This document shows positions 1-64,000 of a stretch of 64,000 nucleotides of DNA, in pieces. The stretch covers positions 3,836 to 67,835 of the forward strand of contig CAYLPP010000014.1 of assembly GCA_964385615.1 (NCBI GenBank). The letters are read 5' to 3'. The notes under the pieces are model-generated. The model saw nothing but the letters and a program-made list of their open reading frames with translations. It was not told the DNA's origin and searched no databases. How positions within the stretch are numbered: position 1 is the first letter of the stretch; each line of letters opens with the position of its first letter. Position numbers and translations under genes: made by a program. This stretch comes from an uncultured bacterium (lineage in GTDB: Bacteria > Omnitrophota > Omnitrophia > Omnitrophales > Aquincolibacteriaceae).

Positions 1-551
1 AGAATTTCGTTACGGCGCCTTGCTGATTGGTGCTGGATATAAGCGTTCCGGACACGGCCCCGAATTTGCCAAGCCGTGACAGCAAGGTTGAGATAAGTAC
101 TTTGGGCATGGTGACGGGCTTGAGAGATCCTCTTGCCGCGTTTCCCCATCGTTTCAACAGGTATGTCAAAAGTAAATCCATAAAGCCAAGGAGAGATGTT
201 GGAAGGGCTGACTTTATACTCGGGCAAAAATCCCATCGTGGGATTGGGTCTCTCTCCAGCAGTTATAACGCCGCCTTGAGAAATTTTCCACTGGGCTTTA
301 GCTAAATCGAAATCCGGATGGTAATAAAGGGCCGTAAGCGTCAATAAATCTAAATCCCAGGATTGAAGCGGCCATGTCTCCATCTTATGATGAAGCGCGG
401 CTTCCATAAATGCCTGCAAACCCGGGTCCTCAAGGTTTCGCGCCTGAAATTCTTCTAGCCCTTTTGATAATGACAAGGGCTCCGGATGAAACCTCGCACA
501 ACCTGCTAATAGCAAAAAAGAAAATACAATAAATTTAACCGCTGGACGCAT
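1..551 (-). CDS. Efflux transporter outer-membrane factor, NodT/OprM-family lipoprotein (partial; N-terminal part only, gene continues past window start)
   Basis: My own minus-strand translation from the ATG at 551 gives MRPAVKFIVFSFLLLAGC (a lipobox), followed by sequence typical of outer-membrane efflux proteins (…WDLDLLTLTALYYHPDFDLAKAQWKISQG…). No stop codon occurs before position 1. It is absent from the supplied ORF track because it is open-ended. Confidence 0.55.
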   Translation of the reverse strand, partial: MRPAVKFIVFSFLLLAGCARFHPEPLSLSKGLEEFQARNLEDPGLQAFMEAALHHKMETWPLQSWDLDLLTLTALYYHPDFDLAKAQWKISQGGVITAGERPNPTMGFLPEYKVSPSNISPWLYGFTFDIPVETMGKRGKRISQARHHAQSTYLNLAVTAWQIRGRVRNAYIQHQSARRRNEI

Positions 552-639
552 TCATTTCCCCTTGGTTTACACAGAGAAATGATAGCAATACAAATGGTCA
601 GCAGTATGACGGGAAGATTACAGGTTGGTAATCTTCAAA

Positions 640-2064
640 TTACTGGGCAGGAAAAATTAGGGTAACGGTAGTCCCTTGACCTTGATGGCTCTGAACTTCT
701 ATAGAACCCGCATGAAGCTCCATGATGGATTTGACAATGGAAAGTCCAAGCCCCGTCCCTCCCGGGTCATGAGAGCGGGATTGATCGGCGCGAAAAAATC
801 GGTCAAAAATACGGGGAAGATCCTCTGCGTTAATGCCAGTACCTGTATCATGAACAGTAACAGCGGTGACTTCATCGGATTTTTTTCTTACTTGGATAGT
901 AATTTCCCCATCTTTTGGCGTATATTTAACGGCGTTAGAAACAAGATTTGTCAAAGCCCGCTTAAATAAAAGGGGGTCCCCGAGGATCTGTCTATTTCCT
1001 TCGCATGAAATCCTTATCCCTTTTTCTTCTGCAAGCGCGTCGTAAAACTCTTTGACGGTTTGGATTTCCTTTAAAGGATCGAATGCGCTTTTTTTGAGCA
1101 GAACTTGCGTATTTTCTGCTCTCGCCAGAAAAAGCATATCGTCGATCAACCGTGAAAGTTTCCTGTATTCTTCAAGATTGGATTCCGCGAGCTCTTTGAA
1201 TTCTTCCTGAGCCCTCGATTTAGTCAGTAAAACTTCTGTGGTCCCCATCAAATTGTTAATCGGTGTCCTGAGTTCATGAGCAAGGTCAGCTGAAAATTGG
1301 GAAATCTGAGCGAAAGATTTTTCAAGCCGCTTTAGCATACCATCAAACGCGACGGCTAAATCCCTCAGTTCAACCGGCCAATCATTTCTCGTTAACCTCT
1401 CGTGAAGATGCTCGGCGCTGATTTTCTTAACTGAGCTTGCCATCTTCTTGAGCGGAAGTAACCCTCTGCGGGTAATCCAAATCCCTGCAAGACTTGCCAG
1501 AACAACACCTCCAAATAGAATCACGCTAAGCTTTCGCCGGTAAATTCTAAGAATTTTTTCATCTGCGGTAACATCTGAAACCAGTTCAAGGAGCCATTTT
1601 TTTTCCGGAGAACCGGACAGGACCCAGGCTGAAGACAACAGATAAATCCTTCCACCCCAATTTCGCTGTGTGTAGTTTTCGATGTCAATTTGCTGACTAT
1701 TAAACATCGGAAATTCAGCTGCCGGAACAGGCATGCCAGAGCTCTCAACAAGGACTGCCTTCTTTTCATCCAAAATCCTCACAAAATATCTCGGGATTCC
1801 CCCTGCCGAATTTTCTAATTCAATTTTTTCTTTAAGCTCTCCAAATTCCGCAGGGCGATCATGAATGAATTGCCTAAAAAAATGCATCTGATCTTTTAGA
1901 AAAGAACTATCATCCATTTTTAAGTCATGCGCAAGCGCACGGTAGAGATAGATCCCCGATCCGACCAATAAAGCGAAACTCGTGATTGCATAAAGAAGAG
2001 TTAATTTTAACGAAATGGAAATGGGAGATGGAGATTTCCGGGGTTCAACGCTCTTCAAGAACAT
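640..2064 (-). CDS. Heavy-metal sensor histidine kinase (CusS/CzcS-like)
   Basis: 474 aa. It has two TM segments flanking a periplasmic loop, a HAMP region, the H-box [10 protein letters not shown], and HATPase motifs (DTGTGI…[10 protein letters not shown]). It overlaps the upstream RR gene by 20 nt. Confidence 0.9.
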
Positions 2065-2722
2065 ACCCCATGCCGCGTATCGTATGAATCAAAGGCTTTC
2101 CAAAAGGATCGTCGATTTTACTGCGCAAACGGCGTACTGCGACGTCAACCACATTCGTATCACTGTCAAAGTTCATATCCCAAACCTGTTCAGCAAGTAT
2201 GGTTCGAGACAAAACATCTCCGGCCCGGCGCGCCATAAATGAGAGGAGCAAAAACTCTTTTCCGGTTAATTCAATCTTCTTAGCACCGCGCGTAACCTTG
2301 TGCTTTAAAAAATCAATCTCAAGCTCTGCAATTTTCAATACTTCGAGGGGGCGATTCTGACCACGCCTAAGAATAGTTTGAATGCGGGCTAGAAGCTCCG
2401 AAAACGCAAAAGGTTTAACCAAGTAGTCATCCGCCCCGAGTTTCAAGCCTTTCACTTTATCGTCCACCGAGTCACGCGCGGTTAAAAATAATGCGGGTAC
2501 ATTCTTCCCCCCTTTTTTCAACTCAGTAAGCACGGACCAACCGTCCATGCCTGGAAGCATCACATCCAAAATAAGCAAATCATAATCTTTTGATGCCGCC
2601 AACGACAACCCTTCGTCCCCTCGCTTGGCCGTATCCACAACAAATCCAGCCTCAGTGAGTCCCTTTTTTAAATAGGCCTGAGTTTTAATTTCATCTTCAA
2701 CAATTAGAATTCGCATACCCAA
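2045..2722 (-). CDS. OmpR-family heavy-metal response regulator (CusR/CzcR-like)
   Basis: 225 aa. It has a receiver domain (MRILIVEDE…[12 protein letters not shown]) and a C-terminal winged-helix DNA-binding domain (…VRRLRSKID…IHTIRGMGY). Confidence 0.9.
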
Positions 2723-2725
2723 ACC

Positions 2726-3532
2726 TTATAAGGCAGTTGTTTTATTAGCAATTTTAAAAATACTTTTCACTATCTCAAATCCGCTGTTCTTCAGTTGAAT
2801 CGGCACAGGGTTTGATTTGATCTCTGGCATCTGCAAATTCGTTTCATTGTTCAGCGAAATCGTTCCTATGGTGATTTCACCGTCGGTGTAATACCAGTCA
2901 CCGCCTCCATTACGGCCCTGCAATGTCACGCCTACGCCAGTCACTTGAAAAAGAGCTGAAAGCTGCCCCACATTCTTAAGATCTTCCATCAAATTGTCAC
3001 GTTCTTTATCCACGTCAGGAGCAATGTGATGGGTCACTTGCCCCGTGCGATGACTGACTCCAACACTACGATCAAAGGTCGCCGCCGCAATCCAAAGAGG
3101 CCGTCCTCCTATACCAAGTTCATCAGAGCGCCATAACCGTACATGATGCCGCTGCCTGGCATTATTCCCCACCAGTTTCTCAAAAGCAAGATCTTGCCGC
3201 CGTTCCCAAAGGTAAAGATTACTAATAGGAGCATCCGGATAAGAACGCCCGATCAAAACACTTTCTGCAATTTCTAAACTCGTTTTTAATGTGACGGGAT
3301 CTGCGGGGTGCCAACCGGCTTTGAGCAGCGCATGAATAACTTCTGATTGACTGCCAATAAGTCCAACGTTAAGAGGATCTCCAGGAATCCCCTCTTTTGT
3401 CTGCGTTGTTTTTGGAGAATTTTGCACAGCGGGATGAAACTCATAATGCACCCATAAAATTGGAAGCAGCAAATAAGCTATAAGACCATAAAATATTAGA
3501 AGGGATACCGTTGCTTTGAAAAAAAGTTTCAT
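2726..3532 (-). CDS. Membrane-anchored LssY C-terminal-domain-like protein
   Basis: 268 aa with an N-terminal TM helix. The remainder resembles the LssY_C family, judged from memory of that family with no searchable motif. Confidence 0.4.
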   Translation of the reverse strand: MKLFFKATVSLLIFYGLIAYLLLPILWVHYEFHPAVQNSPKTTQTKEGIPGDPLNVGLIGSQSEVIHALLKAGWHPADPVTLKTSLEIAESVLIGRSYPDAPISNLYLWERRQDLAFEKLVGNNARQRHHVRLWRSDELGIGGRPLWIAAATFDRSVGVSHRTGQVTHHIAPDVDKERDNLMEDLKNVGQLSALFQVTGVGVTLQGRNGGGDWYYTDGEITIGTISLNNETNLQMPEIKSNPVPIQLKNSGFEIVKSIFKIANKTTAL

Positions 3533-3580
3533 GAAAACGTTAAATAATACCCCTCTATGAAATTAATTCTGAATAAATTG

Positions 3581-4246
3581 CTACTTCTTTTTAAAAAGAC
3601 AATAAGCAAAATTTTGAAAAGTATTAAAAGGTGTCTGATGACGCTCCTTGCTGCTTTTTAAAAGACTGAATCTCTCCCCCAATTCCCGGCTCAATGTTTC
3701 CGGGCTATAGCGCATAACCTCCAGACCGCTGCATTTTAGAGGGCCTTCAAGACTGAAAGTTGCCATAATTAAATACCCGCCAGATTTGAGCGAGTTCGTC
3801 AAAGTTTTAATGTATTTTTTTCGGTCTTCCGGATTTGTCAGGAAGTGAAAGACTGCTCGGTCATGCCACAAATCAAAACTGTCAGGAGGAAATGATGTCT
3901 TGGTAATATCGGCTTCAATCCAAGTCACCTCCTGCGCACAATTCCCTAATCGTGCCTTAGCCTTCTTTAAAGCTTCCGACGATAAATCAACCACCGTAAT
4001 ACGCTCGTATTTTTGAGCAAGAAGATCATCCGCAAGCGTTGAAGCACCTCCCCCTACATCAATGATGGAAGCGTTTTTAGAAATACCTGTTTCAGAAATA
4101 AATTTCAGAGATATCGCTAAATGCGGCTGGTACCAACTTACGCAAGATGGGTCCTTTGTTTTATAGACGGATTCCCAATGTCCTTTACCATCGAGCATTT
4201 TCAGCCTCTCGGCCAATACATGATCAGTGCAATTCCAACCAAGCAA
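3581..4246 (-). CDS. Class I SAM-dependent methyltransferase
   Basis: 221 aa. Motif [12 protein letters not shown] and a Rossmann-like layout. The true start may be the downstream Met, which would remove the overlap with ynfA. Confidence 0.7.
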
Positions 4247-4533
4247 AGAAGCGCGCCAATCATATCTGCACCATCAGGAACGGTTTTATCAAAACCCCAT
4301 CCCCACAGTAGAGACATGACAACAAACACGCCGCCATAAGCTGCATAGACACGCCCAAAGTTGGCGTGTTGAAACGTAGGGATGATACCGTAAAGAATTA
4401 AAATAACACCGCCTAATAGACCGACTGCCAAACCTTTCCCATTACGGATCGACTGCCAAACTAAATAGCCACCGCCGATTTCACAAAATCCCGCAAGGAT
4501 AAATAAAAGAATGGATTGTGCGATGGCTCTCAT
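4201..4533 (-). CDS. ynfA: YnfA/UPF0060 family small membrane protein
   Basis: 110 aa with 4 TM segments. It contains the conserved [10 protein letters not shown] and GGVFV…LLWGW stretches typical of YnfA. Confidence 0.8.
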
Positions 4534-4542
4534 GAAGAAACC

Positions 4543-5559
4543 TTATTCGTGGGAATGAACCGGAAAATTACCGTGGCGATGCTGGCCCATTTTATAATGC
4601 TCGCCTCCGAAACTACTTTCCGTATCAACATGAATCATGACATGGCCCAAATGAGGAAGGTGGTGAAGTAGTTCGTGGCGGACCTCTTTTGCTATCTCGT
4701 GGCCTTCTTTTGCGGACGCATCGTTTTTTACAGCGATATTTAATTCCACATAAAGCTTATGGCCTACCCAGCGAGCTTTGATCTCATCAACTTTTTTTAC
4801 TCCCGCCACGTGTTCCGCCGCATGAGTCACTTCATCCAACACATCAGGATCGACACCATCAAGCATACGAGTCAAGATTTCTTTCCCCGAACTCCAAACG
4901 ATGAAAAGAATCGAAACTGTAATCACAAAACCTGCGATCGGATCCGCTAAAGGAAATCCGAAATGAACTCCAAGCGCTCCCGCAATGACTGAAAGACTCG
5001 CCCAACCATCCACTCTGGCATGATGACCATCAGCGATAAGCGCCGCGCTCCCAATTTCTTTTCCTACTTTAATTCTAAAAATCGCAACACCTTCATTTCC
5101 TACGAAGCTAAGAATCGAGGCTAAAATGACAACCCCTAAATGATGCACAGCCTCGGGATGAAAGAATCTTTGCACTGCTTCATATCCCGCCACAACTGCG
5201 CTAAAAAAAATCAATAACAAAACCATAACACCGGCGAGGTCTTCAATGCGGCCATAGCCATAAGTAAATCGTTTACTCGGTTTCAATCTTGCAAATAGAA
5301 AAGCAGCGCCGAGCGGAATGGCCGTAGCCGCATCTCCGAAATTATGAATTGTGTCTGCCAGGAGAGCGATACTGTTTGACGCAATAACAACGATAAGCTG
5401 AAGTATCGCCGTTATCATCAAGGCTATAAACGACCACTTTACGGCCCAAAGACCGCGTTCATGACTGACGATGGACGGATCTATGATGCCATGGGAATGA
5501 GCGTGTGAATGATCATGCCCCTTATGCTTTTTGCTGTGTGAATGGCTATGTTCGCTCAT
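4543..5559 (-). CDS. czcD: Cation diffusion facilitator (CzcD-like Zn/Co/Cd exporter)
   Basis: 338 aa. It has His-rich N- and C-termini (HSHSHSKKHKGHDHSHAHSHG; HHLPHLGHVMIHVD), six TM segments with HxxxD motifs, and a C-terminal cytoplasmic domain. Confidence 0.85.
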   Translation of the reverse strand: MSEHSHSHSKKHKGHDHSHAHSHGIIDPSIVSHERGLWAVKWSFIALMITAILQLIVVIASNSIALLADTIHNFGDAATAIPLGAAFLFARLKPSKRFTYGYGRIEDLAGVMVLLLIFFSAVVAGYEAVQRFFHPEAVHHLGVVILASILSFVGNEGVAIFRIKVGKEIGSAALIADGHHARVDGWASLSVIAGALGVHFGFPLADPIAGFVITVSILFIVWSSGKEILTRMLDGVDPDVLDEVTHAAEHVAGVKKVDEIKARWVGHKLYVELNIAVKNDASAKEGHEIAKEVRHELLHHLPHLGHVMIHVDTESSFGGEHYKMGQHRHGNFPVHSHE

Positions 5560-5574
5560 GTTTTAAACTCCTCA

Positions 5575-8500
5575 TTAATCAATAGTCTCTTCTTTTTCAA
5601 ATCGTTTGTAAAGGACGGGCAATACAAGCAAAGTCAAAAAAGTAGAGGAAATCAGCCCCCCGATAACAACCGTAGCAAGAGGGCGCTGCACTTCAGCCCC
5701 CGCTCCGTGGGAAATAGCCATGGGAATAAATCCCAGGCTTGCCACGAGAGCCGTCATAAGCACAGGACGGAACCGGGTTAAGGCTCCCTCTTTCACAGCC
5801 TCCGGAATTTTTAACTTATTTTCTTTACGCAATTTATTGATAAATGAAACCATTACAAGCCCGTTTAAAACCGCAACACCAAACAGGGCAATAAATCCAA
5901 CCCCCGCTGAAATGCTAAAAGGAATTCTGCGGATAAAAAGCGCAAGAATTCCCCCGACTGCAGCAAGAGGAATTCCGGAATAAACAATCAAAGCGCTTCG
6001 CAAAGATCCAAAAGCAGAATAGAGCAGCACGAAGATAACAAAAAGCGCAGTAGGCACAACAATCATAAGCCTTTGCCGTGCGCTCCGAAGCTGTTGGAAT
6101 GTTCCGCCCCACTCAAGGTAATAACCGCTCGGGAGCTTCACGTCCTTATCAATCGCTTTCTGAGCTTCTTCTACAAAACTCTCAATATCGCGGCCTCGGA
6201 CATTACATTCAATCACGATTCTTCTTTGTCCGAATTCACGACTAATCTGGGCGGGCCCCGTTTCAATCGAGATCTCAGCAATCTGCCCCAAAGGAATAGG
6301 AATTCCACGCGGAGTAAAAATTGGAATATTTCTGATCGTCGAAAGATCCGGTGGCGCATCAAAAGCGAAACGCGTGACTATTGGGAAGCGTCTTACACCT
6401 TCAAATAAAACGCCCACCGGATGACCCGCGCGAATTGCTTCCACAGTCGAAAGGACATCACTGATATTGACCCCATATCGCGCTAATTCTTTTCGGTCTG
6501 GAATAATTCGCAGGGTTGGAAGACCCTCTATTTGCTCGGTCTTAACGTCACGAGCTCCTTTAATTTTAGAAAGCACTTTCGCAAGCTCTTCTCCTGAACG
6601 GTGAAGGGTTTCAAGATCAGGGCCAAAGAGCTTTACAGCAATATCTGAACGCACCCCTGCAATGAGTTCATTAAAACGCATCTCAATAGGCTGCGTAAAC
6701 CCAAATCCTGCCCCTGGGACTTCTTCACTGAGCGCCTTAGACATTTTATCGATAAGCTCATCTTTGGTTTTTGCAGTTTTCCAAAATTTCTTAGGACGTA
6801 GGATGACAAAAATATCTGAAAGCTCAATTCCCATTACGTCCGTAGCTACTTCAGGACTGCCAGTCCTTGAAACAACGGTTAAAACTTCCGGGAATTTTTT
6901 TAAGGTCTTTTCAACACGCAAAGTCGATGCTACTGAACCTTGCATTGAAATACTCGGAAGCCGCCAAGCTTGAATCGCTATGTCGCCTTCATCCAGAGCA
7001 GGAATAAATTCCCCGCCTAAAAAAGGGAAAAGCGCAAGGCTGAATAAAAATAAAAAGAGTGCGGAAAACATAACCCGCTTGGGTTTATTAAGCACCCAGG
7101 TTAAACGTCTCTCATAAGCACCCTTAAGACGATTTAGCCATTTGATTTCTTTTTCATGCACTCCTTTCGCAAACCCCATAGAGCATAAGGCCGGCACAAT
7201 CGTAAAAGCGAGAATCAGAGAACCGATTAGCGCAAGAATCACTGTATAAGCCATCGGTTTAAACATTTTTCCTTCCGTCCCGGTTAATGTCAGGATAGGA
7301 AGATAAACAATCATGATAATCCCTACGCCAAAAAGAATGGGCCGCGCGACCTCATGGGCGGATTGCTCAATGACGAGAGGCACATCCTTTCCTTTAGCCT
7401 TTGATTCATGAAGTTTTCTCAATATATTTTCAACCATTACTACCGCACCATCCACAATCAGTCCGAAATCAATCGCACCCAGGCTCATAAGATTTCCAGA
7501 TATTTTTCCTGTCACCATTCCGATAAAAGCAAAAAGCATGGAAAGAGGAATGACAAGCGCGACAAAAATTCCGGCCCTGAAATTTCCAAGAATAAGAAAA
7601 AGGACTGCGATTACAAGAATGCCGCCTTCGATCAGGTTTTGCTGTACCGTGTGCAAAGTACGGTCAACCAAAGTGGTGCGGTCATAAAAAGTTTTGATCT
7701 TTACACCGGGAGGTAAAGTTTTCTGGATCTCCTTAATTTTTTCATCCACCCGTTTGGACACAATACGGGAGTTCTCACCAATCAGCATTTGAGCCATACC
7801 GATAACCGTTTCACCCTGCCCGTCAATCGTGGCCGCACCAAGACGAGGCATGAAACCTTCTTTAACCACAGCGAGATCTTTGACACGGATCGGCGTTTTA
7901 TCTTCCCGAACCGCAACAACTGTTTCCTCGAGATCGCCCGTATTTTTTATAAGCCCTTCACCACGGATAAGAAGCTGTTCTTCAAAATGCTCAATCGTGG
8001 CACTTCCTACAACAGCATTGTTCTCCATGACGGCATCAAAAACAGATTTAAGCGGAATTTTATAGGCCACAAGTTTCTTAGGGTCCACCTGTACTTCAAA
8101 CTGCTTGGCGTAGCCTCCCCAAGCATTAACTTCCACAACCCCGGGAACTGTTCTCAAACGATAGCCAATGTCCCAATCGAGTAGCGTTCTCAACTCCATC
8201 GGGGTATAACCTTTTCCTTCTACCGCGAAATGATAAACCTCACCAAGCCCCGTGGTTGTCGGCCCAAGTTCCGGTGATCCTAAATTCTGAGGAATAGACT
8301 CTCTCGCCTCGATCAGTTTTTCTTGAACGAGCTGCCGCGCAAAATAAATATCCACAAATTCCTTAAAGACAACCGTTACGGCGGAAATTCCGTAGCGCGA
8401 TACAGATCTTATTTCCTGAATATTAGGAAGACCGTTCATAGCTGCTTCGATGGGATAAGTAATCAGTTCTTCAACTTCCTGAGGACCGAGCGCGGGAGAC

Positions 8501-8655
8501 TTGGTGAGAATCTGGACCTGCACATTTGTTACGTCCGGCACTGCATCGATAGGAAGTTTCGTGAGCGCAACAATTCCAATACCAATTAAAAGGAAAGTGA
8601 ACACAAAAATTAAAAGTTTATTACGAATTGAAAAGGAAATCATTTTTTCAAGCAT
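5575..8655 (-). CDS. czcA: HME-RND efflux pump inner-membrane subunit (CusA/CzcA family)
   Basis: 1026 aa with the 12-TM RND architecture and two large periplasmic loops. It is typical of the CzcA/CusA family. Confidence 0.95.
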   Translation of the reverse strand: MLEKMISFSIRNKLLIFVFTFLLIGIGIVALTKLPIDAVPDVTNVQVQILTKSPALGPQEVEELITYPIEAAMNGLPNIQEIRSVSRYGISAVTVVFKEFVDIYFARQLVQEKLIEARESIPQNLGSPELGPTTTGLGEVYHFAVEGKGYTPMELRTLLDWDIGYRLRTVPGVVEVNAWGGYAKQFEVQVDPKKLVAYKIPLKSVFDAVMENNAVVGSATIEHFEEQLLIRGEGLIKNTGDLEETVVAVREDKTPIRVKDLAVVKEGFMPRLGAATIDGQGETVIGMAQMLIGENSRIVSKRVDEKIKEIQKTLPPGVKIKTFYDRTTLVDRTLHTVQQNLIEGGILVIAVLFLILGNFRAGIFVALVIPLSMLFAFIGMVTGKISGNLMSLGAIDFGLIVDGAVVMVENILRKLHESKAKGKDVPLVIEQSAHEVARPILFGVGIIMIVYLPILTLTGTEGKMFKPMAYTVILALIGSLILAFTIVPALCSMGFAKGVHEKEIKWLNRLKGAYERRLTWVLNKPKRVMFSALFLFLFSLALFPFLGGEFIPALDEGDIAIQAWRLPSISMQGSVASTLRVEKTLKKFPEVLTVVSRTGSPEVATDVMGIELSDIFVILRPKKFWKTAKTKDELIDKMSKALSEEVPGAGFGFTQPIEMRFNELIAGVRSDIAVKLFGPDLETLHRSGEELAKVLSKIKGARDVKTEQIEGLPTLRIIPDRKELARYGVNISDVLSTVEAIRAGHPVGVLFEGVRRFPIVTRFAFDAPPDLSTIRNIPIFTPRGIPIPLGQIAEISIETGPAQISREFGQRRIVIECNVRGRDIESFVEEAQKAIDKDVKLPSGYYLEWGGTFQQLRSARQRLMIVVPTALFVIFVLLYSAFGSLRSALIVYSGIPLAAVGGILALFIRRIPFSISAGVGFIALFGVAVLNGLVMVSFINKLRKENKLKIPEAVKEGALTRFRPVLMTALVASLGFIPMAISHGAGAEVQRPLATVVIGGLISSTFLTLLVLPVLYKRFEKEETID

Positions 8656-8656
8656 A

Positions 8657-9556
8657 TTATTCCTCGCCCAATTCGCTTTTCAAAAGCTCGGATTTCAAGA
8701 TAAAGCTGCCTTGCGTCACAATGATCTCTCCTTCACTAAGCCCTTCGGTAATGGCTGTCTCTTTGTCAGTTTGAGTCCCTACCTTTACTGACCGCACCTC
8801 AAAGGTTTCATCGTCTTTCACAACAAACACCGTATCGCCATTTTCCATGTTTTGAACGGCTGCCCGGGACACAATGAAAAATTTCTGTTCGGACTCGCGT
8901 TCAATTTTCCCATTCACAAACATACCGAATTTCACAAGATGGTCTTTGTTCTCAACATCCACCCGGATTTTAATGGTCCGGCTGTTTTCATCCACACGAG
9001 GAGAAATGAAAACCACCTTTCCTTCAAATTCTTTATCAGGATAAGCGGAAGTCGTGACAATTACTTTTTGCGCTAATTGAATTTTTCCCAAATCTTTTTC
9101 ATACACATCAAAACTAGCTCTTAAGACATCGGGATTCGCAATGGTCACAATTGAAGTCAAAGGATCAACAGAATCGCCCTCTTTCACATACTGAGAAATG
9201 ACGATGCCGTGAGAAGGTGAAAGAAGCTCCTCTTCCCCAGCGGAAGTCTGAACAGTGGCGATAGGACTTTTTTCCTCCACCGTTTGTCCCACAGCAACTT
9301 TAAGGCTTTTTAACACACCTTTTGATTTAGAGGCGACATAAACCGTATTCTCCGTATCCTGGGAAATCGAGCCATAGACCTCCAAATAAGAGATCAGTTT
9401 TCGTTTTTCGACTTTGGTTGTTTTCAGATCTATGGATTGCTGTATTTCTTTCTTCATGACAACCACAGGAGTTTTAGACTCTGGAGGAGCTTCCTGTTTT
9501 TTTGGGCTACACCCGATGACAATCAATGGAATTAATAAAAGAAGCCACTTTTTCAT
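8657..9556 (-). CDS. czcB: RND efflux periplasmic adaptor subunit (CzcB/CusB-like), lipoprotein
   Basis: 299 aa with a lipobox (LIVIGCS). It has the biotinyl/lipoyl-like and beta-barrel MFP regions. It sits directly between the OMF and RND genes, overlapping czcC by 1 nt. Confidence 0.85.
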   Translation of the reverse strand: MKKWLLLLIPLIVIGCSPKKQEAPPESKTPVVVMKKEIQQSIDLKTTKVEKRKLISYLEVYGSISQDTENTVYVASKSKGVLKSLKVAVGQTVEEKSPIATVQTSAGEEELLSPSHGIVISQYVKEGDSVDPLTSIVTIANPDVLRASFDVYEKDLGKIQLAQKVIVTTSAYPDKEFEGKVVFISPRVDENSRTIKIRVDVENKDHLVKFGMFVNGKIERESEQKFFIVSRAAVQNMENGDTVFVVKDDETFEVRSVKVGTQTDKETAITEGLSEGEIIVTQGSFILKSELLKSELGEE

Positions 9557-10830
9557 TATTTTTCTCCTTCTGGAACCGGCGTTTTCTGAAATGAACGCTC
9601 AAGCTGCGCTATTTTTTCCTGATAATTTTTAAGGACATTGTAATAAGCAAGTCGCGTTTCTTTGATCGTGCGAATATTCTCAAGATAATTCAAGAAGGCA
9701 AGCTCACCTTCTTCATATTGTGTTGTCACTTGCCTTAAAAGCTCATTAGCTTCATCAAGAGCTTTCTTTTGCAGCACCACCTGTTTATCCGCGAGCTCGG
9801 CTTCAAGAAAAGCCTGATAAACTTCCAAACCCACTTGTCTTTTAAATGCCTCGAGGTGTACGACTTGTTTTTCTTTTTCCGCTTTTGCTTCCTTCACTTG
9901 ACCAAGATTAAATCCCCAAAGAGGATAGGACGCGGAAAGAAGAAGAGATGTATCATTGTCAAAGTCTTGCGTGCTTCGCTCAATTCCAATCGCCATTTGA
10001 GGAAGGAAAGTTTTGAGAATTGCGCTCCAAAAACTTTTCTTGCGGGAGCTAAGAAGCGTTTTTTCGATCTGCACATCCGGCCTCTGCCCCACCGCTTTTT
10101 CAATAAGATTGGCATATTGAATAGCAAGCGGCTCATAACTAAGCGCATCTTTTAAAGAAAGATCGTCCTCCGCACGCCGTCCCAGGGCTAGATTCATCTG
10201 TCCCTTTGAAACTTTTAAATCCTTTTCCACAACAAGGAGATCATTCTCCGCACGGGCCACTTCAATTTTGGCTCGAATCACTTCACTTTTACGGGTGCTG
10301 CCAGATTGAAAACGAGTGTCTACCTGACTCAAAAACTGGCGAGTAGTTTGAAGATTTTCGCGAGCAACATCCAAAGCTTTCTCAAAAGCGAGGATTTGAG
10401 CATAAACAGTGATCACTTGGGCTGAGATCTGAGACCAGACAATATTTAATTGGTTCTTCGAAATATTAACGCCATCATGGGCAATCCGGCCACGCAGAAA
10501 GCGAGTTCCCAGCGGATCGAGTGGTTGCTTAATCGCAACCGTATCAAGATTGCCGTCCCTGACTTGCTTTTCATCTTTAGTCTGTTTCTTTAACCCGCCA
10601 ATACTGAGGTCAAGCTCCGGATCGGGTAACGCTTCCGCCTGAATCCACCTGCCATTAGAAGCGCTGATGTCCTTACGGGCTTCAATCATTTTAGGATTTT
10701 GGGCAAAAGCAATCCTAAGCGCCTGGTCAAGAGAGAGACTCTCCTGATTCAGAACGTCAGAAGCCTGAACAATAGAAGTCGAAAATGTTAATAAAGCAAA
10801 AAGGCAAAAATATCGGATTTGTTTTTTCAT
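9556..10830 (-). CDS. czcC: TolC-family outer-membrane factor of the HME-RND pump (CzcC-like)
   Basis: 424 aa with a signal peptide. It shows the two-repeat alpha-helical OEP architecture. The 1-nt ATGA overlap with the adaptor gene indicates operon coupling. Confidence 0.85.
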   Translation of the reverse strand: MKKQIRYFCLFALLTFSTSIVQASDVLNQESLSLDQALRIAFAQNPKMIEARKDISASNGRWIQAEALPDPELDLSIGGLKKQTKDEKQVRDGNLDTVAIKQPLDPLGTRFLRGRIAHDGVNISKNQLNIVWSQISAQVITVYAQILAFEKALDVARENLQTTRQFLSQVDTRFQSGSTRKSEVIRAKIEVARAENDLLVVEKDLKVSKGQMNLALGRRAEDDLSLKDALSYEPLAIQYANLIEKAVGQRPDVQIEKTLLSSRKKSFWSAILKTFLPQMAIGIERSTQDFDNDTSLLLSASYPLWGFNLGQVKEAKAEKEKQVVHLEAFKRQVGLEVYQAFLEAELADKQVVLQKKALDEANELLRQVTTQYEEGELAFLNYLENIRTIKETRLAYYNVLKNYQEKIAQLERSFQKTPVPEGEK

Positions 10831-10898
10831 AACCGTCTTTTAAAAGTTAGAGTGCGACTAGATTAAATTACGGAAAGACAGACGGATTGCGTCTAGGA

Positions 10899-11189
10899 TT
10901 AGACGGCGAGAGGTGGGTGAAAAATTGATCCGGCGGGCGGATCGGGAGCAAAGCTGAGAGCTGTAGGAATAAACAACATGGCAATTAAATTTGTGAAAGC
11001 GTTAACGCTTGGAGTTGACGGAAGCCATTGATGGTGAATCGAACAGCAGAAAAAACAGCACTGGGAATCATCTGCCGAACCCGAAACTGCCTTATCTTCT
11101 TTGTAAGCATGCGCGGGTTCAATTACTACGCAATTAATAAGCCCTGCGAGAGCCACAAATGCCATTAGCCCAATAAAGATACGCTTCAT
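10899..11189 (-). CDS. Small secreted Cys-rich hypothetical protein (possible CzcI-like periplasmic metal-binding accessory)
   Basis: 96 aa with a signal peptide (…AHA|YKE). It contains CCFFCCSIHH. It sits upstream of czcC, where czcI lies in czcNICBA loci. Weak call. Confidence 0.3.
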   Translation of the reverse strand: MKRIFIGLMAFVALAGLINCVVIEPAHAYKEDKAVSGSADDSQCCFFCCSIHHQWLPSTPSVNAFTNLIAMLFIPTALSFAPDPPAGSIFHPPLAV

Positions 11190-11276
11190 GTAAGGAATGT
11201 TACCATCCCTTTAACCCACCGTCAATCACATCAAAATCTTTCTCCCATCTCTTATTTTTAATAATCGGAGTGATTT

Positions 11277-11295
11277 CGGCAGACACTGTCTGCCG
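11277..11295. promoter_or_regulatory. Perfect 9-1-9 palindrome CGGCAGACA-C-TGTCTGCCG, 55 bp upstream of the sigma-like ORF
   Basis: Read directly from the DNA. Candidate operator or recombinase-binding site. Confidence 0.4.
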
Positions 11296-11349
11296 AATCC
11301 TCGCACAAGAAACCTTCAAAAGGGCCGACAAATATCCGTTAAATTTGAT

Positions 11350-11769
11350 ATGTGGAAGACCTACCACAAAATCATGAAGCAATATGGCAAGATTCCACTT
11401 GCCGAGGAACGGCGCTTGATTGCAGAAGCACAAAAGGGCTCAAGGAAATGCGCTGAGGAAATCGTTCTCCGGCATATTGGGTTTGTCGCATTCCGACTTC
11501 GACGGAAGGTTTTTCCGGAATATTTAAAACGGTTCGGCGAAGACTTGCTTCCTGATTCCTTGTCGATTTTGTATCAAAAAGTGGCGACCTATGATCTTAA
11601 ATACCGAGATAAGCACGGCCATGCTAAGCCAGTCAAATTCGCTTCCTATATTTGGAAAAGAATCGACGGGCATATTATTGATTCATTGAAAAAGGAACTC
11701 GCTAAAGACAAAAAGACAAAGCTGGAAGAAGCTCTTTACGCGAGCACCCCTGAGGAGGAATTCATATAA
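11350..11769 (+). CDS. Sigma-70 region-2-only protein (truncated sigma-factor-like)
   Basis: 139 aa. The stretch EDLLPDSLSILYQKVATYDL…KFASYIWKRIDGHIIDSL aligns to sigma-70 region 2.2-2.4 (DLIQEGNIGLMKAVEKFD…FSTYASWWIKQAI). Regions 3 and 4 are absent. Confidence 0.5.
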   Translation: MWKTYHKIMKQYGKIPLAEERRLIAEAQKGSRKCAEEIVLRHIGFVAFRLRRKVFPEYLKRFGEDLLPDSLSILYQKVATYDLKYRDKHGHAKPVKFASYIWKRIDGHIIDSLKKELAKDKKTKLEEALYASTPEEEFI

Positions 11770-11848
11770 GATCTATTTGGGAATAAGGGCTTTCCCATGA
11801 ACAGGGATTGCTCTTCCTTTTTATCCTGAAATTAGCTATTATTTAGTC

Positions 11849-13567
11849 ATGCACTCTGACCCGAAATCAAAGATTATCAACTGCGCCGTTTACACCCGCG
11901 TTTCTGTGGATGAAAGGGCTGAGACTCAGGCTTATTCTACTCTCGACAATCAACGGGACAGTTGCCTTTCCTATATCAAAAGCCAAAAATCTCAAGGCTG
12001 GCGGGTTTTCAAAACGTATGAGGATTCCGGTCAATCTGGAGGATCTCTTAATCGCTCCGCTCTCAAACAGTTAATCCACGATATTAAGAAGGGCCATATT
12101 CAGGTTATCGTGGTTTATAAAATTGATCGGTTAACAAGAAGCCATAAAGATTTCTATTCACTCCTTGAGGTTTTTAATCAAAACGGCGTGACATTTGTTT
12201 CTACGACTCAGCACTTTGACACCACTTCTTCTGCCGGACGACTTCTTCTTCACATCATGCTTGAGTTCGCACAATTTGAACGCGAGATGGCACAGGAGCG
12301 CACCTACGATAAACGTCTCGCGATGGCCCGAAAAGGGATGTACTGCGGGGGGCGGGTTCCGCTTGGCTATGACTCCAAAAAGAAGCAGCTGATCGTTAAT
12401 CCAGAAGAAGCCAAGATTGTGCAGCTTTGTTTCGAACTCTACCCGAAACTTGGGTCGATGGGCGCCGTTAGCAAAAAATTAAACGAGATGGGATACCGTA
12501 CAAAAAAATTTTACATTAAAGGAAGAAAAGGCGGCGGGAGCACCAAGTTCGACAAAAAGAAAGTTTCAAGCATCTTATCCAATCCACTTTATATTGGGAA
12601 AGTGCGCTTCACCGATAATAAGAATGATAAAGAATACCTTTTTGACGGAGAGCATAAACCTATTATTACTGACTCAAAGCTATGGAGCGATGTCCAAAAT
12701 ATCCTTTCCCTTAACCGCGAAACCCGAAAGACTTTTAAACAAAATAAATATCAAATGCTATTTCAAGGCCTTATCCGTTGCGGAGTTTGCAAAAGCCAGA
12801 TGAGCAATTCCTCTAAACAAAAAAACGGAAAGGTTTATCTTTATTACCGTTGCATTGAGGCGATTGCTAAAGGCAAAACTGCTTGCACCATCAGAACGCT
12901 CCCGGCGGATGAATTGGAAAATTTTCTTATTAACGAATTCAAGACCCTCGGAAAGAACCAAAACCTTCTTAGGAAATCAATTGAAAAGGCTAATACAACA
13001 GCCAAGAAAAGCCTTGGGCCGTTACAGAAAGAAAAGGACGGTATTGAAGCCCAGCTTGTCAAAACGAATCAAGGATTAAGACGGCTCGTGGATATCCTCA
13101 AATCCGAGGACATGCCTCAAAAGAGGGTGCAGACACTTTTAAGCGAAATGTCAGATTTGGAAGCCTCAAAAGAGAAGCTGGAAAATGAATCTCACCGTAT
13201 CAACACAAACATGCACCACCTAAGCCAGTACGTCATTGATACAGAAACATTCACCAAACTTTTTTCGGAATTTCAGGAAATCTTTGAAACTTTCTCGTTC
13301 GAAGAGAAGAGAAATCTTATTCTGTTGCTCGTAAAGGAAGTCGTTTATACGCCTAATAAGATTACGGTGAAATTCTGGGGAGACTTACCGGAAATGAACT
13401 TTGATTTGAAGAACCCGCCTGATTGGACCCCGCCACCCGGCGGGAATGATGACGGCCTCTACCCTCCAAAAGGGCCTAAGGGAAAAGGTGTAGAGGCTTC
13501 GGAACCAAGAGAAAAACAGGTTCGCTCCGGAGTGTCAAATGGCTGGGGGACTAGGATTCGAACCTAG
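11849..13567 (+). CDS. Large serine recombinase (resolvase/invertase N-domain, recombinase domain, zinc-ribbon, coiled-coil)
   Basis: 572 aa. The N-terminal catalytic domain carries a catalytic Ser (VYTRVSVDE…) and (Y)KIDRLTRS. The recombinase domain and a Cys cluster (CGVCKS…YYRC…C) follow. The last ~10 codons overlap tRNA-Gln. Confidence 0.9.
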   Translation: MHSDPKSKIINCAVYTRVSVDERAETQAYSTLDNQRDSCLSYIKSQKSQGWRVFKTYEDSGQSGGSLNRSALKQLIHDIKKGHIQVIVVYKIDRLTRSHKDFYSLLEVFNQNGVTFVSTTQHFDTTSSAGRLLLHIMLEFAQFEREMAQERTYDKRLAMARKGMYCGGRVPLGYDSKKKQLIVNPEEAKIVQLCFELYPKLGSMGAVSKKLNEMGYRTKKFYIKGRKGGGSTKFDKKKVSSILSNPLYIGKVRFTDNKNDKEYLFDGEHKPIITDSKLWSDVQNILSLNRETRKTFKQNKYQMLFQGLIRCGVCKSQMSNSSKQKNGKVYLYYRCIEAIAKGKTACTIRTLPADELENFLINEFKTLGKNQNLLRKSIEKANTTAKKSLGPLQKEKDGIEAQLVKTNQGLRRLVDILKSEDMPQKRVQTLLSEMSDLEASKEKLENESHRINTNMHHLSQYVIDTETFTKLFSEFQEIFETFSFEEKRNLILLLVKEVVYTPNKITVKFWGDLPEMNFDLKNPPDWTPPPGGNDDGLYPPKGPKGKGVEASEPREKQVRSGVSNGWGTRIRT

Positions 13568-13613
13568 ACAGACAGATCCAGAATCTGTCGTGCTACCGTT
13601 ACACCATCCCCCA
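13540..13613 (-). tRNA. tRNA-Gln(CUG)
   Basis: A manual fold of the reverse complement gives UGGGGGA as the acceptor stem. The D-arm is GUGUAACGGUAGCAC and the anticodon loop is UUCUGGA, giving anticodon CUG. The T-arm is GGUUCGAAUCC, the 3' end is UCCCCCA-G-CCA, and CCA is encoded. Confidence 0.85.
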
Positions 13614-13718
13614 ACGGAGAAAATAATATCGGCTTCAGAAGAGTTCCGAAGATTTAAAGAAGAGGCGGTATTATAACCACTTCCGGGGCCAGTCTCAAGG
13701 TGTAAATCCCGAAGGAGA

Positions 13719-14483
13719 TCAGGCCTGCTGCCGGCGTTTTTCCCGCACCTGACTCATAAAATAACGGAAAAGACGCGTTTGAAAGGGGTCCTTGGCTTGA
13801 CGCTCGGGATGCCACTGAACCGCTAGAGTATTGGAGGGTCCTTCAACGGCTTCAGGGATACCGTCCTCCGCGACCGCGGTTATCTTCAAAGATTTTCCAG
13901 GAAGTTTCACAGCCTGGTGATGCTCACTATGCACTTCGATCGTTTTTTTTCGGAAAATCTTATGGAGCACGGAACCCGGCTGAATCTCCACTTTATGAAG
14001 CGGCTGAGTTTTAGAGCAGTGGTTGCGGGCACCTTTAACTTCGGATTTAATGTCCTGATGCAGAGTGCCTCCGCGCATGACGTTCAAAAGCTGCATCCCG
14101 TAACAGATCGCCAGCACTGGCTTGCCTCTTTTTTGCGCTTCCCGGATCAGGGTCATTTCAAAATAAGTGCGGCCTCGATAGATAGGCCTGACTTTTTTCT
14201 TCGTTTTTTCCCCATAGAAACTGGGGTGGATATCCGCGCCGCCAGGAATAATTAAACCATCAAGATGGTTCATGTAGGATTTAATATCGCGGGGAAAAGG
14301 ATTAACGGGGATAATCACGGGAACACCGCCGGCTCTCAAAATGGCCCGGATATAGCGGTAATCACAGACCAGCTCAAATTCCGCGTAGAAAGGCTTAAGC
14401 TTGACGACTTCGCTGGTCACACCGATCATGGGTTTCCCCCGCAAAGTTTCTTTGCGGCGGCGTCTTCGGCGTTTTTTTACCAA
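13719..14483 (-). CDS. Class-I glutamine amidotransferase-like, gamma-glutamyl hydrolase (peptidase C26, PuuD-like)
   Basis: 254 aa with the catalytic Cys in AICYGMQLL and a His/Glu region (WHPE). The N-terminal poly-Arg is probably an artefact of start choice, and MIGVTSE is the likelier start. Confidence 0.75.
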   Translation of the reverse strand: MVKKRRRRRRKETLRGKPMIGVTSEVVKLKPFYAEFELVCDYRYIRAILRAGGVPVIIPVNPFPRDIKSYMNHLDGLIIPGGADIHPSFYGEKTKKKVRPIYRGRTYFEMTLIREAQKRGKPVLAICYGMQLLNVMRGGTLHQDIKSEVKGARNHCSKTQPLHKVEIQPGSVLHKIFRKKTIEVHSEHHQAVKLPGKSLKITAVAEDGIPEAVEGPSNTLAVQWHPERQAKDPFQTRLFRYFMSQVREKRRQQA

Positions 14484-15568
14484 CGGGCCTCCTTTCTTCC
14501 CAGCCAGGCACGCTTGATGCTCGGAAGTCTCACGCCCAGCCTTGAAGAAAACTGTTCAAACGAATTTCCGTCCAGAAGTTCCTGAACGGCGGTGTAATAG
14601 CGTCTGGCAAATTGTCTCTGCCAGGTCGGCAGATGTTTCTTACGGCATTTCTCAGAAGCCTTACGTATAACTTCGGCCTGATTCCATCCTTTTTTGAGGT
14701 ATTTAAATACGCTCAAAACCTCATCAGGAACATCCATTTTCCCGAGTTCTTCTTCATACTTTCTGAAAAAAATATCCGTGTAGTCCGAAACGCTCATCCA
14801 GTGATTATTCCAGACCAGCCGGGCTTTGACTCCTTTTTTAATCGCGGACTCCCGGGCTTTAAGATAATTCGCGTGCGTCGAATGGTTTAGGGAACCTTTC
14901 CGCGCAAGGCACCGCAGGGCAACCGCCCGGCAGACCGTCAGCAAAGCCGCGATGAATTCAGGTAAAGCGCTGTCACAAGTGCGGATTTCTAATGTAGGCG
15001 GTTTTTTCTTTCCGCCCCGGTTATAAGTAATCTCACGGTATTTCTGCCGGGTCAGATGCCCCCTTTTCGTCACATGGCAGTAAGTCACGGCCCCCTTCAT
15101 CATCCGGTTGCTGGCCCAAGGCGTAATTTTCTCGCGCCACACCGGAGAATTCGCGGCGATCGCGATCAGGAAAGGAATGTGATCATGAAGATAAGCGGCC
15201 ATTTTTTTGGCCTGCTCGTAAGAAATCCCTTTTTTCCCTGACGCCAGGTGAATATGTGTTCCCGCGAAACGGTCGGTCCAGCCGCCGATCGGGAAAATGA
15301 CAAACCGTTCGTTCTTTTCCTCATGACTGCGGAAATGCGTGTACTTGCGCAGACTGCTTTTAAGAAGAAAGAGAGATTCGCGGATCGTGGCAAAAATACG
15401 GCTGTTATATTCAGAGCCGATGCTGACATCACGGGTAAACCGTTCCCCTTTTTCAACGATAGAGCGTTTGGGAAAGTGGAGTTCACGGCAGATGCGGTAC
15501 TCAGGAAGCGCGATGGAGTAGGTTTCAAGCTCGACACCCATCGTCAGGACAGTTTTCTTACGGCTCAT
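14477..15568 (-). CDS. Hypothetical; possible amidoligase / GCS2-like carboxylate-amine ligase partner of the C26 hydrolase
   Basis: 363 aa. It overlaps the downstream hydrolase gene by 7 nt. The GVELE…SIGSEYNS N-terminus and the overall size resemble the amidoligase family that pairs with gamma-glutamyl hydrolases. Tentative call. Confidence 0.35.
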   Translation of the reverse strand: MSRKKTVLTMGVELETYSIALPEYRICRELHFPKRSIVEKGERFTRDVSIGSEYNSRIFATIRESLFLLKSSLRKYTHFRSHEEKNERFVIFPIGGWTDRFAGTHIHLASGKKGISYEQAKKMAAYLHDHIPFLIAIAANSPVWREKITPWASNRMMKGAVTYCHVTKRGHLTRQKYREITYNRGGKKKPPTLEIRTCDSALPEFIAALLTVCRAVALRCLARKGSLNHSTHANYLKARESAIKKGVKARLVWNNHWMSVSDYTDIFFRKYEEELGKMDVPDEVLSVFKYLKKGWNQAEVIRKASEKCRKKHLPTWQRQFARRYYTAVQELLDGNSFEQFSSRLGVRLPSIKRAWLGRKEARW

Positions 15569-15589
15569 ACAATTTTTAAAAGGTTATGT

Positions 15590-15928
15590 TCAGCCCGGAG
15601 GCCAGGTCATCGGTCTTCCAGCCAGGATATGAAGGTGAATGTGAAAAACCGTCTGCCCGGCTCCGGCTCCATTGTTAAAAACCAGGCGGTAATCTTCCCA
15701 CTGGTTTTTGCGGGCAATTTCCCCGGCCTGCAGAAGCAATTCTCCAAGAATCGCGCGGTCCTCATCCGAAGCTTCTCCGACATTGGCAATATGCTGTTTT
15801 GGGATGACCAGCACATGAAACGGCGCCTGCGGATTGATGTCATGAAACGCGTAAATCTTATCGGTTTCATATTCAGCTCTGGAGCGGATTTCCTTACGGA
15901 TGATTTTGCAGAAAAGACAGTCGTCCAT
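15590..15928 (-). CDS. HIT-family (histidine triad) nucleotide hydrolase
   Basis: 112 aa. Histidine triad HIHLHIL. Confidence 0.85.
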   Translation of the reverse strand: MDDCLFCKIIRKEIRSRAEYETDKIYAFHDINPQAPFHVLVIPKQHIANVGEASDEDRAILGELLLQAGEIARKNQWEDYRLVFNNGAGAGQTVFHIHLHILAGRPMTWPPG

Positions 15929-15929
15929 G

Positions 15930-17234
15930 TTATTTTCCGAACTGGAGAAATTTCTTCAGACGCGCCACGCAAAGATCACGGCCCAGCACGCTCATCAGTT
16001 CAAACAGGCCGGGCGTGACCGTTTTTCCGGAAATAGCAAAGCGAAGCGGATGAATCATATCTTTGGCTTCAATCCCCCAGCCCGCGGCGTTCTCGCGGGT
16101 CATGGTTTCAATGCGGACGGGGTCTTCGAAAAACTTCTCATCTTCATCCGCGGCGCTTTCCATCCACGCTTCCAAATGGCGCTTCAGGGGTTTGTTATCC
16201 AAAAAGGAAGCCGCGGTCGGCGGGTCGTAAGCGATCGGCGCGTCAAAACAATAAGCCGCCTGAATTAAAAGGTCCTTCAAAGTTTTAATACGGCCGCGGT
16301 AAAGAAGCGCCATACGTTTCCACCGTTCCGCCGGCATTTTTTTGATTTCCGCTTTTTCATAAAACGCGGTAACTCTGGCAAGGTACTCGTTCTCCGAAAG
16401 CTTTTTGATCTGCTGAGCGTTGATCCAGTCCAGCTTTTCAGAGTTAAAGCGCGCGTTAGCTTTATTGATCCGCTTCAAGGAAAATTTCTTGCATAATTCT
16501 TCAAGCGAATAAAGTTCCTGATTGCCTTCCGTTCCCCAGCCCAAAAGCGCCAGATAATTCAGCAATCCTTCAGGAATATAACCGTCTTCCCGGAACTGCG
16601 TCAGCGAAACGGCGCCGTGTCTTTTAGAAAGCGGGGTTCCGTCTCCACCCATGATCAAGGGCAGATGAGCGTACTTCGGAGGTTTCCAGCTCATAGCCTC
16701 ATAAAGAAGAATCTGGCGGGGTGTATTGGAAACATGGTCGTCACCGCGGATCACGTGCGTGATTTCCATTTCATGGTCATCAATCACACAAGCCCAATGA
16801 TACGTTGGATAGCCGTCGGATTTAATAATCACCAGGTCGTCAAAAAGCGCGGTATCAAACTGAAGTTCTTCATGCACCAAATCATGAAACACGGCTTTTT
16901 TAGGCGGCATCTTAAACTTTACCGCGGTTTTCCCGTCTTTCTTTTCCTCGTAGGCCAAGCCTTTTTGGATCAGCTCCTGAGCATACGCGCGGTATTTTTC
17001 CAGACGCTCACTCTGACGGATAATGGCTTCATCCCATTTTAGGCCGAGCCATTCCATGGAAGTCAGAATTTCTTTTTCAAATTCAGGCTTGGATCTTTCC
17101 CGGTCCGTGTCTTCAATGCGCAAAAGAAATTTTCCGCCAGAATTCCGGGCATAAAGATAATTAAATAAAGCCGTGCGGACTCCGCCGATGTGCAGGTAGC
17201 CCGTAGGTGAAGGGGCAAAGCGGACGCGTGTCAT
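15930..17234 (-). CDS. gltX: Glutamate--tRNA ligase
   Basis: 434 aa. It has the HIGH motif (PSPTGYLHIGG) and the KMSKS-like LSKR motif. The overall GluRS fold is present. Confidence 0.9.
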   Translation of the reverse strand: MTRVRFAPSPTGYLHIGGVRTALFNYLYARNSGGKFLLRIEDTDRERSKPEFEKEILTSMEWLGLKWDEAIIRQSERLEKYRAYAQELIQKGLAYEEKKDGKTAVKFKMPPKKAVFHDLVHEELQFDTALFDDLVIIKSDGYPTYHWACVIDDHEMEITHVIRGDDHVSNTPRQILLYEAMSWKPPKYAHLPLIMGGDGTPLSKRHGAVSLTQFREDGYIPEGLLNYLALLGWGTEGNQELYSLEELCKKFSLKRINKANARFNSEKLDWINAQQIKKLSENEYLARVTAFYEKAEIKKMPAERWKRMALLYRGRIKTLKDLLIQAAYCFDAPIAYDPPTAASFLDNKPLKRHLEAWMESAADEDEKFFEDPVRIETMTRENAAGWGIEAKDMIHPLRFAISGKTVTPGLFELMSVLGRDLCVARLKKFLQFGK

Positions 17235-17268
17235 GGAAAAACCGGAGAAAAACGGGTTGGGGTTGGAA

Positions 17269-17640
17269 TCAATTCGTTTTTGAGTTCTGGACCTTGTTTA
17301 CAAGTTCGCGGATTTTACCGAGGTCGAGAGGCTTTTTAAAACAGGCCACGGCTCCAAGCGCCAGAATTTCCTTTTCCTTGTTGGCCGGAATGTATCCCGA
17401 CATGATTGCCACAGGGATGTTCTTAATCTGCTTAATTTTTTCAAAAGCTTCACGGCCTTCCATCCTGGGCATCAGCACGTCCAGGAAGATCAGATCATAG
17501 TCCGCGGCTTTAACTTTTTCAATAGCTTCGATGCCGTTGAGGGCCATATCCACTTCATGACCGTCTTCCTGAAGAATATCACTGAATTCCTCACAAATCA
17601 TCTTTTCATCGTCAACTACGAGAATTTTAGCCACAAACAC
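17269..17640 (-). CDS. Stand-alone CheY-like response-regulator receiver
   Basis: 123 aa. Conserved residues are DD (VVDDE), DVLMP and K (…CFKKP). Confidence 0.8.
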   Translation of the reverse strand: MFVAKILVVDDEKMICEEFSDILQEDGHEVDMALNGIEAIEKVKAADYDLIFLDVLMPRMEGREAFEKIKQIKNIPVAIMSGYIPANKEKEILALGAVACFKKPLDLGKIRELVNKVQNSKTN

Positions 17641-17658
17641 TCCGATAGGTTGTCCGTC

Positions 17659-18492
17659 TCAGACCGGAAATTTGAAATTTTCTCTCAAAGTAGCGAAATA
17701 ACCGCGCCGTGAACTTTTTACGAGCTTCAAAGGCGTGCTAGCCTTCATAATTTCAACAGTATAGCTATCGTCGATTTCGAGATTTTCTTGACCGTCAGCG
17801 GTCAGGAGGGCCTTGGCGGAACCCCTGGGATTGTGAATCCGGACAGATATCTTTTCGCTGGCGGAAACCACAATCGGTCTAAGTGAAGATGTATGCGGAC
17901 AGATTGGCGTAATAATCAAAGCTTCCAGATGAGGGTGAACCATCGCGCCTCCCGCTGAAAGTGAATAAGCGGTAGACCCCGTTGGAGAAGCGATAATCAC
18001 ACCATCCCCGGCAAAGCTGGTCAGCTTTTCATCCGAAACATGAATCTCAAGATGCAGAATCCGGCACAAGCCTTCGCGCCCGATCACGATATCGTTAAGC
18101 GCGAGAAACCGTCTTTCCTTCTTCGTCTTTTCACTGCGGGCCGAACTTAACAGCATCAAGCGGTCTTCAATTTCAGAATGCCCCAGAAAAAACGTGCTCA
18201 GTTCTTCAAAAATCTCTTCTTTTTTAACCTCAGTCAGAAATCCAACCCGGCCCATGTTAATTCCCATGACCGGCACGGCCGCGCCTCGCAGGCGGGATGC
18301 CGCGGAAAGAAGGGTTCCGTCACCGCCCATGCAGATAATCAATTCCGCGCCGTGGAGCACGCTTTCAATCGATTCAATCTCACCGGTCTCTGAAACCTGG
18401 CAATCGCGCTTTTGAAGCCAATCACGAAGCTTAGGCAGGAGTTCAGCCGCGGACGGCTTGCTTGAATTATAAATGACGGCAACTTTTTTCAT
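17659..18492 (-). CDS. nadK: NAD kinase
   Basis: 277 aa. It has the GGDGTLL motif and the NAD-kinase C-terminal region. Confidence 0.9.
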   Translation of the reverse strand: MKKVAVIYNSSKPSAAELLPKLRDWLQKRDCQVSETGEIESIESVLHGAELIICMGGDGTLLSAASRLRGAAVPVMGINMGRVGFLTEVKKEEIFEELSTFFLGHSEIEDRLMLLSSARSEKTKKERRFLALNDIVIGREGLCRILHLEIHVSDEKLTSFAGDGVIIASPTGSTAYSLSAGGAMVHPHLEALIITPICPHTSSLRPIVVSASEKISVRIHNPRGSAKALLTADGQENLEIDDSYTVEIMKASTPLKLVKSSRRGYFATLRENFKFPV

Positions 18493-18506
18493 GAAAGGGT
18501 CAGGGC

Positions 18507-20429
18507 TCAGGAAGCCGGGGAAAAAGCAGGGGTGTTAAAGCGGAGTTCGCTGAGAACGCGGGCGGCAATTTTTTCAGGTGAAAGCCCGAAGCGGTCAAAG
18601 AGGACTTCCTTGCTTCCCTGCTCAATAAAATGATCGGGCAGCGCGAAACGGTGCGTAAATACATCCGACGCTTTATTCTGTTCCAGAAATTCCAAAACTT
18701 TGGAACCGAACCCGCCGGTTAAAACATGTTCTTCCAGAGTGAAAAGAAAACGGCTTTTTTCAATCGAATCCAAAATCAAACGTCCGTCAAGAGGGCGGGC
18801 AAAACGCATATTTACAACCCGCACATTCGTGCCCTGAGCTTTAAGCAAATCATGCGCCTTGAGAGCGATTTCTACCATACTGCCCAAAGCAAGCAAGGTT
18901 GCGTCACTGCCTTCGCGGATCACTTCCCCCTCACCAATGGCGAAAGGCGCGGACGCGCGCGTATAATCCAAATAAGTTTTAGGCACATTTCCCCGCGGGA
19001 AGCGCAGAGCGAATAAATGCGGGTAATCCAGCGCGAGCTTCATCATCTGATCCATTTCAAATTCATCTTTAGGAGCGGCAATTACGGCGTCGGGAATGTG
19101 CCCCAGGTAGCTGATATCAAAAACACCGTTGTGCGTCGCTCCATCGGCGCCGACCAGTCCGGCACGGTCCATCGCCACAACCAAAGGCTGACGCTGAAGC
19201 GAAATATCATGAAGCAGGTTATCCTGAGAGCGCTGAAGGAAAGTGGAATAAATCGCGCAGACGGGTTTAAAACCGCCTTTGGAAAGAGCGCCCGCGAAAG
19301 TCACCGCGTGCTGTTCGGCGATACCGACGTCAAAAAATCTTTCCGGAAACTTTTTCTGAAATTCAACAAGCCCGGTTCCGGAAGGCATAGCCGCCGTAAT
19401 GGCGACAATCTTCTCATCTTCCTGAGCCCGCTTGATCAGGGACTGAACAAAAATTTTGGTGTAGGCAAGCCCTTCGGTTTTGGCTTTTTCAACTTCCTGC
19501 GGGCTCTTGATCTTCTCGCCTGTTTTCACGTTAAAAGGCGTCACGCCGTGACCGCGCTCTTCCGTGTCTTTTTCAGCAAAACCGCAGCCTTTTCCTTTCT
19601 GCGTAATAATATGAAGCAGACTGCAATCCTTAAGCGAAAGCACCTTGCGCAGAGTCTCAACCAGACTCACTACATCATGGCCGTCAACGGGCCCAAAATA
19701 ACGCAGACCCATTTCTTCGAAAAGAATCCCGGGAATCAGCAGATGCTTGACACTCTCAAGGCTTTGGGCCGCCAACCGGCGCAAACGAGGGAATCTATCG
19801 ATCTGTTTTTCAACCTCAGAGCGGACCCGGTTATAAAGAGGATTGGTCAGAACTTTATTCAGGTACTTGCTGATCCCGCCCACGTTTTTGGAAATCGACA
19901 TTTCATTGTCGTTCAGAATAATCAGCATTTCCCGTTTCAGATGGCCGGCATTGTTCAGCGCTTCATAAGAAAGACCGGCGGTTAAAGCCCCGTCGCCGAC
20001 GACGGCCACGACCTTTTCAGAAGATTTGCGCAGATCACGCGCGACCGCGAGACCCAGAGCCTGAGAAATCGCGGTACCCGCGTGGCCAACGATAAAATGA
20101 TCATGGGGATTTTCAAAAGGAGAAGGAAAACCGCTGATACCTTCATGCTGACGCAGGGTGTGCATTTGCTCGCGCCGGCCGGTAATCATCTTGTGGACAT
20201 AAGCCTGATGGCCGACGTCCCAGCAAATTTTATCCGCAGGAGATTCAAGCACGTAGTGAAGCGCGATATTCAGTTCCAGCGCGCCCAAACTCGCGCCCAG
20301 ATGACCGCCGGTCTTGGAGACCGCTTCGATCAGAAAACGGCGGTATTCATCCGCCACTTCCGGCAGGTTTTCAAGCGGAACCTTTTTCAGGTCCGCGGGT
20401 GAATTAATTCGATCGATCCATCGATACAT
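18507..20429 (-). CDS. dxs: 1-deoxy-D-xylulose-5-phosphate synthase
   Basis: 640 aa with a transketolase-like TPP-binding region (GDGALTAG…NDN). The length and motifs are diagnostic. Confidence 0.95.
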   Translation of the reverse strand: MYRWIDRINSPADLKKVPLENLPEVADEYRRFLIEAVSKTGGHLGASLGALELNIALHYVLESPADKICWDVGHQAYVHKMITGRREQMHTLRQHEGISGFPSPFENPHDHFIVGHAGTAISQALGLAVARDLRKSSEKVVAVVGDGALTAGLSYEALNNAGHLKREMLIILNDNEMSISKNVGGISKYLNKVLTNPLYNRVRSEVEKQIDRFPRLRRLAAQSLESVKHLLIPGILFEEMGLRYFGPVDGHDVVSLVETLRKVLSLKDCSLLHIITQKGKGCGFAEKDTEERGHGVTPFNVKTGEKIKSPQEVEKAKTEGLAYTKIFVQSLIKRAQEDEKIVAITAAMPSGTGLVEFQKKFPERFFDVGIAEQHAVTFAGALSKGGFKPVCAIYSTFLQRSQDNLLHDISLQRQPLVVAMDRAGLVGADGATHNGVFDISYLGHIPDAVIAAPKDEFEMDQMMKLALDYPHLFALRFPRGNVPKTYLDYTRASAPFAIGEGEVIREGSDATLLALGSMVEIALKAHDLLKAQGTNVRVVNMRFARPLDGRLILDSIEKSRFLFTLEEHVLTGGFGSKVLEFLEQNKASDVFTHRFALPDHFIEQGSKEVLFDRFGLSPEKIAARVLSELRFNTPAFSPAS

Positions 20430-21255
20430 GTTTACCTCTGGGCAGACGTTTCAAAAGAAAGTCCGCGAGAAATAGAAGTTTTTCAGCCTTTTTGCCAAGC
20501 GGATGAATTTCCCGTTTAGCATGCGCGATCAAGTGCCTCACTCTTTGGCGGACTTCAGTTTCATGAATCAGACGGGTGTAACCGTCACGGTCCAGGCAAT
20601 CGTCAATCAACTGAAAGGCCAAGCCCAGCGCTTCACCGTAATGAAGCATACGGGACTTAATGTCTTTGGAGGCACCGGCTGCAATCGCACCGCTGACGGC
20701 GGAAGCTTTGATCAGCATTCCAGTTTTATGGATACTGATAAAGTCCAGCATGGGAAGGCTGAGCTCCCCCGCGGGAGCCGTCAGTTCAGCAACCTGACCG
20801 CCGATCATACCATAAGTTCCCGCGGCCGTCGATATCTCCCCCAGGAGCTGAATAGCCCTCCCAGCAGGCTGAATTCGGGACAGTAAATAGAAGGCATGGT
20901 TCAAAAGTCCGTCCCCGGCCATGATAGCCAGCGCCTCCCCGAACTTTTTATGGCAGGAAGGTTGGCCTCGACGTTCGTCATCGTTATCCAGAGCGGGCAA
21001 ATCATCGTGAACCAGCGAATAGCAGTGAATCAGCTCCAGAGAAATAGCCGGAATAACCGCGTCCAGAGCGGAACCTCCCGCGGCTTCACAAGAAGCAAGC
21101 GTGAGAACCGGGCGGAAACGCTTGCCTGCGGGAAAAACGGAATAACGCATAGCCTCATGAACCGCAGAGGGATGCTGAGACGCGGGCGGGAGCATCTCGT
21201 CCAGGGATTTTTCCACCAATTCCAGGTAGGACTTGAAATAACTTTCGTACTTCAA
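20404..21255 (-). CDS. ispA: (2E,6E)-farnesyl/geranyl diphosphate synthase
   Basis: 283 aa. First DDxxD motif is LVHDDLPALDNDDERRG. The second is FQLIDDCLD. Confidence 0.9.
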   Translation of the reverse strand: MKYESYFKSYLELVEKSLDEMLPPASQHPSAVHEAMRYSVFPAGKRFRPVLTLASCEAAGGSALDAVIPAISLELIHCYSLVHDDLPALDNDDERRGQPSCHKKFGEALAIMAGDGLLNHAFYLLSRIQPAGRAIQLLGEISTAAGTYGMIGGQVAELTAPAGELSLPMLDFISIHKTGMLIKASAVSGAIAAGASKDIKSRMLHYGEALGLAFQLIDDCLDRDGYTRLIHETEVRQRVRHLIAHAKREIHPLGKKAEKLLFLADFLLKRLPRGKHVSMDRSN

Positions 21256-21563
21256 ATCAGGAGGTCCTCTTCATCATCTTTTTCCGGAACCGCTTTCGAA
21301 GCTTTGGATTTTTTCCGGGAAGATTTTTCTTCTTCATCTGAATCCTCCAGAGACTCGCGCTTCAAATTCCCGTCCAGAGACCGGGTCAAAACTTCGATTT
21401 TCTTTTCAGCCGCGGCCAGGCGCTGCTGACAAACGGCTGAAAGTTTCACGCCCTCTTCATACTTCTTGAGCGCGTCTTCAAGCGTTACATTCCCTTCTTC
21501 AAGTTCTTCAACAATCTTCTCGAGCCTTTCAAGGGCTTTTTCAAATTTGATTTCTTCAGCCAT
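21252..21563 (-). CDS. xseB: Exodeoxyribonuclease VII small subunit, with acidic/Ser-rich C-terminal extension
   Basis: 103 aa. The N-terminal 65 aa match XseB (FEKALERLEKIVEELEEGNVTLEDAL). It sits immediately downstream of xseA. Confidence 0.8.
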   Translation of the reverse strand: MAEEIKFEKALERLEKIVEELEEGNVTLEDALKKYEEGVKLSAVCQQRLAAAEKKIEVLTRSLDGNLKRESLEDSDEEEKSSRKKSKASKAVPEKDDEEDLLI

Positions 21564-22821
21564 GGGATGCCTCCCCTGATTCCATTCCGGTCACCGTCGA
21601 ATCCACAGTGCCGTTTTTCAAACGGGTGCGTATTCTATCACCTTTTTTGAGTTTTCGAACGTCTTTCAGCACGCCCCCATCCTCCCGGAAAGTCACGGAA
21701 TACCCCCGGTCCAGAATGGCCAAAGGGCTCAAAGCGTGGAGCCGGCCCGCCCCTGCATGGAAAGCCTGCTTCTTCACCGCATAGCGGGATTTCAGGTAAT
21801 TCTGCATCTGACGCAAAAGCTCATCGACCCGCTGGGAAAACTGATCAATCAGGATCTGAGGCTGTTTGAACGCGTGACTTTGTTCGAGAATTTCGAGTTC
21901 CTGCTTTTTAGATTCAAGAATCATCGACATCTGACCGCGCAGGCGTGCTGTCTTTTCCATCAATCCCCGTTCCAGCTCCTGGCGATTTTGCACCACAAGC
22001 TCCGCCGCGGCAGAAGGCGTAGGCGCGCGTAGATCCGCGACCAGATCACAAATGGTCCAGTCGATTTCATGACCGACGGCGGAAATCACTGGAATCTTGG
22101 ATTCATAAACCGCGCGGGCCACAGCCTCTTCATTAAAAGCCCAGAGGTCTTCCATGCTTCCACCGCCCCGGCCTACAATCATGACGTCGACTCCGCCCAG
22201 CCTGTTCAATTCTCCAATGGCCCGTGCAATTTGCGCCGCAGAGCCTTCACCCTGCACCTGCACCGGATTAAGCAAAATCGTCGTACCGCAAAAACGGCGG
22301 TTGACCACGTTCAAAATATCCTGAAACGCGGCGCCCGTGCGGGACGTGACAACACCTACCACTTTTGGAAATCTCGGAATCGGTTTTTTGTGCGCCGGAT
22401 CAAACAAACCTTCTTTTTCCAGCTTCTCCTTCATTTGGAGAAACGCCAGCTGGAGAGCTCCCACACCTTTCGGCTCCAGCCTTTCAATGTAAAGCTGGTA
22501 CTGCCCGCGCGGTTCGTAAAGTGAAATTCGTCCGAAAGCCAGAACCTGCAGACCGTCTTTGGGTTCAAATTTCAAAAAGCGGTTCTGCCCGTTAAAAAAC
22601 ACGGCAGAAATCTGGGACTTATCATCTTTTAAACTCAGATACATATGGCCGGAACTATGTTTTTTAAAATTTGAAATTTCGCCCTCAATCCAGAGATTGG
22701 CGAATTTCTCTTCCAGAATCAGACGGATACCCCGGTTCACCTGGCTGGGCGTGTAGGCTTTACGCTGAACCGGTGCTTTTGGAACTCCCATTTCAATATA
22801 AGGTTCTTCAGTAAAACTCAT
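21556..22821 (-). CDS. xseA: Exodeoxyribonuclease VII large subunit
   Basis: 421 aa. It has an OB-fold N-terminus and a catalytic core (VVGVVTSRTGAA…RGGGS). Confidence 0.9.
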   Translation of the reverse strand: MSFTEEPYIEMGVPKAPVQRKAYTPSQVNRGIRLILEEKFANLWIEGEISNFKKHSSGHMYLSLKDDKSQISAVFFNGQNRFLKFEPKDGLQVLAFGRISLYEPRGQYQLYIERLEPKGVGALQLAFLQMKEKLEKEGLFDPAHKKPIPRFPKVVGVVTSRTGAAFQDILNVVNRRFCGTTILLNPVQVQGEGSAAQIARAIGELNRLGGVDVMIVGRGGGSMEDLWAFNEEAVARAVYESKIPVISAVGHEIDWTICDLVADLRAPTPSAAAELVVQNRQELERGLMEKTARLRGQMSMILESKKQELEILEQSHAFKQPQILIDQFSQRVDELLRQMQNYLKSRYAVKKQAFHAGAGRLHALSPLAILDRGYSVTFREDGGVLKDVRKLKKGDRIRTRLKNGTVDSTVTGMESGEASHG

Positions 22822-22829
22822 TCTCTTTC

Positions 22830-23393
22830 TTACTCTGTAATCACTTGGTCCACAGGAAGGTCATGCTTCGCGACCGGAACTCTTTTAACCATCTGGCAGC
22901 GGAAAGCTAAACCTATTTTCTCCGCGCCGCTCAACCTCGCGAGAAATCGGTCAAAATAACCGGCACCGCGCCCGAGCCGGCGCCCTTTCCGGTCAAAACC
23001 CAGCCCAGGCACAAACGCAAGTTCAATGGACGCGGGTTTTCCAAGCCGGGAGCGCGAGGGTTTCGGTTCTAAAATACCGTAAGCTCCTTTACGCAGATCT
23101 TTTCTAAAATTCGCAACCCGGTAAATGCGGATTTTCTTTCCGGAAAGCACCAGGGGCGCGTAAACCTGCTTCCCATCTTCAAGGGCTTTAAGAATCAAAC
23201 CGGACGTCTGGACTTCCGTTCCAAATGAGACATAAGTCAGAAGTGTCCGGCAACGGCGATACGCCGGATGTTTTAAAACACGCAAAAGAATTTTCCGGTT
23301 TTTAATTTGACGGGCACGGGGCGAAAGAAGCTCCAGTTTTTTTTTCAGGGCTTCCCGCATCCGGGATTTCTGGATTTTAATATCAGACGGCAT
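22830..23393 (-). CDS. 5-formyltetrahydrofolate cyclo-ligase
   Basis: 187 aa with a GAGYFDR-type C-terminal motif. The size and layout fit MTHFS. Confidence 0.75.
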   Translation of the reverse strand: MPSDIKIQKSRMREALKKKLELLSPRARQIKNRKILLRVLKHPAYRRCRTLLTYVSFGTEVQTSGLILKALEDGKQVYAPLVLSGKKIRIYRVANFRKDLRKGAYGILEPKPSRSRLGKPASIELAFVPGLGFDRKGRRLGRGAGYFDRFLARLSGAEKIGLAFRCQMVKRVPVAKHDLPVDQVITE

Positions 23394-23398
23394 CAGGG

Positions 23399-26300
23399 CT
23401 AATTTTTAAGTTTCGGGGCAGGCGCCGGAACCGCTCGTTCAATGCCGGACCGCTGAGCTTCTTCCATCACCATCTGTTCGGTTGGAGACTGAGCCGGAAG
23501 CCACTGGCTTTCCCGGCGGCGAACCTGAAGTTCCCGAGCATCAAGAACACGCTGTTTTTCCTGGAGCTGATAGTCCTGACGGCTGAGCCGGGCCTCCCAT
23601 TCGGTGAGTCTGCCCTGCTCTTTTTGCAGTCCGTCCTGAGCCGCGCGCTTGGCACTTTCCAGATCGGCTTCAGACTTTCTCAACGCGGCCCACTCCCCTT
23701 GAATCTGGGTCTGCAGAGCGCTGAGCTGATTTTCACGGCCGGTCAAAGACGCGAAATTACGTTCAAGCTCTTCCCGGCTGTGACTGATCGCGTTATCATA
23801 ATTTCTTTTTTCTTCCGCCGATTTATTTTTCTCCTGCTCAATTTTAGCTTTTGCCAGCTCGAGGGCTTTCAGATTCTGTTCCAGAGACTGTTCACTGGCG
23901 AGCCGGTCTTTTTCCCAGGCTTGTCTGGAAGCATTAAACGTTTCCACATTCTGAAGGTAAACCGCGTTTTGAGTTTCCAGCGCCGCGCGTCTTTTCTCAA
24001 ATTCGTCAGCCTGTTCTCCCAGTTTTTTGCGGGCGGTCTCAAGATCTCCGGCCTTGCTGTCCAAAGCCGTTTGACGCTGATCCAACTCCAGATTCCGGGC
24101 ATCCAGGCTCTGAGCATTCTGGGTTAAAAACGTCTGGGCTTGCTGCATGGCGGATTCCTTGGCGCTCCGCTCCTGAACCCAAGCCTGCTTCTCGGCCGTA
24201 AAAGCCTGCTCTTTTTCTTCCAAAGCTTTTTTCACCTGAGCGTTTTCATTTTCGAGACGCGAAGCTTTGGTTTCACGCTCGGAAACCGCTTTTTCAGCGG
24301 CGGATACCAACTGCTTTTCTGAATCAAGTTTGTTTTTCAATTCAGTTTTTTCAGCTTCCCAGGCCGTTCGAAGCTGATTGAATTCCGTCAACTGCTTTTC
24401 GTAAAGACTCTTATCCCGTTCCAAAGCCGCTTGCTGATTTTTAAACTTGGCCTGTTCCTGTAAAAGCTGATCCTGGCGCGAGGAAAGCTGACTTTTCGCT
24501 TCCTTAAGCATGAGGGTTTCAGATTCCAGCTTTTTCTGTCCTGTCGAAAGAACCGCTTCCCGCTGTTCCAGGTCCTTACTCCGCAAATCCAGAGACTGCG
24601 TCTGATCTTTAATGCGCGTTTCAGCCAGAAGTTTCTCATTTTCAAAACGCTTCCGGTCCTGATCAAGTAATGATTTCAGCTCAGAGGATTTCAAATCAAA
24701 AGCCTGTTTATCGGCGTCCAGAACCCGTCTCTCCTCGCCCAGCTGTTTTTTCTCATCAGATACGGCACGGGCCTTTTGATTCAGCGCGCTTTCACGGACG
24801 TTTAAAGCTTCCTGCCGGGATTCCAGACTGGTTTTAAGCTCTGAAACAGCCTGCTCACGGCCGGCCATTTCCAACGCCTGTGCTTTCTTTTGTTCTTCCC
24901 AAATAGTCTGATCCTGACTGAGCTTCAGAGTCCCGACCTTGAACGCGGCCTCCTCAGCTTCAAATGAACGGATGCGCTCGGCAAGAGAAGCCTGATCGGC
25001 CGCGATTAGGTTCCGGCTATCGGTCATTTTAGCTTCCCATTCCGAACGCATTTTCTCAAATTGGGTTTTCTCAGTTTCTAACTTCTTACGCTCAAGCAAA
25101 AGATCCGCTTTAGCCTGAGAAAGTTCTTTCTGGAGTCCGCTAAGCCGGGCTTCTTTATCAGTTACCGTTTTCTGGCGTTCTTGGAGCTGTGCGTCCAAAG
25201 CCCCAAGCCGGGCTTCTTCACCGCTTTTTTCATTCTGCCAGGCTCTTTTCTCCTCGTTCCAATGAAGTTTGTCATCAGAAAGCTGAGCGCGGGAAGCAGC
25301 AAGTTCCTTATCCTGATCGGCCAATCCCTGAGTCCGCTGATCAAGGCTAAGTTTAAGATTGGCCAGGTCCTGTTTCTGTGAAGCGAACTCTTCTTTACGT
25401 CCCGAAAGTTCGAGCTCCCATTTCTTTTGGGCGGCGTCAAGCTGATCACGGCCCCGTTCCAGCTCCGCGGTTTGAGCGCTCACAGCCGACTCACGGGCTT
25501 CCATGTCTTTTTGCCGCTGATCCAGAGCTTTTCTTTCCTGAGCCAACTTCTCCTTGAGAGGGAGGAGTTTTCCCAGCCGGACTTCAAGATCTCGCTCCTT
25601 ATCCTGAAGCGAACTGTTTCTAGCGGCAAAATCCGCTTCCTGCAAATCCCGGGCTTTTGTCCATGCCAGCTTGTCGTTTTCGTAGGCCGAGATTTTACGG
25701 CCGAACGCGGTCTTCTCTTCCTCAAAAGCTTGCTGGCGTTTTTTCATCTCTTCAACAGATTGAGCCCAGCGGTCGCGGTCAGTCTGAAAAGCAGTTTTTT
25801 CCTGAACCAGCTCGTCACGGAGATTCTCCAACTGTGTTTTTTCGTCTTTGATTTTCATTTTTCCCGCCTCAACAGAACTTGAAAGCTTTTCGAGCCGGGC
25901 CTGTTTTTCTTCTACCTGAGCCTGACGGCTTTGCAGAATCTCCTGATCTTTTATAGATTCTTCTTCGCGTTTTTTTAAAGCTTCTATTTTTTTCTGATAC
26001 TCGCCCAAATCTCGGTCTATCCTCGAGCGAGCCGCGGAAGTTTCATCTTCAGCCTGCTTACGCATCCGCTCAATACCGGCTTTTTCAGCTTCCAGCGCAG
26101 CACGTTCAGACTCCAGACCGCTTTTCTGTTTCTCAAAATCGGTACGCCGGGCTTCAAATTCCCGCTGAAGTGATTCAAAAACCTGCGTCTTTTCCTGTAA
26201 CGCTGTTTCCTCTTCCCCGATCTTCTTCCGGCTCGCTTCAAGCACGGTTTGCTCCTGCGATCTGGCTTTAACCTCGCTTTCAAAAGCCGCCGCGCGGTCC

Positions 26301-28924
26301 GATAACTCTTTTTCCCTGGAAGCCAAATCAAGTTCCTTGCGGTTTAATTCTCCCCTCGCGTCTTCAAGCTGAAGCTTAAGAGCTTCCGCTTGTTGTTTTT
26401 CCTGATTCAAGGATTCCCGCTTGCCCAGCCATTCCTTTTTCTCAAACGCAAATGCCTTCCTCCCCGCTTCAAACTCCGACTCCCGCTTATCCAAATTTAA
26501 TTGTCTATTCTTGAGCTGATCTTCCAAAACGGTCAAGGACTGCTGTTTCTGTTCCAACGCGGCCTTGTCGCCATCCAGCTGTTTTTGGAGCTCTTCGAAC
26601 TTCTGTTTTTCTCCTGAAAAACTCGATTGTTTTTCCATCCAGATTTTTTTATTGTCCGCAAGTTCTTTACGCTCAGCTTCCAAATCACTCGCTGTTTTTT
26701 CCAGCTCCTGCTTGCGCTGAACAAAATCCTGCCGCTCCGCTTCCAGATCGGCTTTTAACCGCTCAATCTCAGCCTTCTGATTTTCCATCTGCCGGCTGGT
26801 CAGGGTAACGTCTTTTTGCTTTTCAATAAAAGCTTCTTCCTTGCGGAGAGCGTTAGCCTGACGGTCCTCAAGATGCTGTTTAAAGGCGGCCAGCTCCTGC
26901 TTGTTTTTCTCCAGCTCTGCTTTTTCTTTCTCAAAACTCTGGAGCTCTGACTCAAACTGCCTGCGGTCTTCCTGAAACCGTGTGATTTCTTTCCGCTGGT
27001 CTTCTTTTTCAGCATTAAACTTTTCACGTTCCTGACGGATAGCCGCGGAAGCTTCCTTCTGCTTTTCGACATCCGCCTGTATCCGGGCACTTAATTTCTG
27101 CTGATTCTGCTCCTGAAGCATTTTTGCCTGTTCCAGCTCTGATTTTAAATTCTCAAGCTCGCCGGCCATCCGCTGTTTTTCAGCTTTAAGAGTTTCAAGC
27201 TCCGCCTGACGGTCCGCTTCTTTTTGCTGTGAAATCTCAAGCGTTTCCTGGAGTTTCCCCTGAAGGGAGGACTGACTGCGGGCAAGTTCGCTTTTAAGCG
27301 ACGCGACTTGCTTTTCCAGAACCGCTTTACCGGATTCCATATCCTGCAGACTCGCCTGAAGATCCGCGTCACGTTGTTGGGAGGCTTCAAGAGCTTCTGC
27401 CGCGCCGGCTCTCAGCTCTTCATTTTTCTTTTTAAGCTCCGCATTCAGCAAACGCAAATCTTCAAGCTGTTGAGCCGCCTTATCCTTGGAAACGGCCGCT
27501 TCTTTCAGCTGGCGGTTTTCATCCGTTAATTTTTGAACCTCGGAAATTAAATCCGTCTGCTGATTGCCGATCATTTCTTTCTCAGTTTTAAGACGGGTCA
27601 AACCCGCGTTCAGCTCGGCAAGCTGAGCCTTGAGGGTTTTAATTTCATCTTTTGCCGCGGCGTCCATATCCGCACTTTGTTTTTGCAGTTCATTTTTCTT
27701 TTGGCTTTCCCACGACTGTTTTTCCTGAGCGAAAATCTCACGGGCATTTAAAAGCGCCTGGCGGGATTTCTCTATCTCGCTCTTTTCGTCCAAAACCTTC
27801 CGTTCAAGCTGTTTTTGCCCGTTAACCGCTTCTTCCCTGACCGTTAGCTCTTTTTCCCTCTTATCAAGGCTTTCAAGGCGGGCTTCAAGCGCCTGCTCTT
27901 TTTGCGCCAATTCCGATTCCCGCGCGGTATTCTGGGCTTCCAGAGTTTTAAGGGTCTGTTCCTTTTCACCCTGCCCGGCCTGAACCGCCTGACGCGCTTG
28001 CTCCAGCTCCCCTGTTTTTTCTTCAAGCTGGCGGGTTTTTGCTTCAAGATCTTTTTCCCGCGTCGAGGCTTCCAACTTCAGCCTTTCCTTCTCTTTTTCA
28101 AGACCGGCAATCCGGCTTTCCAGATCTTTCACGGCCTCAGGCAACTTGGTATCCGGCTTAGGCGCGGCATCGATCTGCTTCTTTTGTGAAGCAAGACTGT
28201 CCAACAGGGAGGCGCGTTCTTTATCCCAATCCTGCCTTGCTTTTTCAAACTCGGCCTGTTTCTCCATAAGAAAATCTTTTCCGGACTCAACGGCACCCTT
28301 GGGAGGAGCTCCTCCGCTCTTCATACCCCGCTGAGCCTCAAGGTCCTGACTCAACTTTTGCATTTCAAAAGCTTTCTTCTGTTCCGTTAACTCTCCCTGC
28401 TGTTTTTCAAGATCTTTCAGCTTCTCCATCCACATCTTCTTAAACTGCTCACCGGAAACCATTTTCTGTTTCAAGTCCTGTTCCCAACGGGCCAGCGCCT
28501 GGCCTTTCGCCGTCAATTCCTTGTCTTTTTCAGAAAGTCTTTCAGAACGGCCCGCCTTCTGTCTCTTTTCAAGATCCTCAATCTTCTTCTTTTGGAAAAG
28601 AATCTCTTCGTCTTTCCGGTGAAGTTCTTCCAGAATCTGCGCCGTCGATTCAGGAACATCAGGCTTAAGTTCGCGCTTTTCAATATCCCAGGCTTTTTTA
28701 CGGATTTCAAAGTCCTGAATCTTCTGAAGAAGGCCTTGCTTGATTTTTTCGAGCTGTTCCTCTTTTTTATCGAGAAACGCCATCTGCTTGTCGCGTTCTT
28801 TTTGCCATTGCTGTTTCTGCTTTAAAAAATCAGAGGTGGATGAGGAATCCTGATCGGCCGCGTAAACGAAGGGCGCGGCGGAAGATGCGGCGTTTATGAG
28901 GGCTAAAAAGAAAAAAAGCCCCAT
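23399..28924 (-). CDS. Giant secreted coiled-coil protein (~1,840 aa; E/K/Q/A/L/R-rich)
   Basis: This is the long ORF 23399..29137. I moved its start to the ATG at 28924 (MGLFFFLALINAASSAAPFVYA|ADQD, a signal peptide), because the upstream 71 codons would overlap the tRNA-Arg region. Apart from the signal peptide the product is almost pure heptad-like charged repeat. Confidence 0.75.
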   Translation of the reverse strand: MGLFFFLALINAASSAAPFVYAADQDSSSTSDFLKQKQQWQKERDKQMAFLDKKEEQLEKIKQGLLQKIQDFEIRKKAWDIEKRELKPDVPESTAQILEELHRKDEEILFQKKKIEDLEKRQKAGRSERLSEKDKELTAKGQALARWEQDLKQKMVSGEQFKKMWMEKLKDLEKQQGELTEQKKAFEMQKLSQDLEAQRGMKSGGAPPKGAVESGKDFLMEKQAEFEKARQDWDKERASLLDSLASQKKQIDAAPKPDTKLPEAVKDLESRIAGLEKEKERLKLEASTREKDLEAKTRQLEEKTGELEQARQAVQAGQGEKEQTLKTLEAQNTARESELAQKEQALEARLESLDKREKELTVREEAVNGQKQLERKVLDEKSEIEKSRQALLNAREIFAQEKQSWESQKKNELQKQSADMDAAAKDEIKTLKAQLAELNAGLTRLKTEKEMIGNQQTDLISEVQKLTDENRQLKEAAVSKDKAAQQLEDLRLLNAELKKKNEELRAGAAEALEASQQRDADLQASLQDMESGKAVLEKQVASLKSELARSQSSLQGKLQETLEISQQKEADRQAELETLKAEKQRMAGELENLKSELEQAKMLQEQNQQKLSARIQADVEKQKEASAAIRQEREKFNAEKEDQRKEITRFQEDRRQFESELQSFEKEKAELEKNKQELAAFKQHLEDRQANALRKEEAFIEKQKDVTLTSRQMENQKAEIERLKADLEAERQDFVQRKQELEKTASDLEAERKELADNKKIWMEKQSSFSGEKQKFEELQKQLDGDKAALEQKQQSLTVLEDQLKNRQLNLDKRESEFEAGRKAFAFEKKEWLGKRESLNQEKQQAEALKLQLEDARGELNRKELDLASREKELSDRAAAFESEVKARSQEQTVLEASRKKIGEEETALQEKTQVFESLQREFEARRTDFEKQKSGLESERAALEAEKAGIERMRKQAEDETSAARSRIDRDLGEYQKKIEALKKREEESIKDQEILQSRQAQVEEKQARLEKLSSSVEAGKMKIKDEKTQLENLRDELVQEKTAFQTDRDRWAQSVEEMKKRQQAFEEEKTAFGRKISAYENDKLAWTKARDLQEADFAARNSSLQDKERDLEVRLGKLLPLKEKLAQERKALDQRQKDMEARESAVSAQTAELERGRDQLDAAQKKWELELSGRKEEFASQKQDLANLKLSLDQRTQGLADQDKELAASRAQLSDDKLHWNEEKRAWQNEKSGEEARLGALDAQLQERQKTVTDKEARLSGLQKELSQAKADLLLERKKLETEKTQFEKMRSEWEAKMTDSRNLIAADQASLAERIRSFEAEEAAFKVGTLKLSQDQTIWEEQKKAQALEMAGREQAVSELKTSLESRQEALNVRESALNQKARAVSDEKKQLGEERRVLDADKQAFDLKSSELKSLLDQDRKRFENEKLLAETRIKDQTQSLDLRSKDLEQREAVLSTGQKKLESETLMLKEAKSQLSSRQDQLLQEQAKFKNQQAALERDKSLYEKQLTEFNQLRTAWEAEKTELKNKLDSEKQLVSAAEKAVSERETKASRLENENAQVKKALEEKEQAFTAEKQAWVQERSAKESAMQQAQTFLTQNAQSLDARNLELDQRQTALDSKAGDLETARKKLGEQADEFEKRRAALETQNAVYLQNVETFNASRQAWEKDRLASEQSLEQNLKALELAKAKIEQEKNKSAEEKRNYDNAISHSREELERNFASLTGRENQLSALQTQIQGEWAALRKSEADLESAKRAAQDGLQKEQGRLTEWEARLSRQDYQLQEKQRVLDARELQVRRRESQWLPAQSPTEQMVMEEAQRSGIERAVPAPAPKLKN

Positions 28925-29110
28925 TGAAAAATGGAGCTTACTCTTTTTGTAGTCAGTGTTTGTGATAATTTTAAATCCTCTCCCCGAAGGATGCTTCATA
29001 CTAGTACAGGGATTATAGGAAGTCAACGCTGTATAGGAGGGCAAAAATGCCTGACCGTAGACGGTATTCCTTAAACCGTCACGGATCAGGTATTTGCATT
29101 TGGATGCAAA

Positions 29111-29183
29111 TGCCCCGGGCCGGAATTGAACCAGCAACCTTATCCTTAGGACGGATCTGCTCTATCCAATTGAGCTACCGGGG
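29111..29183 (-). tRNA. tRNA-Arg(CCU)
   Basis: A manual fold of the reverse complement gives acceptor GCCCCGG/CCGGGGC. The D-arm is GCUCAAUUGGAUAGAGC and the anticodon loop is GUCCUAA, giving anticodon CCU. The T-arm is GCUGG-UUCAAUU-CCGGC, the discriminator is A, and CCA is not encoded. Confidence 0.8.
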
Positions 29184-29255
29184 CGAAGAACGCTTTTTGC
29201 TCGATCCTTTACGAAGCACGCGGCCGATAAGAGGAGGACTGAGAAGTCCGACTAC

Positions 29256-29388
29256 TTATCGCACTTGTGCCGTTAGCACAAGTGCAATGAGGATCCACTA
29301 ACTTCAGGCACTCGCACTTGCACATAGGCGCAAGCGGATCAATCAGCTTCTTATGCCGTCAGCACAAGCGAAATGAGGATTAATACTG
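29256..29388. repeat. Two copies of a ~38-nt element, with a related hairpin between them. It lies between the apt 3' end and tRNA-Arg
   Basis: Copy A at 29256-29297 is cttatcGCACTTGTGCcgttaGCACAAGTGCaatgaggatccacta. Copy B at 29348-29388 is cttatGCcgtcaGCACAAGCGaaatgaggattaatact, and it overlaps the apt stop codon. The middle hairpin is cgcacttgcacataggcgcaagcg. Confidence 0.4.
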
Positions 29389-29910
29389 GATCAGGCTGGT
29401 AACGTCGTACTTGGAAAGCTTTTCACGGCCATTGAGGAAAAGAAGCTCTACAAGAAAAGCGATTTTCTGTACTTTTCCGCCCAGTCTTTCCACTAATTCC
29501 GCCGCGGCAAACGCGGTTCCGCCGGTGGCCAGCAGATCATCAATAATCGCGACTCTGGCACCTTTTTTAAGGGCATCTTTATGAATTTCAAGAATTGCTT
29601 CGCCGTATTCCAGCGCGTAACCAACCTGCTCTGTCTTATACGGAAGTTTACCTTTTTTACGCACCGGAACAAAACCGGCGCCGAGCTTATAAGCCACGAC
29701 CGGGCTGAAAATAAACCCGCGCGATTCAATACCAACGATCACATCCACCTTCTTTTTTTTAAGCTCCTTGCAAAGATAGTCCACGACAACCTTAAAAGCG
29801 GAAGGATTCTTTAGAATAGGCGTAATATCTTTAAACAGAATTCCTTCTTTAGGGAAATCGGGCACATTGCGGACAAGCTTTTTAACGGCGCTCATATCCA
29901 TGGGAGGCAT
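29380..29910 (-). CDS. apt: Adenine phosphoribosyltransferase
   Basis: 176 aa with the PRPP-binding motif VAIIDDLLATGGT. Confidence 0.9.
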   Translation of the reverse strand: MPPMDMSAVKKLVRNVPDFPKEGILFKDITPILKNPSAFKVVVDYLCKELKKKKVDVIVGIESRGFIFSPVVAYKLGAGFVPVRKKGKLPYKTEQVGYALEYGEAILEIHKDALKKGARVAIIDDLLATGGTAFAAAELVERLGGKVQKIAFLVELLFLNGREKLSKYDVTSLIQY

Positions 29911-29916
29911 CCTTCT

Positions 29917-31116
29917 TTATTCCTTAATGTAATTGCCGAGCGAATCGTTCTGCTCAGCGAGATGTTCGCGGATCTTCTTCAAAGCGGAGGCTTCGATCTG
30001 GCGGACGCGTTCGCGGGTAATGTCAAAATGCTGAGCAACTTCTTCCAGCGTATTGGCATCCTGTTCCCCCAGGCCAAAACGCAAAGTCAGAATCTTCCGT
30101 TCTCTCTCGTCCAGAAATTCCAGAAGTTTTTTAATCCGTTCATTCTTGAGAGTTTCGGCAATCTGCATATCAGGCGCGTGCGAGGAATCATCCTGGATCA
30201 GATCGATCAGTTCCGCGCTGCCGTCCAGGCTGACCGGCGCGTTCAGCGAGCTGGGCCGGCCGGCAATATTTTCAATTTCTTTCACTTTCTGCACGGAAAC
30301 CTGCATGATCTTCGCGATTTCCTTACGGGTCGGCACACGGTTGAGTTTTTGCAGAAGTCCGTCACGGACCCGGCGCCATTTAGCGATAATATCGTACATA
30401 TAAACCGGAATGCGGATGGTCTTGCCCTGGTTGGACAACGCGCGCATGATAGCCTGCTTGATCCACCACGAAGCGTAAGTCGAAAACCGGTAGCCTCGTT
30501 CCGGATTGAATTTTTCCACAGCGCGCATCAGGCCGATATTGCCTTCCTCAACAAGATCTGAGAAGGAAAGCCCCATATTGCTGTAGCGCTTGGCGATCGA
30601 AATAACCAGGCGGAGATTGGAGCGGATCATCTGGTGCCGGGCAGCCGCGGATTGCTTTCCCTGCGCCTGAATCTTGGTTGCCAGATCAATTTCCTGCTCT
30701 GGAGTCAGAAGAGGAATATGCTCGATCTGCTTCAGGTAAATCTTCATCGGCGTGCGGTCGAGCGTATGCTCCTCTTCCGCTTCACGGCGCTGCGCCGGAT
30801 TCGTTTCGTGATCGTCTTCCTCGTCGTCGTCCCGCCGGCGCTTCCGGCGCTCATTGCCTGATTCTAAAGAAGCTTCGTTAACCAGAATATCGTGAGATTC
30901 CCGGCGAAGCTTTTCTTCAGTTTTAGGTTTTTTCTCTTCAGCTTTGCCTTTTGAGGAAGGCTTTTCAGAGGAAACGCGGGAAAGTTTCTTGGAAGAAGCC
31001 GGGGCCTTTCGGGAAACCGGCTTAACGGAAGTCTTGGACTTCTTGGGCAATACTTTTTTTGTTTTAATTTTTTTCTTGGCCATAGTCCATTGGGCCTCCG
31101 GACGCGGGTTAACCAC
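29917..31116 (-). CDS. rpoD: Sigma-70 family RNA polymerase sigma factor (RpoD-like, group 1/2) with Lys-rich N-terminal tail
   Basis: 399 aa. Region 2 contains RFSTYASWWIKQAIMRAL. Regions 3 and 4 are present (…TLEEVAQHFDITRERVRQIEA…). The first ~120 aa are KKxK-rich and then acidic. Confidence 0.8.
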   Translation of the reverse strand: MVNPRPEAQWTMAKKKIKTKKVLPKKSKTSVKPVSRKAPASSKKLSRVSSEKPSSKGKAEEKKPKTEEKLRRESHDILVNEASLESGNERRKRRRDDDEEDDHETNPAQRREAEEEHTLDRTPMKIYLKQIEHIPLLTPEQEIDLATKIQAQGKQSAAARHQMIRSNLRLVISIAKRYSNMGLSFSDLVEEGNIGLMRAVEKFNPERGYRFSTYASWWIKQAIMRALSNQGKTIRIPVYMYDIIAKWRRVRDGLLQKLNRVPTRKEIAKIMQVSVQKVKEIENIAGRPSSLNAPVSLDGSAELIDLIQDDSSHAPDMQIAETLKNERIKKLLEFLDERERKILTLRFGLGEQDANTLEEVAQHFDITRERVRQIEASALKKIREHLAEQNDSLGNYIKE

Positions 31117-31157
31117 GCGCGCCCGGAGGGCTCAAAGGTTCTGCCTTGTAAGGGCTG

Positions 31158-33884
31158 TTATTTCTTCTTTTTCTGACGCAACACCGCCTGCGCAGCTGCC
31201 AGACGGGCGATCGGAACACGGTACGGGGAGCAGCTGACATAGTTCATACCGACGCTATGGCAGAACTCCACGGAAGCAGGGTCACCGCCATGCTCACCGC
31301 AGATACCAACCTTCAGGTCCGCCCTACTTTTACGGCCTTTTTCGACGCCAAGTTGAATTAATTTTCCAACGCCTTCCTGGTCCAGGCTCTGGAACGGGTC
31401 TTTTTCGAAGATCCCGCGTTCCACGTAGGCGCCGAGGAAAGAACCGGCATCGTCACGTGAAAAACCCAAAGTCATCTGAGTCAAATCGTTGGTACCGAAG
31501 GAGAAGAACTCCGCGGTTTCAGCGATCTGATCAGCGATCAGAGCCGCGCGCGGGATTTCGATCATCGTCCCGATCATGTAAGGAAGTTTGGTTCCTTTTT
31601 CCTTAAAGACCTGTTCAATAGTCGCGATCATTTCCTCTTTCAGAATATCAAGTTCCTTCTTCATGCCCACAAGCGGAATCATGATTTCAGGGAAAACTTT
31701 AACTCCCTGCTTCTTCACGTTAATCGCCGCTTCGATAATCGCGCGCGTCTGCATCTGATAAATCTCAGGATACGTGATCGCGAGACGGCAGCCGCGGTGG
31801 CCAAGCATCGGGTTGAACTCATGCAGACTGTTGACTTTAGCCTTAACGGTTTCAAGAGAAACCTTCAGAACTTCAGCCATTTCCTTCTGGTTCGCGTCTT
31901 CATGAGGAAGGAATTCATGCAAGGGCGGATCCAAAAGGCGGACCGTAACCGGCAAGCCGTTCATAGCCTTGAAGATACCTTCAAAATCACCGCGCTGAAT
32001 CGGAAGCAATTTGCCCAGCGCCTTTTCACGGCCGGCTTTGTCGTCGGAAAGAATCATTTCACGGACGGCAATGATGCGGTCGCCTTCGAAGAACATATGT
32101 TCCGTACGGCAGAGCCCGATTCCTTCAGCGCCGAACTTCACGGCAACCTTGGAATCATTAGGAGTATCGGCGTTCGTGCGGACTTTCATGGTGCGGATCT
32201 TGTCAGCCCAAACCATAAGTTTTCCAAAATCACCGGAAAGCTCAGCTTCGAGCGTCTTCATCTTCCCGGCATAAACCTGTCCCAGGCTGCCGTCGAGAGA
32301 AATCCAATCACCTTCTTTGAAAGTCTTGGAGCCGATCTTCATGCTCTTGGACTTGTAATCAATCTTGATCTCACCGGCACCGGCAACACAGCACTTGCCC
32401 ATACCGCGCGCGACAACCGCGGCGTGAGACGTCATACCGCCGCGGGCAGTCAAAATGCCCTTGGCCACGTTCATACCGCCGATATCTTCAGGAGAAGTTT
32501 CAATACGGGTCAGAATCACAGACTCGCCTTTTCCAGCCCACGCTTCAGCTTCTTCCGCGCTGAAAACGATACGGCCCGTGGCCGCGCCGGGAGACGCCGG
32601 AAGACCCGCCGTCACAATTTCTTTCTTTTCTTTCGGATCAAAAGTCGGGTGCAGAAGCTGATCAAGCGATTTCGGCTCAACGCGCATGATGGCCTGTTCC
32701 TGAGTCAAAAGGCCTTCCTTCACCAACTCAACCGCGATGCGGACCGCGGCCGGAGCCGTGCGCTTGCCGTTACGAGTCTGAAGGATGTAGAGCTTGCCTT
32801 CCTGAATCGTAAACTCGATGTCCTGCATATCCTTGTAATGTTTTTCAAGCTTGGAGCGGAGATTCACAAGCTGTTTGTAAATATCGGGCCACTGCTTGGC
32901 CAGATCTTCAAGCGGTTCCGGCGTGCGGATACCGGCGACCACGTCTTCACCCTGAGCATTGACGAGGAATTCACCGTAAAACTTATTTTCACCGGTGGAG
33001 GGGTTGCGGGTAAAGCAGACGCCCGTTCCTGAAGTATCGCCCATATTGCCGAAGACCATCGACTGAACGTTAACGGCGGTGCCGAGCAAACCGCGGATAT
33101 CATAAAGCTGACGGTACTTGATCGCGCGCGGGTTATTCCAGGAAGCGAAAACCGCGTTGATGGATTTTTCAAGCTGATCGTAGGCATTGTCCGGGAAATC
33201 TTCGCCGGTTTCTTTACGGTAAGCTTCTTTATACTGGCGGACTAAATCCTTAAGATCGCCGGCATTGAGCTCCGTATCAAGCTTCACGCCCAGCTTTTCT
33301 TTTTTGTGTTCCATGATATGTTCGAAATGTTCATGCTTGAGCCCCATGACCACGTTCGAAAACATGGTGATGAAACGGCGGTAAGCATCCCACGCGAAGC
33401 GTTCGTTTTCGGTCTTGATGATCAAACCTTGAACGACTTCGGAGTTAAGACCGAGGTTCAGAACGGTGTCCATCATGCCCGGCATGGAAGCCGCGGCGCC
33501 AGAGCGCACGGAAACAAGAAGCGGATTGTTGCGGTCACCGAACTTCGCGCCCATGGTTTCTTCAAGGCGCTTGATGTTTTCCTTCACCTGCTGTTCAAGA
33601 CCGGCAGGCCATTTCTTGCCGGCTTTATTGTAAAGATCGCAGGTTTCAGTCGTGATGGTAAAACCGGCGGGAACAGGAATGCCGAGGTTGGTCATTTCGG
33701 CCAGGTTCGCGCCTTTACCGCCGAGCAGGTTTTTCATGCTGGCGTCACCTTCGGCCTTGCCTTTGCCGAAAAAGTAAACGTATTTGGCTTTTTTGCCGGT
33801 AGAAGCAGCTTTATTTTTGGACATAGTCTTCATGGTTCTCCTTTTTAACTCCTTTATATTGTAAGGGCGGGGCCTTCGGGGCAC
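31158..33884 (-). CDS. ppdK: Pyruvate, phosphate dikinase
   Basis: 908 aa with an ATP-grasp N-terminus, the phospho-His domain (GGMTSHAAVVARG) and a PEP-utilising C-terminal TIM barrel. Confidence 0.95.
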   Translation of the reverse strand: MPRRPRPYNIKELKRRTMKTMSKNKAASTGKKAKYVYFFGKGKAEGDASMKNLLGGKGANLAEMTNLGIPVPAGFTITTETCDLYNKAGKKWPAGLEQQVKENIKRLEETMGAKFGDRNNPLLVSVRSGAAASMPGMMDTVLNLGLNSEVVQGLIIKTENERFAWDAYRRFITMFSNVVMGLKHEHFEHIMEHKKEKLGVKLDTELNAGDLKDLVRQYKEAYRKETGEDFPDNAYDQLEKSINAVFASWNNPRAIKYRQLYDIRGLLGTAVNVQSMVFGNMGDTSGTGVCFTRNPSTGENKFYGEFLVNAQGEDVVAGIRTPEPLEDLAKQWPDIYKQLVNLRSKLEKHYKDMQDIEFTIQEGKLYILQTRNGKRTAPAAVRIAVELVKEGLLTQEQAIMRVEPKSLDQLLHPTFDPKEKKEIVTAGLPASPGAATGRIVFSAEEAEAWAGKGESVILTRIETSPEDIGGMNVAKGILTARGGMTSHAAVVARGMGKCCVAGAGEIKIDYKSKSMKIGSKTFKEGDWISLDGSLGQVYAGKMKTLEAELSGDFGKLMVWADKIRTMKVRTNADTPNDSKVAVKFGAEGIGLCRTEHMFFEGDRIIAVREMILSDDKAGREKALGKLLPIQRGDFEGIFKAMNGLPVTVRLLDPPLHEFLPHEDANQKEMAEVLKVSLETVKAKVNSLHEFNPMLGHRGCRLAITYPEIYQMQTRAIIEAAINVKKQGVKVFPEIMIPLVGMKKELDILKEEMIATIEQVFKEKGTKLPYMIGTMIEIPRAALIADQIAETAEFFSFGTNDLTQMTLGFSRDDAGSFLGAYVERGIFEKDPFQSLDQEGVGKLIQLGVEKGRKSRADLKVGICGEHGGDPASVEFCHSVGMNYVSCSPYRVPIARLAAAQAVLRQKKKK

Positions 33885-33914
33885 AGCCTTCTTATAATTG
33901 CGGAAAGGTGGGTA

Positions 33915-36014
33915 TTATATCGAATCCAGGCCGGATAGCAACGAAAGATCAGCAATACGCTCCGTATAGAGCTGATTGATCTTTTTCATTAAAATCTGGC
34001 GGTTAGAGCGGATTGACGCATCTTCAACATTGACCATCACTTGCTTAAAAAAGTCGTTCACCGGCTGATAAAACACCTCGCCAAAGCGGGCCGTCGCCTT
34101 ATCACAATCCTTGATACTTTCAATCTCCCAGGCCTTATCGGCCAGCACCTGGTACAGGACTTTTTCGGAAGGTTCACTCAAAGCTTCGGGCCTGACTTCC
34201 CCTTCCACTTTGATTCCTTTAATAATGTTGCCCGTGCGCTCTATCACTTTTGCCGCTTTAAGAAACGTTTTGGGATCTTTGTGATAAAGAGCCGTCAGTT
34301 TTTCATAGCGTTCAAAAACCTGCGCGAGGTTATCAGAATCGGAGCGAAGAACCGCGAGCAAAATTTCGTGTTCTTTCGTGCCCGGCTTGACTTGCAATTC
34401 AAAAATCACGCGGTCTTCAAAAAACTTTCTAAGTTTATCCTGCCATCCAGATTCCGTCAGCACATTGCCGTAAAGGCGTCCGGCCGTTTCAATCATATTC
34501 TTCGTGGAGAAATGAATCGAAAACGCGCGGATAAGCTTGATCAGCGACCCGCCGGCACGGCGAAGCGCGTAAGGATCCTGACTGCCGGAAGGCTGCATTC
34601 CAAGGCCAAAAGCTCCCGCAAGATGATCAAGGCGGTCAACAATGCCGAACATGGCGCCCAAAAAATTCATTTGCTTGGAAAGTTCACGGTAATCTTCACT
34701 CAGATTTTTCGGAAGGTATTGAGTGCCGATCGCTTCAGCCACCTCATGCTTTTCACCGGAAATCTTCGCGTACTCCCGGCCCGCGATGCCCTGAATATCG
34801 GGAAACTCATAAACCAAATGCGTCATCAGGTCAATTTTAGAAAGCTTCGCAACCCTTGCCAAATCAGCTTGAAGACCGGCATGGCCCGCGAAATCAGCGA
34901 ACTCCGCGGAAAGTTTTTCGATCCGCTCCGCCTTCTGTTTCATATTGCCTAGCTTGCCGAGGTAAGTCACCTGCTCGAGCAAATGGAGTTTGCTTTCGAG
35001 CTTATCCTGAGTGTCCTGTTTATAAAAATAACGCGCGTCTTTCAGGCGGGACTCAAGCACGTTCTCGTAATCTTCGCGGATACGCGGGAGAGAAGGTTTG
35101 GGGCGCGCGCCGTTCATGACCGCGGCGAACTTTCCATTCAGCTTCCCGGAACCGTCATAACAGGCGAAAATTTTCTGATTTTTTTTCATGCAGGAAGCCA
35201 GAACTTCTTTCGGAAGCTCAAGATATTCTTTCTTGAATCCGCCTTCCAGAAGAAACGGTTCTTCCGCCAGCTGGGCCGTAGTCTGAAGAAGTTCTTCATC
35301 ATAATATTTTTGAGCGAAATTTCTGCGCAGAGCGCTCGCGATCAAACTTTTGCGTTCGGTCTGCTCAAGCACGACATTGGCATCCGCGAGCGCCTCTTTA
35401 TAAGTTTCCCAATCCGCGGAAGTCACTTTAAAAGCTTTGGGCGACAGGAACCGGTGACCGTAACTGATATTGCCCGCTTTCAAACCGCAGAATGTGAATG
35501 GCAGAACTTTTTTATCCAGCAGGGCCACCAGCCAGCGGATAGGCCGGGGAAACCGAAACCCGGACTTTTCCCAGCGCATATTTTTGGGAAAAGAAAGGGA
35601 GTTGAAAAGTTCCGTCAGAATCGCGGGGATAACCGCTAAAGAAGTCTTTCCTTTAATCAGCCGGCGAATCACCACGAATTGACCGCGCGGAGTATCTTTA
35701 ACTTCAAGATCGGAGGCCGACGCTTCTTTGCTTTTCAAAAATCCCTGAAGCGCGGGGGTGGGCGTACCGTCCGGCTGATAAGCCTTCTCCACCGACGGCC
35801 CTGAAATCTCAAGATTTTCATCTTCCTGCCTGACGGCCAGGCCTTCTATATAGAGAGCAATCCGGCGGGGCGTAGCTTCAACCTTGATATCGCTGAAAGC
35901 CAGCCGGTTTTTCTGAAAAACTTCGCGCGCCTTCCCCGCAAGGACGCCATAAACGACGTTGAGCGCGTCTGTCGGAAGTTCTTCAGTGCCGAGTTCAACC
36001 AGGAGATTATGCAT
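33915..36014 (-). CDS. glyS: Glycine--tRNA ligase beta subunit
   Basis: 699 aa. It overlaps glyQ by 8 nt. The GlyS layout includes a DALR-like anticodon-binding C-terminus. Confidence 0.9.
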
Positions 36015-36909
36015 GCTGTTTCTTCTTCTTAATTAAAGGAAAGCCGAGTGCCTCACGGCTCTTAAGGTAACCTTCCGCGCATCCGCGCGCCAATGCGCGG
36101 ACTCTTCCAATATAACGGGGGCGCTCATTCACACTGACCGCGCCGCGGGCATCGAGCATATTAAAATAATGAGAAGTCTTGAGGCAAGCGTCATAAGCCG
36201 GAAGCACCAAACCTTCTTCAAGAAGGCGCTTGGCCTGAGCTTCATAATCTTCGAAATGCCGTTTAAGCATCTCAGGATTCGAAGCTTCGAAATTGAATTT
36301 TGAAAATTCTTTCTCCCCCTGCAGATGAACGTCGCCGTAAGTCACGCCCGGCGTCCACTCCACGTCAAACATGGAATGCTTCTTCTGAAGGAACATAGCG
36401 ATACGTTCCAACCCATAAGTAATTTCACAGGAAACCATTTCAAGATCGATGGACCCGCATTGTTGGAAGTAAGTGAACTGCGTCACTTCCTGACTGTCGA
36501 GCCAGACTTCCCAACCCAGGCCCCATGCGCCTAATGTAGGAGATTCCCAGTCATCTTCCACAAACCGGATATCGTGCGCGAGCGGGTCGATCCCGACCGC
36601 GCGCAGGCTGTCGAGATAAAGCTCCTGAGAATTTTCGGGCGCGGGCTTCATAATAACCTGGTATTGATAGTAGTGCTGAGTGCGGTGAGGATTTTCCCCG
36701 TAACGCCCGTCGGTTGGACGGCGCGAGGGCTCTACATAGGCCGCGTTCCAGGGCTCCGGGCCCAGGGCGCGAAGAAACGTGTGGGGTGAAAACGTGCCGG
36801 CGCCGACTTCGAGATCGTAAGGCTGCATAATCAGACAGCCCTTGGAGCTCCAGTAGTTATTGAGCTTCTGGATCAGTTCTTGAAAGGTGAGCGGTTTGGT
36901 CACTGGCAT
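36007..36909 (-). CDS. glyQ: Glycine--tRNA ligase alpha subunit
   Basis: 300 aa. The sequence is highly conserved GlyQ ([13 protein letters not shown]…[17 protein letters not shown]-like). Confidence 0.95.
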
Positions 36910-36951
36910 AAGGACGGCATTCTAGCAAAAAGCCTTAGGTCCTTCAATTGA

Positions 36952-39900
36952 TTAGGCTGAAGCCCCTGTGAGTTCCTGGGCGCGGAGGTAACGGCCCAGC
37001 GTTTCAGAAAGCAGGCTTTGTGCCGTAGGCGTCACAAGCCCGGCGCGGGAAATGTACTCAATACCGACTTTACCCAAAAATTCCGCCATGCGCTGAGTGT
37101 ATTCCTTAACGTGAACCACATCCCCCAGATCACGCTTGAGCTGGACCGCGGCCAAAAGCTGAAGCTGGGTCAGTTGATTCATATATTTAAAGGAAGAGGC
37201 CGGATCCATTTTTTCCAGAACCGCCGGATCGATCAAAAAAGAAGGCAGATGATAAAGGTCTTTGATATTTTCCGGCGCGGATGTCACGGAAACGGAAATA
37301 GCGTCTTTGGAACGGCGTCCGGCAGCCAGAACTTCATCCTGCTGAATAATTTCAAAAACTTTGGAGGCCGGACGGCCCTTGACCCATCGCGCGAGTTCTT
37401 CGGCTCCGCGCCCCGCGAAGTAAACCGCCTTCCCCGCCGGGCTTCCACTCTGCTGGAAACCCTCTTCAAGAAGGTCGAGGTACTGGCTGCGCGCGTCTTC
37501 GGGAATATTCAAAAGCAGTTTCGCCGGAAGCACCGCCGAAGCACCGGCCTTGAAAAGCTTCGAATATCCGGAGGCAAGCTCCGAACGGTCTTCCCCTTGA
37601 ATGAAAATCTCCGTTTTACTTTCCGGGAACATGACACCGTACAACTCGCGCATCACGTCAAGCCCCAGAATTTTCGCGGTCGTCTTTGCGGCAACTTCCA
37701 AAGCCGCGGCTCTCGACTCAGACCGGGCGGACGGCACTTCACCGGAAGATTGCTCGCCCATAATCACCGGTAAAATATCTCCGGCAAAACGCTCAAATTC
37801 CGCCGGTTCAGTCCACTTATGCACCTGCCGGATCTCGCGAATCGGCAGCTCAAGCCGCTGCGGATCAAAACTCTTTATGGTTTGCTTCACGTAAGCATAA
37901 AAATGGTTTCTAACCCAGAAATTCTCATCGCTGTGTTGTTCAATAACCGTCCGCACCGGCCCTAACTGAAAAACCGGGTCTACCGGGAATCTCGCGTCTT
38001 CCCCTCCATAAGCGCGGGCACGCAATCCCTCCACCCTGCCGGCAGGCCCCGCGTATAAATACCCGGGAATCCACAGGACAATCACTTCGTCATCCGCGCT
38101 GAATTTCAACCGTCCGCCGGAAACTTTCGTGAACGCATAAGCAAGAGAACTCTTGCCGGACCTTGATACTCCCGAAAGAATGACCGCGTCTCCCTTCTGA
38201 TTGAATAGAATGTCCGAATGGACAATTTCCATCTTTAGCTGCGCCACGATCTCCGGATATTCTTTACGAATCTTATCCATCCAGCCGGTGACAGCTTCTT
38301 TTAACGCGCCGTTCTCGATACTTCCGGGATTTCCGTCATATAAACCGTTCAGGATTGAATGCACGTATCCCCGATACTGTGTAAATTCAGGACGGCTGAG
38401 AATCTCATAAATCTCTCCGGCTTCCCTAAAAAAAGCATCCGCCCTGCCGGCGGAAATCACGTCAGCCTTCGCGCGCAATTCAGCGCGCGCAGGCGGGTAT
38501 ATTTTCTCAAAAGCGGAAAGCATTTCACCGGCATCTTTATAAAGCCGGTCATCCGGGTTTTCCTTCAGCGCGCCCGCGATAATTTCTGAAAGTTTCTTCA
38601 ATTTATCTTTCGAAATAGCCGCTTCGATCTGCACCTGGTTAGGAAAACTTTCATAAAAGCGGGGAATATCCGCAACGCGGACATCCTCAATCAGCTGATG
38701 CCCTGTCGCTAACTGATAAAGAACAAGCCCCAGGACAAAAACATCCGCGCGGGGATTCACAACCCACACCCCTCGGGTCATTTCAGGCGCTAAATAATCC
38801 AACGTCCCGCGAATAACCTCGTCCGCGGCCATCCCAGGATATAAACTTAGTATCCGGCCTTGTACCTGCGAGAGATTAAAATCAATCAGCTTAAGAGAGC
38901 CGTTTCCGGTAACCATAAAATTGGCCGGCTTCAGATCCCGGTGAACAATTCCCCGAAGATGCGCTTCATGAACCGCCTTCAGAATATTTCTCACGATTTC
39001 AATCAATTTTTCCTCAGTAACCGGATTCAAGTAAAGCCAGTCGAGAAGCGTTTTCCCATCTATGTATTCCATTCCTATAAAAGGAACGGGCACCGTGTCA
39101 TCCGCTTGCGAGGGATACACCTTGACCGCGAACGGATTCTCGCGCCCATTAAAAGGAGCCGCGTAGAGTTCCATCGCTTTACGTTCAAGTTCCGCCATTT
39201 CACGGTAATACCCGCCACTATTTGTATAAATTTTCAGCGCCGCGGTTTTACTTGGATCTGATTTTTCCGTAACCTTATGCACTGTGCCGATACCACCGTC
39301 ACCGCCGATCACACCCCCGGCCTCAAAATCCCGCCCGCCAAACCGGACGTCCGTCCTCAGCTCAGACCTTTTTTGCGTTTCGATTTCAGATAAATGAACG
39401 CGCGCGTATTTTTCAAAATCACCGGGATCCACCATGGACTCATTAACCATCGTGACAGTCCACGGCTCAAGAGCGGTTCCTTCATACCCCGGGAAAATAC
39501 CGGCCATGTACTGTTTCAAATGGCTTTCTCCGGGATTCCTAATAGGCATTTTAAAAGGACCTCCGGAAAGCCGAAACTCCGCTCTCACCAGCCCCACGCC
39601 TAAATAAGATTGATAAGGTATATTATTTTCAGAGTCGTAAGCCCTGGCCCTGAGATTCTCAAAAGAATAAGCGGATCCCGCCAGCAAATGGCCTGGAATG
39701 CGGATCAGATTAATATCATCCGCGGACGCGATTTTAACCCGCCCGTTGGAGACACGGCTGAAAGCGTATCCAAGCGACCCTTTCCCCGATTCACTTTCTC
39801 CGAATAAAAGAACGGCTTCGTTGTTTTCGTTAAAAAGAAGATCGCCGTACATCCGGAAGCTCCGCATGAACGGAACGATATCAGGAAATCTTCCGGAAAT

Positions 39901-42900
39901 TTCCGCGTACCATTTTTGAATTTCTTTTTGAAGTTCCGGATTTTTTTTAAACGCGTAATTATTCTGAGGCAGCCCGTAAATAAAAGACGGCGCCATGTGC
40001 AGAAAGCCGCGGAATTCGGGCCGGTTCAAAATTTCATAAATCCCTTCCAGCGCCTTGGAAAATTCCCTGGCCCTTTCTTCAGTCACCGGCGGAGCTTCAA
40101 TTTTTTTCTCGGCGGAACCGGCGCGCGATTCGGAGCGCGGAGAAACCGTCGTCCTTTCGAAGGGAATGCGCACTGTAATCCGGGTACCCGGCACAAAAGT
40201 CATCAAGGAGGCCGCCTGCTCAAACTCGCCGTCCGCGTTGCGCCGCCAAATCCCTTCTCCCGTAACGATCTCGACAAAATTTCCCACAGTGGAAAGTTTG
40301 CGAAACCCATTGCCCCCATACCATTTCCTCTGGCTTCGTTGCCTCACAACCTCCGGATCTCCGAGACCGTAGCCATTGTCCCAAGCCGTGATTTCCACAA
40401 CAGGCCCGCCTTCCTGCTCAATAACTTTAAAACCCACGGCTCCGCCAAAAGCGTATTCGAGCATATTAAAAATCAATTCATGAATGACTCGGGCCCCGAT
40501 CAGCCATTCCTGGCCAAGCACCTGCTGTTCAAGCCGGTACGCGTCAGAAATAACTGAGAAATAAGGCCCCGTTAAAGCCCGGGAATAAATCGGCAGAGCC
40601 TGATAACCTTCAGCGGTCAAAGCCGCGGCTTTCGGCTCGGCCATCAGCCGCCAACGCTCCGTTTCTTCCGAATCGATCGAACGGAGTTCCGATCTTTTTT
40701 TGACCCATCGTTCTTCATAATATTTTTGAAGCGCTGAGTCCCACTCCCGGACCGTGGAAAACCTTTGCTTGCCGAGCTCGTTTAAATTGGAAAAACGTTC
40801 GTTTACCACTCTAAAAATATCCATTGCGTCCAGTAAACCTGTCGGAGAACTCATGGAGGAAACAGCCCGCGCCAGCAAGGACGCTGAGATAAATCCGGAA
40901 ATCGCTTCACGGTCAGACGTGTACTCATCGCTAAAATCAATAAGGACCGGCTGGTTTTCTTTTGTAATAATGACGTTTCGAGGCTGTAAATCGCCATGCT
41001 CCAGCCCTTCAGCTTCCATAAGCTCCACCGCTTTACCAATCCGCAAAGTCCATTCAACAATCTGCTTTTCAAATTCCTCATCGCTCAAACTTTTCGCGGT
41101 GTAAGCCCACCGTTCCAGATTTTCCCCTTCCGCGTAAAGCCGTTCATACTTCCCGCCCTTTTTCTTCCGGATTCTGGGAAAAACGGGGTTGTCCTGATGC
41201 TTCAAAAGAAAATTGACGATAGGTTTATCCCAATTAATCGGAACCCAGTTCTCTTCCGCGGTGCGTATTTCAGAACGGGCCATGGCGCGCCAGGCCTCAA
41301 ATAATTCCGCGGGATTCGCGTAACGTTCGGCAGGATTAGCGCGGACCGCTTTGGCAATCACAGGCGCGAATTTTTCCCATTCCTTTTCCGCATTCTCTTC
41401 CCGCAAGCGCTGAATTATTTCTGAAGGCGTAAAATTCCTGGAAAGCTTTTCAGCCCGAAGCACTTTTGGGCTGAGTGTTTTAAAAAGCCGGTTCCCGGCA
41501 GCGAGCCAGAAAAGAAGGAGTCCCAGGCTGTAAACTTCCGTTTGCGGTTCCAAAGTACCCGCCGGAGCTTCAGGCGCCGCGAACTGGTCCGTGAAACCCT
41601 TATTCTTACGATTTTGTCCGGCGGGCAGTGCCAGACCAAAATCAATAACCGCGGGCTTGTTTTGAGAAGTCATAATAATATTTTGAGGTTTGATGTCGCC
41701 ATGAAGCACTCCGGCGCGGTAAATTGCCGAATGAGCCGCGAGAATATCTTCAGCGGCTTTTTTTAGATCCACAAAACTTTTTCCTTCTCTCCAGCTGTTA
41801 AGCGGCTGACCTTCCGCAAAATCCATAACCAGAGCCGTATCGCCGTTAATTTCATCATCTCTTTGCGTGACCCGGCCAACACCCAGAACATCAGGCACGA
41901 ATTCCGGGGAAGCTTCATGGGCTTGCTTCATCAGATTAAATTCTTCTTCTTGCGCCTCGAAAGAAATTCCGGAATAGGTGTCATAAACTTTCAAGGCTGT
42001 CTCCCGCCCGCTCACAGTGTCGCGGCCGCGGTAAACCCCGGACAACCCGCCGCCAAACGACTCGCCTCCCGCTTTCGATTCATAAACTCTGCCGGCCAAC
42101 ATGACTTGAACGCGGGACTCAGACCGGGAAATAGCTGCCCGGAACGAGCGGAACATTTCTTCAGCGTCAGCATAACGGGCTGAAGGATCAGGATTGATAG
42201 CCCGGGCAATGACTTTGGCAGCGGGGCCCCAGACATCCAACGCTTCCGTGCTTAAGTCTGAGAGCGCCCTGCGGATCTCCGCCGTGCCGGGAGACTGATT
42301 TTTTTCAATTTTGAGCTTTTCCAAATAGAGAAGCGAGTTAAAATCGCCGTCGCTCGGACTCGAAAAAGGCGGCTTGTGCAAAGCCATCCAGTAAAGAATA
42401 ACGCCAAGGCTGTACACATCAATCCGCGGAGTCAGGACGCCAGAACCTTGAAGCGCTTCCGGCGCGGCAAAAAGGTAGGTCCCCTTAACCCGTGAAAGCG
42501 GTTTCCCGATTCTGCTTCCGAAACGAGCCACGCCAAAATCCAGAATTTTAACTCCGGTATCCGTAATATAAATATTCGCGGGCTTCAGGTCCTGATGCAC
42601 AATTTCAGGATGCAGAGAGGCCGCGGCTTCAAGAACGGAAAGGGCCTGCTCCAACACTTGGGGAGCATCCTTACCCTTCACCCAAGCCGCGAGATCCTGC
42701 CCTTCCAAAAATTCCATGACGATAGACGGCATAGGATCTTCAGGACCGTCAATATGCCCCCACCCAATCACCGCGGGCACATGCTCTTTATCCTTCCGGG
42801 CATATTCAATCAAAGCTCTGTATTCGTTTTTGCTGGCAGCTTCACGGTTCACATATCTGTAAATCTTAACTGCTACCGGATTAGAAGATCCGCCGTCATC

Positions 42901-45900
42901 CTTGTGGGCTTTAAAAACCCAGGCATAACCGCCGGCGCCGGCCAAACTATCCACGGAATACTGCGTCCCGTTGACTGTTAATTTTTTCCCGACAAAAAGC
43001 GACGGGTCATTCAAGGCTTTCGGCCTCAGCTCTTCAGACGCCGCCTGTTCGAGTACCGTTAAAAATTCTTCCGCGTTCCGGTAACGCTTTTCCGGAGCAA
43101 CATCCAGCGCCTTACGCAGGGCCGGAATAAAAGAATGCCAAGTTTCCGGCAAACGCGACGCAAGTTCCTCTTCCGTGACCTGGCGGTTATGTTCCGCTAT
43201 GTAATCCACCGGATTTCCCGCCTGAAAAAGCTTCTGCCCGGAAGCGAGTTCAAAAAGAACTTCGGCCAGCATATAAACATCCGTGGACGGTTCATAAGGC
43301 CCGCTGCCCCTTGTGAAAATTTCAGGAGCCATGTAGGCGGGTGTTCCGGTAATTTTCCAGGAAGCTTTAACCGGCATTGTCTTTGTGCCGATCTGAGAGG
43401 TCATGAAATCCAGTATTTTCACCTTCCCGGCGGGAGTCACCAAAAAATTCCAGGGTTTAATATCCAGATGCACCACAGGCTCATTGAGCATATGCAAAGA
43501 AGCAACCGCCCTGGCGGTTTTCAAAGCAACGCGGATTTTTTCCGCGTCCGGCTTCCCTTCAGCCCACGCGGCCAGAGTTTCCCCCTGAATATATTCCATT
43601 GCGATCGCGGAATATCCGTTACCGCTGTCAAGACCAGCACCATAAAATTCAGGCACATACAAATTACTAGCTGACGCGGCTTGCATAACTTTGACTTCGT
43701 GGGAGACCAGAGAGCGGAGAAATTCAGGATCGTTTAAAAGATGCGACGGGATGATTTTGACGGCAATATCCGGTTGACCGGAAGCTGAGGCCAGATAGAC
43801 CTCTCCTCCCGCACCGCTGTCAAGAAACCGGGTCAATGTATAAACTTTACTACCGAATCTTTTAAGTTCGATTTTTTTTCCTAAATAGGCAGGCGCAGGG
43901 GTTGTCGCCCGGACCTCAGAGCGCACAGGCGGAGAAAAAACATCCGGGGGAAGTTCCGCGCTGAGAACCTCCAGCAATTCTCCGGCATCCTGAAAACGCT
44001 TTTTCGGATCCGGATCAAGCGCCTTACGCAAAATTTTACCGACCTTCTCTTTAAGCTCTTTTTCCAGAGGAAGCCGGTCTTCAAGATCCGCTTGAGGCAG
44101 CGGTTTTTTACGCTCCTGCCCCAGCTTGGCGTATTGCCCTTCCCGTTCTTGTTCCGGCGTCAGAGCAAACAGCCTTTGCCCGGTCAAAACCTCAAAAATA
44201 CTCGCGCCAAGAAGGTAAACGTCCGTTGCCGGAGTGTAAGGCCCGGTTCCATTAAAAAACATTTCCGGCGCCATGTAGGCGGGCGTTCCGCGGACATCCG
44301 TGTTCCGCTCCGAAGGCGCGGGCTTCCTGCCGATCTGACTGTAAGTAAAATCCAGAATCTTAACTTTCCCCGCGGCCGTAACAAACAGATTGGAGGGTTT
44401 TAAATCCAGATGAACCACTTTGTTTCGATGCATCATCGAAGCCGCGCGGACAACATTCACTGACATCGAAAGTTTTTGCGGTAAGGAAGCGTTCTCTTCC
44501 GCCCACTTTTTCAGACTTTCGCCCTCCAAAAACTCCATGGCGATTAATGAAAAAGAGTCCTGGGAAAAGCCAATTTTGGATCCATAAAACATGGGAACAT
44601 ATTCATTGTCTTTTCCCGCGGCCCGGAGCGCCTGAACTTCATGCTTAATCTGACTCTCTCTCAAAGCGCGCCGGCGGCGGCCTTGATCGCTGAAAACCTT
44701 AACGGCTATCGAAGGAAATCGAGCGGGGTCCACGGAAACGGGAACCGCGCGGTAAACACGGCCGTTCCCTTCTTTGTCCAGCATGGACTCCAAACGGTAC
44801 TTCGCTGAGCGAGTATGAACAATAACACCCAAAAAGCCGGAGTGACGCTTCCAGAGCTGCACTCTGCTTTTCTGAAGTGTTCCCGCGGGCCATTCGATAA
44901 AACCTTGTTTAGGATGCCGGTATTGAAAACCGGTTGGCGTCCGCTGGCGCAGAATCGCGCGGGAAACATCAATCCGGGTTCCCCCTCCGCTGGCTTCTAT
45001 AAGCGTTTGGGCCAACTGCATCAACGCTTTGCCGATTCCCTCGACTAACTCTAAGTCGCTGATATGAACCACCATCCCGGGGCTGCCGGATTCTAATCCC
45101 GGAATTTCCGAAACCCACGGGAAAGGACCTGCCCACTTTTCTCCCTCCGGGTCAATTTGCGCGGAGTAGGTATTGTCCTTATTCCTTTTCATGAGGATAT
45201 CGATAAACCCGGCCGGATTTCGCCCTCCATCGGCAGTCCGCCGGAAAGCCGTTACACGAAACGCGATTTCGGGGGGTTTCTGTCCGGCAGGAATATCCGC
45301 AGGAACCGGTCTTTGCTTCCAGCTGAATCCATAAAAAATCCGGTAGGGCTCTTCAACTTTCCGAATTTGTCCGCCGGCCGAAACCGCGGTTGAAGTGTCC
45401 GCTTCTTTTTCCTTCGCGGCAACCACCATGGGGCGAGTCATTCTTTCCTGGCGGGTGCTCCTCAAATCCGTGTTGAACCTGTTGGCTTTTAAAATCTGCC
45501 ACCAGACATCTTTAATTTCACTTTCAATTTCAATAATTTTCGCGGCTTCCGCGGATTTCGCGGGATAAGCGGCGGCAATCACCTGCAGTTTCAGGCAAAT
45601 ATCCGGAAGAGCTCCATCCATCCAGAATAAAATCCCGCCCCATCCCGCTTTGATGCCGGCAGGCGTGCGGTAAATCCCCTGAGTAGTCCGCTGGGAGTTC
45701 CGGAAAGCAAAACCCGCGTAGGTTGTATCCAGAAAACGGCCGAATTCCTTTTCAAATTCCTGAATGTTTCCCCGGCGAAGATGAAGATAAAGAATTTGCT
45801 GCTGAACCTGCATGGGGAAAAACCCCACTCCGTCAACCTTTTGAAGCGCTTTCAAAAGCAAAAGCACGCGGTCATAAATTCTGTCAGCCTGAAATTTATC

Positions 45901-48774
45901 CCCCGAACTTTGATAAAAAAAAGCGATCTCGCTCAGCTCATTGATGTAGCCGGAAATCTCCGCGCGGATATCGGGCATAAACACAGGCTTTTTCTCCGCC
46001 TCCGCCAGCCGAAGATTAAAAGCTTCACGGCTTTCATAACCGGTAATTCCCAGCCCTTGATAAATAGCCCACTCCTGATCCGTAGCTTGCGCCATCTCTC
46101 TGAGTGTTTCAAGTTCCGGATATTTCAGAAGCCTCATTTTTTCATCCGCCTGCTTGGAAGCGAGATTAATCAGTCCCGGATTTTCGCCGGAGTCGCCGTA
46201 AAGCATATCGTCGAGCTCCCCGTGCGGAATTTCGGAAATATCCTTCCCCTGATACTCCGCTTTTTGAGGCCCGAGATCCTGCCAGTTTTTCTCGTCGTAG
46301 ATTCGGATAATCCGGGAAGTTTCATACATCAGCTCGTCCCTGCGGGCTTCTACCGACGCGCGTTTTGAGGCTTTATTTGTTTTCTCAGCATTCCGGACAA
46401 ACGCGATTCTCTTGAGAATACTGGAAGCATCCGCAAGCGAAGAGGCCGCCCTCGGTGCCGGTAAACCGGCACCGCCCGCGTAAAGATCATCTCCCGCCAT
46501 CCGGAGATGCGTTCTCCAGTGGTAACTTGTTTTTCTTTTTTGGAGATCCTCGTAAATTTCCCCAAAAATCTCGGGTAAAAGCCCGCGATTCTCATTTTCA
46601 TACGTCATCGATTCAACTTCACTGTGGTAAGCCAGCATTAAATCCGCCGCACGCATCAGATACAAGCCAACCAGCGCCTGATCAATTTTAGAATCCGGAT
46701 TAAGCATTTTTAGAAATTCCATTGAAAAAAGGATGGCGTTGCGCCGGTAGGAAACCTGGAGGGTTTTCTCAAAAAGATCGTCCGGCCTGTCGTCCTCATA
46801 AAACAGAACCGTCGGGAGCTGCATGGCCAGAATAAAAACATTTTTCCTGAGCCACTCAAGCGTGGATTTATGCGATTCTTGAACGGCCGTTTCAAGATAA
46901 GCCAGGGCGTGTTCAATCATTCTTTCCGGCTGAGCTTTCCTCCCGCCTTCTTCAGGCAAAACGCCTGGGTCGGATTCCAACGGATCATTCTCATAGTACG
47001 CTTCGGAATTTAACGCGGGCGGAGGGCTGTAAAGGCGGTAGCGATTTTTAACATTGATCGAAAGAGGAAGCATTTTCCCCCCGTAATCAGGCAAAAGATG
47101 TTCCGCGGATCCGTCTTTATGGGCCGAGCGCAATTCTGCCCGGGCGGGTGAAGCCCCTTTGGAAATTCCATAATCGGTAATTTGTCTTCGAATTTCCGCG
47201 CGCGCGGTTTGAAGCGCTGACGGCCAGGCTTCATCGTCCATCATCCACTGCGGAACGCGGACGGCGGACGCCCCAAAATCGAGTTTGCGGTTTTTTCCGT
47301 TCATCGCGTCGCCGTATTTGCGGGAATCCTCGATCTGACTCAAATGGGGCATGATCACGGCGTAAGAAATTTTCCGCTCCCGGAATTGCCTGCAGAGACC
47401 TTCAGTGTGAAAACCGCCCGCGATCACGGCCGCGGGTTTCTTATCCCCGGCCAGAAGGCTTAAAATTTCGCGCCCCATGGTTTCATCACGCTGATTTGCC
47501 AGATCGTAAAACCTGGATGCTTTTCCGTAAACTTCGCGGAGATCCGCCGGCAGAACGGTTTCAAGGCCGGTTCTCGAATCTTGATTCCAAAGTCGGTATT
47601 CCGCAGATGTCACTGAAAGCGAAAGGATTTTCCGAAGTTTCAGCCACTGTCTGAATTTCTCGAGAAGCGCCTGAGCCCGGCTTTCCGAGGCCAGCTTTTG
47701 AAGAACCTGCTCCCGTAATTTTTCCATTTCTTCCATCAGGACACGGGCTTCAATCTCTCCGCTCAAAATCTGAAATCCTTCAAAAACAAAAAAATCAGGA
47801 TACTCTTCAAAGCGGAATCCTTTAGAAGAGGCCTGGCTGTAAAAGCGTTCCCAGGATTCCCGGAGCCCGGATGTTTCCGGGATTCCGCCGTTTTCTTTTT
47901 GAAGCGGAAGTATTTTCTCCATCTTGTTCTTTGCGGCCCACGCCGAAAGTTTTTCTTTCTGCGTTTCCGCCTTCTTGGCGTTTATCAGGGGCTGACGCCG
48001 TTTCAGCTCAAAAAAACGGACCAGCATCGGCCACTCTAACTGCGCGCGCGCATTCCCTAAATCCAACTGAAGAATTTTCTGGGCCTGCCCTTCAAGTTCC
48101 GATAGATAAACCGGAAGCGGAATTTTTTCGTCTTCGAAACCCGACCATATCCGAAAAAATTCAAAAAGCTCTTTTGAAAAAACCCGGGAAGCTTCCTTAC
48201 TGATTTCAGAAAACTTCTTTTCAAGGCCCGCGCTTATCCGGTCTTTTTGAGAGGATATTTCCTGATAGAGCTGAAAGTTTTCAAGATAAAGCGGAAGGTC
48301 TTCAGTACCGTAAGCCGTCACAAACTCGCGGTTCCGAAGCGTGAACCTCTCGGCACCGCCGATTTCAGCTTCACGCATCAGCGTACCGGCAATTTCAAGA
48401 TTCAGCGCGCCGTTATCAAAAAAGGTCAGGCGTGAGGGATCAAGCCGTCCGGCACCTCCCTCAATAAAAAGAGAGTTTAATCCGCGGTTGGCTTTTAAAA
48501 ATTCCAACAAGCCGTCGGTACTTTTCTGCGCTTCATACTGCCCATGCGCGTCAGGAATGATAAAAAGAGAAGGATTTTCCCCGAAAGTTTCCATCAAGGT
48601 TCCAAGTTCAGGCGGGATGGCTGGAGAGTTTTCAGAGGTTTTGACCTCTCCCAGAGGACGGTCGAAAAGGATTTCCGGAGCAGTCCAAGCGGGTTGACTG
48701 CCGACATAAAAAAGGAGCGTAAAAAAAGCAACGCCCCGCCGAAAGCTAAAATAACGTAAGTGGTTGATTTTCAT
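36952..48774 (-). CDS. Giant 3,940-aa multi-kinase protein. It has a signal peptide or signal anchor and a ~1,300-aa unknown N-region. It contains 6 Hanks-type Ser/Thr kinase domains, a GHKL ATPase domain, 2 HprK/P-like P-loop modules and a 340-aa unknown C-region
   Basis: It is one uninterrupted ORF. The kinase catalytic loops and DFG-type motifs read from the translation are HLDLKPSN/DFT, HLDIKPWN/DFM, HQDLKPAN/DFG, HGDIKPQN/DFG, HGDLQPRN/DFS and HRDLKPAN/DFN. The VAIK-type lysines are IAVKVF, IAVKII, VAVKIY, TALKVY and AALKIY. APE motifs are present. The GHKL motifs are NMLEYAFGG…ITAWDNGYGLG. The HprK-like Walker A and downstream motifs are GESESGKGSLGYAF…ASADD and GVSRSGKSSLAYAF…SADDE. 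I verified codon positions for HRD (38941-38943) and DNG (40369-40377) on the DNA. Confidence 0.85.
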   Translation of the reverse strand: MKINHLRYFSFRRGVAFFTLLFYVGSQPAWTAPEILFDRPLGEVKTSENSPAIPPELGTLMETFGENPSLFIIPDAHGQYEAQKSTDGLLEFLKANRGLNSLFIEGGAGRLDPSRLTFFDNGALNLEIAGTLMREAEIGGAERFTLRNREFVTAYGTEDLPLYLENFQLYQEISSQKDRISAGLEKKFSEISKEASRVFSKELFEFFRIWSGFEDEKIPLPVYLSELEGQAQKILQLDLGNARAQLEWPMLVRFFELKRRQPLINAKKAETQKEKLSAWAAKNKMEKILPLQKENGGIPETSGLRESWERFYSQASSKGFRFEEYPDFFVFEGFQILSGEIEARVLMEEMEKLREQVLQKLASESRAQALLEKFRQWLKLRKILSLSVTSAEYRLWNQDSRTGLETVLPADLREVYGKASRFYDLANQRDETMGREILSLLAGDKKPAAVIAGGFHTEGLCRQFRERKISYAVIMPHLSQIEDSRKYGDAMNGKNRKLDFGASAVRVPQWMMDDEAWPSALQTARAEIRRQITDYGISKGASPARAELRSAHKDGSAEHLLPDYGGKMLPLSINVKNRYRLYSPPPALNSEAYYENDPLESDPGVLPEEGGRKAQPERMIEHALAYLETAVQESHKSTLEWLRKNVFILAMQLPTVLFYEDDRPDDLFEKTLQVSYRRNAILFSMEFLKMLNPDSKIDQALVGLYLMRAADLMLAYHSEVESMTYENENRGLLPEIFGEIYEDLQKRKTSYHWRTHLRMAGDDLYAGGAGLPAPRAASSLADASSILKRIAFVRNAEKTNKASKRASVEARRDELMYETSRIIRIYDEKNWQDLGPQKAEYQGKDISEIPHGELDDMLYGDSGENPGLINLASKQADEKMRLLKYPELETLREMAQATDQEWAIYQGLGITGYESREAFNLRLAEAEKKPVFMPDIRAEISGYINELSEIAFFYQSSGDKFQADRIYDRVLLLLKALQKVDGVGFFPMQVQQQILYLHLRRGNIQEFEKEFGRFLDTTYAGFAFRNSQRTTQGIYRTPAGIKAGWGGILFWMDGALPDICLKLQVIAAAYPAKSAEAAKIIEIESEIKDVWWQILKANRFNTDLRSTRQERMTRPMVVAAKEKEADTSTAVSAGGQIRKVEEPYRIFYGFSWKQRPVPADIPAGQKPPEIAFRVTAFRRTADGGRNPAGFIDILMKRNKDNTYSAQIDPEGEKWAGPFPWVSEIPGLESGSPGMVVHISDLELVEGIGKALMQLAQTLIEASGGGTRIDVSRAILRQRTPTGFQYRHPKQGFIEWPAGTLQKSRVQLWKRHSGFLGVIVHTRSAKYRLESMLDKEGNGRVYRAVPVSVDPARFPSIAVKVFSDQGRRRRALRESQIKHEVQALRAAGKDNEYVPMFYGSKIGFSQDSFSLIAMEFLEGESLKKWAEENASLPQKLSMSVNVVRAASMMHRNKVVHLDLKPSNLFVTAAGKVKILDFTYSQIGRKPAPSERNTDVRGTPAYMAPEMFFNGTGPYTPATDVYLLGASIFEVLTGQRLFALTPEQEREGQYAKLGQERKKPLPQADLEDRLPLEKELKEKVGKILRKALDPDPKKRFQDAGELLEVLSAELPPDVFSPPVRSEVRATTPAPAYLGKKIELKRFGSKVYTLTRFLDSGAGGEVYLASASGQPDIAVKIIPSHLLNDPEFLRSLVSHEVKVMQAASASNLYVPEFYGAGLDSGNGYSAIAMEYIQGETLAAWAEGKPDAEKIRVALKTARAVASLHMLNEPVVHLDIKPWNFLVTPAGKVKILDFMTSQIGTKTMPVKASWKITGTPAYMAPEIFTRGSGPYEPSTDVYMLAEVLFELASGQKLFQAGNPVDYIAEHNRQVTEEELASRLPETWHSFIPALRKALDVAPEKRYRNAEEFLTVLEQAASEELRPKALNDPSLFVGKKLTVNGTQYSVDSLAGAGGYAWVFKAHKDDGGSSNPVAVKIYRYVNREAASKNEYRALIEYARKDKEHVPAVIGWGHIDGPEDPMPSIVMEFLEGQDLAAWVKGKDAPQVLEQALSVLEAAASLHPEIVHQDLKPANIYITDTGVKILDFGVARFGSRIGKPLSRVKGTYLFAAPEALQGSGVLTPRIDVYSLGVILYWMALHKPPFSSPSDGDFNSLLYLEKLKIEKNQSPGTAEIRRALSDLSTEALDVWGPAAKVIARAINPDPSARYADAEEMFRSFRAAISRSESRVQVMLAGRVYESKAGGESFGGGLSGVYRGRDTVSGRETALKVYDTYSGISFEAQEEEFNLMKQAHEASPEFVPDVLGVGRVTQRDDEINGDTALVMDFAEGQPLNSWREGKSFVDLKKAAEDILAAHSAIYRAGVLHGDIKPQNIIMTSQNKPAVIDFGLALPAGQNRKNKGFTDQFAAPEAPAGTLEPQTEVYSLGLLLFWLAAGNRLFKTLSPKVLRAEKLSRNFTPSEIIQRLREENAEKEWEKFAPVIAKAVRANPAERYANPAELFEAWRAMARSEIRTAEENWVPINWDKPIVNFLLKHQDNPVFPRIRKKKGGKYERLYAEGENLERWAYTAKSLSDEEFEKQIVEWTLRIGKAVELMEAEGLEHGDLQPRNVIITKENQPVLIDFSDEYTSDREAISGFISASLLARAVSSMSSPTGLLDAMDIFRVVNERFSNLNELGKQRFSTVREWDSALQKYYEERWVKKRSELRSIDSEETERWRLMAEPKAAALTAEGYQALPIYSRALTGPYFSVISDAYRLEQQVLGQEWLIGARVIHELIFNMLEYAFGGAVGFKVIEQEGGPVVEITAWDNGYGLGDPEVVRQRSQRKWYGGNGFRKLSTVGNFVEIVTGEGIWRRNADGEFEQAASLMTFVPGTRITVRIPFERTTVSPRSESRAGSAEKKIEAPPVTEERAREFSKALEGIYEILNRPEFRGFLHMAPSFIYGLPQNNYAFKKNPELQKEIQKWYAEISGRFPDIVPFMRSFRMYGDLLFNENNEAVLLFGESESGKGSLGYAFSRVSNGRVKIASADDINLIRIPGHLLAGSAYSFENLRARAYDSENNIPYQSYLGVGLVRAEFRLSGGPFKMPIRNPGESHLKQYMAGIFPGYEGTALEPWTVTMVNESMVDPGDFEKYARVHLSEIETQKRSELRTDVRFGGRDFEAGGVIGGDGGIGTVHKVTEKSDPSKTAALKIYTNSGGYYREMAELERKAMELYAAPFNGRENPFAVKVYPSQADDTVPVPFIGMEYIDGKTLLDWLYLNPVTEEKLIEIVRNILKAVHEAHLRGIVHRDLKPANFMVTGNGSLKLIDFNLSQVQGRILSLYPGMAADEVIRGTLDYLAPEMTRGVWVVNPRADVFVLGLVLYQLATGHQLIEDVRVADIPRFYESFPNQVQIEAAISKDKLKKLSEIIAGALKENPDDRLYKDAGEMLSAFEKIYPPARAELRAKADVISAGRADAFFREAGEIYEILSRPEFTQYRGYVHSILNGLYDGNPGSIENGALKEAVTGWMDKIRKEYPEIVAQLKMEIVHSDILFNQKGDAVILSGVSRSGKSSLAYAFTKVSGGRLKFSADDEVIVLWIPGYLYAGPAGRVEGLRARAYGGEDARFPVDPVFQLGPVRTVIEQHSDENFWVRNHFYAYVKQTIKSFDPQRLELPIREIRQVHKWTEPAEFERFAGDILPVIMGEQSSGEVPSARSESRAAALEVAAKTTAKILGLDVMRELYGVMFPESKTEIFIQGEDRSELASGYSKLFKAGASAVLPAKLLLNIPEDARSQYLDLLEEGFQQSGSPAGKAVYFAGRGAEELARWVKGRPASKVFEIIQQDEVLAAGRRSKDAISVSVTSAPENIKDLYHLPSFLIDPAVLEKMDPASSFKYMNQLTQLQLLAAVQLKRDLGDVVHVKEYTQRMAEFLGKVGIEYISRAGLVTPTAQSLLSETLGRYLRAQELTGASA

Positions 48775-48935
48775 GGGGAAAGACAGCGAAATCTTTCACC
48801 AGAAGATACGTTGATAAGGCCTAAAAAGCAAGGCCTGAGGACAGGTAATTTTTGATTTTAAAATAAACTATCAAAACCATTCCCGGATGCTATTTATTGC
48901 TTTAGATTGCTAGTTTCATAATTCCTCATTTTTAC

Positions 48936-48987
48936 ATAAAAAACAAGGGGAATGGCCGCGTTTTCACGCGAAATCCATTCCCCCTGA
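48936..48987 (-). terminator. Rho-independent terminator downstream of comEA
   Basis: The minus-strand RNA is GGGGAAUGGauuucgcgugaaaacgcggCCAUUCCCC followed by UUGUUUUUUAUG. This is a 9-bp GC-rich stem plus a U-tract, 24 nt after the comEA stop. Confidence 0.6.
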
Positions 48988-49010
48988 ACCCGGTCACGGT
49001 TCCCCTGCCG

Positions 49011-49313
49011 TTAAACGGAAACCTGGTTTTTGATTTTCTCGTACTTCGCTTCTCCAATGCCCCGCACTTGAACCAGTTCATCGGCTTTTTTAAAACCGCC
49101 GTTGGCCTGGCGAAACTCCACAATGCGGTGAGCGATCGCAGGACCGATTCCATGAAGAGTTTGAAGCTCTTCAGGGCCGGCAGTGTTAATATTCACCGCC
49201 TTGGCCTGCGCCTCCACCGCGGGAGCCGCGTGCAGAATGGAAAAGTTATACAGATAACCCGTTCCGATCATCAGAACCGCGATCAGAAAAGTTTTCATGG
49301 TCTTTTTCATCAT
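49011..49313 (-). CDS. comEA: ComEA-family competence protein (helix-hairpin-helix DNA-binding)
   Basis: 100 aa with a signal peptide. It carries tandem HhH motifs (NINTAGPEELQTLHGIGPAIAHRIVEFR…VRGIGEAKYEKI). Confidence 0.85.
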   Translation of the reverse strand: MMKKTMKTFLIAVLMIGTGYLYNFSILHAAPAVEAQAKAVNINTAGPEELQTLHGIGPAIAHRIVEFRQANGGFKKADELVQVRGIGEAKYEKIKNQVSV

Positions 49314-49415
49314 GGCTTATTACCTCCTTTCTTTTCTTTACACGGCTCTTTTTATAAACATCCCCGTCTCAAGACTCAAAAGGTTTTTGCCTTAAAATTA
49401 AAAATAATATGAATT

Positions 49416-50012
49416 ATGCACATATTTCCCGTTGACACCCGCGGTGTGCGCACATACCATCCTGTCATGCTCGAATATTTAGGCCCCAAAATCAGGAATC
49501 TGCGCAGAGAAAAAGGACTGACGCTCGTGGAAATCGCCGGCAAAACCGGAATCGCGCAGGCGACCCTTTCGAGGATTGAAACCGGAACCATGATCGGCAC
49601 GGTTGAGAGCCACGTCAAAATCGCGGAAGTCCTGGGAGTTCCTCTCGCGGAACTTTATACGGACCCGGACACTTCTTGTTCGCGGGTTTCGCACACCCCG
49701 GCCCACAAAACGGCTCATCACGGGAAAAGTATTCAGAGGGAAATGCTCACTCCGGAGTATCCGCCAAAAAAAATGAGCCCTGTGCTGACGGTACTTCAGC
49801 CGAATACGGAAACTCCTGAAGAACGGGCGCCGAAAGGAACCGAAAAATTCATTTATCTGATTCAGGGTGAAGTCATGGTCAAAACAGGCGGTGAATCTTT
49901 CACGCTCACGCCCGGAGAGAGTCTTTATTTTGAAGCCTCTCCGGCTCATCAGGTAAAAAACGTTTCTTCCTCCCCCGCGCATTTTCTGAGCGTGACCTGC
50001 CAAGCAAAATAA
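49416..50012 (+). CDS. XRE-family HTH transcriptional regulator with C-terminal cupin domain
   Basis: The HTH is LTLVEIAGKTGIAQATLSRIETG. The cupin beta-barrel is in the C-terminal half (…IYLIQGEVMV…GESLYFEASPAHQV). An alternative start at the ATG at 49467 (MLEYLGPK) fits a TTGACA-N17-TACCAT promoter at 49432-49460. Confidence 0.8.
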   Translation: MHIFPVDTRGVRTYHPVMLEYLGPKIRNLRREKGLTLVEIAGKTGIAQATLSRIETGTMIGTVESHVKIAEVLGVPLAELYTDPDTSCSRVSHTPAHKTAHHGKSIQREMLTPEYPPKKMSPVLTVLQPNTETPEERAPKGTEKFIYLIQGEVMVKTGGESFTLTPGESLYFEASPAHQVKNVSSSPAHFLSVTCQAK

Positions 50013-51411
50013 GCACCGCCAAAACCAAATAGTATCCCGCCGTTTGAAAGGCTGAAAGCGGTCCTATCCGCGCGTAACTCCACGGATGAGACGCACAAAA
50101 ATAAATCCACGCCAAAGTTGCTTTCAGAAAGAATGACGCGGTTGAGAAAAATAAAAAAGCGGCCGGAGGAACCCAGGCAAGAACCAGCCCCATTAAGACA
50201 CTTAAAAGCGTGAAGTGAAAAAGAGGCACCGCGAAAAAATTAGCAGGCCAGCCCACGGTGGAAATCCCTCCAAAATGCCCGAGAACCACCGGAAAAGTTC
50301 CAAGCGTTACGGCCAGAGGCACGGCCCAAAAATCTTTCCATTTCCACTCTTCCCAGAGCGGAAAGAAAACAATCATGGATAAAACCGAAAGGAATGAGAG
50401 TTGAAATGAAACATTCCCGGCCGCGCGGGTATCGGGCAGAAGCACGCATAAAAGCGCCAGGAAGAAAAGGTTCAGGGAATGACGCGGGCGGTTGAGCACA
50501 ATCGCCAAAAAACCCGCTCCCGCCATCCAGCCCGCGCGCAAAACCGGATACCCCATTCCCGCCACACCCACTTGAAAAAAGGAAAATAGAATCCCAAAAA
50601 AGGATGCCATCCGGCGCTCAATCCCGCAAGCAATCAGGATTAGATAAAAAGTTCCGGCCACCAGAGCGATATTCAGACCTGAAATCGCGAGCAAGTGCGA
50701 AGTACCGCTCCGGAAGAAAATATCCTTGGTCTCAGAATCAAGGCCCGCCCGGGTTCCCAATACAAGCGCTTTAAAAACCGCTCCATCCCGCCCTCCGGCA
50801 TAACGGCCGATTGTTTCCGCGATCTTTTCACGGATTCTAAAAATCCAGGAGGAATGGCCCTTCTTGAGAATAAAAACCGACCGCCACCCGATCCCCTGAA
50901 ACACAGCCGTAATCCCCTGGCTTCGCAAGTACTCCGGATAATCAAAGTCACGGCTGAAAGATTTCGGCGGTTCTAACTTTCCGTAGAGAGAGAGAAAATC
51001 TCCCGGCCCAGGACTTATTTTTGGATTAATCAAATAAACCTGAACCTTCCCGCGGGCACTGTGCCGGGAAACCTCCCTGCTATCGAGAACGAAGGAAACC
51101 GTCCGCTTTTTCCCTTTTATTTTAATTTCAGGCAGGCTGTTCACTTCCCCTTTAACGCGGACAAATTCTGAACCTGCTGAGAAACGCTCCACCGCGTCCG
51201 GAGGCTGGAAGTGATCCGCGTAACTGTAAAGGACGCCAAGAAAAAACCAGGCCAGGCAAAGCGCGGGAAGAAAACCGCGGGAACGGATAGAAAACCCTAA
51301 CGCCGGGAGAAGAAAAAACATTAAAAAAACAGGAAGGCGCACAGGGATCCATTCAAAACACAAAATCCCCGCGAGGAAAGGCGCGGACAGCCAGAAAAAG
51401 GGACAGCGCAT
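49906..51411 (-). CDS. comEC: ComEC/Rec2-family competence membrane protein (short form lacking the C-terminal metallo-beta-lactamase domain)
   Basis: 501 aa. The polytopic membrane protein has the DUF4131-like N-terminus plus the competence domain. Its 3' end overlaps the convergent XRE gene by ~107 nt. Confidence 0.75.
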   Translation of the reverse strand: MRCPFFWLSAPFLAGILCFEWIPVRLPVFLMFFLLPALGFSIRSRGFLPALCLAWFFLGVLYSYADHFQPPDAVERFSAGSEFVRVKGEVNSLPEIKIKGKKRTVSFVLDSREVSRHSARGKVQVYLINPKISPGPGDFLSLYGKLEPPKSFSRDFDYPEYLRSQGITAVFQGIGWRSVFILKKGHSSWIFRIREKIAETIGRYAGGRDGAVFKALVLGTRAGLDSETKDIFFRSGTSHLLAISGLNIALVAGTFYLILIACGIERRMASFFGILFSFFQVGVAGMGYPVLRAGWMAGAGFLAIVLNRPRHSLNLFFLALLCVLLPDTRAAGNVSFQLSFLSVLSMIVFFPLWEEWKWKDFWAVPLAVTLGTFPVVLGHFGGISTVGWPANFFAVPLFHFTLLSVLMGLVLAWVPPAAFLFFSTASFFLKATLAWIYFCASHPWSYARIGPLSAFQTAGYYLVLAVLILLGRSRSENARGRKKRFLPDEPERLQNKDSLRA

Positions 51412-51614
51412 TCTAAGAGCAGAAAAGCAAAACCGTCATAAGAGGCGCCCTGCCCAGAAAAAGACAAAAAGCGGAAAGCGTAATCAGGAAAAGGACGGCG
51501 CGCTGATATTTCTGAAGGTTCTTCGGCATACGCCGATTTTAAATGTTTTCGGCTTAAAGAGAAGATCCGGCCGGTCTTAAAACTTCAAAATGTGCGCAAC
51601 GCGCACAGCGGAAA

Positions 51615-52094
51615 CTACTGCTCGCTGATTTTGAAGGTGACCGGAATCTGCACACAATCAACGATCGGCTGACCGTTTTTCATGGTGGGATGAAATTTCC
51701 AGCTGTGGACAGCTTTAACCGCGGCGTTATCCAGAATCTGGTGCCCGCTGGACTGCATGACTTTCATGCGTCCCACAGTCCCGTCTTTCCGGACTTCAAT
51801 CGCGATCGAGACACGCCCTTCCCAGCCCTGGCGAAGCGCCCAGCGGGGATAAGTAATCGGCTGGGGCGTAGAGGTTAAGTAAGGAAGCTGTTTGCCTTCA
51901 TAATTTCCACCCTGGGTGAAAACTTCACCGGCCTGGGGAATCAGCTTGCCTGAACCCGTAACGGTAAACGCCAGCGCTCCCGTGGAATTCTGGGCGGAAG
52001 AAACCGCCGGAACCGCGTCAGCAATGGTTTCAGCGGCAAAAGCGGGAAAAGCAAAAGTGATCAGAATAAAAACGGATAAAATCATTTTCTTCAT
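51615..52094 (-). CDS. TonB C-terminal-domain protein (periplasmic, signal peptide instead of TM/Pro-rich spacer)
   Basis: 159 aa. The TonB_C fold motifs are PTYPRWALRQGWEGRVSIAIEVRKDGTV…AAVKAVHSWKFHP. Confidence 0.7.
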   Translation of the reverse strand: MKKMILSVFILITFAFPAFAAETIADAVPAVSSAQNSTGALAFTVTGSGKLIPQAGEVFTQGGNYEGKQLPYLTSTPQPITYPRWALRQGWEGRVSIAIEVRKDGTVGRMKVMQSSGHQILDNAAVKAVHSWKFHPTMKNGQPIVDCVQIPVTFKISEQ

Positions 52095-52123
52095 TTCAAG
52101 ACTCCTTGGTTTGAATAGAGCGG

Positions 52124-53551
52124 TTATGATACGTTAACCTTCTTCGATTGGGTAGAAAAAATTTCACAAGCCCGGACCAGACGGCCGGTCAGTTCCGGAT
52201 TGGATCCAAAATGCAGATGCTGATAGCTGGCAACCAGCCCCGGCGCGCAGAAACCTTCCAGGCGCTCCTCAATCCGGTAAACAGCGCCGTCTGAACGCCC
52301 ATCCTGCCAGATCGAATAATGGAACTCATGCGACCGGAGCTTGGTTCCTTTCGGGAAAAGAAAAGTGTCCCGCAGAGCAGTCAGCTCGTGGTAGCCGAAA
52401 TTTTGAAGCTTTCCAGCCATGCGGATCATGCCCGGCACCAGCCCCGCCAGCGGAAATTTCCGGTCTTTAGAATCAATAAAGCTTTCGGTCAAATAGATAA
52501 AACCTCCGCATTCCGCGTAAACCAAACCGCCCGAAGCGTGAAACGCCCGGATGGACTCGATCATAACCGTATTGCGGGACAATGCTTCAGCATGGATTTC
52601 CGGAAATCCCCCGCCGAAATAAAGCAAGCTGACACCGTCAGGAATTTTTTCGTCCCGCATCGGAGAGAAAAAAACGATTTCCGCGCCGGCTTCCCGCAGA
52701 AGGTCAAAGTTGTCTTCATAATAAAAAGAAAAAGCCGAATCATAAGCAGCGCCGATACGGCAGACACGCTTCGACCCGCTGTTTGCGCGTTCAAACGGAG
52801 GCTCTGAGTTCCGCGCTCCGCTTTGTTTACAGGTAGTCAACAATCTTTCCCAATCAAGATGAGCTTCCAGAAATAAAACGGCCTTTTCAACTTTTTTAAC
52901 CGCGTCGGGAATTTCACCCGCCGTCGTCAGCCCTAAATGCCTTTCGGGAATCGAAAGCTCCGGGTCTTTGGGCAAATACCCCAGACAAGGAACACCCGTT
53001 CGGGTTTCAACCGCTTCTTTGAGCCATTTAAAATGCCGTTCACTGTTCACCCGGTTGATCAAAATTCCGGCCAGCTTTAGGTCCGGATCCATCTTCTGAA
53101 AACCCAGCACCACCGCGGCCGCGCTGGAAGCCATGCCGGAACCGTCAACCGTCAGAAGAACAGGCAGGTTCAAAATCTTCGCCAGCTCCGCGCTGGATCC
53201 GGTTTGAGCCGTAGCTGAACGGCCGTCAAAAAGCCCCATAACGCCTTCCGTGACCGAAAAATCCGCGCCGGAAGAATTACGGCCGTAACATTCCCGCACC
53301 TGTTCCGGAGACAACAGAAATAAATCCAGATTGCGGGACTTGCGGGGCGCGCAAACCTGATGATGAAATCCGGTATCAATATAATCCGGCCCTGCCTTGA
53401 AAGGCTGAACACTCAGCCCCTTACGGCGGGCCAAAGCCATGAGCGCCAACGCCCAGGTGGTCTTACCCACTCCCGAATGCGTGCCCGCGACCATGCAGGA
53501 ATAAAATTCTTTCATATCAGAAAGCTTTCGGCCCGAAGACAATTTTGTCAC
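52124..53551 (-). CDS. cbiA: Cobyrinate a,c-diamide synthase
   Basis: 475 aa. The N-terminal ATPase has GVGKTT and GPDYID. The C-terminal GATase-like domain has the Cys in YAECGGFIYL. Confidence 0.8.
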   Translation of the reverse strand: MTKLSSGRKLSDMKEFYSCMVAGTHSGVGKTTWALALMALARRKGLSVQPFKAGPDYIDTGFHHQVCAPRKSRNLDLFLLSPEQVRECYGRNSSGADFSVTEGVMGLFDGRSATAQTGSSAELAKILNLPVLLTVDGSGMASSAAAVVLGFQKMDPDLKLAGILINRVNSERHFKWLKEAVETRTGVPCLGYLPKDPELSIPERHLGLTTAGEIPDAVKKVEKAVLFLEAHLDWERLLTTCKQSGARNSEPPFERANSGSKRVCRIGAAYDSAFSFYYEDNFDLLREAGAEIVFFSPMRDEKIPDGVSLLYFGGGFPEIHAEALSRNTVMIESIRAFHASGGLVYAECGGFIYLTESFIDSKDRKFPLAGLVPGMIRMAGKLQNFGYHELTALRDTFLFPKGTKLRSHEFHYSIWQDGRSDGAVYRIEERLEGFCAPGLVASYQHLHFGSNPELTGRLVRACEIFSTQSKKVNVS

Positions 53552-54140
53552 GGACGTTTAAATACAAAAGACGAACATCCTTTTTTCCGGCAAAGCGAAG
53601 TACCGCGATCGAGGCCGGGTCCGCTTGAAATGAAAAGAGATGGTTGTCCGAAAGACCAAGCGCTTCGGTAATCATCATGCGGATCGCTCCGCCGTGCGAC
53701 ACCACCGCGGCGGTCTGGTCCTTATGCCTCCGAACACAGTCCTTGAGAAAACTCCTTATTCTTTTCCGCAGAGAAATCAAAGATTCACCGCCCTCCGGTG
53801 TTTTCCACTTCCCCTTCATCCACGACATAAAAGCCTTGTTTTTAATTTTAAACAGATGCGCGGCGGTTTGACCTTCCCATTCACCAAAACAGAGTTCGTT
53901 CACCCGCGCGTCAACCCGCGGTTTTTTGCCCGCAACCCCGGCCACAAACTTCCCGGATTCTTTGGCCCGCTTCAGCGCTGAAGTGTAAACCGCGTCAATC
54001 TTCAAACGCTTCAGCCTTCCGGCCGCGCGCTTCATGCTCGCGCGCCCCTTGGCGCTGAGGCCAATGTCCGTGTGCCCCTGATAACGCCTCTCCACAGTCC
54101 AAGGCGTTTCACCGTGGCGAATCAGAACCAGAAAGGTCAA
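53517..54140 (-). CDS. cobC: Histidine-phosphatase (phosphoglycerate-mutase family); alpha-ribazole phosphatase by context
   Basis: 207 aa with the RHG motif LIRHGETPW and a second His in SHGGAIR. It sits inside the cobalamin operon. Confidence 0.7.
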   Translation of the reverse strand: MTFLVLIRHGETPWTVERRYQGHTDIGLSAKGRASMKRAAGRLKRLKIDAVYTSALKRAKESGKFVAGVAGKKPRVDARVNELCFGEWEGQTAAHLFKIKNKAFMSWMKGKWKTPEGGESLISLRKRIRSFLKDCVRRHKDQTAAVVSHGGAIRMMITEALGLSDNHLFSFQADPASIAVLRFAGKKDVRLLYLNVRDKIVFGPKAF

Positions 54141-54868
54141 GGCTTAAGCTCCTCTTCAATGCTTTTAAGAATTTCCGGTAAATCTTTACGGCATTCGCCG
54201 GGAGTCCCGCCCCAGGAATCAAAAGAAACAAACCGGTCCAGAGGAAGGCGCTCCGCCCAACCCAGTTTTTCCAGGTCCGGTTTATCAGGGAAATGCGTCA
54301 CAAAACCAAGGCAAAGGTAAGCCACAATCGTAATGCGCTCAGGAATATTGAAAATAGAATGAAGCGCTTCACGTTTCAAAATACTGACCCACCCCACCCC
54401 GATATTTTCCGCACGCGCGGCCAGCCATAAATTCTGAATCGCGCAGCAAGTGCTGTAAACATCCGTTTCCGGCATACTGTGCCGGCCCAGCACCTGAGGG
54501 CCGAAGCGGGCGGAATCGCAAGTCACGATCAGATTGACCGGCGCTTCCAAAATTCCTTCCAGTTTATAGGAAAGATATTTCTCTTTCTTTTCCTTGTCGA
54601 AAAGTTTCGCCGCTTCCTGCCTTTCTTCTAGGAAAGCTTCCTTCACTTTACGGCGTTTTTCCAAATCTTCGACCACGATAAAGTTCCAGGGCTGCATATA
54701 ACCGACGGAGCCCGCGTGATGCGCCGCCTGAAGAATCCGGGCCAGGGTTTCGGAAGGAATCGGCTTGGGAGTGAACAGACTGCGCACGTCCCGCCGGCCG
54801 TAAATGGTTTTATAGACCGCGCTTTTCTCTATTTCATTAATGAAATCATTCGCCATACCGTACTCCAT
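54137..54868 (-). CDS. bluB: 5,6-dimethylbenzimidazole synthase (BluB, nitroreductase-family flavin destructase)
   Basis: 243 aa with a nitroreductase fold. It has the BluB-like N-terminus (…TIYGRRDVRSLF…HHAGSVGYMQPWNFIVV). The cob operon context supports the call. Confidence 0.7.
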   Translation of the reverse strand: MEYGMANDFINEIEKSAVYKTIYGRRDVRSLFTPKPIPSETLARILQAAHHAGSVGYMQPWNFIVVEDLEKRRKVKEAFLEERQEAAKLFDKEKKEKYLSYKLEGILEAPVNLIVTCDSARFGPQVLGRHSMPETDVYSTCCAIQNLWLAARAENIGVGWVSILKREALHSIFNIPERITIVAYLCLGFVTHFPDKPDLEKLGWAERLPLDRFVSFDSWGGTPGECRKDLPEILKSIEEELKP

Positions 54869-55794
54869 CCCCAGTTCAATAAAATGGCCGTGAGAAGCGT
54901 GATCCAGGATGCCGTTGTCATCAGCCGAATCGCGGTCATCAAATCTTCCCGGTCAAAATCTTTTTTAGGAAACCCCAAAAGCGGTTTTTCCACAACCCGT
55001 CCTTGATAAACACTGGGCCCGCCCAACTGTAATCCCAGTGCGCCCGCGAAACAGGCTTCGGGAATATCTCCGATCCCGGAACCACCTTCAAGACCATGAA
55101 GCTTTCCCGTGTAAAACGACTCACTTCCCCGCCCGTTAACCCAAAACGAGGCCAGAGAAATTGTCAAATAAGCCAGCCGGGCGGGAATCCAATTCCAGGC
55201 TTCATCCTGTTTGGCCGCGAAAAACCCGAAATCCCGGTAGCAGTCATTCAAATGCCCGATCATGGAATCCAGTGTGTTGACGGCTTTGTAGGCCAACGCC
55301 AAAGGCGCGCCTCCAAGAGCCGCGAAAAATAACGGCGCGGCGACACCGTCCACAGTGCTTTCAGCCACCGTTTCGATCGAGGCCCGCAAAATTTCCTTTT
55401 TATCCAGAGACTGCGTGTCACGGCCGACGATACGGGATAAATTCAAACGGGCTTTTTCAAGATCGCCCTTGCCCAAATCTCCGTAAATCCGCACCGCCTC
55501 TTTTTTCAAATCATGCACGGAAACCGAAGCGTAAATCCCGAAAACATTGACCGCCCAGCCCAACAGCGGGTGGATCCGGTTCAAAAGAGCGATCACACTC
55601 CAAACCAGCGTAAAAACAAAAACTGGAAGCAGAAGGGCCAGAACAGCCCCTTTTATTTTTTCATACCCGGGTTTCACCCGCAAAAAAGCTTCGGCCTTCT
55701 CAATCGCGGTGCCCATCAGACGCACCGGGTGAAAACGGTAAACCGGGTCGCCGATTACAAGGTCGAGAACGAAGGCGCAGACGAGTCCAGACAT
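54829..55794 (-). CDS. cbiB: Adenosylcobinamide-phosphate synthase
   Basis: 321 aa. The polytopic membrane protein has the CobD/CbiB N-terminus (LDLVIGDPVYRFHPVRLMG). Confidence 0.85.
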   Translation of the reverse strand: MSGLVCAFVLDLVIGDPVYRFHPVRLMGTAIEKAEAFLRVKPGYEKIKGAVLALLLPVFVFTLVWSVIALLNRIHPLLGWAVNVFGIYASVSVHDLKKEAVRIYGDLGKGDLEKARLNLSRIVGRDTQSLDKKEILRASIETVAESTVDGVAAPLFFAALGGAPLALAYKAVNTLDSMIGHLNDCYRDFGFFAAKQDEAWNWIPARLAYLTISLASFWVNGRGSESFYTGKLHGLEGGSGIGDIPEACFAGALGLQLGGPSVYQGRVVEKPLLGFPKKDFDREDLMTAIRLMTTASWITLLTAILLNWGWSTVWRMISLMK

Positions 55795-56849
55795 TCGCGG
55801 ATGGCCTCCAAAAGCAGACGGTTTTCGGCCCGCTGACGAAGCGCGAACCGGAAGTAAGAAGCGTTTAGCCCTCTGAAATTTTCACAGGAACGGATGTAAA
55901 TCCCCTGTTTTCCCAGTGATTCCGTCAAATGAGAGGGAGTGACTGCTTCCTCAAGCCGGGCCAGAAAAAAATTGGCCTGACCGGGATAAACTTTTAAAAC
56001 TCCCAGCTCCTGCAAATCTTTAAAAAACAGCGCGGATTCCCGCTGAAACCAGCGGAGAGTCCACTCGCGGAACTGCGAATCCTGAAGCACCGCGACAGCC
56101 AGCTTTTCCGCCAAGCGGTTCATCGACCAGGCTTCCTGCTTTTTTTTCATTTCGGTGATCAAAGCGGATGGGCCTACGGCAAACCCCGCGCGCAATCCCG
56201 CGAGCGCGTAAAATTTGGTCAGAGACCGTACCACCAGAAAGCGCGAATCTTCACGCAAGTGATCTACCACCGAAATTTCAGGCACCCAGTCGGCAAAAGC
56301 TTCATCAATCAGCACAAAAACATTCCTTAAGCGGGCCTGTTCAAGAAGTTCCAGCATCTGCAAACGGTTAAGCGCGGTTCCCGTCGGATTGTTCGGATGA
56401 CCAAGAACCAGAAGGTCGATTCCTGAAAGCGCGCCGGTAATCCGCTCCGGATGAAATTTAAAATCATCCTGCTCCCGCAGTTCAAGCGCCAGAACATCGG
56501 CTCCGTTTTGTTCCAGAATCCGGTGGTATTCACTGAAGCAGGGTTCAATAATCAGCGCGCGCCGGGGCGCGAGCACCCGCACAGCCAGCGCGAGAAGCGA
56601 AACCGCGCCGTTTCCAGCCAGAATGTTCATGGGATTCAGCGAAAACTGTTTCGCGGCTTCAAGACGGAAAAAATGCGAATCGGGATCCGGATACCGGGTC
56701 ACGTCATGAACCGATTCCAGATAGAGACGGCGTACCGCTTCAGGCAGACCCAGGGGGTTGATATTGCTGGAAAAATCGACGATCTCGCTTTCAGGAACCT
56801 GAAAGCGAGCGGAAAAATCCCGCAGATGCCCGCCGTGTTCAGACGTCAT
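55755..56849 (-). CDS. cobD: L-threonine-O-3-phosphate decarboxylase (class I/II aminotransferase fold)
   Basis: 364 aa with the PLP-lysine region (SLTKFYALAGLRAG). The cob operon context supports the call. Confidence 0.75.
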   Translation of the reverse strand: MTSEHGGHLRDFSARFQVPESEIVDFSSNINPLGLPEAVRRLYLESVHDVTRYPDPDSHFFRLEAAKQFSLNPMNILAGNGAVSLLALAVRVLAPRRALIIEPCFSEYHRILEQNGADVLALELREQDDFKFHPERITGALSGIDLLVLGHPNNPTGTALNRLQMLELLEQARLRNVFVLIDEAFADWVPEISVVDHLREDSRFLVVRSLTKFYALAGLRAGFAVGPSALITEMKKKQEAWSMNRLAEKLAVAVLQDSQFREWTLRWFQRESALFFKDLQELGVLKVYPGQANFFLARLEEAVTPSHLTESLGKQGIYIRSCENFRGLNASYFRFALRQRAENRLLLEAIRECLDSSAPSFSTL

Positions 56850-57624
56850 AACGGTTCACCATCGCGGCTGTGACTAAAAAAACGAAAATTTCCGTCAATT
56901 CGCTGGCCGCGCCCAAAAGATCGCCGGTCACACCGCCAACCCGTTTCTTGAAATAAAAACCCAGAGTAAAAAGCGCCGGTGCCAGGAGAAGGAGAATGAA
57001 AAAGCTCTCTTTGAGAAAAAAAAGCGCAGGCAAAATCATAAAAACGGACGCTCCAAGCAAAGTTCCCCGGCTGACTTTTCCAGCGGTCTGTGAACCCAGG
57101 CCCTCACTTTCTCCCGCGTAAGGGAGAAAAAAACTCAACGCGACCTGCGCCCCTCTCGATGCGGTCATCGCCAGAAAAAAAACAGGGGCGTAGGAACCTC
57201 CAACCTTAAGGAGTTCGTATTTGGACAGCACCGCGAACACAAGCCCCAAGGCGCCGAAAGCGCCGATGCGCGAATCTTTCATAATGCGGAGGACGGAGCT
57301 TTTTTCCCTTCCGCCGAAAAATCCGTCGCAAAAATCCGCCAGGCCGTCCATGTGAAGCCCCCCGCTGATCACAACAGGAGAAATCAGAAGCGCCAGCAGA
57401 GCAATCGAATGAGGCAAAAAAGTTCCGGCCAAAATAAAAACGCCGTAAGAAATCACGGCGATTAAAAGCCCGGCCAGCGGGAAATAAACCATTGCCCGGG
57501 CAAGGCTTCCGGGCTGAGGCCGCGGATCAGGCGGAACGGGAAGAATGGTTAAAAACCGGACCGCGTTCAGGAAATCATTCATGGCGGTTGGCAACCCCGG
57601 CTTCCGTGAAAGTCGCCGTTTCAT
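56839..57624 (-). CDS. cobS: Adenosylcobinamide-GDP ribazoletransferase (cobalamin synthase)
   Basis: 261 aa. The polytopic membrane protein has CobS-family motifs (…LTILPVP…HMDGLADFCDGFFG). Confidence 0.85.
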   Translation of the reverse strand: MKRRLSRKPGLPTAMNDFLNAVRFLTILPVPPDPRPQPGSLARAMVYFPLAGLLIAVISYGVFILAGTFLPHSIALLALLISPVVISGGLHMDGLADFCDGFFGGREKSSVLRIMKDSRIGAFGALGLVFAVLSKYELLKVGGSYAPVFFLAMTASRGAQVALSFFLPYAGESEGLGSQTAGKVSRGTLLGASVFMILPALFFLKESFFILLLLAPALFTLGFYFKKRVGGVTGDLLGAASELTEIFVFLVTAAMVNRYDV

Positions 57625-58633
57625 TGTAAACCCGCGCGGCCGCGTCCAGCACGCCCATCGCCAAAGCCGCGCCGCTGGCTTCGCCCAGACGCATGGAAAG
57701 ATTCAAAATCGGCTGAACTTCCAGTTTTTCGAGCACAAGTTTGTGCCCGCGCTCTTCAGATTGATGCGCGAAAAACAGATAATCCAAAATCCTGGGATTC
57801 AGACGGACCGCCGCGAGCGCCGCCGCGGTCACAATCCAGCCGTCCGCCACCATCGGCATTTCCACACGCGCTCCCGCAATCATGGCGCCGGTCAAAGCCG
57901 CGATTTCAAAACCGCCCACCCGGCGTAAAACTTCAAATGGATCGGAGAAAAAAGCGGCATGCCTTTCAAGAGCGCGGTTAATAACCGAAATCTTATGTTG
58001 AAGCATGACATCATCCACGCCCGTACCCCGGCCGGTCATGGCTTCAACGGATTCCTTGGTTAAAGCCGCGTTCACGGCACTGGCCGAAGTGGTATTTCCA
58101 ATGCCCATCTCGCCCAAACCCAATAACTGAATCCCCTCACGCTTGGCTTGATAAACCAGCTCAGAACCCACGACCAGAGCGCGGTCCAGTTCCTCCTCCG
58201 TCATGGCGGGTTCACGGGTCATGTTCCGTGTTCCTCGCGCGATTTTAGCGTGCGTCAAACGAGGGTCAGGTTCAAACTCAGCGTCTACGCCGACATCCGC
58301 CACTTTAATATCCGCGCCAATCTGGCGGGCAAGCGCGTTGATCGTGGCTCCTCCATTTAAAAAATTTAGAACCATGGCCCGAGTCACCTCACGGGGATAC
58401 AGGCTGACACCCTCTTCAGTGACCCCGTGATCACTCGCGAAAATCAGAATGCGTTTTTTCGCGGTCTCGAGTTTTTCTTTTTTTTGAATCGCGGTAAGCC
58501 GCTCCAGCAGACTTTCCAGAATCCCCAAACTGCCTTCGGGCCGAGTCTGTTCTTTTAAACGGTGGCGGGCTTTTTCTCTCCAGGCGGGGCTTAAACCGTT
58601 GATACGGCTGACTTCGGTCGTCCAGTCACGCAT
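57575..58633 (-). CDS. cobT: Nicotinate-nucleotide--dimethylbenzimidazole phosphoribosyltransferase
   Basis: 352 aa with CobT family motifs (GEMGIGNTT…). Confidence 0.9.
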   Translation of the reverse strand: MRDWTTEVSRINGLSPAWREKARHRLKEQTRPEGSLGILESLLERLTAIQKKEKLETAKKRILIFASDHGVTEEGVSLYPREVTRAMVLNFLNGGATINALARQIGADIKVADVGVDAEFEPDPRLTHAKIARGTRNMTREPAMTEEELDRALVVGSELVYQAKREGIQLLGLGEMGIGNTTSASAVNAALTKESVEAMTGRGTGVDDVMLQHKISVINRALERHAAFFSDPFEVLRRVGGFEIAALTGAMIAGARVEMPMVADGWIVTAAALAAVRLNPRILDYLFFAHQSEERGHKLVLEKLEVQPILNLSMRLGEASGAALAMGVLDAAARVYNETATFTEAGVANRHE

Positions 58634-59180
58634 GATTTTTCACCGGGTTTTTAATCCGTGCCGGAATTCCCGACACCATAAAAATAACTTCATCGCAGAT
58701 TTTGGCCAGCTCCTGATTTAACTTTCCCAATTCGTCGGTGTAACGGCGGGCCAGAGGGTTTTGAGGAATCAATCCCAGGCCGACTTCATTGGTCACGAAA
58801 ATCATATCCGCGCCGCGCAAACTGACCGCGCCCAGAAAAGCTTCGATTTCATCCCGGACGCGCGGAGGCTGACTTTCAAAATGATGCATTAGGTTTCCAA
58901 CCCAGACCGTCAGGCAATCCACCAGAATAATGCCGGCTTCCCCTCCCGCTTTCTGAATCGCTTTCCCCAGGAATAACGGCTCTTCCACCGTCACAAAATG
59001 ACCGGATCGTTCTTCCTGATGGCGGGTAATGCGAAGTTTCATTTCTTCATCCAGGGGTTCGGCGGTAGCCAAAAAATAATTGGGGCCCGGACGGCCGGAC
59101 TGACCGGCCAGATCCAGCGCGTAACGGCTTTTCCCGCTTCGAATCCCGCCAGTCAGAAGAGTCAGCATTTTAATATTCAA
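58626..59180 (-). CDS. cobU: Bifunctional adenosylcobinamide kinase / adenosylcobinamide-phosphate guanylyltransferase
   Basis: 184 aa. The P-loop is GGIRSGKS and the size fits CobU/CobP. Confidence 0.9.
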   Translation of the reverse strand: MNIKMLTLLTGGIRSGKSRYALDLAGQSGRPGPNYFLATAEPLDEEMKLRITRHQEERSGHFVTVEEPLFLGKAIQKAGGEAGIILVDCLTVWVGNLMHHFESQPPRVRDEIEAFLGAVSLRGADMIFVTNEVGLGLIPQNPLARRYTDELGKLNQELAKICDEVIFMVSGIPARIKNPVKNHA

Positions 59181-59736
59181 TCCCGGGCTGAGCCTTAATG
59201 CCCTTATGGTAAGGATGCTTAACGCATTTCATTTCCGTCACAAGATCCGCGAGCTCCACGATTTCTTCCGGCGCCCCGCCTCCGGTCAGAAAAACATGCT
59301 TCAAGGCCGGTTTCTTTTTAAGTTCCGCGGCAATTTCGGCGGCAGGCAGGAAATTGTATTTCATGACGTAATTGATCTCGTCAAAAATGACCAGCTGATG
59401 TTCTTCATCATGCAGAAGTTCTTTGCATTTTTCCCAGGCGCTGCGGGCCGTCTTAACGTCCTGCTCAAAATTCTGCGTGTCCCAGGTGAATCCTTCTCCC
59501 ATGACAAAATGTTTGAACTGATCGCCGAAAAGCTTGAAGGATTTTTCTTCGCCGGTCTTCCATTTCCCCTTAATGAACTGCACCATGGCGACTTTGTAGC
59601 CCCGGCCCAGTGCGCGCACCGCCGTGCCGAAAGCGGCGGTGCTTTTACCTTTACCGTCGCCGGTATTGACCAGAATCAATCCTTTCTTCTGGTATTCACC
59701 GGAAGTCTTATGACCGCGGGGCGCTTTATCTTCCAT
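59170..59736 (-). CDS. cobO: Cob(I)yrinic acid a,c-diamide adenosyltransferase (CobO/BtuR type)
   Basis: 188 aa. The P-loop-like motif is NTGDGKGKSTAAFG and the size fits CobO/BtuR. Confidence 0.85.
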   Translation of the reverse strand: MEDKAPRGHKTSGEYQKKGLILVNTGDGKGKSTAAFGTAVRALGRGYKVAMVQFIKGKWKTGEEKSFKLFGDQFKHFVMGEGFTWDTQNFEQDVKTARSAWEKCKELLHDEEHQLVIFDEINYVMKYNFLPAAEIAAELKKKPALKHVFLTGGGAPEEIVELADLVTEMKCVKHPYHKGIKAQPGIEY

Positions 59737-61625
59737 TAAAACTTTCCTTTAATACCGCCCGTAAATTGCGCGAGGGGCATATTGAAACCGTTGGCTTCCT
59801 GATAACGGTCGTTAGTCGCGTTATCCACACGTCCGTAAATCTGGAAATATTTTGTTAAATCGTAAAACAACGCCAAGTCGAGACGCTCATACTCTTTGAG
59901 CCTGACCGCGTTGGAATCTTCACGCGTTCCCGCCCAAAACCAATCGGCAGTGAAATGAACCCGCCAGAAATCGTAGCTCAGACCAAACTTGCCTTGATGC
60001 CTGGGCACGCGGGCCAGCCGTTTGTGCGTTGCCCGGTCAATCGAGTGGGTATAAGTATAACTGGTGTTGAAATACAGGCCATCCATAATTTTAAAATGAT
60101 TTTCCAATTCAATGCCCCGGCTGGCCGCGCTTCCAATATTAGTGGCCAAAGCCAGGTTGGCAATCAGGTTGCGGGTACGGCTGTCAAAATAAGTCGCGGT
60201 GAAACTGCCCCGGTCGCCCAAGTACTGCTGATCAAAACCCGCGTCCCAGCTCCAGCTGGTTTCGGGCTGGAGGTTGGGGTCGCCGAAATTCGGAAAGAAA
60301 AGCTGGTTGAAGGTCGGAGAACGGAACCCTTTACCGTAACTGCTTTTAAGTTTGGTGCGGGTCTTGGCAATCCAGAGCCCCGTGGAAACGAGCGGAGACG
60401 CCTGAAAACCATAAAGCTCATGCTCATCCATCCGGACTCCCGCGACAATGGTCCAGATTTTCCAAAGTGTCAGCTCATTCTGGGCAAACCATCCGTGATT
60501 GCGGGTCAGTCGGTCATAAGTGCTGCTGCTTTTGCTTTTGACCGCGCTATGCTCAAACTCATAGCCGACAGTCAGAACATCCCAATCCGAAATATAAAAA
60601 TCAGACTGATATTCAAACGTATGACGGTTGGAGTTGAGCTGAAGCTTGCTTTCCGGGTCAGACCCGGTGAAGACATCCGGATTCCGGGGATCGATTGACG
60701 TATTTTTGTCATGAAACAGCGAGTACTGGACGTGCTGCTGCCACCAGTCGAAAAGTGCGACAGTGTATTTGGTATTGAGCACCTGCTGGTTTGAGCGGGT
60801 ATTGCGGTTGGGATCCGTCCGGAAATTTCCGCTGATCAAACCATCGTCGATCCCCACGATGGAATTGTAGTGATGAAACGCGACATCCAGATCGGAATTC
60901 TCAGTAGTCTGAATTTTGGCATGCGCGCGGTAAGTCGTGTTTTCATAATCATCATTTTCAGCCAGGCCGTCACTGTCCATCCGGCCGACCGCGCCGGAAA
61001 AAGAAGCTTTCTCATACCCCGCGGAAAATTCCCCTTCTTCATAGAAGCTGTCATAAGTACCGTACTGCGCTTTGGCACTGCCATGAAGACCTTTGCGGTG
61101 ATCCGCTTTCGTGATAATGTTAATCACACCGGAGGCAGCGTCCGCGCCGTAGAGCACGCTCTGCGGACCACGCAAAATTTCAATGCGCTCGATATCCGCG
61201 GTCGTAAAATTAGCCAGCGCGGCCAGGTTCTGGTTGCCGTTAGTTACTTGAACACTGTCGATCATGACCATTGTGGATTCTTTATTCATCCCGCGGATCA
61301 AAATATGCGCTTCTCTTCCCGTGGTTCCCAACTGGGTCACGGTCAAACCCGGCACCCCGCGCAAAAGATCGAGCAGGTAAACTTTTCCACTGCGTTCGAT
61401 TTCCTCGCGCGTAATCACAGTGACCGAACGGGTCACTTTTTCAACAGCGGTTTCACGGCGGGTAGCGGAAACCATGGTCGTAACAGGGGAAGCCTCAGAA
61501 GCGTTGGAATCAGGAACGGTTTTTTCTTCCGTTGTGATGGAAGCGGCTGAAGCCGGACTTTGAAAAGAACTGATGGTGAGAAGCAATAACAGAAAAACAG
61601 TCAGGAATCGCTCGTTCCTGGACAT
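59736..61625 (-). CDS. btuB: TonB-dependent outer-membrane receptor (BtuB-like corrinoid transporter by context)
   Basis: 629 aa with a signal peptide, a plug domain, and a beta-barrel ending in an aromatic residue (…GGIKGKF). It is the first gene after the cobalamin riboswitch. Confidence 0.85.
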   Translation of the reverse strand: MSRNERFLTVFLLLLLTISSFQSPASAASITTEEKTVPDSNASEASPVTTMVSATRRETAVEKVTRSVTVITREEIERSGKVYLLDLLRGVPGLTVTQLGTTGREAHILIRGMNKESTMVMIDSVQVTNGNQNLAALANFTTADIERIEILRGPQSVLYGADAASGVINIITKADHRKGLHGSAKAQYGTYDSFYEEGEFSAGYEKASFSGAVGRMDSDGLAENDDYENTTYRAHAKIQTTENSDLDVAFHHYNSIVGIDDGLISGNFRTDPNRNTRSNQQVLNTKYTVALFDWWQQHVQYSLFHDKNTSIDPRNPDVFTGSDPESKLQLNSNRHTFEYQSDFYISDWDVLTVGYEFEHSAVKSKSSSTYDRLTRNHGWFAQNELTLWKIWTIVAGVRMDEHELYGFQASPLVSTGLWIAKTRTKLKSSYGKGFRSPTFNQLFFPNFGDPNLQPETSWSWDAGFDQQYLGDRGSFTATYFDSRTRNLIANLALATNIGSAASRGIELENHFKIMDGLYFNTSYTYTHSIDRATHKRLARVPRHQGKFGLSYDFWRVHFTADWFWAGTREDSNAVRLKEYERLDLALFYDLTKYFQIYGRVDNATNDRYQEANGFNMPLAQFTGGIKGKF

Positions 61626-61639
61626 AAAAAAACCCCTTT

Positions 61640-61970
61640 TCTTCCTCCAGAGACAGGATGGAAGCCGGGGCTAAAGACAGAACACGCGGGCTTTTTCTCT
61701 GCTCGGAGACTTGGACAGGCAGTTCTTCTGGCTAGGTGACCTTAATGCTTTTCCTACTTGCAGGCCTTCCCAAAACCTTTCGGTCTCAGTGGCTTTTACC
61801 TGATCCTATGATCAGGTACGTCAAACAGCGGCCTTGAAGGTCGTCTGCTTGACGTCTGCTTTCGTTGTCACCAACAGCGGCGGCACCGCGGGGTCTATGA
61901 AGTTACCTCTCTTCATAGCCCACTTCCCTATTAAGCCCGGCCCTGAGGCACAGGCACCTGCGGAAAATTG
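61640..61970 (-). promoter_or_regulatory. Cobalamin (B12) riboswitch with SD-sequestering expression platform, leader of btuB-cob operon
   Basis: The minus-strand RNA contains …GGUGCCUGUGCC…UUAAUAGGGAAGUGGG…GCCGCUG… and the B12-box GCCACUG (plus strand CAGTGGC at 61787-61793). Near the start codon, CUUCCAUCC can pair with the GGAGGAAG Shine-Dalgarno sequence 18 nt upstream of the btuB AUG. Confidence 0.75.
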
Positions 61971-62034
61971 AAAGAACAATATTGAAGTGGTGTGATTATA
62001 AAAAGAAAGGAGGGATTGTCAAACAGGAATTTCT

Positions 62035-62547
62035 TTAAAGATTAAGGCGGATTTCCCGGCCGTCGTAATCGAGAACCACGGAATCTTCATTAATACTTTT
62101 GACGAACGCTTTTTCCCGGAGGCGGTCACCCACACCCGCGACTTGATTATTAATCAAAGCCAGTTTGGCGCCGTTAGATTCCGTCACGCCGGTTAAAACA
62201 AACTTGGGCGTATTTGCCGCTCTTGAAGATGCCTGAGGAATCTGAACCAACGTGGAGGAAACCCCTGCCATCATGACCGGGGAAGTTTCAGTTTTTTTAC
62301 CGTAGGTCAGAAAGAACCAGACCAGAATGGCAACCCCGACCGCGGCAAGAAGCGCCCAGGCCGCCGCGGCGTAAAAAACCAACGCGGGGCTCCCGGCTTT
62401 TTCCAGACGGGGTGACATCTCGCGGATAATTTTTTCTTCAGCGCGGAGCGTTTCACGAATCATTTTCGCGGGCTCAATTTTTTCAGGAGCAGGCAGAGCC
62501 GTAGAAACTTTCCCGGCTTTTTCAAGGGCCTGCTGAATCAGGCTCAC
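62035..62547 (-). CDS. Hypothetical single-pass membrane protein (GspB/ExeB-like partner of ExeA?)
   Basis: 170 aa. It has a central TM helix (ALVFYAAAAWALLAAVGVAILVWFFL). It overlaps the upstream exeA-like gene by 4 nt. Confidence 0.4.
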   Translation of the reverse strand: MSLIQQALEKAGKVSTALPAPEKIEPAKMIRETLRAEEKIIREMSPRLEKAGSPALVFYAAAAWALLAAVGVAILVWFFLTYGKKTETSPVMMAGVSSTLVQIPQASSRAANTPKFVLTGVTESNGAKLALINNQVAGVGDRLREKAFVKSINEDSVVLDYDGREIRLNL

Positions 62548-63356
62548 GCGGCAACTCCCGCCACGTCCGCATGAGCGTATTCAACCATCGCGGCTTCGAC
62601 CATGCGGATATTCTGGGTGAACGCCGTCATTAAAGCGCGGTCAGCCAGCACATTGATGAGTCTGGGAATTCCCGCTGAAAGATGATGAATCATATCCAGT
62701 GCCTGGGCCGTAAAGAAATTCGCGGGCGCACCGGCTACTTTCAAACGGTGTTCAATATAGTTGCCGATCTCTTCGCGCGAAAGGGCCGGGAGATGCGTGC
62801 GGATGGTAACTCTCTGCTTGAGCTGAACCAGGTCAGGCCGGTTCAAAAGATCTTTCAGCTCCGGCTGACCCGCGAGAATGATCTGAAGGAGTTTGCAGGA
62901 AGACGTCTCGACATTAGAAAGAAGCCGCACGGCTTCAAGCGCTTTAGGCGTTAAAAGCTGGGCTTCATCTATAATGACCACGGCGTTATAGCCGTTTTGA
63001 AGCTCTTCAATCAGAAACTTGTTCAGGGCGTCAAAGTAATCTTTGCGCTTCTTGCCCTTAGGCGTGATTCCAAAATCTTCCACGATGACCTGCAGGAGCT
63101 CGAACTCAGAAAGCTTGGGGTTAATCACCAGAGAAGTGTGAACTTTTTCATTCTGGAGTTTGCCCAGAAGCATACGGCTGATCGTCGTTTTTCCGGCGCC
63201 GATTTCCCCGGAGAGCTGCATGAAACCCCGCCGGGACTGGACTCCATATAATAAGGAAGAAAGGGCGTCGTGATGGTGCCGGCTGAGATAAAGGAACCGG
63301 GGATCCGGCGTCACATTAAAAGGACACTCTTTTAAACCGAAGAAGGATTCGTACAT
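62544..63356 (-). CDS. ExeA/GspA-family AAA+ ATPase
   Basis: 270 aa. The N-terminus is MYESFFGLKECPFNVTPDPRFLYLS. Walker A is GEIGAGKTT and Walker B is VVIIDEAQ. Confidence 0.8.
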   Translation of the reverse strand: MYESFFGLKECPFNVTPDPRFLYLSRHHHDALSSLLYGVQSRRGFMQLSGEIGAGKTTISRMLLGKLQNEKVHTSLVINPKLSEFELLQVIVEDFGITPKGKKRKDYFDALNKFLIEELQNGYNAVVIIDEAQLLTPKALEAVRLLSNVETSSCKLLQIILAGQPELKDLLNRPDLVQLKQRVTIRTHLPALSREEIGNYIEHRLKVAGAPANFFTAQALDMIHHLSAGIPRLINVLADRALMTAFTQNIRMVEAAMVEYAHADVAGVAA

Positions 63357-63450
63357 CGTGAAACCCGGGTTTTGGGTTGAACGCTCCCGAAAGGGAGTTA
63401 CCTTTTATCTTCTTGAATTAACGGCCCTCGCGGGAGAACCTTGAGCGGGA

Positions 63451-64000
63451 TTACGCGGACCGGGCCATTTGCTGCATGGCCTGCCACTGCAAGTAAGCGC
63501 GGACACCCGCGGCTGAAACCCGGATGTTGGTCCCATCTCCTGAAACAACTGCGGCTTCAAAGCCGGTAAACAGGCTGTACTTGGAAAGAAGCTCAGCGGG
63601 TTTGAGCCGGGCGGTTTCATTCCCCTTCCGGACTTCATGCGCCAACAAAAGGGCCACAGCGGTTTGCAGAGCAATGACCAGGCGGGAGGCGTCACTGCCG
63701 TCCAGAGGCCGGTCATCCATGCTGATCACGGGAATGAAGCCCGAATCCGCCTTCAAACCGGCGACATCTGAATCTGAAGAAGCTACCAACCCCGCGTGAG
63801 TTTGATCTCCTGAAAATTCCGTTTTACGGCCGGTCAGCTTGAACGGAGAAACCAGAACATTCGATTTGCGCAGAGCCATTAATTCTTCCGGAATCTGCTC
63901 AGTGCCTGAAACCAGCACACGGCGGATGATGCCGAAACGTTTAACAGCATCCACAAAATCAAGCACGGGCTGTTTCCCCTGACCTTGCGGAACCGCGTAA
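63451..64000 (-). CDS. Hypothetical protein, C-terminal part (ORF remains open to the window edge)
   Basis: The reading frame continues without a stop upstream of the annotated Met to position 64000 (…YAVPQGQGKQPVLDFVDAVKRF…). I recognised no motif. Confidence 0.3.
   Translation of the reverse strand, partial: YAVPQGQGKQPVLDFVDAVKRFGIIRRVLVSGTEQIPEELMALRKSNVLVSPFKLTGRKTEFSGDQTHAGLVASSDSDVAGLKADSGFIPVISMDDRPLDGSDASRLVIALQTAVALLLAHEVRKGNETARLKPAELLSKYSLFTGFEAAVVSGDGTNIRVSAAGVRAYLQWQAMQQMARSA

Follow-up and report, generated by a model that had tools for sequence, protein, structure and literature searches.

Long Pro-free helices rich in E, K, Q, A, L and R, with a strong 7-residue periodicity and occasional stutters, are found in tropomyosin, the myosin II tail and lamins, where positions a and d of the heptad are both hydrophobic. 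In bacteria, crescentin, FilP/Scy and Mycoplasma HMW2 (about 1,800 aa) form very long helical rods with non-heptad interruptions, which are presumed to be structural, are cytoplasmic and carry no signal peptides. To our knowledge, every well-studied bacterial coiled-coil protein of such a size is cytoplasmic (cytoskeletal), and we know of no W-capped single-seam modules described for crescentin, FilP/Scy or HMW2. Exported alpha-helical rods are represented by Lpp, TolA domain II, Thermotoga Omp-alpha, streptococcal M proteins and the stalks of trimeric autotransporters, and such periplasmic or surface spacers serve to fix distances or to tether hosts or layers of the envelope. Known single alpha-helix (SAH) domains of the ER/K type are roughly 30-200 aa long. 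True SAHs have no hydrophobic seam and are often mistaken for coiled coils, and an alanine seam alone dimerises designed E/K heptad helices (PMC5347031). Large extracytoplasmic proteins of poor conservation are common in Omnitrophota, and a role in adhesion has been proposed for them (PMC10066038).

The gene described here lies in a window of 64,000 nucleotides (the whole stretch of DNA that was analysed) from an uncultured Omnitrophota bacterium, and its product of up to 1,866 aa resembles each of these systems only in part. The long Pro-free E/K/Q/A/L/R helix, the 7-residue periodicity and the stutters are shared with tropomyosin, myosin II and lamins, but the protein has only one hydrophobic core position per heptad, is predicted to be exported and shows no homology to them. 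It is a very long rod like crescentin, FilP/Scy and HMW2, but has a putative signal peptide and no Pfam or HMMER similarity to them. High charge, the E-then-K/R heptad order and enriched, co-varying i+3/i+4 salt bridges recall the SAH domains, whereas its Leu/Phe/Trp seam is nearly invariant and its length exceeds 1,500 aa. The anchors of the exported spacers (lipobox Cys, TolA C-terminal domain, SLH domain, LPXTG, YadA-type beta-barrel) are all lacking, and the length of the protein is several to 30 times that of Lpp, TolA or Omp-alpha. Large Omnitrophota ORFs likewise have a signal peptide, few or no annotated domains and poor conservation, but they mostly contain TM helices and adhesion or enzyme domains, whereas the present protein is predicted to consist of helix alone, without any TM segment other than the signal (PMC10066038; bioRxiv 10.64898/2026.06.07.730766). 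With 5.6 kb and 1,866 aa it falls outside the 'giant ORF' class of the phylum, for which thresholds of >20 kb (PMC10066038) or >=10,000 aa (bioRxiv 10.64898/2026.06.07.730766) were used.

The coding gene and its start

The minus strand carries an open frame of 5.7 kb, which begins at 29137 and ends in a TAG stop at 23399-23401 (Table 1). Upstream of 29111 it overlaps the tRNA-Arg(CCT) gene, so the usable starts are ATG 28999 (1,866 aa) and ATG 28924 (1,841 aa, the one chosen in the preliminary description). The predicted signal sequence has an unusually long n-region (25 aa) if read from ATG 28999, which is absent from ATG 28924. No clear Shine-Dalgarno sequence or promoter was found for the gene. 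The single sigma-70-like match must be regarded as weak because promoter-like sites were no more numerous in the region than expected from shuffles. The -10 hexamer of this match overlaps ATG 28999, and thus this promoter, if used, would put the translation start at ATG 28924.

The ORF is a real, native coding gene, with signals far above chance, and its length, codon usage and periodicity bear out the preliminary description on this point. Its RSCU followed that of ten housekeeping neighbours in frame (r=0.71) but not out of frame (r about 0), its GC content is native, and a heptad signal was found in the protein by BLOSUM autocorrelation at lags 7/14/21/28 (z = 12.5/11.1/8.8/7.3 against shuffles). 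A non-expressed artefact or decaying pseudogene would fit with the failure to find any homologue in about 15 billion proteins and with the missing Shine-Dalgarno sequence and promoter. However, this explanation is extremely improbable in view of the long open frame with host-like codon usage, the hydrophobic periodicity, which is phase-coherent over >1,000 residues, and the tight packing against the next gene, which is on the same strand and only 5 nt away. A recent tandem duplication was rejected as the origin of the gene, as only two 21-bp micro-repeats and short direct repeats of low identity were present. An island with tRNA-derived att repeats was also rejected, since no such repeats were found and the gene is native in both GC content and codon usage.

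Table 1 Features of the locus (positions in the window)
Feature	Position	Strand	Description	Basis
tRNA-Arg(CCT)	29111..29184	-	Immediately upstream of the helical protein gene; upstream boundary of the region variable among relatives	
Sigma-70-like promoter match, TTGACT-17-TAGTAT	28998..29026	-	Sole match upstream of the gene; weak	
Helical protein CDS	23399..28999	-	1,866 aa + TAG	ORF list, translation, starts, codon usage
Predicted Sec signal sequence, aa 1-48	28856..28999	-		Hydropathy, likeness to signals in the window, P0005 alignment
N-terminal segmented helical region, aa 49-287	28139..28855	-	4-5 helices	Pro/Gly positions, AlphaFold, P0005 identity
Start of Pro-free rod, aa 288-636	27092..28138	-	Heptad blocks with irregular shifts of +1/+3/+4	Stripe Viterbi
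Stutter-free block, aa 637-989	26033..27091	-	50 consecutive heptads in one register; Phe-rich seam	
W-stutter array, aa 990-1836	23492..26032	-	13 blocks of 17-128 residues	
C-terminal tail, aa 1837-1866 (LPAQSPTEQMVMEEAQRSGIERAVPAPAPKLKN)	23402..23491	-	Pro-containing	Translation, hydropathy, Pfam
5-formyltetrahydrofolate cyclo-ligase gene	22830..23393	-	Starts 5 nt after the stop of the helical protein gene	Pfam, junction sequence

Predicted export

The sole hydrophobic segment of the protein is N-terminal, GLFFFLALINAASSAAPFVYA/ADQ (the slash marks the predicted cleavage site), with a Kyte-Doolittle 19-residue maximum of 1.75 compared with 0.09 at best elsewhere, so that no other segment exceeds 1.0. 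Manual inspection and hydropathy gave a basic n-region, an h-region within the expected 7-15 residues and small residues at -3 and -1 (KKSK...GLFFFLALI...VYA/AD). The n-region is long and basic, with 6 K/R and 1 D/E, the h-region is GLFFFLALI, and the c-region SSAAPFVYA is followed by ADQD, with V at -3 and A at -1. The VYA/A site resembles the signal peptides of the OEP and the TonB-dependent receptor of the window. The hydrophobic N-terminus is shared with two other proteins: P0005, a 120-aa fragment that aligns with the N-terminus (39% identity over aa 29-102, best conserved at aa 65-104), and a syntenic 253-aa helical ORF with a signal peptide in a related MAG (L003). A Sec-type export signal thus appears to be present, in agreement with the preliminary description, which had reported a clear signal peptide. 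Cleavage is predicted after aa 48 and would leave a mature protein of about 1,818 aa, 210 kDa and pI 5.5. The 6 K/R before the hydrophobic segment and the acidic stretch after it predict an N-in/C-out orientation, which would place the rod outside the cytoplasm. OEP, MFP, AcrB and a TonB-dependent receptor are encoded in the same window, which indicates a diderm host, and the assignment of this host to Omnitrophota rests on xseA.

The protein could also be a cytoplasmic cytoskeletal element like crescentin, Scy/FilP or HMW2, in which case the hydrophobic N-terminus would be an inner-membrane anchor or would not be translated. This would agree with the cytoplasmic location of the well-studied bacterial coiled-coil proteins of this size and with the uncertainty of the start codon. 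It is nevertheless very unlikely, as the predicted orientation puts the rod on the other side of the membrane and the N-terminal segment is signal-like and conserved at the protein level in P0005 and L003. Furthermore, beyond aa 26 there is no in-frame Met before aa 72, which already has sequence conserved in P0005 upstream of it, and homology to crescentin, filament or other rod families was lacking. Crescentin, IF-like and other named rod families (Rod_CreS, Filament, EzrA, DivIVA and others) were rejected with 0 Pfam matches at E<=1 and 0 PDB matches at E<=0.01.

Exported rods of known type were rejected as well. The protein contains no Cys, so the lipobox +1 Cys of a Braun lipoprotein-type spacer is missing. 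For a trimeric autotransporter, M protein or Omp-alpha there was no Pfam match and no second hydrophobic segment, and the C-terminus is ...AVPAPAPKLKN. Neither a TM segment nor a signal of the LPXTG, beta-barrel or lipobox type was found in the C-terminal tail by hydropathy, Pfam and sequence inspection.

Composition and predicted structure

E, K, L, A, Q and R account for 67.6% of the residues (E+K+R about 34%). There is no Cys, and only one of the 15 Pro lies within residues 288-1834. The protein is Gly-poor, with a Gly each 15-60 residues. The helices of the N-terminal region are connected by Pro/Gly linkers (KPDVPEST, GMKSGGAPPKG and AAPKPDTKLP). Structure prediction of segments, which the preliminary description had proposed as a check, supported long helices for the rod, with 96% helix in the AlphaFold model of aa 990-1373 running straight across the W sites, but gave five separate helices for aa 45-345 (10-65, 73-134, 139-182, 193-233 and 242-298 in segment numbering). 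The pLDDT values of these two segments were 78 and 72, and confident inter-helix packing was absent from the models (pTM 0.23-0.25). With 0 Pfam families at E<=1 and a Pro-poor rod, the models predict a protein that is nearly all alpha-helix without a globular domain, as first described. The 1,547 Pro-poor residues would measure about 232 nm if fully helical, consistent with the >200 nm estimated earlier.

A chain that folds back on itself, as antiparallel hairpins or spectrin-like bundles, would instead give a shorter and thicker rod than a >200 nm fibre. Helix breaks were predicted by AlphaFold at aa 1045-1049 and 1224-1239, besides the N-terminal Pro/Gly linkers; Gly recurs along the chain, and an intramolecular partner would offset the sparse seam described below. 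However, the breaks lie off the W-stutter boundaries, the predicted helix is continuous through the stutters, and the pieces between the breaks are very unequal in length (54, 174 and 133 residues). Together with a pTM of 0.25, no Foldseek match to PDB at E<=0.001 and a single Pro in 1,547 residues, this makes the folded-back chain quite unlikely.

A single hydrophobic seam with stutters

The seam pattern was derived from a single-stripe Viterbi model of the protein. In aa 637-1836, the seam position is occupied by LIVMFWY in 94% of the heptads, compared with 12% for the +3 position and 9% for the +4 position, and the heptad consensus is L-E-x-E/R-K/R-x-x, in which the partner core position is E/R/K. 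In the stutter-free block the single seam position is L/F/I/V/M/W in 44 of the 50 heptads. The Fourier powers P(7):P(3.5):P(2.33) were 0.77:1:0.80, where a single stripe gives 1:1:1 and tropomyosin 0.22:1:0.77.

More than 14 regular +4 register shifts, 14 of them consecutive, were found along the seam, most after an L…L-F-x6-W motif. In the W-stutter array the single hydrophobic seam of each block is full and most blocks end with F-x6-W, the exceptions being blocks 1374-1441, 1442-1458, 1702-1737 and 1738-1786, which end with L, F, Y and L. After the +4 shift, the next Leu is at W+11. These 4-residue stutters, usually right after F-x6-W, allow the seam to keep a constant periodicity of 3.53 residues. 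In aa 990-1836 the Fourier peak was accordingly at 3.53 residues (power 62.9, shuffle maximum 8.8), phase-coherent across about 850 residues, and aa 50-636 showed a coherent periodicity of 3.54 (power 17, shuffle maximum 8.9). In the alignment with P0005, the conserved residues are those of the seam, L-L-L-F-W, while the polar positions differ, which suggests that the seam is under selection.

A canonical a/d coiled coil has a 7-residue apolar periodicity in a Pro-free helix, which the protein shows clearly (z=12.5), but also hydrophobic residues at both a and d, which it does not (94% against 12% and 9%). Given this occupancy and the power ratio, the protein is not a canonical a/d coiled coil. 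The preliminary description had called it essentially one continuous coiled coil, and while the heptad periodicity holds, the single seam, the +4 stutters and the segmented first ~290 residues speak against the rest of that claim. Its likening of the protein to a myosin or lamin rod has to be given up, since there is one hydrophobic position per heptad, the spectrum is closer to that of a single stripe and charge covariation is intrahelical. SMC proteins were also rejected: the NCBIfam scores, which are below threshold, were 53.3 bits against a cutoff of 567 (TIGR02168) and 30.8 against 300 (NF045487), the matches covered the coiled-coil arms only, and no Pfam SMC_N or hinge match to the ATPase head or hinge was found.

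Opposite-charge i+3/i+4 pairs were enriched (397 compared with 300±14 in shuffles, z=7.2), mainly acid-to-base i+3 (z 6.8) and base-to-acid i+4 (z 5.9). These intrahelical pairs also co-vary more than positional composition would explain (z 2-3.9), whereas net favourable g-e' pairs of the interchain type were only z 0.8-1.6 above position-preserving shuffles. Such a dense charge network is expected of an SAH, and the protein might therefore be a monomeric, salt-bridged single helix acting as a spacer or spring, whose Leu/Phe/Trp stripe would provide periodic contacts, one heptad or about 1.05 nm apart, to some other molecule or polymer. The resemblance of the consensus to designed AEEEKKK-type SAH heptads, the isolated long helices of low pTM in AlphaFold and the known confusion of SAHs with coiled coils (PMC5347031) would agree with this. 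On the other hand, SAHs by definition have no seam, whereas here a continuous Leu/Phe/Trp seam is 94% occupied and is conserved in P0005. The E+K+R content is below that of typical ER/K helices, acid-to-base i+4 pairs were not enriched (z 0.2), and even an Ala seam dimerises designed heptads (PMC5347031). A monomeric helix is therefore considered unlikely.

Proposed role of the rod

The reading we prefer, with a rough probability of 45%, is that the protein is a Sec-exported, self-associating helical rod serving as a structural element of the envelope or surface of a diderm Omnitrophota cell. The Sec-type signal sequence would target the product across the inner membrane. Five short helices linked by Pro/Gly would be followed by about 1,550 residues with one Pro, which would reach up to about 230 nm if extended (up to about 230-270 nm for the rod), and intrahelical i+3/i+4 Glu-Lys/Arg salt bridges would stabilise the helix. 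A narrow seam of one Leu/Phe/Trp per heptad, re-phased by a 4-residue stutter about every 50-130 residues, may drive the helices to associate side by side in a rope or bundle of two or three strands with loose supercoiling, in which the aromatic pairs could fill the widened core at the stutters. In the envelope or at the cell surface, the rod might then serve as a scaffold, a spacer or a tether. We infer its oligomeric state, its location beyond the inner membrane and its function. With one hydrophobic residue per heptad and E/R/K as its partner, a homomeric coiled coil would be weak. Since a 230-nm rod is longer than the periplasm is wide, it would have to lie tangentially, fold back or be secreted further. 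A role as an envelope or surface rod would be in line with the abundance of large exported proteins of poor conservation in Omnitrophota.

If this is correct, the 210-kDa rod would represent a new type of structural component located beyond the inner membrane of a diderm, in the envelope or on the surface, which would be of particular interest in a phylum whose cells are mostly ultra-small and possibly host-dependent. A bolder version, which we regard as improbable, is that the protein founds a new class of exported fibres of 230-270 nm, about the diameter of an ultra-small Omnitrophota cell. Its design would be unusual in having a single apolar residue for each heptad of 1.05 nm. The W-capped stutters would keep the seam in phase, and the fibre would either polymerise into a periplasmic or surface 'exoskeletal' filament or act as a ruler along a polymer with a period of ~1 nm, for example a pilus or a glycan strand of peptidoglycan. 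In any case, the protein offers a natural 1,200-residue test case for the effect of seam, salt bridges and aromatic-capped stutters on oligomerisation and supercoil pitch. It also cautions against taking every heptad-periodic E/K/Q/L sequence for a myosin-like coiled coil.

Relatives and genomic neighbourhood

The search for homologues that the preliminary description had advised gave none in about 15 billion proteins. An exhaustive phmmer search with aa 1-1200 against 1.84 billion representatives returned nothing above 36 bits. No useful homologue was obtained with a word search of the whole protein, with the N-terminal 308 aa or a profile of 16 W-modules as query, in GTDB genome contigs, or in JGI metagenome contigs searched with the protein and with its alignment to P0005. 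Exact-sequence look-up of five start variants gave no match, and PDB sequences gave 0 at E<=0.01. As 0 PHROG families matched and the neighbours are housekeeping genes, a phage tape-measure protein was rejected. The best phmmer scores (34-36 bits) belonged to three FHA proteins (P0002-P0004) and one TM-anchored S/T-rich repeat protein, which are unrelated heptad-repeat proteins. The FHA proteins also have one hydrophobic residue per heptad (best-phase occupancy 4.0-5.0/5 compared with 4.24 here, partner occupancy 0.2-0.75/5 compared with 1.20), but they are FHA/DnaJ proteins of the cytoplasm whose short tandem repeats are nearly identical, and they lack both a signal peptide and W-stutter modules. 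P0005 and the syntenic L003 ORF are the only plausible relatives, and by these searches the protein is an orphan specific to its lineage.

The locus differs between relatives next to the tRNA: in L004 tRNA-Arg(CCT) is directly followed by the 5-FTHF ligase gene, and in L003 other genes are inserted. In the window, the 5-FTHF ligase gene is probably co-transcribed with the helical protein gene. A link to ZapA and 6S RNA through this neighbour (in E. coli, ssrS-ygfA is preceded by the coiled-coil gene zapA) was rejected, as there was no Pfam ZapA match and no 6S RNA in the window, and a signal peptide is predicted. The neighbours are housekeeping genes that offer no functional link to the protein, those beyond the 5-FTHF ligase gene being xseA, xseB, ispA, dxs and the NAD kinase gene. 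The best matches of xseA were Omnitrophota MAGs, at 59-66%.

Gene model and coding evidence

The frame of the giant gene was open on the minus strand from 29137 to a TAG stop, as seen from ORF listing and translation. Since the first 26 bases of this open frame overlap tRNA-Arg(CCT), the realistic starts are ATG 28999 and ATG 28924, the latter having been chosen in the preliminary description; two in-frame TTG codons also sit between the tRNA and ATG 28999. The protein consists of E 15.0, K 12.1, L 11.5, A 11.4, Q 10.5 and R 7.2%, without any Cys and with 15 Pro, only one of them within residues 288-1834. Its RSCU correlated with that of ten housekeeping neighbours in frame (r=0.71) and not in the other two frames (~0), and its GC content (49%) was like that of the surroundings. 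An artefactual ORF, a doubt raised earlier, is thus hardly credible, and the gene is real and native. A hairpin with a trailing T-run (AAGCTCCATTTTTCAATGGGGCTT TTTTTCTTTT) lies across ATG 28924 and the signal-peptide FFF codons; it is terminator-like by pattern, the number of such sites being not above shuffle expectation.

Export signal

Only one hydrophobic segment was found in the giant protein (Kyte-Doolittle 19-residue maximum 1.75 at aa 27-45; next best elsewhere 0.09). The N-terminus from ATG 28999 reads MKHPSGRGFKIITNTDYKKSKLHFS-MGLFFFLALINAASSAAPFVYA|ADQDSSS, in which a basic n-region (6 K/R, 1 D/E), an h-core of 9-10 residues, V at -3, A at -1 and a following acidic stretch were recognised by inspection. 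A similar shape was seen in the window's own OEP (…FSTSIVQA|SD) and TonB-dependent receptor (…SPASA|AS). The N-terminal signal peptide of the preliminary description was therefore retained as Sec-type by inspection and hydropathy, and its predicted signal sequence directs the product to export, or at minimum to the membrane; a cytoplasmic cytoskeletal protein is quite improbable. The n-region from ATG 28999 comprises 25 aa, which is unusually long for a predicted signal. The sole sigma-70-like match (TTGACT-17-TAGTAT), which overlaps this ATG and is not above shuffle expectation, would favour start 28924 and leave the predicted signal without a charged n-region. The full sequence contained no lipobox (because Cys is missing), no second TM segment and no C-terminal sorting motif. 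Since a TolC-like OEP, a membrane-fusion protein, AcrB and a TonB-dependent receptor are among the products of the window, the host is a diderm, in which the periplasm is the default destination of a Sec-exported protein.

Single-seam heptad architecture

The BLOSUM autocorrelation of the giant protein peaked at lags 7, 14, 21 and 28 (z = 12.5, 11.1, 8.8 and 7.3). Past about 45 residues the peaks shifted to lags 7n+4, because the single occupied hydrophobic phase steps along the chain (2→6→3→0→4→1→5→2→6→3→0→4→1→5). In 35-residue windows, one phase was typically filled 5/5 and the others 0-2. A Viterbi model of this seam, with one hydrophobic position per heptad, set off in aa 637-1836 first a 353-residue block and then 13 shorter ones of 17-128 residues. 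All transitions were +4 register shifts (stutters), 14 consecutive ones including the shift opening the 353-residue block. Across this stretch of 1,200 residues, LIVMFWY made up 94% at the seam position (L50, F17, W8), against 12% hydrophobic residues at +3 (E23, R18, K10) and 9% at +4 (K26, R17, E17, Q16). In Fourier analysis, the ratio P(7):P(3.5):P(2.33) of spectral power was 0.77:1:0.80, compared with 0.22:1:0.77 for tropomyosin and with expected values of about 0.06:1:0.48 for a true a/d pattern and 1:1:1 for a single stripe. The continuous coiled coil proposed earlier therefore stands as to its heptad periodicity, whereas the classical a/d type does not.

Alignment of the tryptophan sites gave the consensus L(-28) L(-21) L(-14) F(-7) W(0), after which Leu recurs at +11 and +18; a seam run thus typically closes in F-x6-W, followed by an 11-residue step, the stutter. 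W sites 787, 857 and 1078 lack the stutter, and in the MAFFT alignment a 3-residue gap sets them apart from the remaining 13. Since stutters recur at regular intervals, the hydrophobic signal was phase-coherent at period 3.53, not 3.50, with a power of 62.9 over aa 990-1836 and 44.6 over aa 637-1836 (shuffle maximum 8-9). This implies a left-handed supercoil looser than that of a pure heptad, if the helices supercoil. No DNA-level repeats >21 bp were found in the gene; the W-modules, i.e. tryptophan-anchored seam units, are thus old or fast-evolving and kept only by pattern.

Opposite-charge i+3/i+4 pairs numbered 397 against 300±14 expected (z=7.2), oriented acid-to-base at i+3 and base-to-acid at i+4, and the heptad consensus was L-E-x-(E/R)-(K/R)-x-x. 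With positional composition preserved, the intrahelical pairs still covaried (z 2.0-3.9), and i+5 pairs, the g to e' bridge of a parallel dimer, showed no clear covariation (z 0.8-1.6). This charge pattern is the signature of an internally stabilised helix, as in single alpha-helices (SAHs). A monomeric SAH-like spacer whose stripe touches another periodic polymer would share this pattern and is rather unlikely; SAHs have no hydrophobic seam (PMC5347031), whereas the giant protein has one. An Ala seam suffices to dimerise designed E/K heptads (PMC5347031).

Structure prediction

Single-sequence AlphaFold2 modelling of aa 990-1373 placed 96% of the segment in three helices of 54, 174 and 133 residues (pLDDT 78, pTM 0.25), with predicted breaks at aa 1045-1049 and 1224-1239, away from the W-stutters. 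A chain folded back as a bundle is unlikely. The model of aa 45-345 had five helices parted by Pro/Gly linkers (pLDDT 72, pTM 0.23) and no globular domain. As both segments were modelled mainly as helices, disordered low complexity, the earlier doubt about the rod, was not what was predicted. A Foldseek search of the AlphaFold model against the PDB returned no match at E<=0.001; the best, non-significant matches were long filamentous helices of ciliary central-pair and doublet complexes.

Relatives and variability of the locus

By sequence searching, the giant protein appears effectively an orphan. A word-indexed search of 5.8 billion clusters gave zero matches for the whole protein, its N-terminal 308 aa or a 16-module profile, scans of GTDB and JGI contigs gave none, and the exact sequence was absent from a 15-billion-protein collection. 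Exhaustive phmmer with aa 1-1200 against 1.84 billion representatives yielded five matches (34-36 bits). Four were rejected as unrelated heptad-repeat proteins, all likewise with one hydrophobic residue per heptad. Three of these (P0002, P0003 and P0004) are FHA-domain proteins with long near-identical 7-residue repeat arrays (e.g. RQAELET, ERTEFET), and the single-stripe heptad is thus a recurrent design among unrelated bacterial proteins. The remaining match, P0005, comes from an ENA contig of 880 bp and is a 120-aa ORF with 39% identity to the giant N-terminus (59% over WQKERDKQMAFLDKKEEQLEKIKQGLLQKIQDFE); among the conserved residues are those of the signal-like N-terminus and precisely the L-L-L-F-W of the seam.

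The tRNA-Arg / 5-FTHF ligase locus differed among three related Omnitrophota MAGs and is a variable hot spot. In locus L004 the ligase gene directly follows tRNA-Arg(CCT), and in L001 a different gene fills the site. In L003, where the site covers 5736-9381, a 253-aa ORF (8620-9381) encoding a signal-peptide, Glu/Lys/Ala-rich, helical protein lies immediately upstream of the ligase gene; a RhuM/Fic-domain gene and rmuC are inserted between tRNA-Arg and this ORF, all three on the strand opposite to the tRNA. The 253-aa protein has motifs such as AFEKEKQSW and weak colinear similarity to the giant protein (E=0.005) and P0005 (E=0.04). Judging from these sequences, it is plausible that the locus harbours a small family of exported helical proteins built of W-modules, which evolves fast and has the giant protein as a greatly extended member.

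Proposed mode of working

The giant product is a helical rod, as modelled, with a single conserved apolar seam, aromatic-capped stutters and stabilising intrahelical salt bridges. After presumed cleavage of the signal sequence, the seam may cause the rods to associate side by side as a loosely supercoiled rope of two or three strands, in which F/W pairs would occupy a locally widened core at the stutters, and E/R/K at the second core position could leave this association weak, reversible or dependent on a partner. Fully extended, the mature chain was computed to reach 230-270 nm, similar in magnitude to the size of the ultra-small cells that have been reported for most Omnitrophota (PMC10066038). 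The rod cannot span the periplasm radially; a tangential course, a folded-back chain or transfer to the surface is required. A structural role as scaffold, spacer or tether is favoured, and would fit the many large, poorly conserved exported proteins of Omnitrophota, for which adhesion has been proposed (PMC10066038).

In its mode of working, the closest likeness would be a long fibrous coiled-coil or SAH hybrid; canonical coiled coils are defined by hydrophobic a+d positions, which the protein does not show. SMC, crescentin/IF, EzrA, Lpp, TolA, Omp-alpha, M protein, trimeric autotransporter and tape-measure assignments were rejected for want of a family match, and the protein does not reach the size and architecture of the Omnitrophota 'giant ORFs'. 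It is an exported fibrous alpha-helical protein of unusual, cleanly quantifiable architecture, and we know of no described exported rod of its size.

Genomic surroundings

Upstream of the giant gene are tRNA-Arg(CCT), phosphoribosyltransferase, sigma-70 factor, PPDK and glyS/glyQ genes. Downstream, on the same strand and after a gap of 5 nt, starts the 5-formyltetrahydrofolate cyclo-ligase gene, followed by xseA, xseB, ispA, dxs and the NAD kinase gene. The xseA product had 59-66% identity to Candidatus Omnitrophota MAG proteins and <= about 50% to all others.

Features of the giant gene and its surroundings in the window
Feature	Position	Strand	Remarks
Open frame of giant gene	29137-23399	-	TAG stop 23399-23401
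Start option	28999	-	ATG; 1,866 aa
Start option	28924	-	ATG; 1,841 aa
Hairpin/T-run	28916-28939	-	
Sigma-70-like match	29026-28998		
tRNA-Arg(CCT)	29111-29184		
Structured intergenic region	29185-29385	-	between phosphoribosyltransferase gene and tRNA-Arg
31-nt motif copies	29264-29294, 29350-29380		
Kinase ORF	36952-48774	-	3,940 aa; directly upstream of glyQ/glyS
Low-GC block	1-14000		
Serine recombinase gene (large)	11849-13567	+	end overlaps tRNA-Gln
tRNA-Gln	13540-13613	-	
Cobalamin biosynthesis genes	52124-55794		CobD/CbiB, CobQ-like
TonB-dependent receptor gene	59736-61625		
Cobalamin riboswitch	61701-61976	-	39 bits

The kinase ORF, the multi-kinase gene of the preliminary description, encodes five Ser/Thr protein-kinase domains (Pkinase E=1e-147, 5 stretches). 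Strong RNA structure was predicted for the intergenic region (MFE -72 kcal/mol, z=-4.0), which had no match in Rfam; it contains a 31-nt motif (ATCCTCATTnCnCTTGTGCTnACGGCAnAAG) twice, with a perfect 11-bp hairpin formed by one copy. The low-GC block (0.43-0.46 vs 0.47-0.54 in the remaining window), whose boundary coincides with tRNA-Gln and the serine recombinase gene, is probably an integrated island and includes the genes for OEP-MFP-AcrB as well as CDF transporter, LssY_C and histidine kinase genes. The cobalamin riboswitch scored above the gathering threshold and lies upstream of the TonB-dependent receptor gene, with the cobalamin biosynthesis genes downstream.

Follow-up and report, generated by a model that had tools for sequence, protein, structure and literature searches.

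Introduction

A single reading frame of 11.8 kb lies on the reverse strand of the 64,000-nucleotide stretch of DNA analysed here (the window), and it raises the question of what a protein that lines up protein kinases and other ATP-dependent modules behind an apparent export signal is for, and whether it acts as one chain or is cut into parts. Omnitrophota, the phylum to which the DNA belongs, are widespread, uncultivated, ultra-small and probably host-dependent bacteria, and giant multi-enzyme reading frames are their signature. Such proteins were described as 'Archaeovorins' (West-Roberts et al. 2023, bioRxiv 10.1101/2023.11.21.568195) and as long 'multi-enzyme' and regulatory 'Module 1' proteins (bioRxiv 10.64898/2026.06.07.730766), those cited measuring 30-147 kaa. 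Their cleavage has been suspected, and in one study the lack of 'information about cleavage points' blocked the analysis. Whether these giants work as intact chains or are processed, and at which points, is the open question that becomes testable with the gene presented here, as a pentapeptide at its module boundaries offers concrete candidate cut sites.

Results

The gene is real. Its frame has no ambiguous bases and no stops across 11.8 kb at 50% GC and, just as the sequence-only reading had it, is uninterrupted over 3,940 codons, has a GC content like that of its flanks and is directly followed by glyQ/glyS after a gap of 42 bp. The view that it is not mobile is borne out by a syntenic ortholog in each of two further genomes (P0010, 4,507 aa, and P0006, 3,379 aa), where the order comEA–giant–glyQS is kept and the module sets and orders are shuffled compared to the window protein. 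An artefact, in which chimeric assembly or sequencing errors fused adjacent genes, is hardly credible: it is true that the exact protein occurs in a single NCBI contig, and that a second assembly, an independent Logan contig 100% identical to the window, covers only the 3′ end of the frame (overlap 35531-37752), but the stop-free length at this GC, the same frame structure in both orthologs (the P0010 sequence being identical in two assemblies), more than 20 related frames open for >3,800 aa, and junction motifs that are conserved and in frame all speak against it. The neighbouring genes (comEA, comEC, glyQS, ppdK and rpoD) include no secretion machinery. From its N-terminus to its C-terminus the protein is composed as follows.

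36952..48774 (-): whole reading frame, 3,940 codons plus stop, one open frame
48685..48774 (-): Sec-type signal peptide, aa 1-30, read from the sequence by inspection
47203..48681 (-): N-domain, aa 32-524, putative hydrolase of the TIKI/Ere/ChaN/TraB/RRSP fold
47188-47202 (-): second upstream motif copy RAEIR, aa 525-529, 20 aa upstream of RAELR
47128..47142 (-): junction motif RAELR, aa 545-549
44824..47127 (-): region aa 550-1317, no domain assigned
43924..44823 (-): kinase 1 (K1), aa 1318-1617, Hanks-type, with AVK, HLDLKPSN, DFT and APE
43909..43923 (-): junction motif RSEVR, aa 1618-1622
42127..43908 (-): kinases 2 and 3 (K2, K3), aa 1623-1925 and 1926-2216, with HLDIKPWN/DFM and HQDLKPAN/DFG
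42112..42126 (-): junction motif RSESR, aa 2217-2221
41278..42111 (-): kinase 4 (K4), aa 2222-2499, with ALK, HGDIKPQN, DFG and APE
41263..41277 (-): junction motif RSEIR, aa 2500-2504
40696..41262 (-): kinase-like module 5 (K5), aa 2505-2693, with HGDLQPRN and DFS
40681..40695 (-): junction motif RSELR, aa 2694-2698
40138..40680 (-): probable GHKL ATPase module, aa 2699-2879, from a sub-threshold HATPase_c match and boxes seen by eye
40123..40137 (-): junction motif RSESR, aa 2880-2884
39370..40122 (-): HprK/P-fold P-loop module 1, aa 2885-3135, with the Walker A variant GESESGKGS, ASADD and RARAY
39355..39369 (-): junction motif RSELR, aa 3136-3140
38488..39354 (-): kinase 6 (K6), aa 3141-3429, with ALK, HRDLKPAN, DFN and APE
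38473..38487 (-): junction motif RAELR, aa 3430-3434
37726..38472 (-): HprK/P-fold P-loop module 2, aa 3435-3683, with Walker A GVSRSGKSS, SADD and RARAY
37711..37725 (-): junction motif RSESR, aa 3684-3688
36955..37710 (-): C-terminal module, aa 3689-3940, alpha/beta then helical, ending in ELTGASA

The N-terminus, noted in the sequence-only reading as a signal peptide or signal anchor, has the n/h/c layout of Sec signal peptides, with a basic n-region (K2, R7, R12 and R13), a hydrophobic core of 12 residues (GVAFFTLLFYVG) and a likely signal-peptidase I site at AWT/AP; the same layout, with an AxA-type site, recurs in all homologs (e.g., VWA/SP, VWA/AP and AFA/A). Elsewhere in the 3,940 aa, no stretch has the hydrophobicity of a membrane-spanning segment. 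Judging by these features, the protein would be exported by the Sec pathway. A separate clue comes from cysteine, of which the protein has two residues in 3,940 aa: the family as a whole contains 0.09% Cys versus 0.68% in the neighbouring genes, and one member of 7,439 aa (P0008) has none. Such a near-total loss of Cys in otherwise ordinary cytoplasmic enzymes suggests true export of these enzymes from the cytoplasm.

Directly behind the signal peptide comes a domain with the alpha/beta core fold of the TIKI/Ere/ChaN/TraB superfamily, and with the catalytic set of this superfamily (two His, two acidic residues and a conserved Arg). Five residues are invariant among ten divergent homologs, and their succession (D75-x-H77...E105...R429...H456) corresponds to that of RRSP (E3900-x-H3902...E3930...R4001...H4030), with a His-to-Glu spacing of 28 in both. 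The acid-x-His...Glu...Arg...His pattern is thus shared with the superfamily, spacing included, whereas the Asp in place of Glu as first acidic residue and a helical insertion of ~320 aa between the core halves are peculiar to the N-domain. No Pfam model reaches its threshold on this domain, where a weak ChaN match lies over a GGFHT motif. TIKI and RRSP are endopeptidases, and the fold also includes esterases (Ere) and a haem binder (ChaN); we know of no TIKI-fold peptidase with Arg-directed specificity. One family protein (P0002, 505 aa) consists of the N-domain alone and another (P0003) of the N-domain and a single HD domain, without any motif, so that processing of a polyprotein in cis cannot be its sole role. 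This hydrolase, like the RSExR punctuation described below, organises the giant protein and had escaped the sequence-only reading.

Six stretches of the protein match the Pfam kinase model (PF00069, 491 bits against a cut-off of 31.7 bits, E=1e-147), in line with the six Hanks-type domains first reported, five of which (K1-K4 and K6) keep the beta3 Lys, the alphaC Glu, the HxD Asp, the catalytic-loop Asn and the DFx Asp. K5 lacks the N-lobe, i.e., has neither glycine loop nor beta3 Lys, and its catalytic loop has Q where K is expected (identity to the counterpart in P0010 is 68%), so the count becomes five canonical kinases and an atypical one. Nor are they all in tandem, as had been claimed, since K6 stands between the two HprK-like modules. 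The five motif-intact modules are presumably active kinases. The NCBIfam matches include PknB-type kinases and the Legionella effector kinase LegK1; among the best 25 of 33 matches, the named equivalogs all score below their cut-offs, except for the summed PknB.

The module at aa 2699-2879 is probably a GHKL ATPase. By eye, an N box (HELIFNMLEYA), a G1 box (DNGYG) and a G2 box (GGNGF) can be recognised, and they are conserved in the ortholog P0010, whose module is 59% identical; HATPase_c (PF02518) reaches 23.4 bits (E=8e-5) on the isolated segment, below the 26.4-bit cut-off, and finds nothing on the full protein or on the P0010 copy. In a PDB profile search the best matches were to Hsp90 over G1/G2, and weak (E~0.3). 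The GHKL assignment is weak, and the proposed RsbW/SpoIIAB subtype finds no support: no such family is present among the Pfam matches or the best 25 of 33 NCBIfam matches, and the giant protein and the neighbouring genes scanned contain no STAS domain, the anti-anti-sigma partner substrate of that subtype. The idea of three unrelated kinase folds in one chain is only two-thirds solid, because it is the GHKL call that stays sub-threshold.

The two P-loop modules are paralogs, as suspected (34% identity, E=4e-37). The AlphaFold2 model of the second has a pLDDT above 90 over the module, and its best 24 Foldseek matches in the PDB are all HprK/P catalytic domains (E 6e-6 to 6e-4, target TM-score up to 0.66), PEPCK following. 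Both share a G-x-S-x-x-GK[S/G]S loop and, ~20 residues on, the acidic pair SADD, which we take to be the arrangement of HprK/P. Their helical N-terminal extension of ~90 aa, however, is not the HprK/P N-domain, and the invariant RARAY motif is peculiar to them. Isolated segments gave no Pfam match to Hpr_kinase_C or Hpr_kinase_N at E<=10, and a sequence-profile search of the PDB returned no HprK/P. HprK/P is a hexamer regulated by FBP and Pi that acts on Ser46 of HPr; no HPr gene was seen within the 64-kb window, itself smaller than the genome. On this modelling, the likeness to HprK/P is one of fold and Walker-A/Asp motifs only; the paralogy and the fold stand, and the Hpr_kinase_C signature expected by the sequence-only reading does not. 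The module is rare, matching (at E<=0.001) 12 cluster representatives among 1.84 billion proteins, nearly all of them giant proteins.

The sequence without recognisable domain, put at more than 1,600 aa, has shrunk by the ~490 aa of the N-domain, and the ~770 aa of region 550-1317 and the 250-aa C-terminal module are still without one. The former, together with K1, is conserved in the ortholog P0010 only (43% identity), and the latter in both orthologs (48-55%). The chain ends in Ala, as do most complete family members.

What separates these modules is a pentapeptide. R[SA]ExR occurs 11 times in the giant protein against an expectation of 0.26 (0.48 for the wider [RK][SA]ExR), and it stands at nine of ten module junctions, between unrelated domains. 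It is missing at the boundaries of region 550-1317 with K1 and of K2 with K3, the latter having a degenerate 'SEELR', and one copy (RAEFR, aa 3064) falls inside P-loop module 1 and is probably no junction. In the AlphaFold2 model, the RSESR at aa 3684-3688 lies in a segment of pLDDT <50 between two well-folded domains. The sites are encoded by differing synonymous codons, which indicates that selection acts on the peptide. Over 27 family frames (249 instances in 85 kaa) the motif reads R in 97%, S in 89% or A in 11%, E in 100%, then V, L, M, A or I, and R, with unconserved flanks, the search pattern having restricted the first position to R/K and the last to R; the Ser frequently found at the x position of the window protein is atypical for the family. 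RSE[VLMAI]R has a density of 2.35 per kaa in the family and 0.06 in other frames, and RSDxR and RTExR do not occur in the family at all. Domains are respected: the complete phosphoglucose isomerase (PGI) of one relative (L015, aa 2082-2582) is placed between motifs at 2019 and 2591, and the glutamate dehydrogenase (GDH) domain of another (L013) has no motif inside. Some modules between motifs are as short as under 50-100 aa. A distant member has ten A[AS]SLG copies at the equivalent junctions instead. Seen from sequence, RSExR may be the cleavage point of Omnitrophota giant proteins.

More than 25 giant frames share the Sec signal peptide, the N-domain, motif-punctuated modules and, usually, the C-terminal Ala, and all those with a taxonomic name belong to Candidatus Omnitrophota. 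The window protein has the signal peptide, the TIKI-fold N-domain, the motif density and the Cys depletion of this Omnitrophota-wide modular family; it does not stand alone, and the gene is a variant of the already known multi-enzyme giants of this phylum. Family cargo includes kinases, complete PGI, GDH, pseudouridine synthase and carbamate-kinase-like modules, and relatives also carry PGM and HEAT repeats; kinase modules are what one sub-clade carries, and they do not define the family. Neither the inter-module motif nor the N-domain was found in the literature searched, and term searches of both giant-protein papers found no mention of these two, of the HprK-like module or of Cys depletion.

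Discussion

The interpretation that we favour, and to which we would give an even chance, is that of a Sec-exported polyprotein cut at RSExR, releasing the kinases and their partners. The signal peptide would be cleaved off, with the TIKI/RRSP-fold hydrolase domain next in the chain, followed by independently folding cargo (five intact kinases, the truncated kinase-like module, the probable GHKL ATPase and two HprK/P-fold modules) and closed by the C-terminal module ending in Ala, flexible linkers between the modules carrying R-S/A-E-x-R. The chain would pass the inner membrane in an unfolded state, and this would account for its having almost no Cys. It would then be cut at RSExR by its own N-terminal hydrolase, the obvious candidate protease, or by a dedicated protease encoded elsewhere, and the kinases and partners, freed as separate proteins, would work wherever they find ATP, the most plausible place being the interior of a host or prey cell of this epibiotic or predatory lineage, to which they would have to be delivered. 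The sequence-only reading had thought of a secreted multi-kinase effector, and this agrees with the family-wide signal peptide, the lack of any other membrane-spanning segment and the Cys depletion. Against this interpretation, two junctions of the window protein are without the motif, Ala replaces Ser at 11% of family sites, ATP- or NAD-dependent enzymes outside the cytoplasm need an extra and unexplained delivery step, and for the PGI and GDH of the relatives a role in the bacterium's own metabolism could equally be argued.

The motif could also be read without cutting. An unprocessed exported scaffold, forming a periplasmic or surface 'coat' or multi-enzyme array with RSExR as docking, recognition or linker element, would suit the publications on Omnitrophota giants, which favour surface-associated multi-enzyme assemblies, as well as the occurrence of the N-domain without any motif; the motif's strictness implies recognition by some macromolecule, which need not be a protease. 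We nevertheless think it unlikely, as we know of no precedent for a docking motif repeated 10-19 times in disordered linkers between unrelated domains, kinases that need ATP would have nothing to do outside the cell, and the shortest modules resemble freed peptides and not scaffold units. Still less probable is that the Ser of RSExR is a phospho-acceptor for the protein's own kinases or HprK-like modules, regulating linker conformation or processing. The basic/acidic surroundings of a Ser found at 89% of the sites, and several Ser/Thr-kinase folds in the same protein, would invite such a role; Thr, however, never takes the place that Ala takes at 11% of the sites, the available sequence of the motif-dense L013 and L015 (of both, the first ~3,900 aa only) and of P0009 contains no kinase, and L010, L012 and L022 are complete motif-bearing frames without an HprK-like module.

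Location is the other point of dispute. All of the cargo are classic cytoplasmic, ATP-requiring enzymes, relatives bear PGI and GDH, the gene, with glyQS 42 bp downstream, belongs to a housekeeping block that three genomes share, and 46% of long Omnitrophota proteins were assigned a membrane-anchored, cytoplasm-facing topology (2026 preprint, bioRxiv 10.64898/2026.06.07.730766). All this would fit a cytoplasmic or membrane-tethered signalling megaprotein, its N-terminus an anchor or non-functional and its modules, processed or not, regulating the cell's own physiology. Yet the positive-inside rule puts the strongly basic N-flank in the cytoplasm and the remainder outside, the hydrophobic core is no longer than 12 residues and precedes an AxA-type site, an arrangement found in every homolog, and cytoplasmic enzymes would hardly be expected to show a 7-fold Cys depletion that reaches zero over the 7,439 aa of P0008; we hold this interpretation to be improbable.

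If the exported and cut polyprotein is correct, bacteria would have here an uncommon counterpart of viral polyproteins and of MARTX toxins, assembled from different parts, and the window gene would show such a system put to delivering a battery of Ser/Thr kinases, pointing to manipulation of phospho-signalling in another cell. A wider proposal, which as a whole we make only tentatively, is that Omnitrophota possess a hitherto unrecognised, Sec-exported polyprotein system with its own N-terminal TIKI/RRSP-type maturation peptidase, a strict, lineage-specific pentapeptide code for cleavage (mostly RSE[VLMAI]R, but A[AS]SLG in a single divergent protein) and freely shuffled enzymes destined for a host or prey cell, the cargo being kinases and glycolytic and RNA-modifying enzymes, and the window gene the 'kinase cocktail' version. 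The pentapeptide also provides a rule for dissecting Omnitrophota giants informatically, module by module, for structure prediction.

Among known systems, Archaeovorins come from the same phylum and likewise concatenate cytoplasmic-type enzyme domains behind an N-terminal signal peptide, and their PGI, PGM, GDH and HEAT repeats recur in relatives of the window protein. They are, however, 30 kaa or more in length, as opposed to 3.9 kaa here (ten times shorter), and have many membrane-spanning helices, whereas the window protein has none internally and carries mostly Ser/Thr kinases. These kinases differ from the usual bacterial Hanks-type ones in having no PASTA or other sensor domain and no membrane helix linking kinase to sensor. 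In their complete catalytic residues they are like the effector kinases LegK, YpkA/YopO and OspG, but there are six copies per chain, and a Sec signal peptide takes the place of the T3SS or T4SS signal. MARTX toxins are also very large secreted bacterial proteins with interchangeable effector modules, which are freed by proteolysis of the inter-effector linkers and vary in set between strains. They leave the cell by the type I route, contain glycine-rich repeats and are processed by a cysteine protease domain that is activated by InsP6 and cuts after Leu, unlike the window protein with its Sec signal peptide and defined pentapeptide; RTX/glycine-rich repeats, Peptidase_C80 and a C-terminal T1SS signal are absent from its Pfam matches and from the best 25 of its 33 NCBIfam matches. 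The MARTX effector RRSP shares fold and catalytic residues with the N-domain, but it is one cargo among many, whereas the TIKI-fold domain is the N-terminus of every member of the family.

Results

The giant gene and its orthologs

The protein studied here (the window protein) is encoded, as the sequence-only reading had claimed, in one open frame of 3,940 codons; the frame has no ambiguous base:

36952..48774, reverse strand: giant gene; product with a signal peptide, an N-terminal domain (N-domain, aa 32-524), kinase modules K1-K6, a GHKL-like module, two P-loop modules (HprK-1 and HprK-2) and a C-terminal module
49011..50012: comEA (100 aa, helix-hairpin-helix) and a divergent XRE-HTH/cupin regulator, directly upstream of the giant gene

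The host-like GC and the housekeeping setting, with glyQS directly downstream, were also correctly read: GC (0.49-0.53) is the same as that of the flanks, glyQ (42 bp off), glyS, ppdK, rpoD and a phosphoribosyltransferase gene lie downstream, and comEA, the regulator, comEC, tonB and cobalamin genes lie upstream. A dedicated protease or secretion system beside the giant gene was considered and rejected, the conserved neighbours being comEC, the XRE-cupin regulator, comEA, glyQS, ppdK and rpoD. The placement of comEA and the regulator is kept in six related loci (L003, L004, L006, L025, L026 and L028), with no sign of a functional tie between either of them and the giant protein.

Two related proteins, P0010 (4,507 aa) and P0006 (3,379 aa), are encoded at loci that keep the gene order of the window (TonB-dependent receptor, cob genes, tonB, comEC, XRE-cupin, comEA, giant gene, glyQ, glyS, ppdK, rpoD, phosphoribosyltransferase). 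All three orthologs share an N-domain, at 40-42% identity, and a C-terminal module, at 48-55%. Further stretches common to P0010 and the window protein are the unassigned region plus K1 at 43%, K5 at 68% and the GHKL module at 59%; P0006 and the window protein share HprK-1 (58%). The number and order of the modules differ among the three.

Modules of the three orthologs
Window protein: 6 kinase, 2 HprK-like, probable GHKL module
P0010: 5 kinase, 1 HprK-like, GHKL-like module, HExxH-containing module
P0006: 2 kinase, 1 HprK-like, repeat block

The HExxH-containing module of P0010 (aa 3951-4237, locus L026; YMHEFGHIAD) matches nothing in Pfam and has no counterpart in the window protein.

Such an ORF is unlikely to be an assembly artefact. 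Two separate assemblies contain P0010 in identical form, and this speaks against chimerism in genes of this type. For the window gene itself, JGI metagenomes gave no match to an exact 36-mer or to the C-terminal module and thus yielded no independent assembly for the middle of the gene; an exact-protein look-up gave no match either, and the identical sequence is present among cluster representatives.

Kinase, GHKL-like and HprK-like modules

Pfam finds six protein-kinase stretches in the window protein (E=1e-147), and in an alignment of the six K1-K4 and K6 retain the beta3 Lys, the alphaC Glu, HxD-[LI]-K-P-x-N, the DFx Asp and APE. The count of six Hanks-type kinases in the sequence-only reading therefore stands, with the qualification that K5 (aa 2505-2693), without glycine loop or beta3 Lys and with HGDLQPRN as catalytic loop, is by its sequence a truncated, atypical kinase-like module. 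K5 is nevertheless under selection, given its identity to the P0010 module.

The GHKL-like module is harder to place. HATPase_c scores 23.4 bits on the isolated segment against a cut-off of 26.4 bits, and does not match the ortholog's copy; a two-sequence GHKL profile searched against the PDB returned Hsp90 N-domains alone (E ~0.3), a word-indexed search with this profile gave no match, and PDB sequence searches gave nothing useful for this module or for aa 550-1320. By eye, N, G1 and G2 boxes can be made out, and the module is probably a GHKL ATPase; its earlier assignment to the RsbW/SpoIIAB type is unsupported.

HprK-1 and HprK-2, the two P-loop modules, share 34% identity (E=4e-37) and are paralogs; neither Pfam nor a PDB sequence search with their profile links them to HprK/P. 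The profile of both copies, searched against 1.84 billion cluster representatives, matched 12 proteins at E<=0.001, nearly all of them giants. A word-indexed search with aa 3430-3940, which cover HprK-2 plus the C-terminal module, gave no match. With the matched module sequences as alignment input, AlphaFold2 predicts the HprK-like module with pLDDT >90 across its length, and the best 24 Foldseek matches in the PDB are all HprK/P catalytic domains, followed by PEP carboxykinase, which has the same fold. The HprK/P-like call thus holds at the level of the fold, from which strict family membership and substrate do not follow. An HprK-like module also sits behind a signal peptide in P0016 (1,111 aa), a protein outside the N-domain family with a PP2C phosphatase-like region judged by eye only; if this reading of P0016 is right, it hints that the HprK-like module belongs to Ser/Thr phospho-signalling.

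A peptide motif at the module junctions

The pentapeptide R[S/A]ExR (hereafter RSExR) occurs 11 times in the window protein, where about 0.26 copies would be expected (0.48 for the wider [RK][SA]ExR). Nine of the 11 copies lie at junctions between unrelated modules: N-domain/unassigned region, K1/K2, K3/K4, K4/K5, K5/GHKL, GHKL/HprK-1, HprK-1/K6, K6/HprK-2 and HprK-2/C-terminal module. In the structure model the last of these falls in a linker with pLDDT<50 flanked by two confident domains. At the K2/K3 junction (window 43000 region, aa 1918-1925), AASEELRPK stands where the motif is expected; this could be a decayed site, leaving K2 and K3 as a single two-kinase unit.

The motif is conserved as peptide and not as DNA, because codons differ between sites. 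This synonymous variation led us to reject a DNA or RNA signal such as a recombination site, and equally an internal Shine-Dalgarno sequence with start codon (x is often M, V or L), x being moreover Ala or Ser at many sites.

Pooling locus ORFs with full-length proteins gave 249 instances in 85 kaa, with the logo R97 / S89-A11 / E100 / V31-L20-M18-A16-I6 / R, in which the search pattern had restricted position 1 to R/K and fixed the last position as R; residues on either side show no conservation. Per kaa, RSE[VLMAI]R occurs 2.35 times in the family versus 0.06 times in the remaining ORFs on the same DNA, and conservative variants are essentially missing (RSDxR 0, RTExR 0, RSExK 4). Complete Pfam domains lie between motifs; two enzymes, each with a single Cys in its module, are embedded in this way in giant ORFs that have a signal peptide:

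L015:9896-21652: full phosphoglucose isomerase (758 bits) at aa 2082-2582, between motifs at 2019 and 2591
L013:9986-21676: glutamate dehydrogenase at aa 1809-2254, without internal motif

A distant member with an N-domain, P0015 (4,626 aa), has no RSExR at all; it carries ten A[AS]SLG at equivalent junctions (aa 571-4328), e.g., just ahead of its HprK-like module, suggesting that the junction code may have changed in a lineage-specific way. Nothing relevant came up in the literature searched, whether for versions of the motif such as RSEMR and RSELR or for bacterial polyproteins.

Probable export and the N-terminal domain

All members have the layout of a signal peptide (basic n-region, hydrophobic core of 11-15 residues, AxA-type site), and no further segment of the window protein is hydrophobic enough to span a membrane. 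Cys makes up 0.09% of the pooled family versus 0.68% in the window's other genes; the window protein has two, and P0008 (7,439 aa) and P0009 (3,561 aa) have none. Low Cys of this kind is typically seen where a protein has to pass unfolded through an oxidising compartment or an outer membrane, as do autotransporter passengers, TPS exoproteins and RTX toxins.

Homologs of the N-domain (four by word-indexed search and more among the giants) all have a signal peptide at their start. The fold matches of this domain belong to the TIKI/Ere/ChaN/TraB/RRSP group, with which Foldseek agrees weakly, and a Pfam ChaN match is sub-threshold.

Fold matches of the N-domain, with match values
Erythromycin esterase EreC: 9.5
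Ere-like BcR135/136: 9.4
ChaN: 9.3
HopBA1: 8.6
TraB-family protein: 8.2
MARTX effector RRSP: 7.7

The catalytic set of RRSP is E3900, H3902, E3930 and H4030, plus R4001 (PMC6254334). The N-domain shares with it the acid-x-His and, in both, a Glu 28 residues past that His, whereas the spacing from Arg to His is 27 in the N-domain and 29 in RRSP. Since it matches this pattern, the N-domain is very likely an active TIKI-superfamily hydrolase. The superfamily includes two site-specific endopeptidases (Tiki and RRSP) as well as esterases.

A family across Omnitrophota

Scanning one genome per species with the three closest N-domain sequences as query found 23 loci, and all of those with a taxonomic name are Candidatus Omnitrophota. 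An ORF initiated by the N-domain and carrying 1-19 motifs is present in 20 of the 23, and in 14 of them it remains open for >3,800 aa, up to the end of the fetched DNA. Kinase cargo is found only in the sub-clade of the window protein, P0010 and P0006, plus one module in P0008 and the closest relative L003. An HprK-like module as universal core of the family was rejected, as it is missing from the complete ORFs of L010, L012 and L022; in the remaining loci the first ~3,900 aa lack it too.

Ala is the last residue in 12 of the 14 complete C-termini examined, where it follows a predicted helix (...ASA, ...RSA, ...QAA, ...RAA, ...KAA, ...QMA, ...TMA or ...IQA; in P0005, P0006, P0008, P0009, P0010, P0011, P0012, P0013, P0015, L012, the upstream ORF of L019 and the short P0007). 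These ends may resemble the small non-polar C-terminal tags read by tail-specific (Prc/Tsp-type) proteases. A conserved C-terminal domain for the whole family was rejected: only the three orthologs and, separately, the pair P0011/P0013 can be aligned, and the terminal ...xA is the feature with the wider spread. One locus has two punctuated giant ORFs in tandem:

L019:2-3010, forward strand: runs off the contig start, 5 RSE[AV]R motifs, ends ...FQQISKAA
L019:3356-15127, forward strand: begins with its own signal peptide and N-domain

Discussion

Multiple kinases are what one clade carries as cargo, within a family that spans the phylum and whose members are modular giants, punctuated by the motif and probably exported. 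That Omnitrophota have giant ORFs in which enzymes of cytoplasmic type follow one another behind signal peptides or TM helices is already known (bioRxiv 10.1101/2023.11.21.568195; 10.64898/2026.06.07.730766), e.g., the 'Archaeovorins' with PGI, TPI, PGM, HEAT and similar domains (bioRxiv 10.1101/2023.11.21.568195) and a 'multi-enzyme' class whose regulatory module consists of methyltransferase, HATPase_c, GNAT, HAD and HD domains (bioRxiv 10.64898/2026.06.07.730766). In the Omnitrophota giant-protein papers, term searches turned up neither an inter-module motif nor a TIKI/Ere/TraB-like N-domain or an HprK-like module. The interest of the window protein is broader than that given by the sequence-only reading, which had missed the junction motif and the N-terminal hydrolase; through these two, the long-suspected processing of Omnitrophota giants is now directly testable.

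We infer, with confidence falling at each step, first that the window protein is exported by Sec; second, that some sequence-specific macromolecule reads its RSExR sites, the simplest candidate being a protease, in which case the window protein would be a polyprotein; third, that the protease would be the cis-encoded N-domain; and last, that the released kinases would act in another cell. Three points weigh most against this reading: the N-domain is also found without the motif (P0002 and P0003), no Arg-directed TIKI-fold peptidase is known, and ATP-dependent cargo outside the cytoplasm would require a further delivery step. The window protein may instead be an uncut scaffold at the surface or in the periplasm, or a signalling megaprotein that faces the cytoplasm, and RSExR may be a phospho-site.

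Other features of the window

23399..29137, reverse strand: 1,912-aa ORF, no Pfam match, 0.10% Cys
29111-29184: tRNA-Arg(CCT)
59736..61625: 629-aa ORF
61701..61976, reverse strand: cobalamin riboswitch, 39 bits versus a 31.5-bit cut-off

The 1,912-aa ORF has a hydrophobic N-terminal segment at about aa 70-90 of the open frame, then coiled-coil-like sequence rich in E/K/L/A/Q, and a counterpart of ~1,885 aa stands at its position on the P0010 contig; since the tRNA gene overlaps with the beginning of the open frame, the true start must be further inside. The riboswitch sits upstream of the 629-aa ORF, with cobalamin-salvage/biosynthesis genes coming next, and on the orthologous contigs a TonB-dependent receptor occupies the position of this ORF.

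Follow-up and report, generated by a model that had tools for sequence, protein, structure and literature searches.

Six kinase-type domains occur within positions 38515-44772 of the window (the whole stretch of 64,000 nucleotides that was analysed, from an uncultured member of Omnitrophota). This locus raises the question of what kind of protein they belong to, and whether they form, as the first-pass annotation held, an array that grades from canonical RD kinase to pseudokinase. The list of open reading frames and the translation place all six domains (K1-K6) inside one intact ORF, and Pfam Pkinase (PF00069) matched its 3,940-aa product in 6 stretches (E 9.8e-148). The kinase span is only a part of the gene: a further 1.6 kb downstream and 4 kb upstream are still coding, and the reading frame is unbroken across 11.8 kb. 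Positions 38515-44772 form the central part, rich in kinase domains, of one chromosomal gene which codes for a modular, "beads-on-a-string" protein. Its architecture consists of a signal-peptide-like start, a hydrolase-like TIKI-fold domain, the region of aa 550-1320, K1-K4, K5, a GHKL-like module, P1, K6, P2 and a C-terminal domain (Table 1). An identical protein (P0124) was present in a 69,303-bp contig from NCBI, and positional orthologues, which vary widely in the number and order of modules, were detected in three other assemblies. The giant protein is a member of a family that is small and has not been described before; its modular proteins share the signal-peptide-like start and a repeated "RSELR" motif between modules.

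Table 1. Features of the giant gene and its product (coordinates in the window; aa, residues of the 3,940-aa protein)
Feature	Coordinates	Strand	Basis
Whole gene, modular multi-kinase protein	36952..48774	-	ORF list, translation
Signal-peptide-like N-terminus, aa 1-32, putative cut MKINHLRYFSFRRGVAFFTLLFYVGSQPAWTA/PE	48679..48774	-	read from sequence
TIKI/EreA/ChaN/TraB-fold domain, aa ~50-545	47140..48627	-	invariant D75, H77, E105, H456 (also E142, E158, R429)
RAEIR, aa 525-529, inside end of N-terminal domain, non-boundary	47188..47202	-	pattern match
RAELR, aa 545-549, end of N-terminal domain	47128..47142	-	pattern match
Region of unknown function, aa 550-1320	44815..47127	-	Pfam match absent
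K1, Hanks-type, non-RD; HLDLKPSN (aa 1455), DFT, IAVK, APE; shortened Gly loop	43900..44814	-	Pfam, motif scan, alignment
RSEVR, aa 1618-1622, K1/K2 boundary	43909..43923	-	pattern match
K2, Hanks-type, non-RD; HLDIKPWN (aa 1769), DFM, IAVK, APE	43000..43899	-	Pfam, motif scan, alignment
SEELR, degenerate, aa 1913-1917, K2/K3 boundary	43024..43038	-	degenerate copy
K3, Hanks-type, non-RD; HQDLKPAN (aa 2060), DFG, VAVK, APE	42130..42999	-	Pfam, motif scan, alignment
RSESR, aa 2217-2221, K3/K4 boundary	42112..42126	-	pattern match
K4, Hanks-type, non-RD; HGDIKPQN (aa 2358), DFG, TALK, APE	41245..42129	-	Pfam, motif scan, alignment
RSEIR, aa 2500-2504, K4/K5 boundary	41263..41277	-	pattern match
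K5, conserved 190-aa kinase-derived module; HGDLQPRN (aa 2593), DFS	40675..41244	-	four-sequence alignment, AF2 model, fold searches
RSELR, aa 2694-2698, K5/X boundary	40681..40695	-	pattern match
X, GHKL (HATPase_c)-like, aa 2701-2887; N-box ELIFNMLEYA, G1 WDNGYG, G2 GGNGF	40114..40674	-	Pfam HATPase_c, motifs by eye
RSESR, aa 2880-2884, X/P1 boundary	40123..40137	-	pattern match
P1, P-loop module, Walker A GESESGKGS	39355..40113	-	internal repeat with P2
RSELR, aa 3136-3140, P1/K6 boundary	39355..39369	-	pattern match
K6, Hanks-type, RD; HRDLKPAN (aa 3278), DFN, AALK, LAPE	38455..39354	-	Pfam, motif scan, alignment
RAELR, aa 3430-3434, K6/P2 boundary	38473..38487	-	pattern match
P2, second P-loop module, GVSRSGKSS	37735..38454	-	internal repeat with P1
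RSESR, aa 3684-3688, P2/C-terminal domain boundary	37711..37725	-	pattern match
Conserved C-terminal domain, aa 3681-3940, ending ...ELTGASA-COOH; family-defining	36955..37734	-	identity to relatives

The motifs quoted for K1-K6 in the first-pass annotation proved to lie at kinase catalytic positions, on which Pfam, a regular-expression scan and an alignment to Mycobacterium tuberculosis PknB (the reference for catalytic columns) agreed. Each span given there (aa 1335-1600, 1640-1905, 1935-2205, 2235-2500, 2505-2660 and 3145-3420) falls within its domain. The regular-expression scan located the catalytic loop and DFx motif of all six domains, and APE in K1-K4 and K6. As aligned with PknB, K1-K4 and K6 keep the beta3 Lys, alphaC Glu, HxD Asp, catalytic-loop Lys and Asn, DFx Asp, APE Glu and subdomain-XI Arg, and likewise the alphaF Asp, except that K4 has Glu at this position; the Gly-rich loops of K1 and K2 are shortened. 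The alignment also bore out that K6 is the sole RD kinase among the six and that K1-K4, with HLD/HLD/HQD/HGD, are non-RD yet have a complete catalytic set. The canonical catalytic residues of K1-K4 and K6 are thus all present, and these domains are predicted from them to be active.

K5 is, as had been suspected, not a competent kinase: it has no Gly-rich loop, VAIK Lys or APE, and lacks the beta1-beta3 strands of the N-lobe and the activation segment. However, the proposed grading into a pseudokinase did not hold, as the domains do not decay along a gradient. Of the kinase-like modules K5 is conserved best, with 69% identity between orthologues versus 46% for K1 and 34% for K6, and an alignment of four sequences showed no variation at its H-G-D, N and DF-Asp residues.

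Phylogenetic analysis placed the 22 full-length kinase domains of five family members in a family-only clade relative to 62 other kinase domains (NJ bootstrap 80-83). Within it, K2 paired with the first kinase domain of P0125 (bootstrap 96), K3 with the second (74), and K1 with its ortholog, the first domain of P0126 (64; all NJ). To the earlier question of duplication versus fusion the tree thus answers with an old internal duplication: K1-K4 and K6 derive from one ancestral domain that duplicated within the protein lineage before the split of the sampled species. K1 shares 27-41% identity with the other domains of the giant protein (local stretches to about 58%), and a search of the gene for nucleotide-level tandem repeats spanning domains revealed none, only a 41-bp array. 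A claim that such arrays are not known from bacteria at this multiplicity fails against the sequence databases: 2, 5 and 8 kinase-like domains were counted in the positional orthologues, and six Pfam Pkinase stretches in a protein of Planctomycetales bacterium 10988 (QGJ71674.1, NCBI nr); our literature search found no paper on such bacterial multi-kinase arrays.

Several non-kinase modules accompany the kinases. In the N-terminal TIKI-fold domain the 2His/2acid motif is intact. Proteins sharing this domain carry the Omnitrophica label, and some of its homologs are fused to HD-GYP (P0001) or to a phosphoglucomutase-like region (P0002). Among the proteins examined, the region of aa 550-1320 is conserved only in the closest ortholog, P0126 (44-49% identity). 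Module X, which is kept in P0126 and P0125, matched Pfam HATPase_c over profile positions 8-110 of 111 (E 4.2e-5) at 24.4 bits, below the cut-off of 26.4. P1 has orthologous modules in P0128, P0126 and P0123, and its resemblance to HprK is weak (TIGR04352, E 0.075; hhalign probability 41%). The C-terminal domain had 49-65% identity in all four relatives and zero matches in Pfam and PDB.

A short peptide, [RK][SA]E[LVMIS]R, marks the module boundaries, with a degenerate copy between K2 and K3 and one off-boundary match (RAEIR). The giant protein has 10 strict matches versus 0.15 expected, and each of four relatives has 8-12; the other ORFs of the window (11,905 aa) have zero. A logo of 49 sites from five proteins reads (P/A)(P)(A)-R-S-E-(L/V/M)-R-(S/A), the second motif position being Ser in 45 and Ala in 4. 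Codons differ between sites, indicating that the constraint acts on the peptide. The motif was absent in 5 of 7 more distant giants or homologs of the N-terminal domain, and P0136 had one match. Some more distant multi-kinase giants likewise begin with a TIKI-like domain but have no copy of the motif, so the two are not strictly coupled.

The N-terminus has a basic n-region and a hydrophobic core of 12 residues, and is the only part of the giant protein that reaches a Kyte-Doolittle value of 1.5 over 19 residues. The N-termini of relatives are similar, with a cleavage-site pattern of ...FFTL..Y....(V/A)WA/AP; the putative site of the giant protein, AWTA/PE, is less canonical. Cys accounts for 2 of 3,940 residues (0.05%) versus 0.72% in other ORFs of the window (binomial P 1.6e-10), and for 0.03-0.07% in every family member; a six-kinase cytoplasmic protein of Planctomycetales has 0.77%. 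In all four genomes examined, the gene lies between comEC/comEA and glyQS. The order ComEC, HTH-cupin, ComEA-like, giant, glyQ, glyS is shared by L082, L084 (as far as this locus extends) and L085, with PPDK and rpoD next in L082 and L085. The neighbors are competence and housekeeping genes; a secretion system, an adhesin and a host-targeting gene were all absent from the adjacent genes. GlyQ shares 90-92% identity with proteins that carry the label Candidatus Omnitrophota.

We tentatively favor a modular multi-kinase protein that is exported and may be a polyprotein effector that undergoes processing. Export would probably occur via the Sec pathway, because the signal-peptide-like N-terminus and the scarcity of Cys are both common to all relatives. 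Because at least eight modules are of ATP-dependent types (K1-K4, K6, the GHKL-like module, P1 and P2), the most likely place of work would be an ATP-containing compartment of another cell; the bacterium would then be host-dependent or predatory, with this protein as its multi-kinase effector. The non-RD kinases may act without activation-loop priming, K6 may be the regulated member, and K5 may have a docking or regulatory role that needs no catalysis. The junction peptide would most simply be a recognition site, e.g., for proteolytic release of modules, possibly by the TIKI-type domain of the giant protein itself. In host-dependent or predatory lineages of Omnitrophota, long proteins commonly unite signal peptides with "cytoplasmic-type" enzymes and Pfam domains in repeated copies (10.64898/2026.06.07.730766; 10.1101/2023.11.21.568195; PMC10066038).

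Against the effector reading stand the lack of ATP outside cells, the less canonical cleavage site and the adjacent competence and housekeeping genes. Fusions of the N-terminal domain to typically cytoplasmic enzymes such as HD-GYP fit a membrane-tethered cytoplasmic topology equally well. A signalling hub of this kind, which we consider rather unlikely, would have the N-terminal segment as an uncleaved anchor, or not used for export, and a fused phosphorylation cascade or scaffold on the cytoplasmic face. Constitutive non-RD kinases would activate K6, with K5 in an allosteric role like that of the partners in JAK or plant kinase-pseudokinase pairs, and the Ser of the junction motif would be autophosphorylated or act as a pseudosubstrate. 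The ATP requirement of all enzymatic modules and the housekeeping neighborhood without secretion genes agree with such a hub, as does the Ser/Ala distribution at the junctions, the pattern expected of phospho-acceptor/pseudosubstrate pairs; many long proteins of Omnitrophota are also reported to be inner-membrane-anchored with cytoplasmic domains (10.64898/2026.06.07.730766). However, the positively charged n-region and short h-region are more typical of a cleavable signal peptide than of an anchor, the family-wide Cys depletion contrasts with both the Planctomycetales protein and the window ORFs, and neither a sensor domain nor a second transmembrane segment was found in the protein, nor a partner phosphatase or FHA gene nearby.

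An exported protein whose kinase folds are non-catalytic, and which forms a cell-surface scaffold for structure, adhesion or binding, is improbable. It would suit the lack of extracellular ATP, the tolerance of the family for a non-catalytic kinase fold (K5) and the adhesin or coat role proposed for long proteins of Omnitrophota (PMC10066038), but overall identity between orthologous kinase domains is only 34-48%, yet the catalytic residues from beta3 Lys to subdomain-XI Arg are kept in K1-K4, K6 and most orthologous domains, a degree of conservation that would be difficult to account for if the domains were not catalytic; the family has also retained its Walker A and GHKL motifs. Very little speaks for a bacterial equivalent of the tandem-kinase immune proteins of plants or of kinase-based anti-phage systems, with kinase/pseudokinase decoys sensing invader effectors. 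The module content does vary quickly among orthologs, and NCBIfam MAD6 (methylation-associated defence kinase) scored 458.4 against a cut-off of 460, but this score falls short of the cut-off even as the sum of six distinct kinase stretches; the kinase domains cluster with bacterial Hanks kinases, the nearest neighbors of K6 including ordinary ones, and neither defence genes nor a methyltransferase or an NLR-like partner were found near the glyQS/comEC locus. The plant likeness noted at first stands for the layout of tandem kinases plus a degenerate one, but is otherwise superficial given the housekeeping context, five non-kinase module types, and a signal-peptide-like start and Cys depletion that misfit a cytoplasmic sensor. 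Finally, the source is a metagenome-assembled genome and the exact protein was missing from the contig index searched, but an assembly artefact (a chimeric or collapsed repeat) or a decaying pseudogene that has lost its function is scarcely credible with an intact frame, an identical protein deposited from an NCBI contig, positional orthologs in three independent assemblies, divergent domains without nucleotide repeats spanning them, and conserved catalytic residues.

Regarding known systems, the module release proposed for the exported protein would be analogous in logic to that of MARTX toxins. The described "giants" of Omnitrophota are far larger than this protein of 3,940 aa. Overall, it is less like a plant tandem-kinase immune receptor than like an exported multi-enzyme effector.

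The six kinase-type domains of the giant protein (K1–K6, in N- to C-terminal order) all lie in a single ORF, and the protein scored 491.1 bits against Pfam Pkinase (PF00069; cut-off 31.7, E 9.8e-148) over six stretches. The catalytic loops, as well as the DFx and APE motifs of the array, were recovered exactly by a pattern scan (see table), and every nucleotide span proposed in the first-pass annotation fell inside its matching domain. In alignments with an M. tuberculosis PknB sequence (serving as alignment guide only), K1–K4 and K6 kept the β3 Lys, the αC Glu, the HxD Asp, the loop Lys and Asn, the DFx Asp, the APE Glu and the subdomain-XI Arg. The αF Asp was present in K1–K3 and K6, with Glu instead in K4, and the Gly-rich loops of K1 and K2 were two residues under the usual length. 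Judged by residue set, K1–K4 and K6 are predicted to be catalytically complete Hanks-type domains. The Arg before the catalytic Asp that defines the RD subclass occurred in K6 only (HRD), the corresponding motifs of K1–K5 being HLD, HLD, HQD, HGD and HGD. The initial description, in which K6 was the only RD kinase and K1–K4 were non-RD domains retaining Asp and Lys, is confirmed because its motifs fall on kinase residues in both the pattern scan and the PknB-guided alignments.

K5 is a 190-aa module which lacks the Gly loop, the VAIK Lys and the APE motif. The first-pass annotation had proposed comparing structure predictions of K5 and K6. An AlphaFold2 model of K5, built from an alignment of four orthologous modules (pLDDT 82), contained αC, β4–β5, the hinge, αD, αE, the catalytic loop, two short strands and DFS followed by C-lobe helices, and it lacked β1–β3 and the activation/P+1 segment. 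Neither the full residue set nor a bilobal fold was found in this domain, and about 148 of the ~270 kinase residues could be aligned to it in a fold search. H-G-D, the loop Asn and the DF Asp were invariant in the K5 modules of four proteins. K5 is probably non-catalytic, in agreement with its earlier assignment as a likely pseudokinase; the loop Lys on which that assignment had been based, however, is a variable position, occupied by Q, Q, N and, in the relative P0125, K. A decaying kinase copy was ruled out by the identity of K5 to its positional orthologue in P0126, another close relative (69%, vs 46% for K1 and 34% for K6). K5 is thus a conserved module of kinase origin that is probably non-catalytic.

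Self-comparison and comparison with relatives divided the rest of the protein into several modules. The signal-peptide-like N-terminus is the sole hydrophobic segment of the protein. It is followed by a domain with the α/β fold of the TIKI/EreA/ChaN/TraB superfamily, in which D75-x-H77, E105 and H456 were invariant in 11 sequences, forming the 2His/2Glu motif with Asp rather than Glu as the first acid; the H-to-E spacing of 28 is the same as in RRSP and Bcr135. The only Pfam match of this domain was to Cofac_haem_bdg, below threshold (16–17 bits vs a cut-off of 27.7, over 45 residues). It is apparently an active TIKI-type hydrolase domain. Module X matched HATPase_c with 24.4 bits (cut-off 26.4, E 4.2e-5) at near full-length profile coverage, and its N, G1 and G2 boxes were recognised by eye; two orthologous modules had no HATPase_c match. 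P1 and P2 are paralogous P-loop modules on either side of K6, with 33–36% identity overall and ~40% in the core. No Pfam family matched them; two of five members gave TIGR04352 (HprK_rel_A, E 0.075), and hhalign against the HprK C-terminal domain (reference sequence validated against PDB) returned a probability of 41% over 33 columns near the P-loop, which is only suggestive of a link to HPr-kinase-like proteins. Pfam, NCBIfam and PDB sequence searches yielded nothing convincing for aa 550–1320, the P modules or the C-terminal domain, and ordinary kinases aligning with K6 dominated the matches to the C-terminal 1,240 aa, which gave nothing on the X, P and C-terminal modules. The 260-aa C-terminal domain has a conserved tail: all five family members end in (Q/H/T)EL(T/V/L)(G/A/S)(A/T)(S/A)A-COOH, which could be a sorting or recognition signal.

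The first-pass annotation had missed what we consider the gene's most interesting feature, a pentapeptide, [RK][SA]E[LVMIS]R ('RSELR'), which is present at every module boundary, in degenerate form at the K2–K3 site. The giant protein contained 10 strict motifs, compared with 0.15 expected by shuffling, and one degenerate SEELR; nine of the ten were at module boundaries, and RAEIR (aa 525) was inside the end of the N-terminal domain. The four close relatives had 8–12 motifs apiece, and none occurred in the 11,905 aa of the remaining window ORFs. Among seven more distant giants and N-domain homologues, five had no motif and one (P0136) had a single copy; no equivalent repeated motif was found in the more distant TIKI-led giants. 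The 49 sites of the five proteins gave the logo (P/A)(P)(A)-R-S-E-(L/V/M)-R-(S/A), with Ser at the second motif position in 45 sites and Ala in 4. The codons varied among the sites, and Tandem Repeats Finder detected no nucleotide repeats spanning domains, only a 41-bp array near the 5' end, so that the constraint acts on the peptide and a DNA-level recombination repeat was ruled out.

An exhaustive HMMER search with K1–K4 returned the identical library entry (P0124) and four close relatives: P0126 (4,507 aa), P0125 (6,172 aa), P0127 (4,164 aa) and P0128 (3,379 aa), in which 8, 5, 5 and 2 kinase-like domains, respectively, were detected by HMM, compared with 6 in the giant protein. All four had the signal-peptide-like start, the TIKI-like domain and the C-terminal domain; K5 was present in three of them (absent from P0128), and X and P modules in some. 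The genes for P0125, P0126 and P0128 share a chromosomal slot with the window gene, in the order ComEC, HTH-cupin (opposite strand), ComEA-like and giant gene, followed by glyQ and glyS and then PPDK and rpoD in the two orthologous loci that extend far enough (L082 and L085). Between these genomes, the neighbouring GlyQ and PPDK were 90–94% identical and the giant-protein modules 30–69%. In a neighbor-joining tree of 84 kinase domains (268 columns), the 22 full-length domains of the family formed a family-only clade (bootstrap 80–83), with cross-species pairs k2/P0125-k1 (96), k3/P0125-k2 (74) and k1/P0126-k1 (64). Duplication inside this protein lineage, predating the split of the sampled species, therefore gave rise to the array. 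The tree, which the first-pass annotation had proposed for separating internal duplication from fusion, thus favors the former for the full-length domains, and it argues against both fusion of unrelated kinases and recent tandem amplification. Comparison of the module strings indicates later loss, gain and reordering of modules.

GlyQ of the window was 90.5–91.8% identical to proteins labelled Candidatus Omnitrophota, and relatives of the N-terminal domain were labelled Omnitrophica, which assigns the giant gene to Omnitrophota by sequence similarity; a GlyQ scan of GTDB gave only ~70% matches, spread over many phyla. GTDB species genomes scanned with the N-terminal 1,320 aa gave no match, and JGI metagenomes scanned with C-terminal-domain and K5 alignments gave no relatives; all known family members come from NCBI, ENA and Logan assemblies. 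More distant proteins of 2,700–7,200 aa (P0132/P0273, P0143, P0172, P0136 and the Omnitrophica protein P0169, MBI4970779.1) combined a TIKI-like leader with four to six kinase-like domains, without the RSELR motif apart from the one copy in P0136. P0132/P0273 and P0143 were located on one 2,174,956-bp JGI contig; a single genome carries two such paralogues. In P0001, the leader domain is joined to HD-GYP, and in P0002 (Omnitrophica) it is joined to a phosphoglucomutase-like region. As it heads both kinase arrays and other enzymes, it appears to be a general N-terminal 'head' of long proteins in this group.

Coordinates of the giant protein modules and of other features in the window
Feature	Window position (strand)	Position in protein (aa)	Description
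Giant gene	36952..48774 (-)		3,940-aa ORF
Signal-peptide-like N-terminus		1-32	
Uncharacterized region		550-1320	
K1		1455	catalytic loop HLDLKPSN (pattern scan)
K2		1769	catalytic loop HLDIKPWN (pattern scan)
K3		2060	catalytic loop HQDLKPAN (pattern scan)
K4		2358	catalytic loop HGDIKPQN (pattern scan)
K5, module		2511-2700	
K5		2593	catalytic loop HGDLQPRN (pattern scan)
Module X		2701-2887	GHKL-like
K6		3278	catalytic loop HRDLKPAN (pattern scan)
C-terminal domain	36955-37734 (-)		conserved tail at extreme C-terminus
Promoter match	36919-36947 (-)		TTGAAG-17-TAGAAT with TG extension
Second large ORF	23399-29137 (-)		1,912 aa
tRNA-Arg	29111-29184		
Low-GC stretch	1-13613		GC 0.43-0.45
Two-component system	640-2722		
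CzcA-like RND component	5575-8655		
Outer-membrane factor	9556-10830		
Large serine recombinase	11849-13567 (+)		Resolvase, Recombinase, Zn_ribbon_recom
tRNA-Gln	13540-13613		
Cobalamin salvage/biosynthesis genes	52-58.6 kb		
TonB-dependent receptor	59736-61625 (-)		
Cobalamin riboswitch	61701-61976		Rfam, 39.2 bits

Several other features of the window were observed. The 42-nt gap between the giant-gene stop and glyQ contained a sigma-70-like promoter match and no terminator-like site; glyQS may thus be transcribed by read-through from the giant gene as well as from a promoter of its own. The second large ORF matched no Pfam family, contained only 2 Cys and showed a strongly negative AT skew; its true start is probably further downstream because the listed start overlaps tRNA-Arg. 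Its counterpart in L082 (1,885 aa) was downstream of rpoD, and its product may be another exported orphan protein. The low-GC stretch (~0.50–0.52 elsewhere) ends at the large serine recombinase, which abuts tRNA-Gln, and carries an RND efflux set and a two-component system; it looks like an island integrated at a tRNA gene. The cobalamin riboswitch was directly upstream of the TonB-dependent receptor, with cobalamin salvage and biosynthesis genes after it, and this block was also found upstream of the giant gene in the orthologous loci L082, L084 and L085.

All family members had a basic n-region and a hydrophobic core of ~12 residues, with a (V/A)WA↓AP site in the relatives, and only 1–3 Cys per 3,379–6,172 residues. 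The giant protein had 2 Cys (0.05%) compared with 0.72% in other window ORFs (P 1.6e-10), and a leaderless six-kinase Planctomycetales protein had 0.77%. The signal-peptide-like leader and the Cys depletion are marks of exported proteins. In the mechanism that we tentatively propose, at slightly below even confidence as a package, the giant protein would be exported by Sec and act in or on another cell, the latter because nearly all of its modules need ATP. This would fit the inference that Omnitrophota depend on hosts or live as predators, and the known habit of this phylum of placing 'cytoplasmic' enzymes behind signal peptides. RD kinases typically need activation-loop phosphorylation, and for this reason the non-RD domains would be constitutively competent, with K6 under regulation; K5 would act in docking or regulation. 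The junction peptide would serve for recognition, most simply by a protease that sets modules free, in a MARTX-like logic with different parts.

The main rival, which we regard as rather unlikely, is a kinase hub on the cytoplasmic side, tethered to the membrane, where the Ser of the junction motif would serve for autophosphorylation or as a pseudosubstrate. The predominance of Ser over Ala at the second motif position speaks for such a hub, as does the occurrence of the leader domain in one chain with HD-GYP or phosphoglucomutase-like enzymes in other proteins; the Cys depletion is a mark of export. A non-catalytic scaffold is improbable, five of the domains having the complete catalytic residue set. 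A decoy-type immune sensor is very improbable; no NLR-type partner gene or immune context was detected near the giant gene in the window or in the orthologous loci. An artefact is hardly credible for a gene whose slot recurs in other assemblies. A bolder extension of the export model, which we consider unlikely, makes the protein and its positional orthologues a new kind of self-processing multi-effector polyprotein. It would be exported by Sec and cut at the PxRSE(L/V/M)R junctions, with its own N-terminal TIKI-type endopeptidase as a conceivable protease, and would release or deploy kinases of three unrelated superfamilies (Hanks-type, GHKL and P-loop) into or onto the cells on which an Omnitrophota bacterium lives. 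Its function would be convergent with that of MARTX toxins, though with entirely different parts, and its module number would be fast-evolving at a fixed locus.

If the export reading is true, this bacterial family would join up to eight Ser/Thr-kinase-type domains and other ATP-dependent modules behind an export signal, which raises the questions of the ATP source for an exported kinase array and of its phosphorylation targets. For the host-dependent Omnitrophota, which are little understood, it would also provide a tractable candidate effector of 4 kaa (vs 40–150 kaa). Each domain can be expressed on its own, and mutations can be aimed at the VAIK Lys residues, at H77/E105/H456 and at the junction peptide. 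The junction motif offers a testable handle on the polyprotein idea suggested in the literature for long Omnitrophota proteins, and K5 is, for kinase biology, a natural conserved kinase core without ATP-binding strands or activation segment. Should the cytoplasmic hub be true, this would be a bacterial kinase cascade of an unusual, fused kind.

The first-pass annotation held that kinase arrays of this multiplicity were not known from bacteria. This part of the description does not stand: the multiplicity is not unique because QGJ71674.1 (P0139, Planctomycetales bacterium 10988), with six Pkinase stretches, is already in NCBI nr. This protein and P0140 (~2,590 aa each, six Pfam Pkinase stretches) are unrelated to the giant family; in P0139, the canonical H-x-D...N loop was present in only two stretches, there was no leader peptide and the Cys content was normal. 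They apparently represent a separate, undescribed bacterial kinase/pseudokinase array. Several other multi-kinase proteins in the library were eukaryotic (oomycete, bird) and are therefore no bacterial precedents. Full-text literature searches found no description of bacterial multi-kinase arrays, the giant family or the junction motif.

The giant protein is not a plant tandem kinase protein, MARTX toxin, PASTA kinase or MAD6 kinase; defining features of each were looked for and not found. From PknB-type bacterial Hanks kinases (PF00069), it differs by its six copies, four of them non-RD, by its signal-peptide-like N-terminus and by the absence of PASTA, TPR, FHA and transmembrane sensor parts. 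The score against NCBIfam PknB_PASTA (NF033483; 518.5 vs a cut-off of 450) is a sum over five kinase stretches and covers the kinase part only (best stretch, model positions 17–275 of 563); the giant protein had neither a Pfam PASTA family nor an internal transmembrane segment. The defence kinase MAD6 (NF047741) was rejected at 458.4 vs a cut-off of 460 despite summing six stretches, and the neighbourhood is housekeeping.

Plant tandem kinase proteins (WTK1/Yr15, Rpg1 and others) contain 2–3 kinase or degenerate kinase domains in an array formed partly by duplication (PMC6170490). The likeness to them noted in the first-pass annotation holds for the tandem of kinase and degenerate kinase domains in one protein and for the partly duplication-born array, but not for a plant RLK/Pelle-type origin: the chromosome context is bacterial, GlyQ points to Omnitrophota and the nearest domain relatives are bacterial kinases. 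The giant protein further differs in having six domains, of an origin unrelated to that of the plant kinases, a signal-peptide-like start, five further module types and no Cys-normal cytoplasmic character, and its degenerate domain is an N-lobe-less stump whereas that of the plant proteins is a full-length pseudokinase.

MARTX toxins are secreted proteins of 3,500–5,300 aa, whose effector modules vary in number and order between strains and are released by linker cleavage (PMC6315884, PMC6254334). They resemble the giant protein in size and in having a variable string of enzymatic modules, and the TIKI fold of its N-terminal domain recurs in one MARTX effector, RRSP. Variable modules and a conserved junction peptide were both seen in the giant family, where processing is putative and cleavage hypothesised only. 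The giant protein had no Pfam families of RTX-type glycine-rich repeats and no cysteine protease domain (no Peptidase_C80 match; 2 Cys only), and no type I secretion or rtx operon genes were found near its gene, the neighbours being comEC, comEA-like, glyQ, glyS, PPDK and rpoD. In contrast to MARTX, its cargo consists of kinases and ATPases, behind a Sec-type N-terminus and without a C-terminal T1SS context.

The long and giant proteins of Omnitrophota combine a signal peptide with 'cytoplasmic-type' enzyme domains, often repeat one Pfam domain and pose a topology paradox (bioRxiv 10.64898/2026.06.07.730766; 10.1101/2023.11.21.568195; PMC10066038); Pkinase arrays, the junction motif and a TIKI leader domain are undescribed in these papers. 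Thresholds of 10,000 aa or more (catalogue statistics) and 30,000 aa or more ('giant genes') have been used, and lengths reach 147 kaa (bioRxiv 10.64898/2026.06.07.730766; 10.1101/2023.11.21.568195). The protein described here shares the phylum, the signal-peptide-like start with enzyme domains, the repeated Pfam domain and the same paradox. However, at 3,940 aa (relatives, 3,379–6,172 aa) it is under both thresholds, has no transmembrane helices and is encoded at a housekeeping locus, not beside secretion or pilus genes. Its NCBIfam matches included a partial one to LegK1, and YopO was among the fold matches. Secreted effector kinases such as Legionella LegK1-4/7, Yersinia YopO/YpkA and Shigella OspG/NleH are Hanks/eukaryotic-type kinases exported to phosphorylate proteins of another cell; they have a single kinase domain, T3SS or T4SS delivery and known hosts. 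The giant protein differs from them in having five or six such domains and a Sec-type leader.
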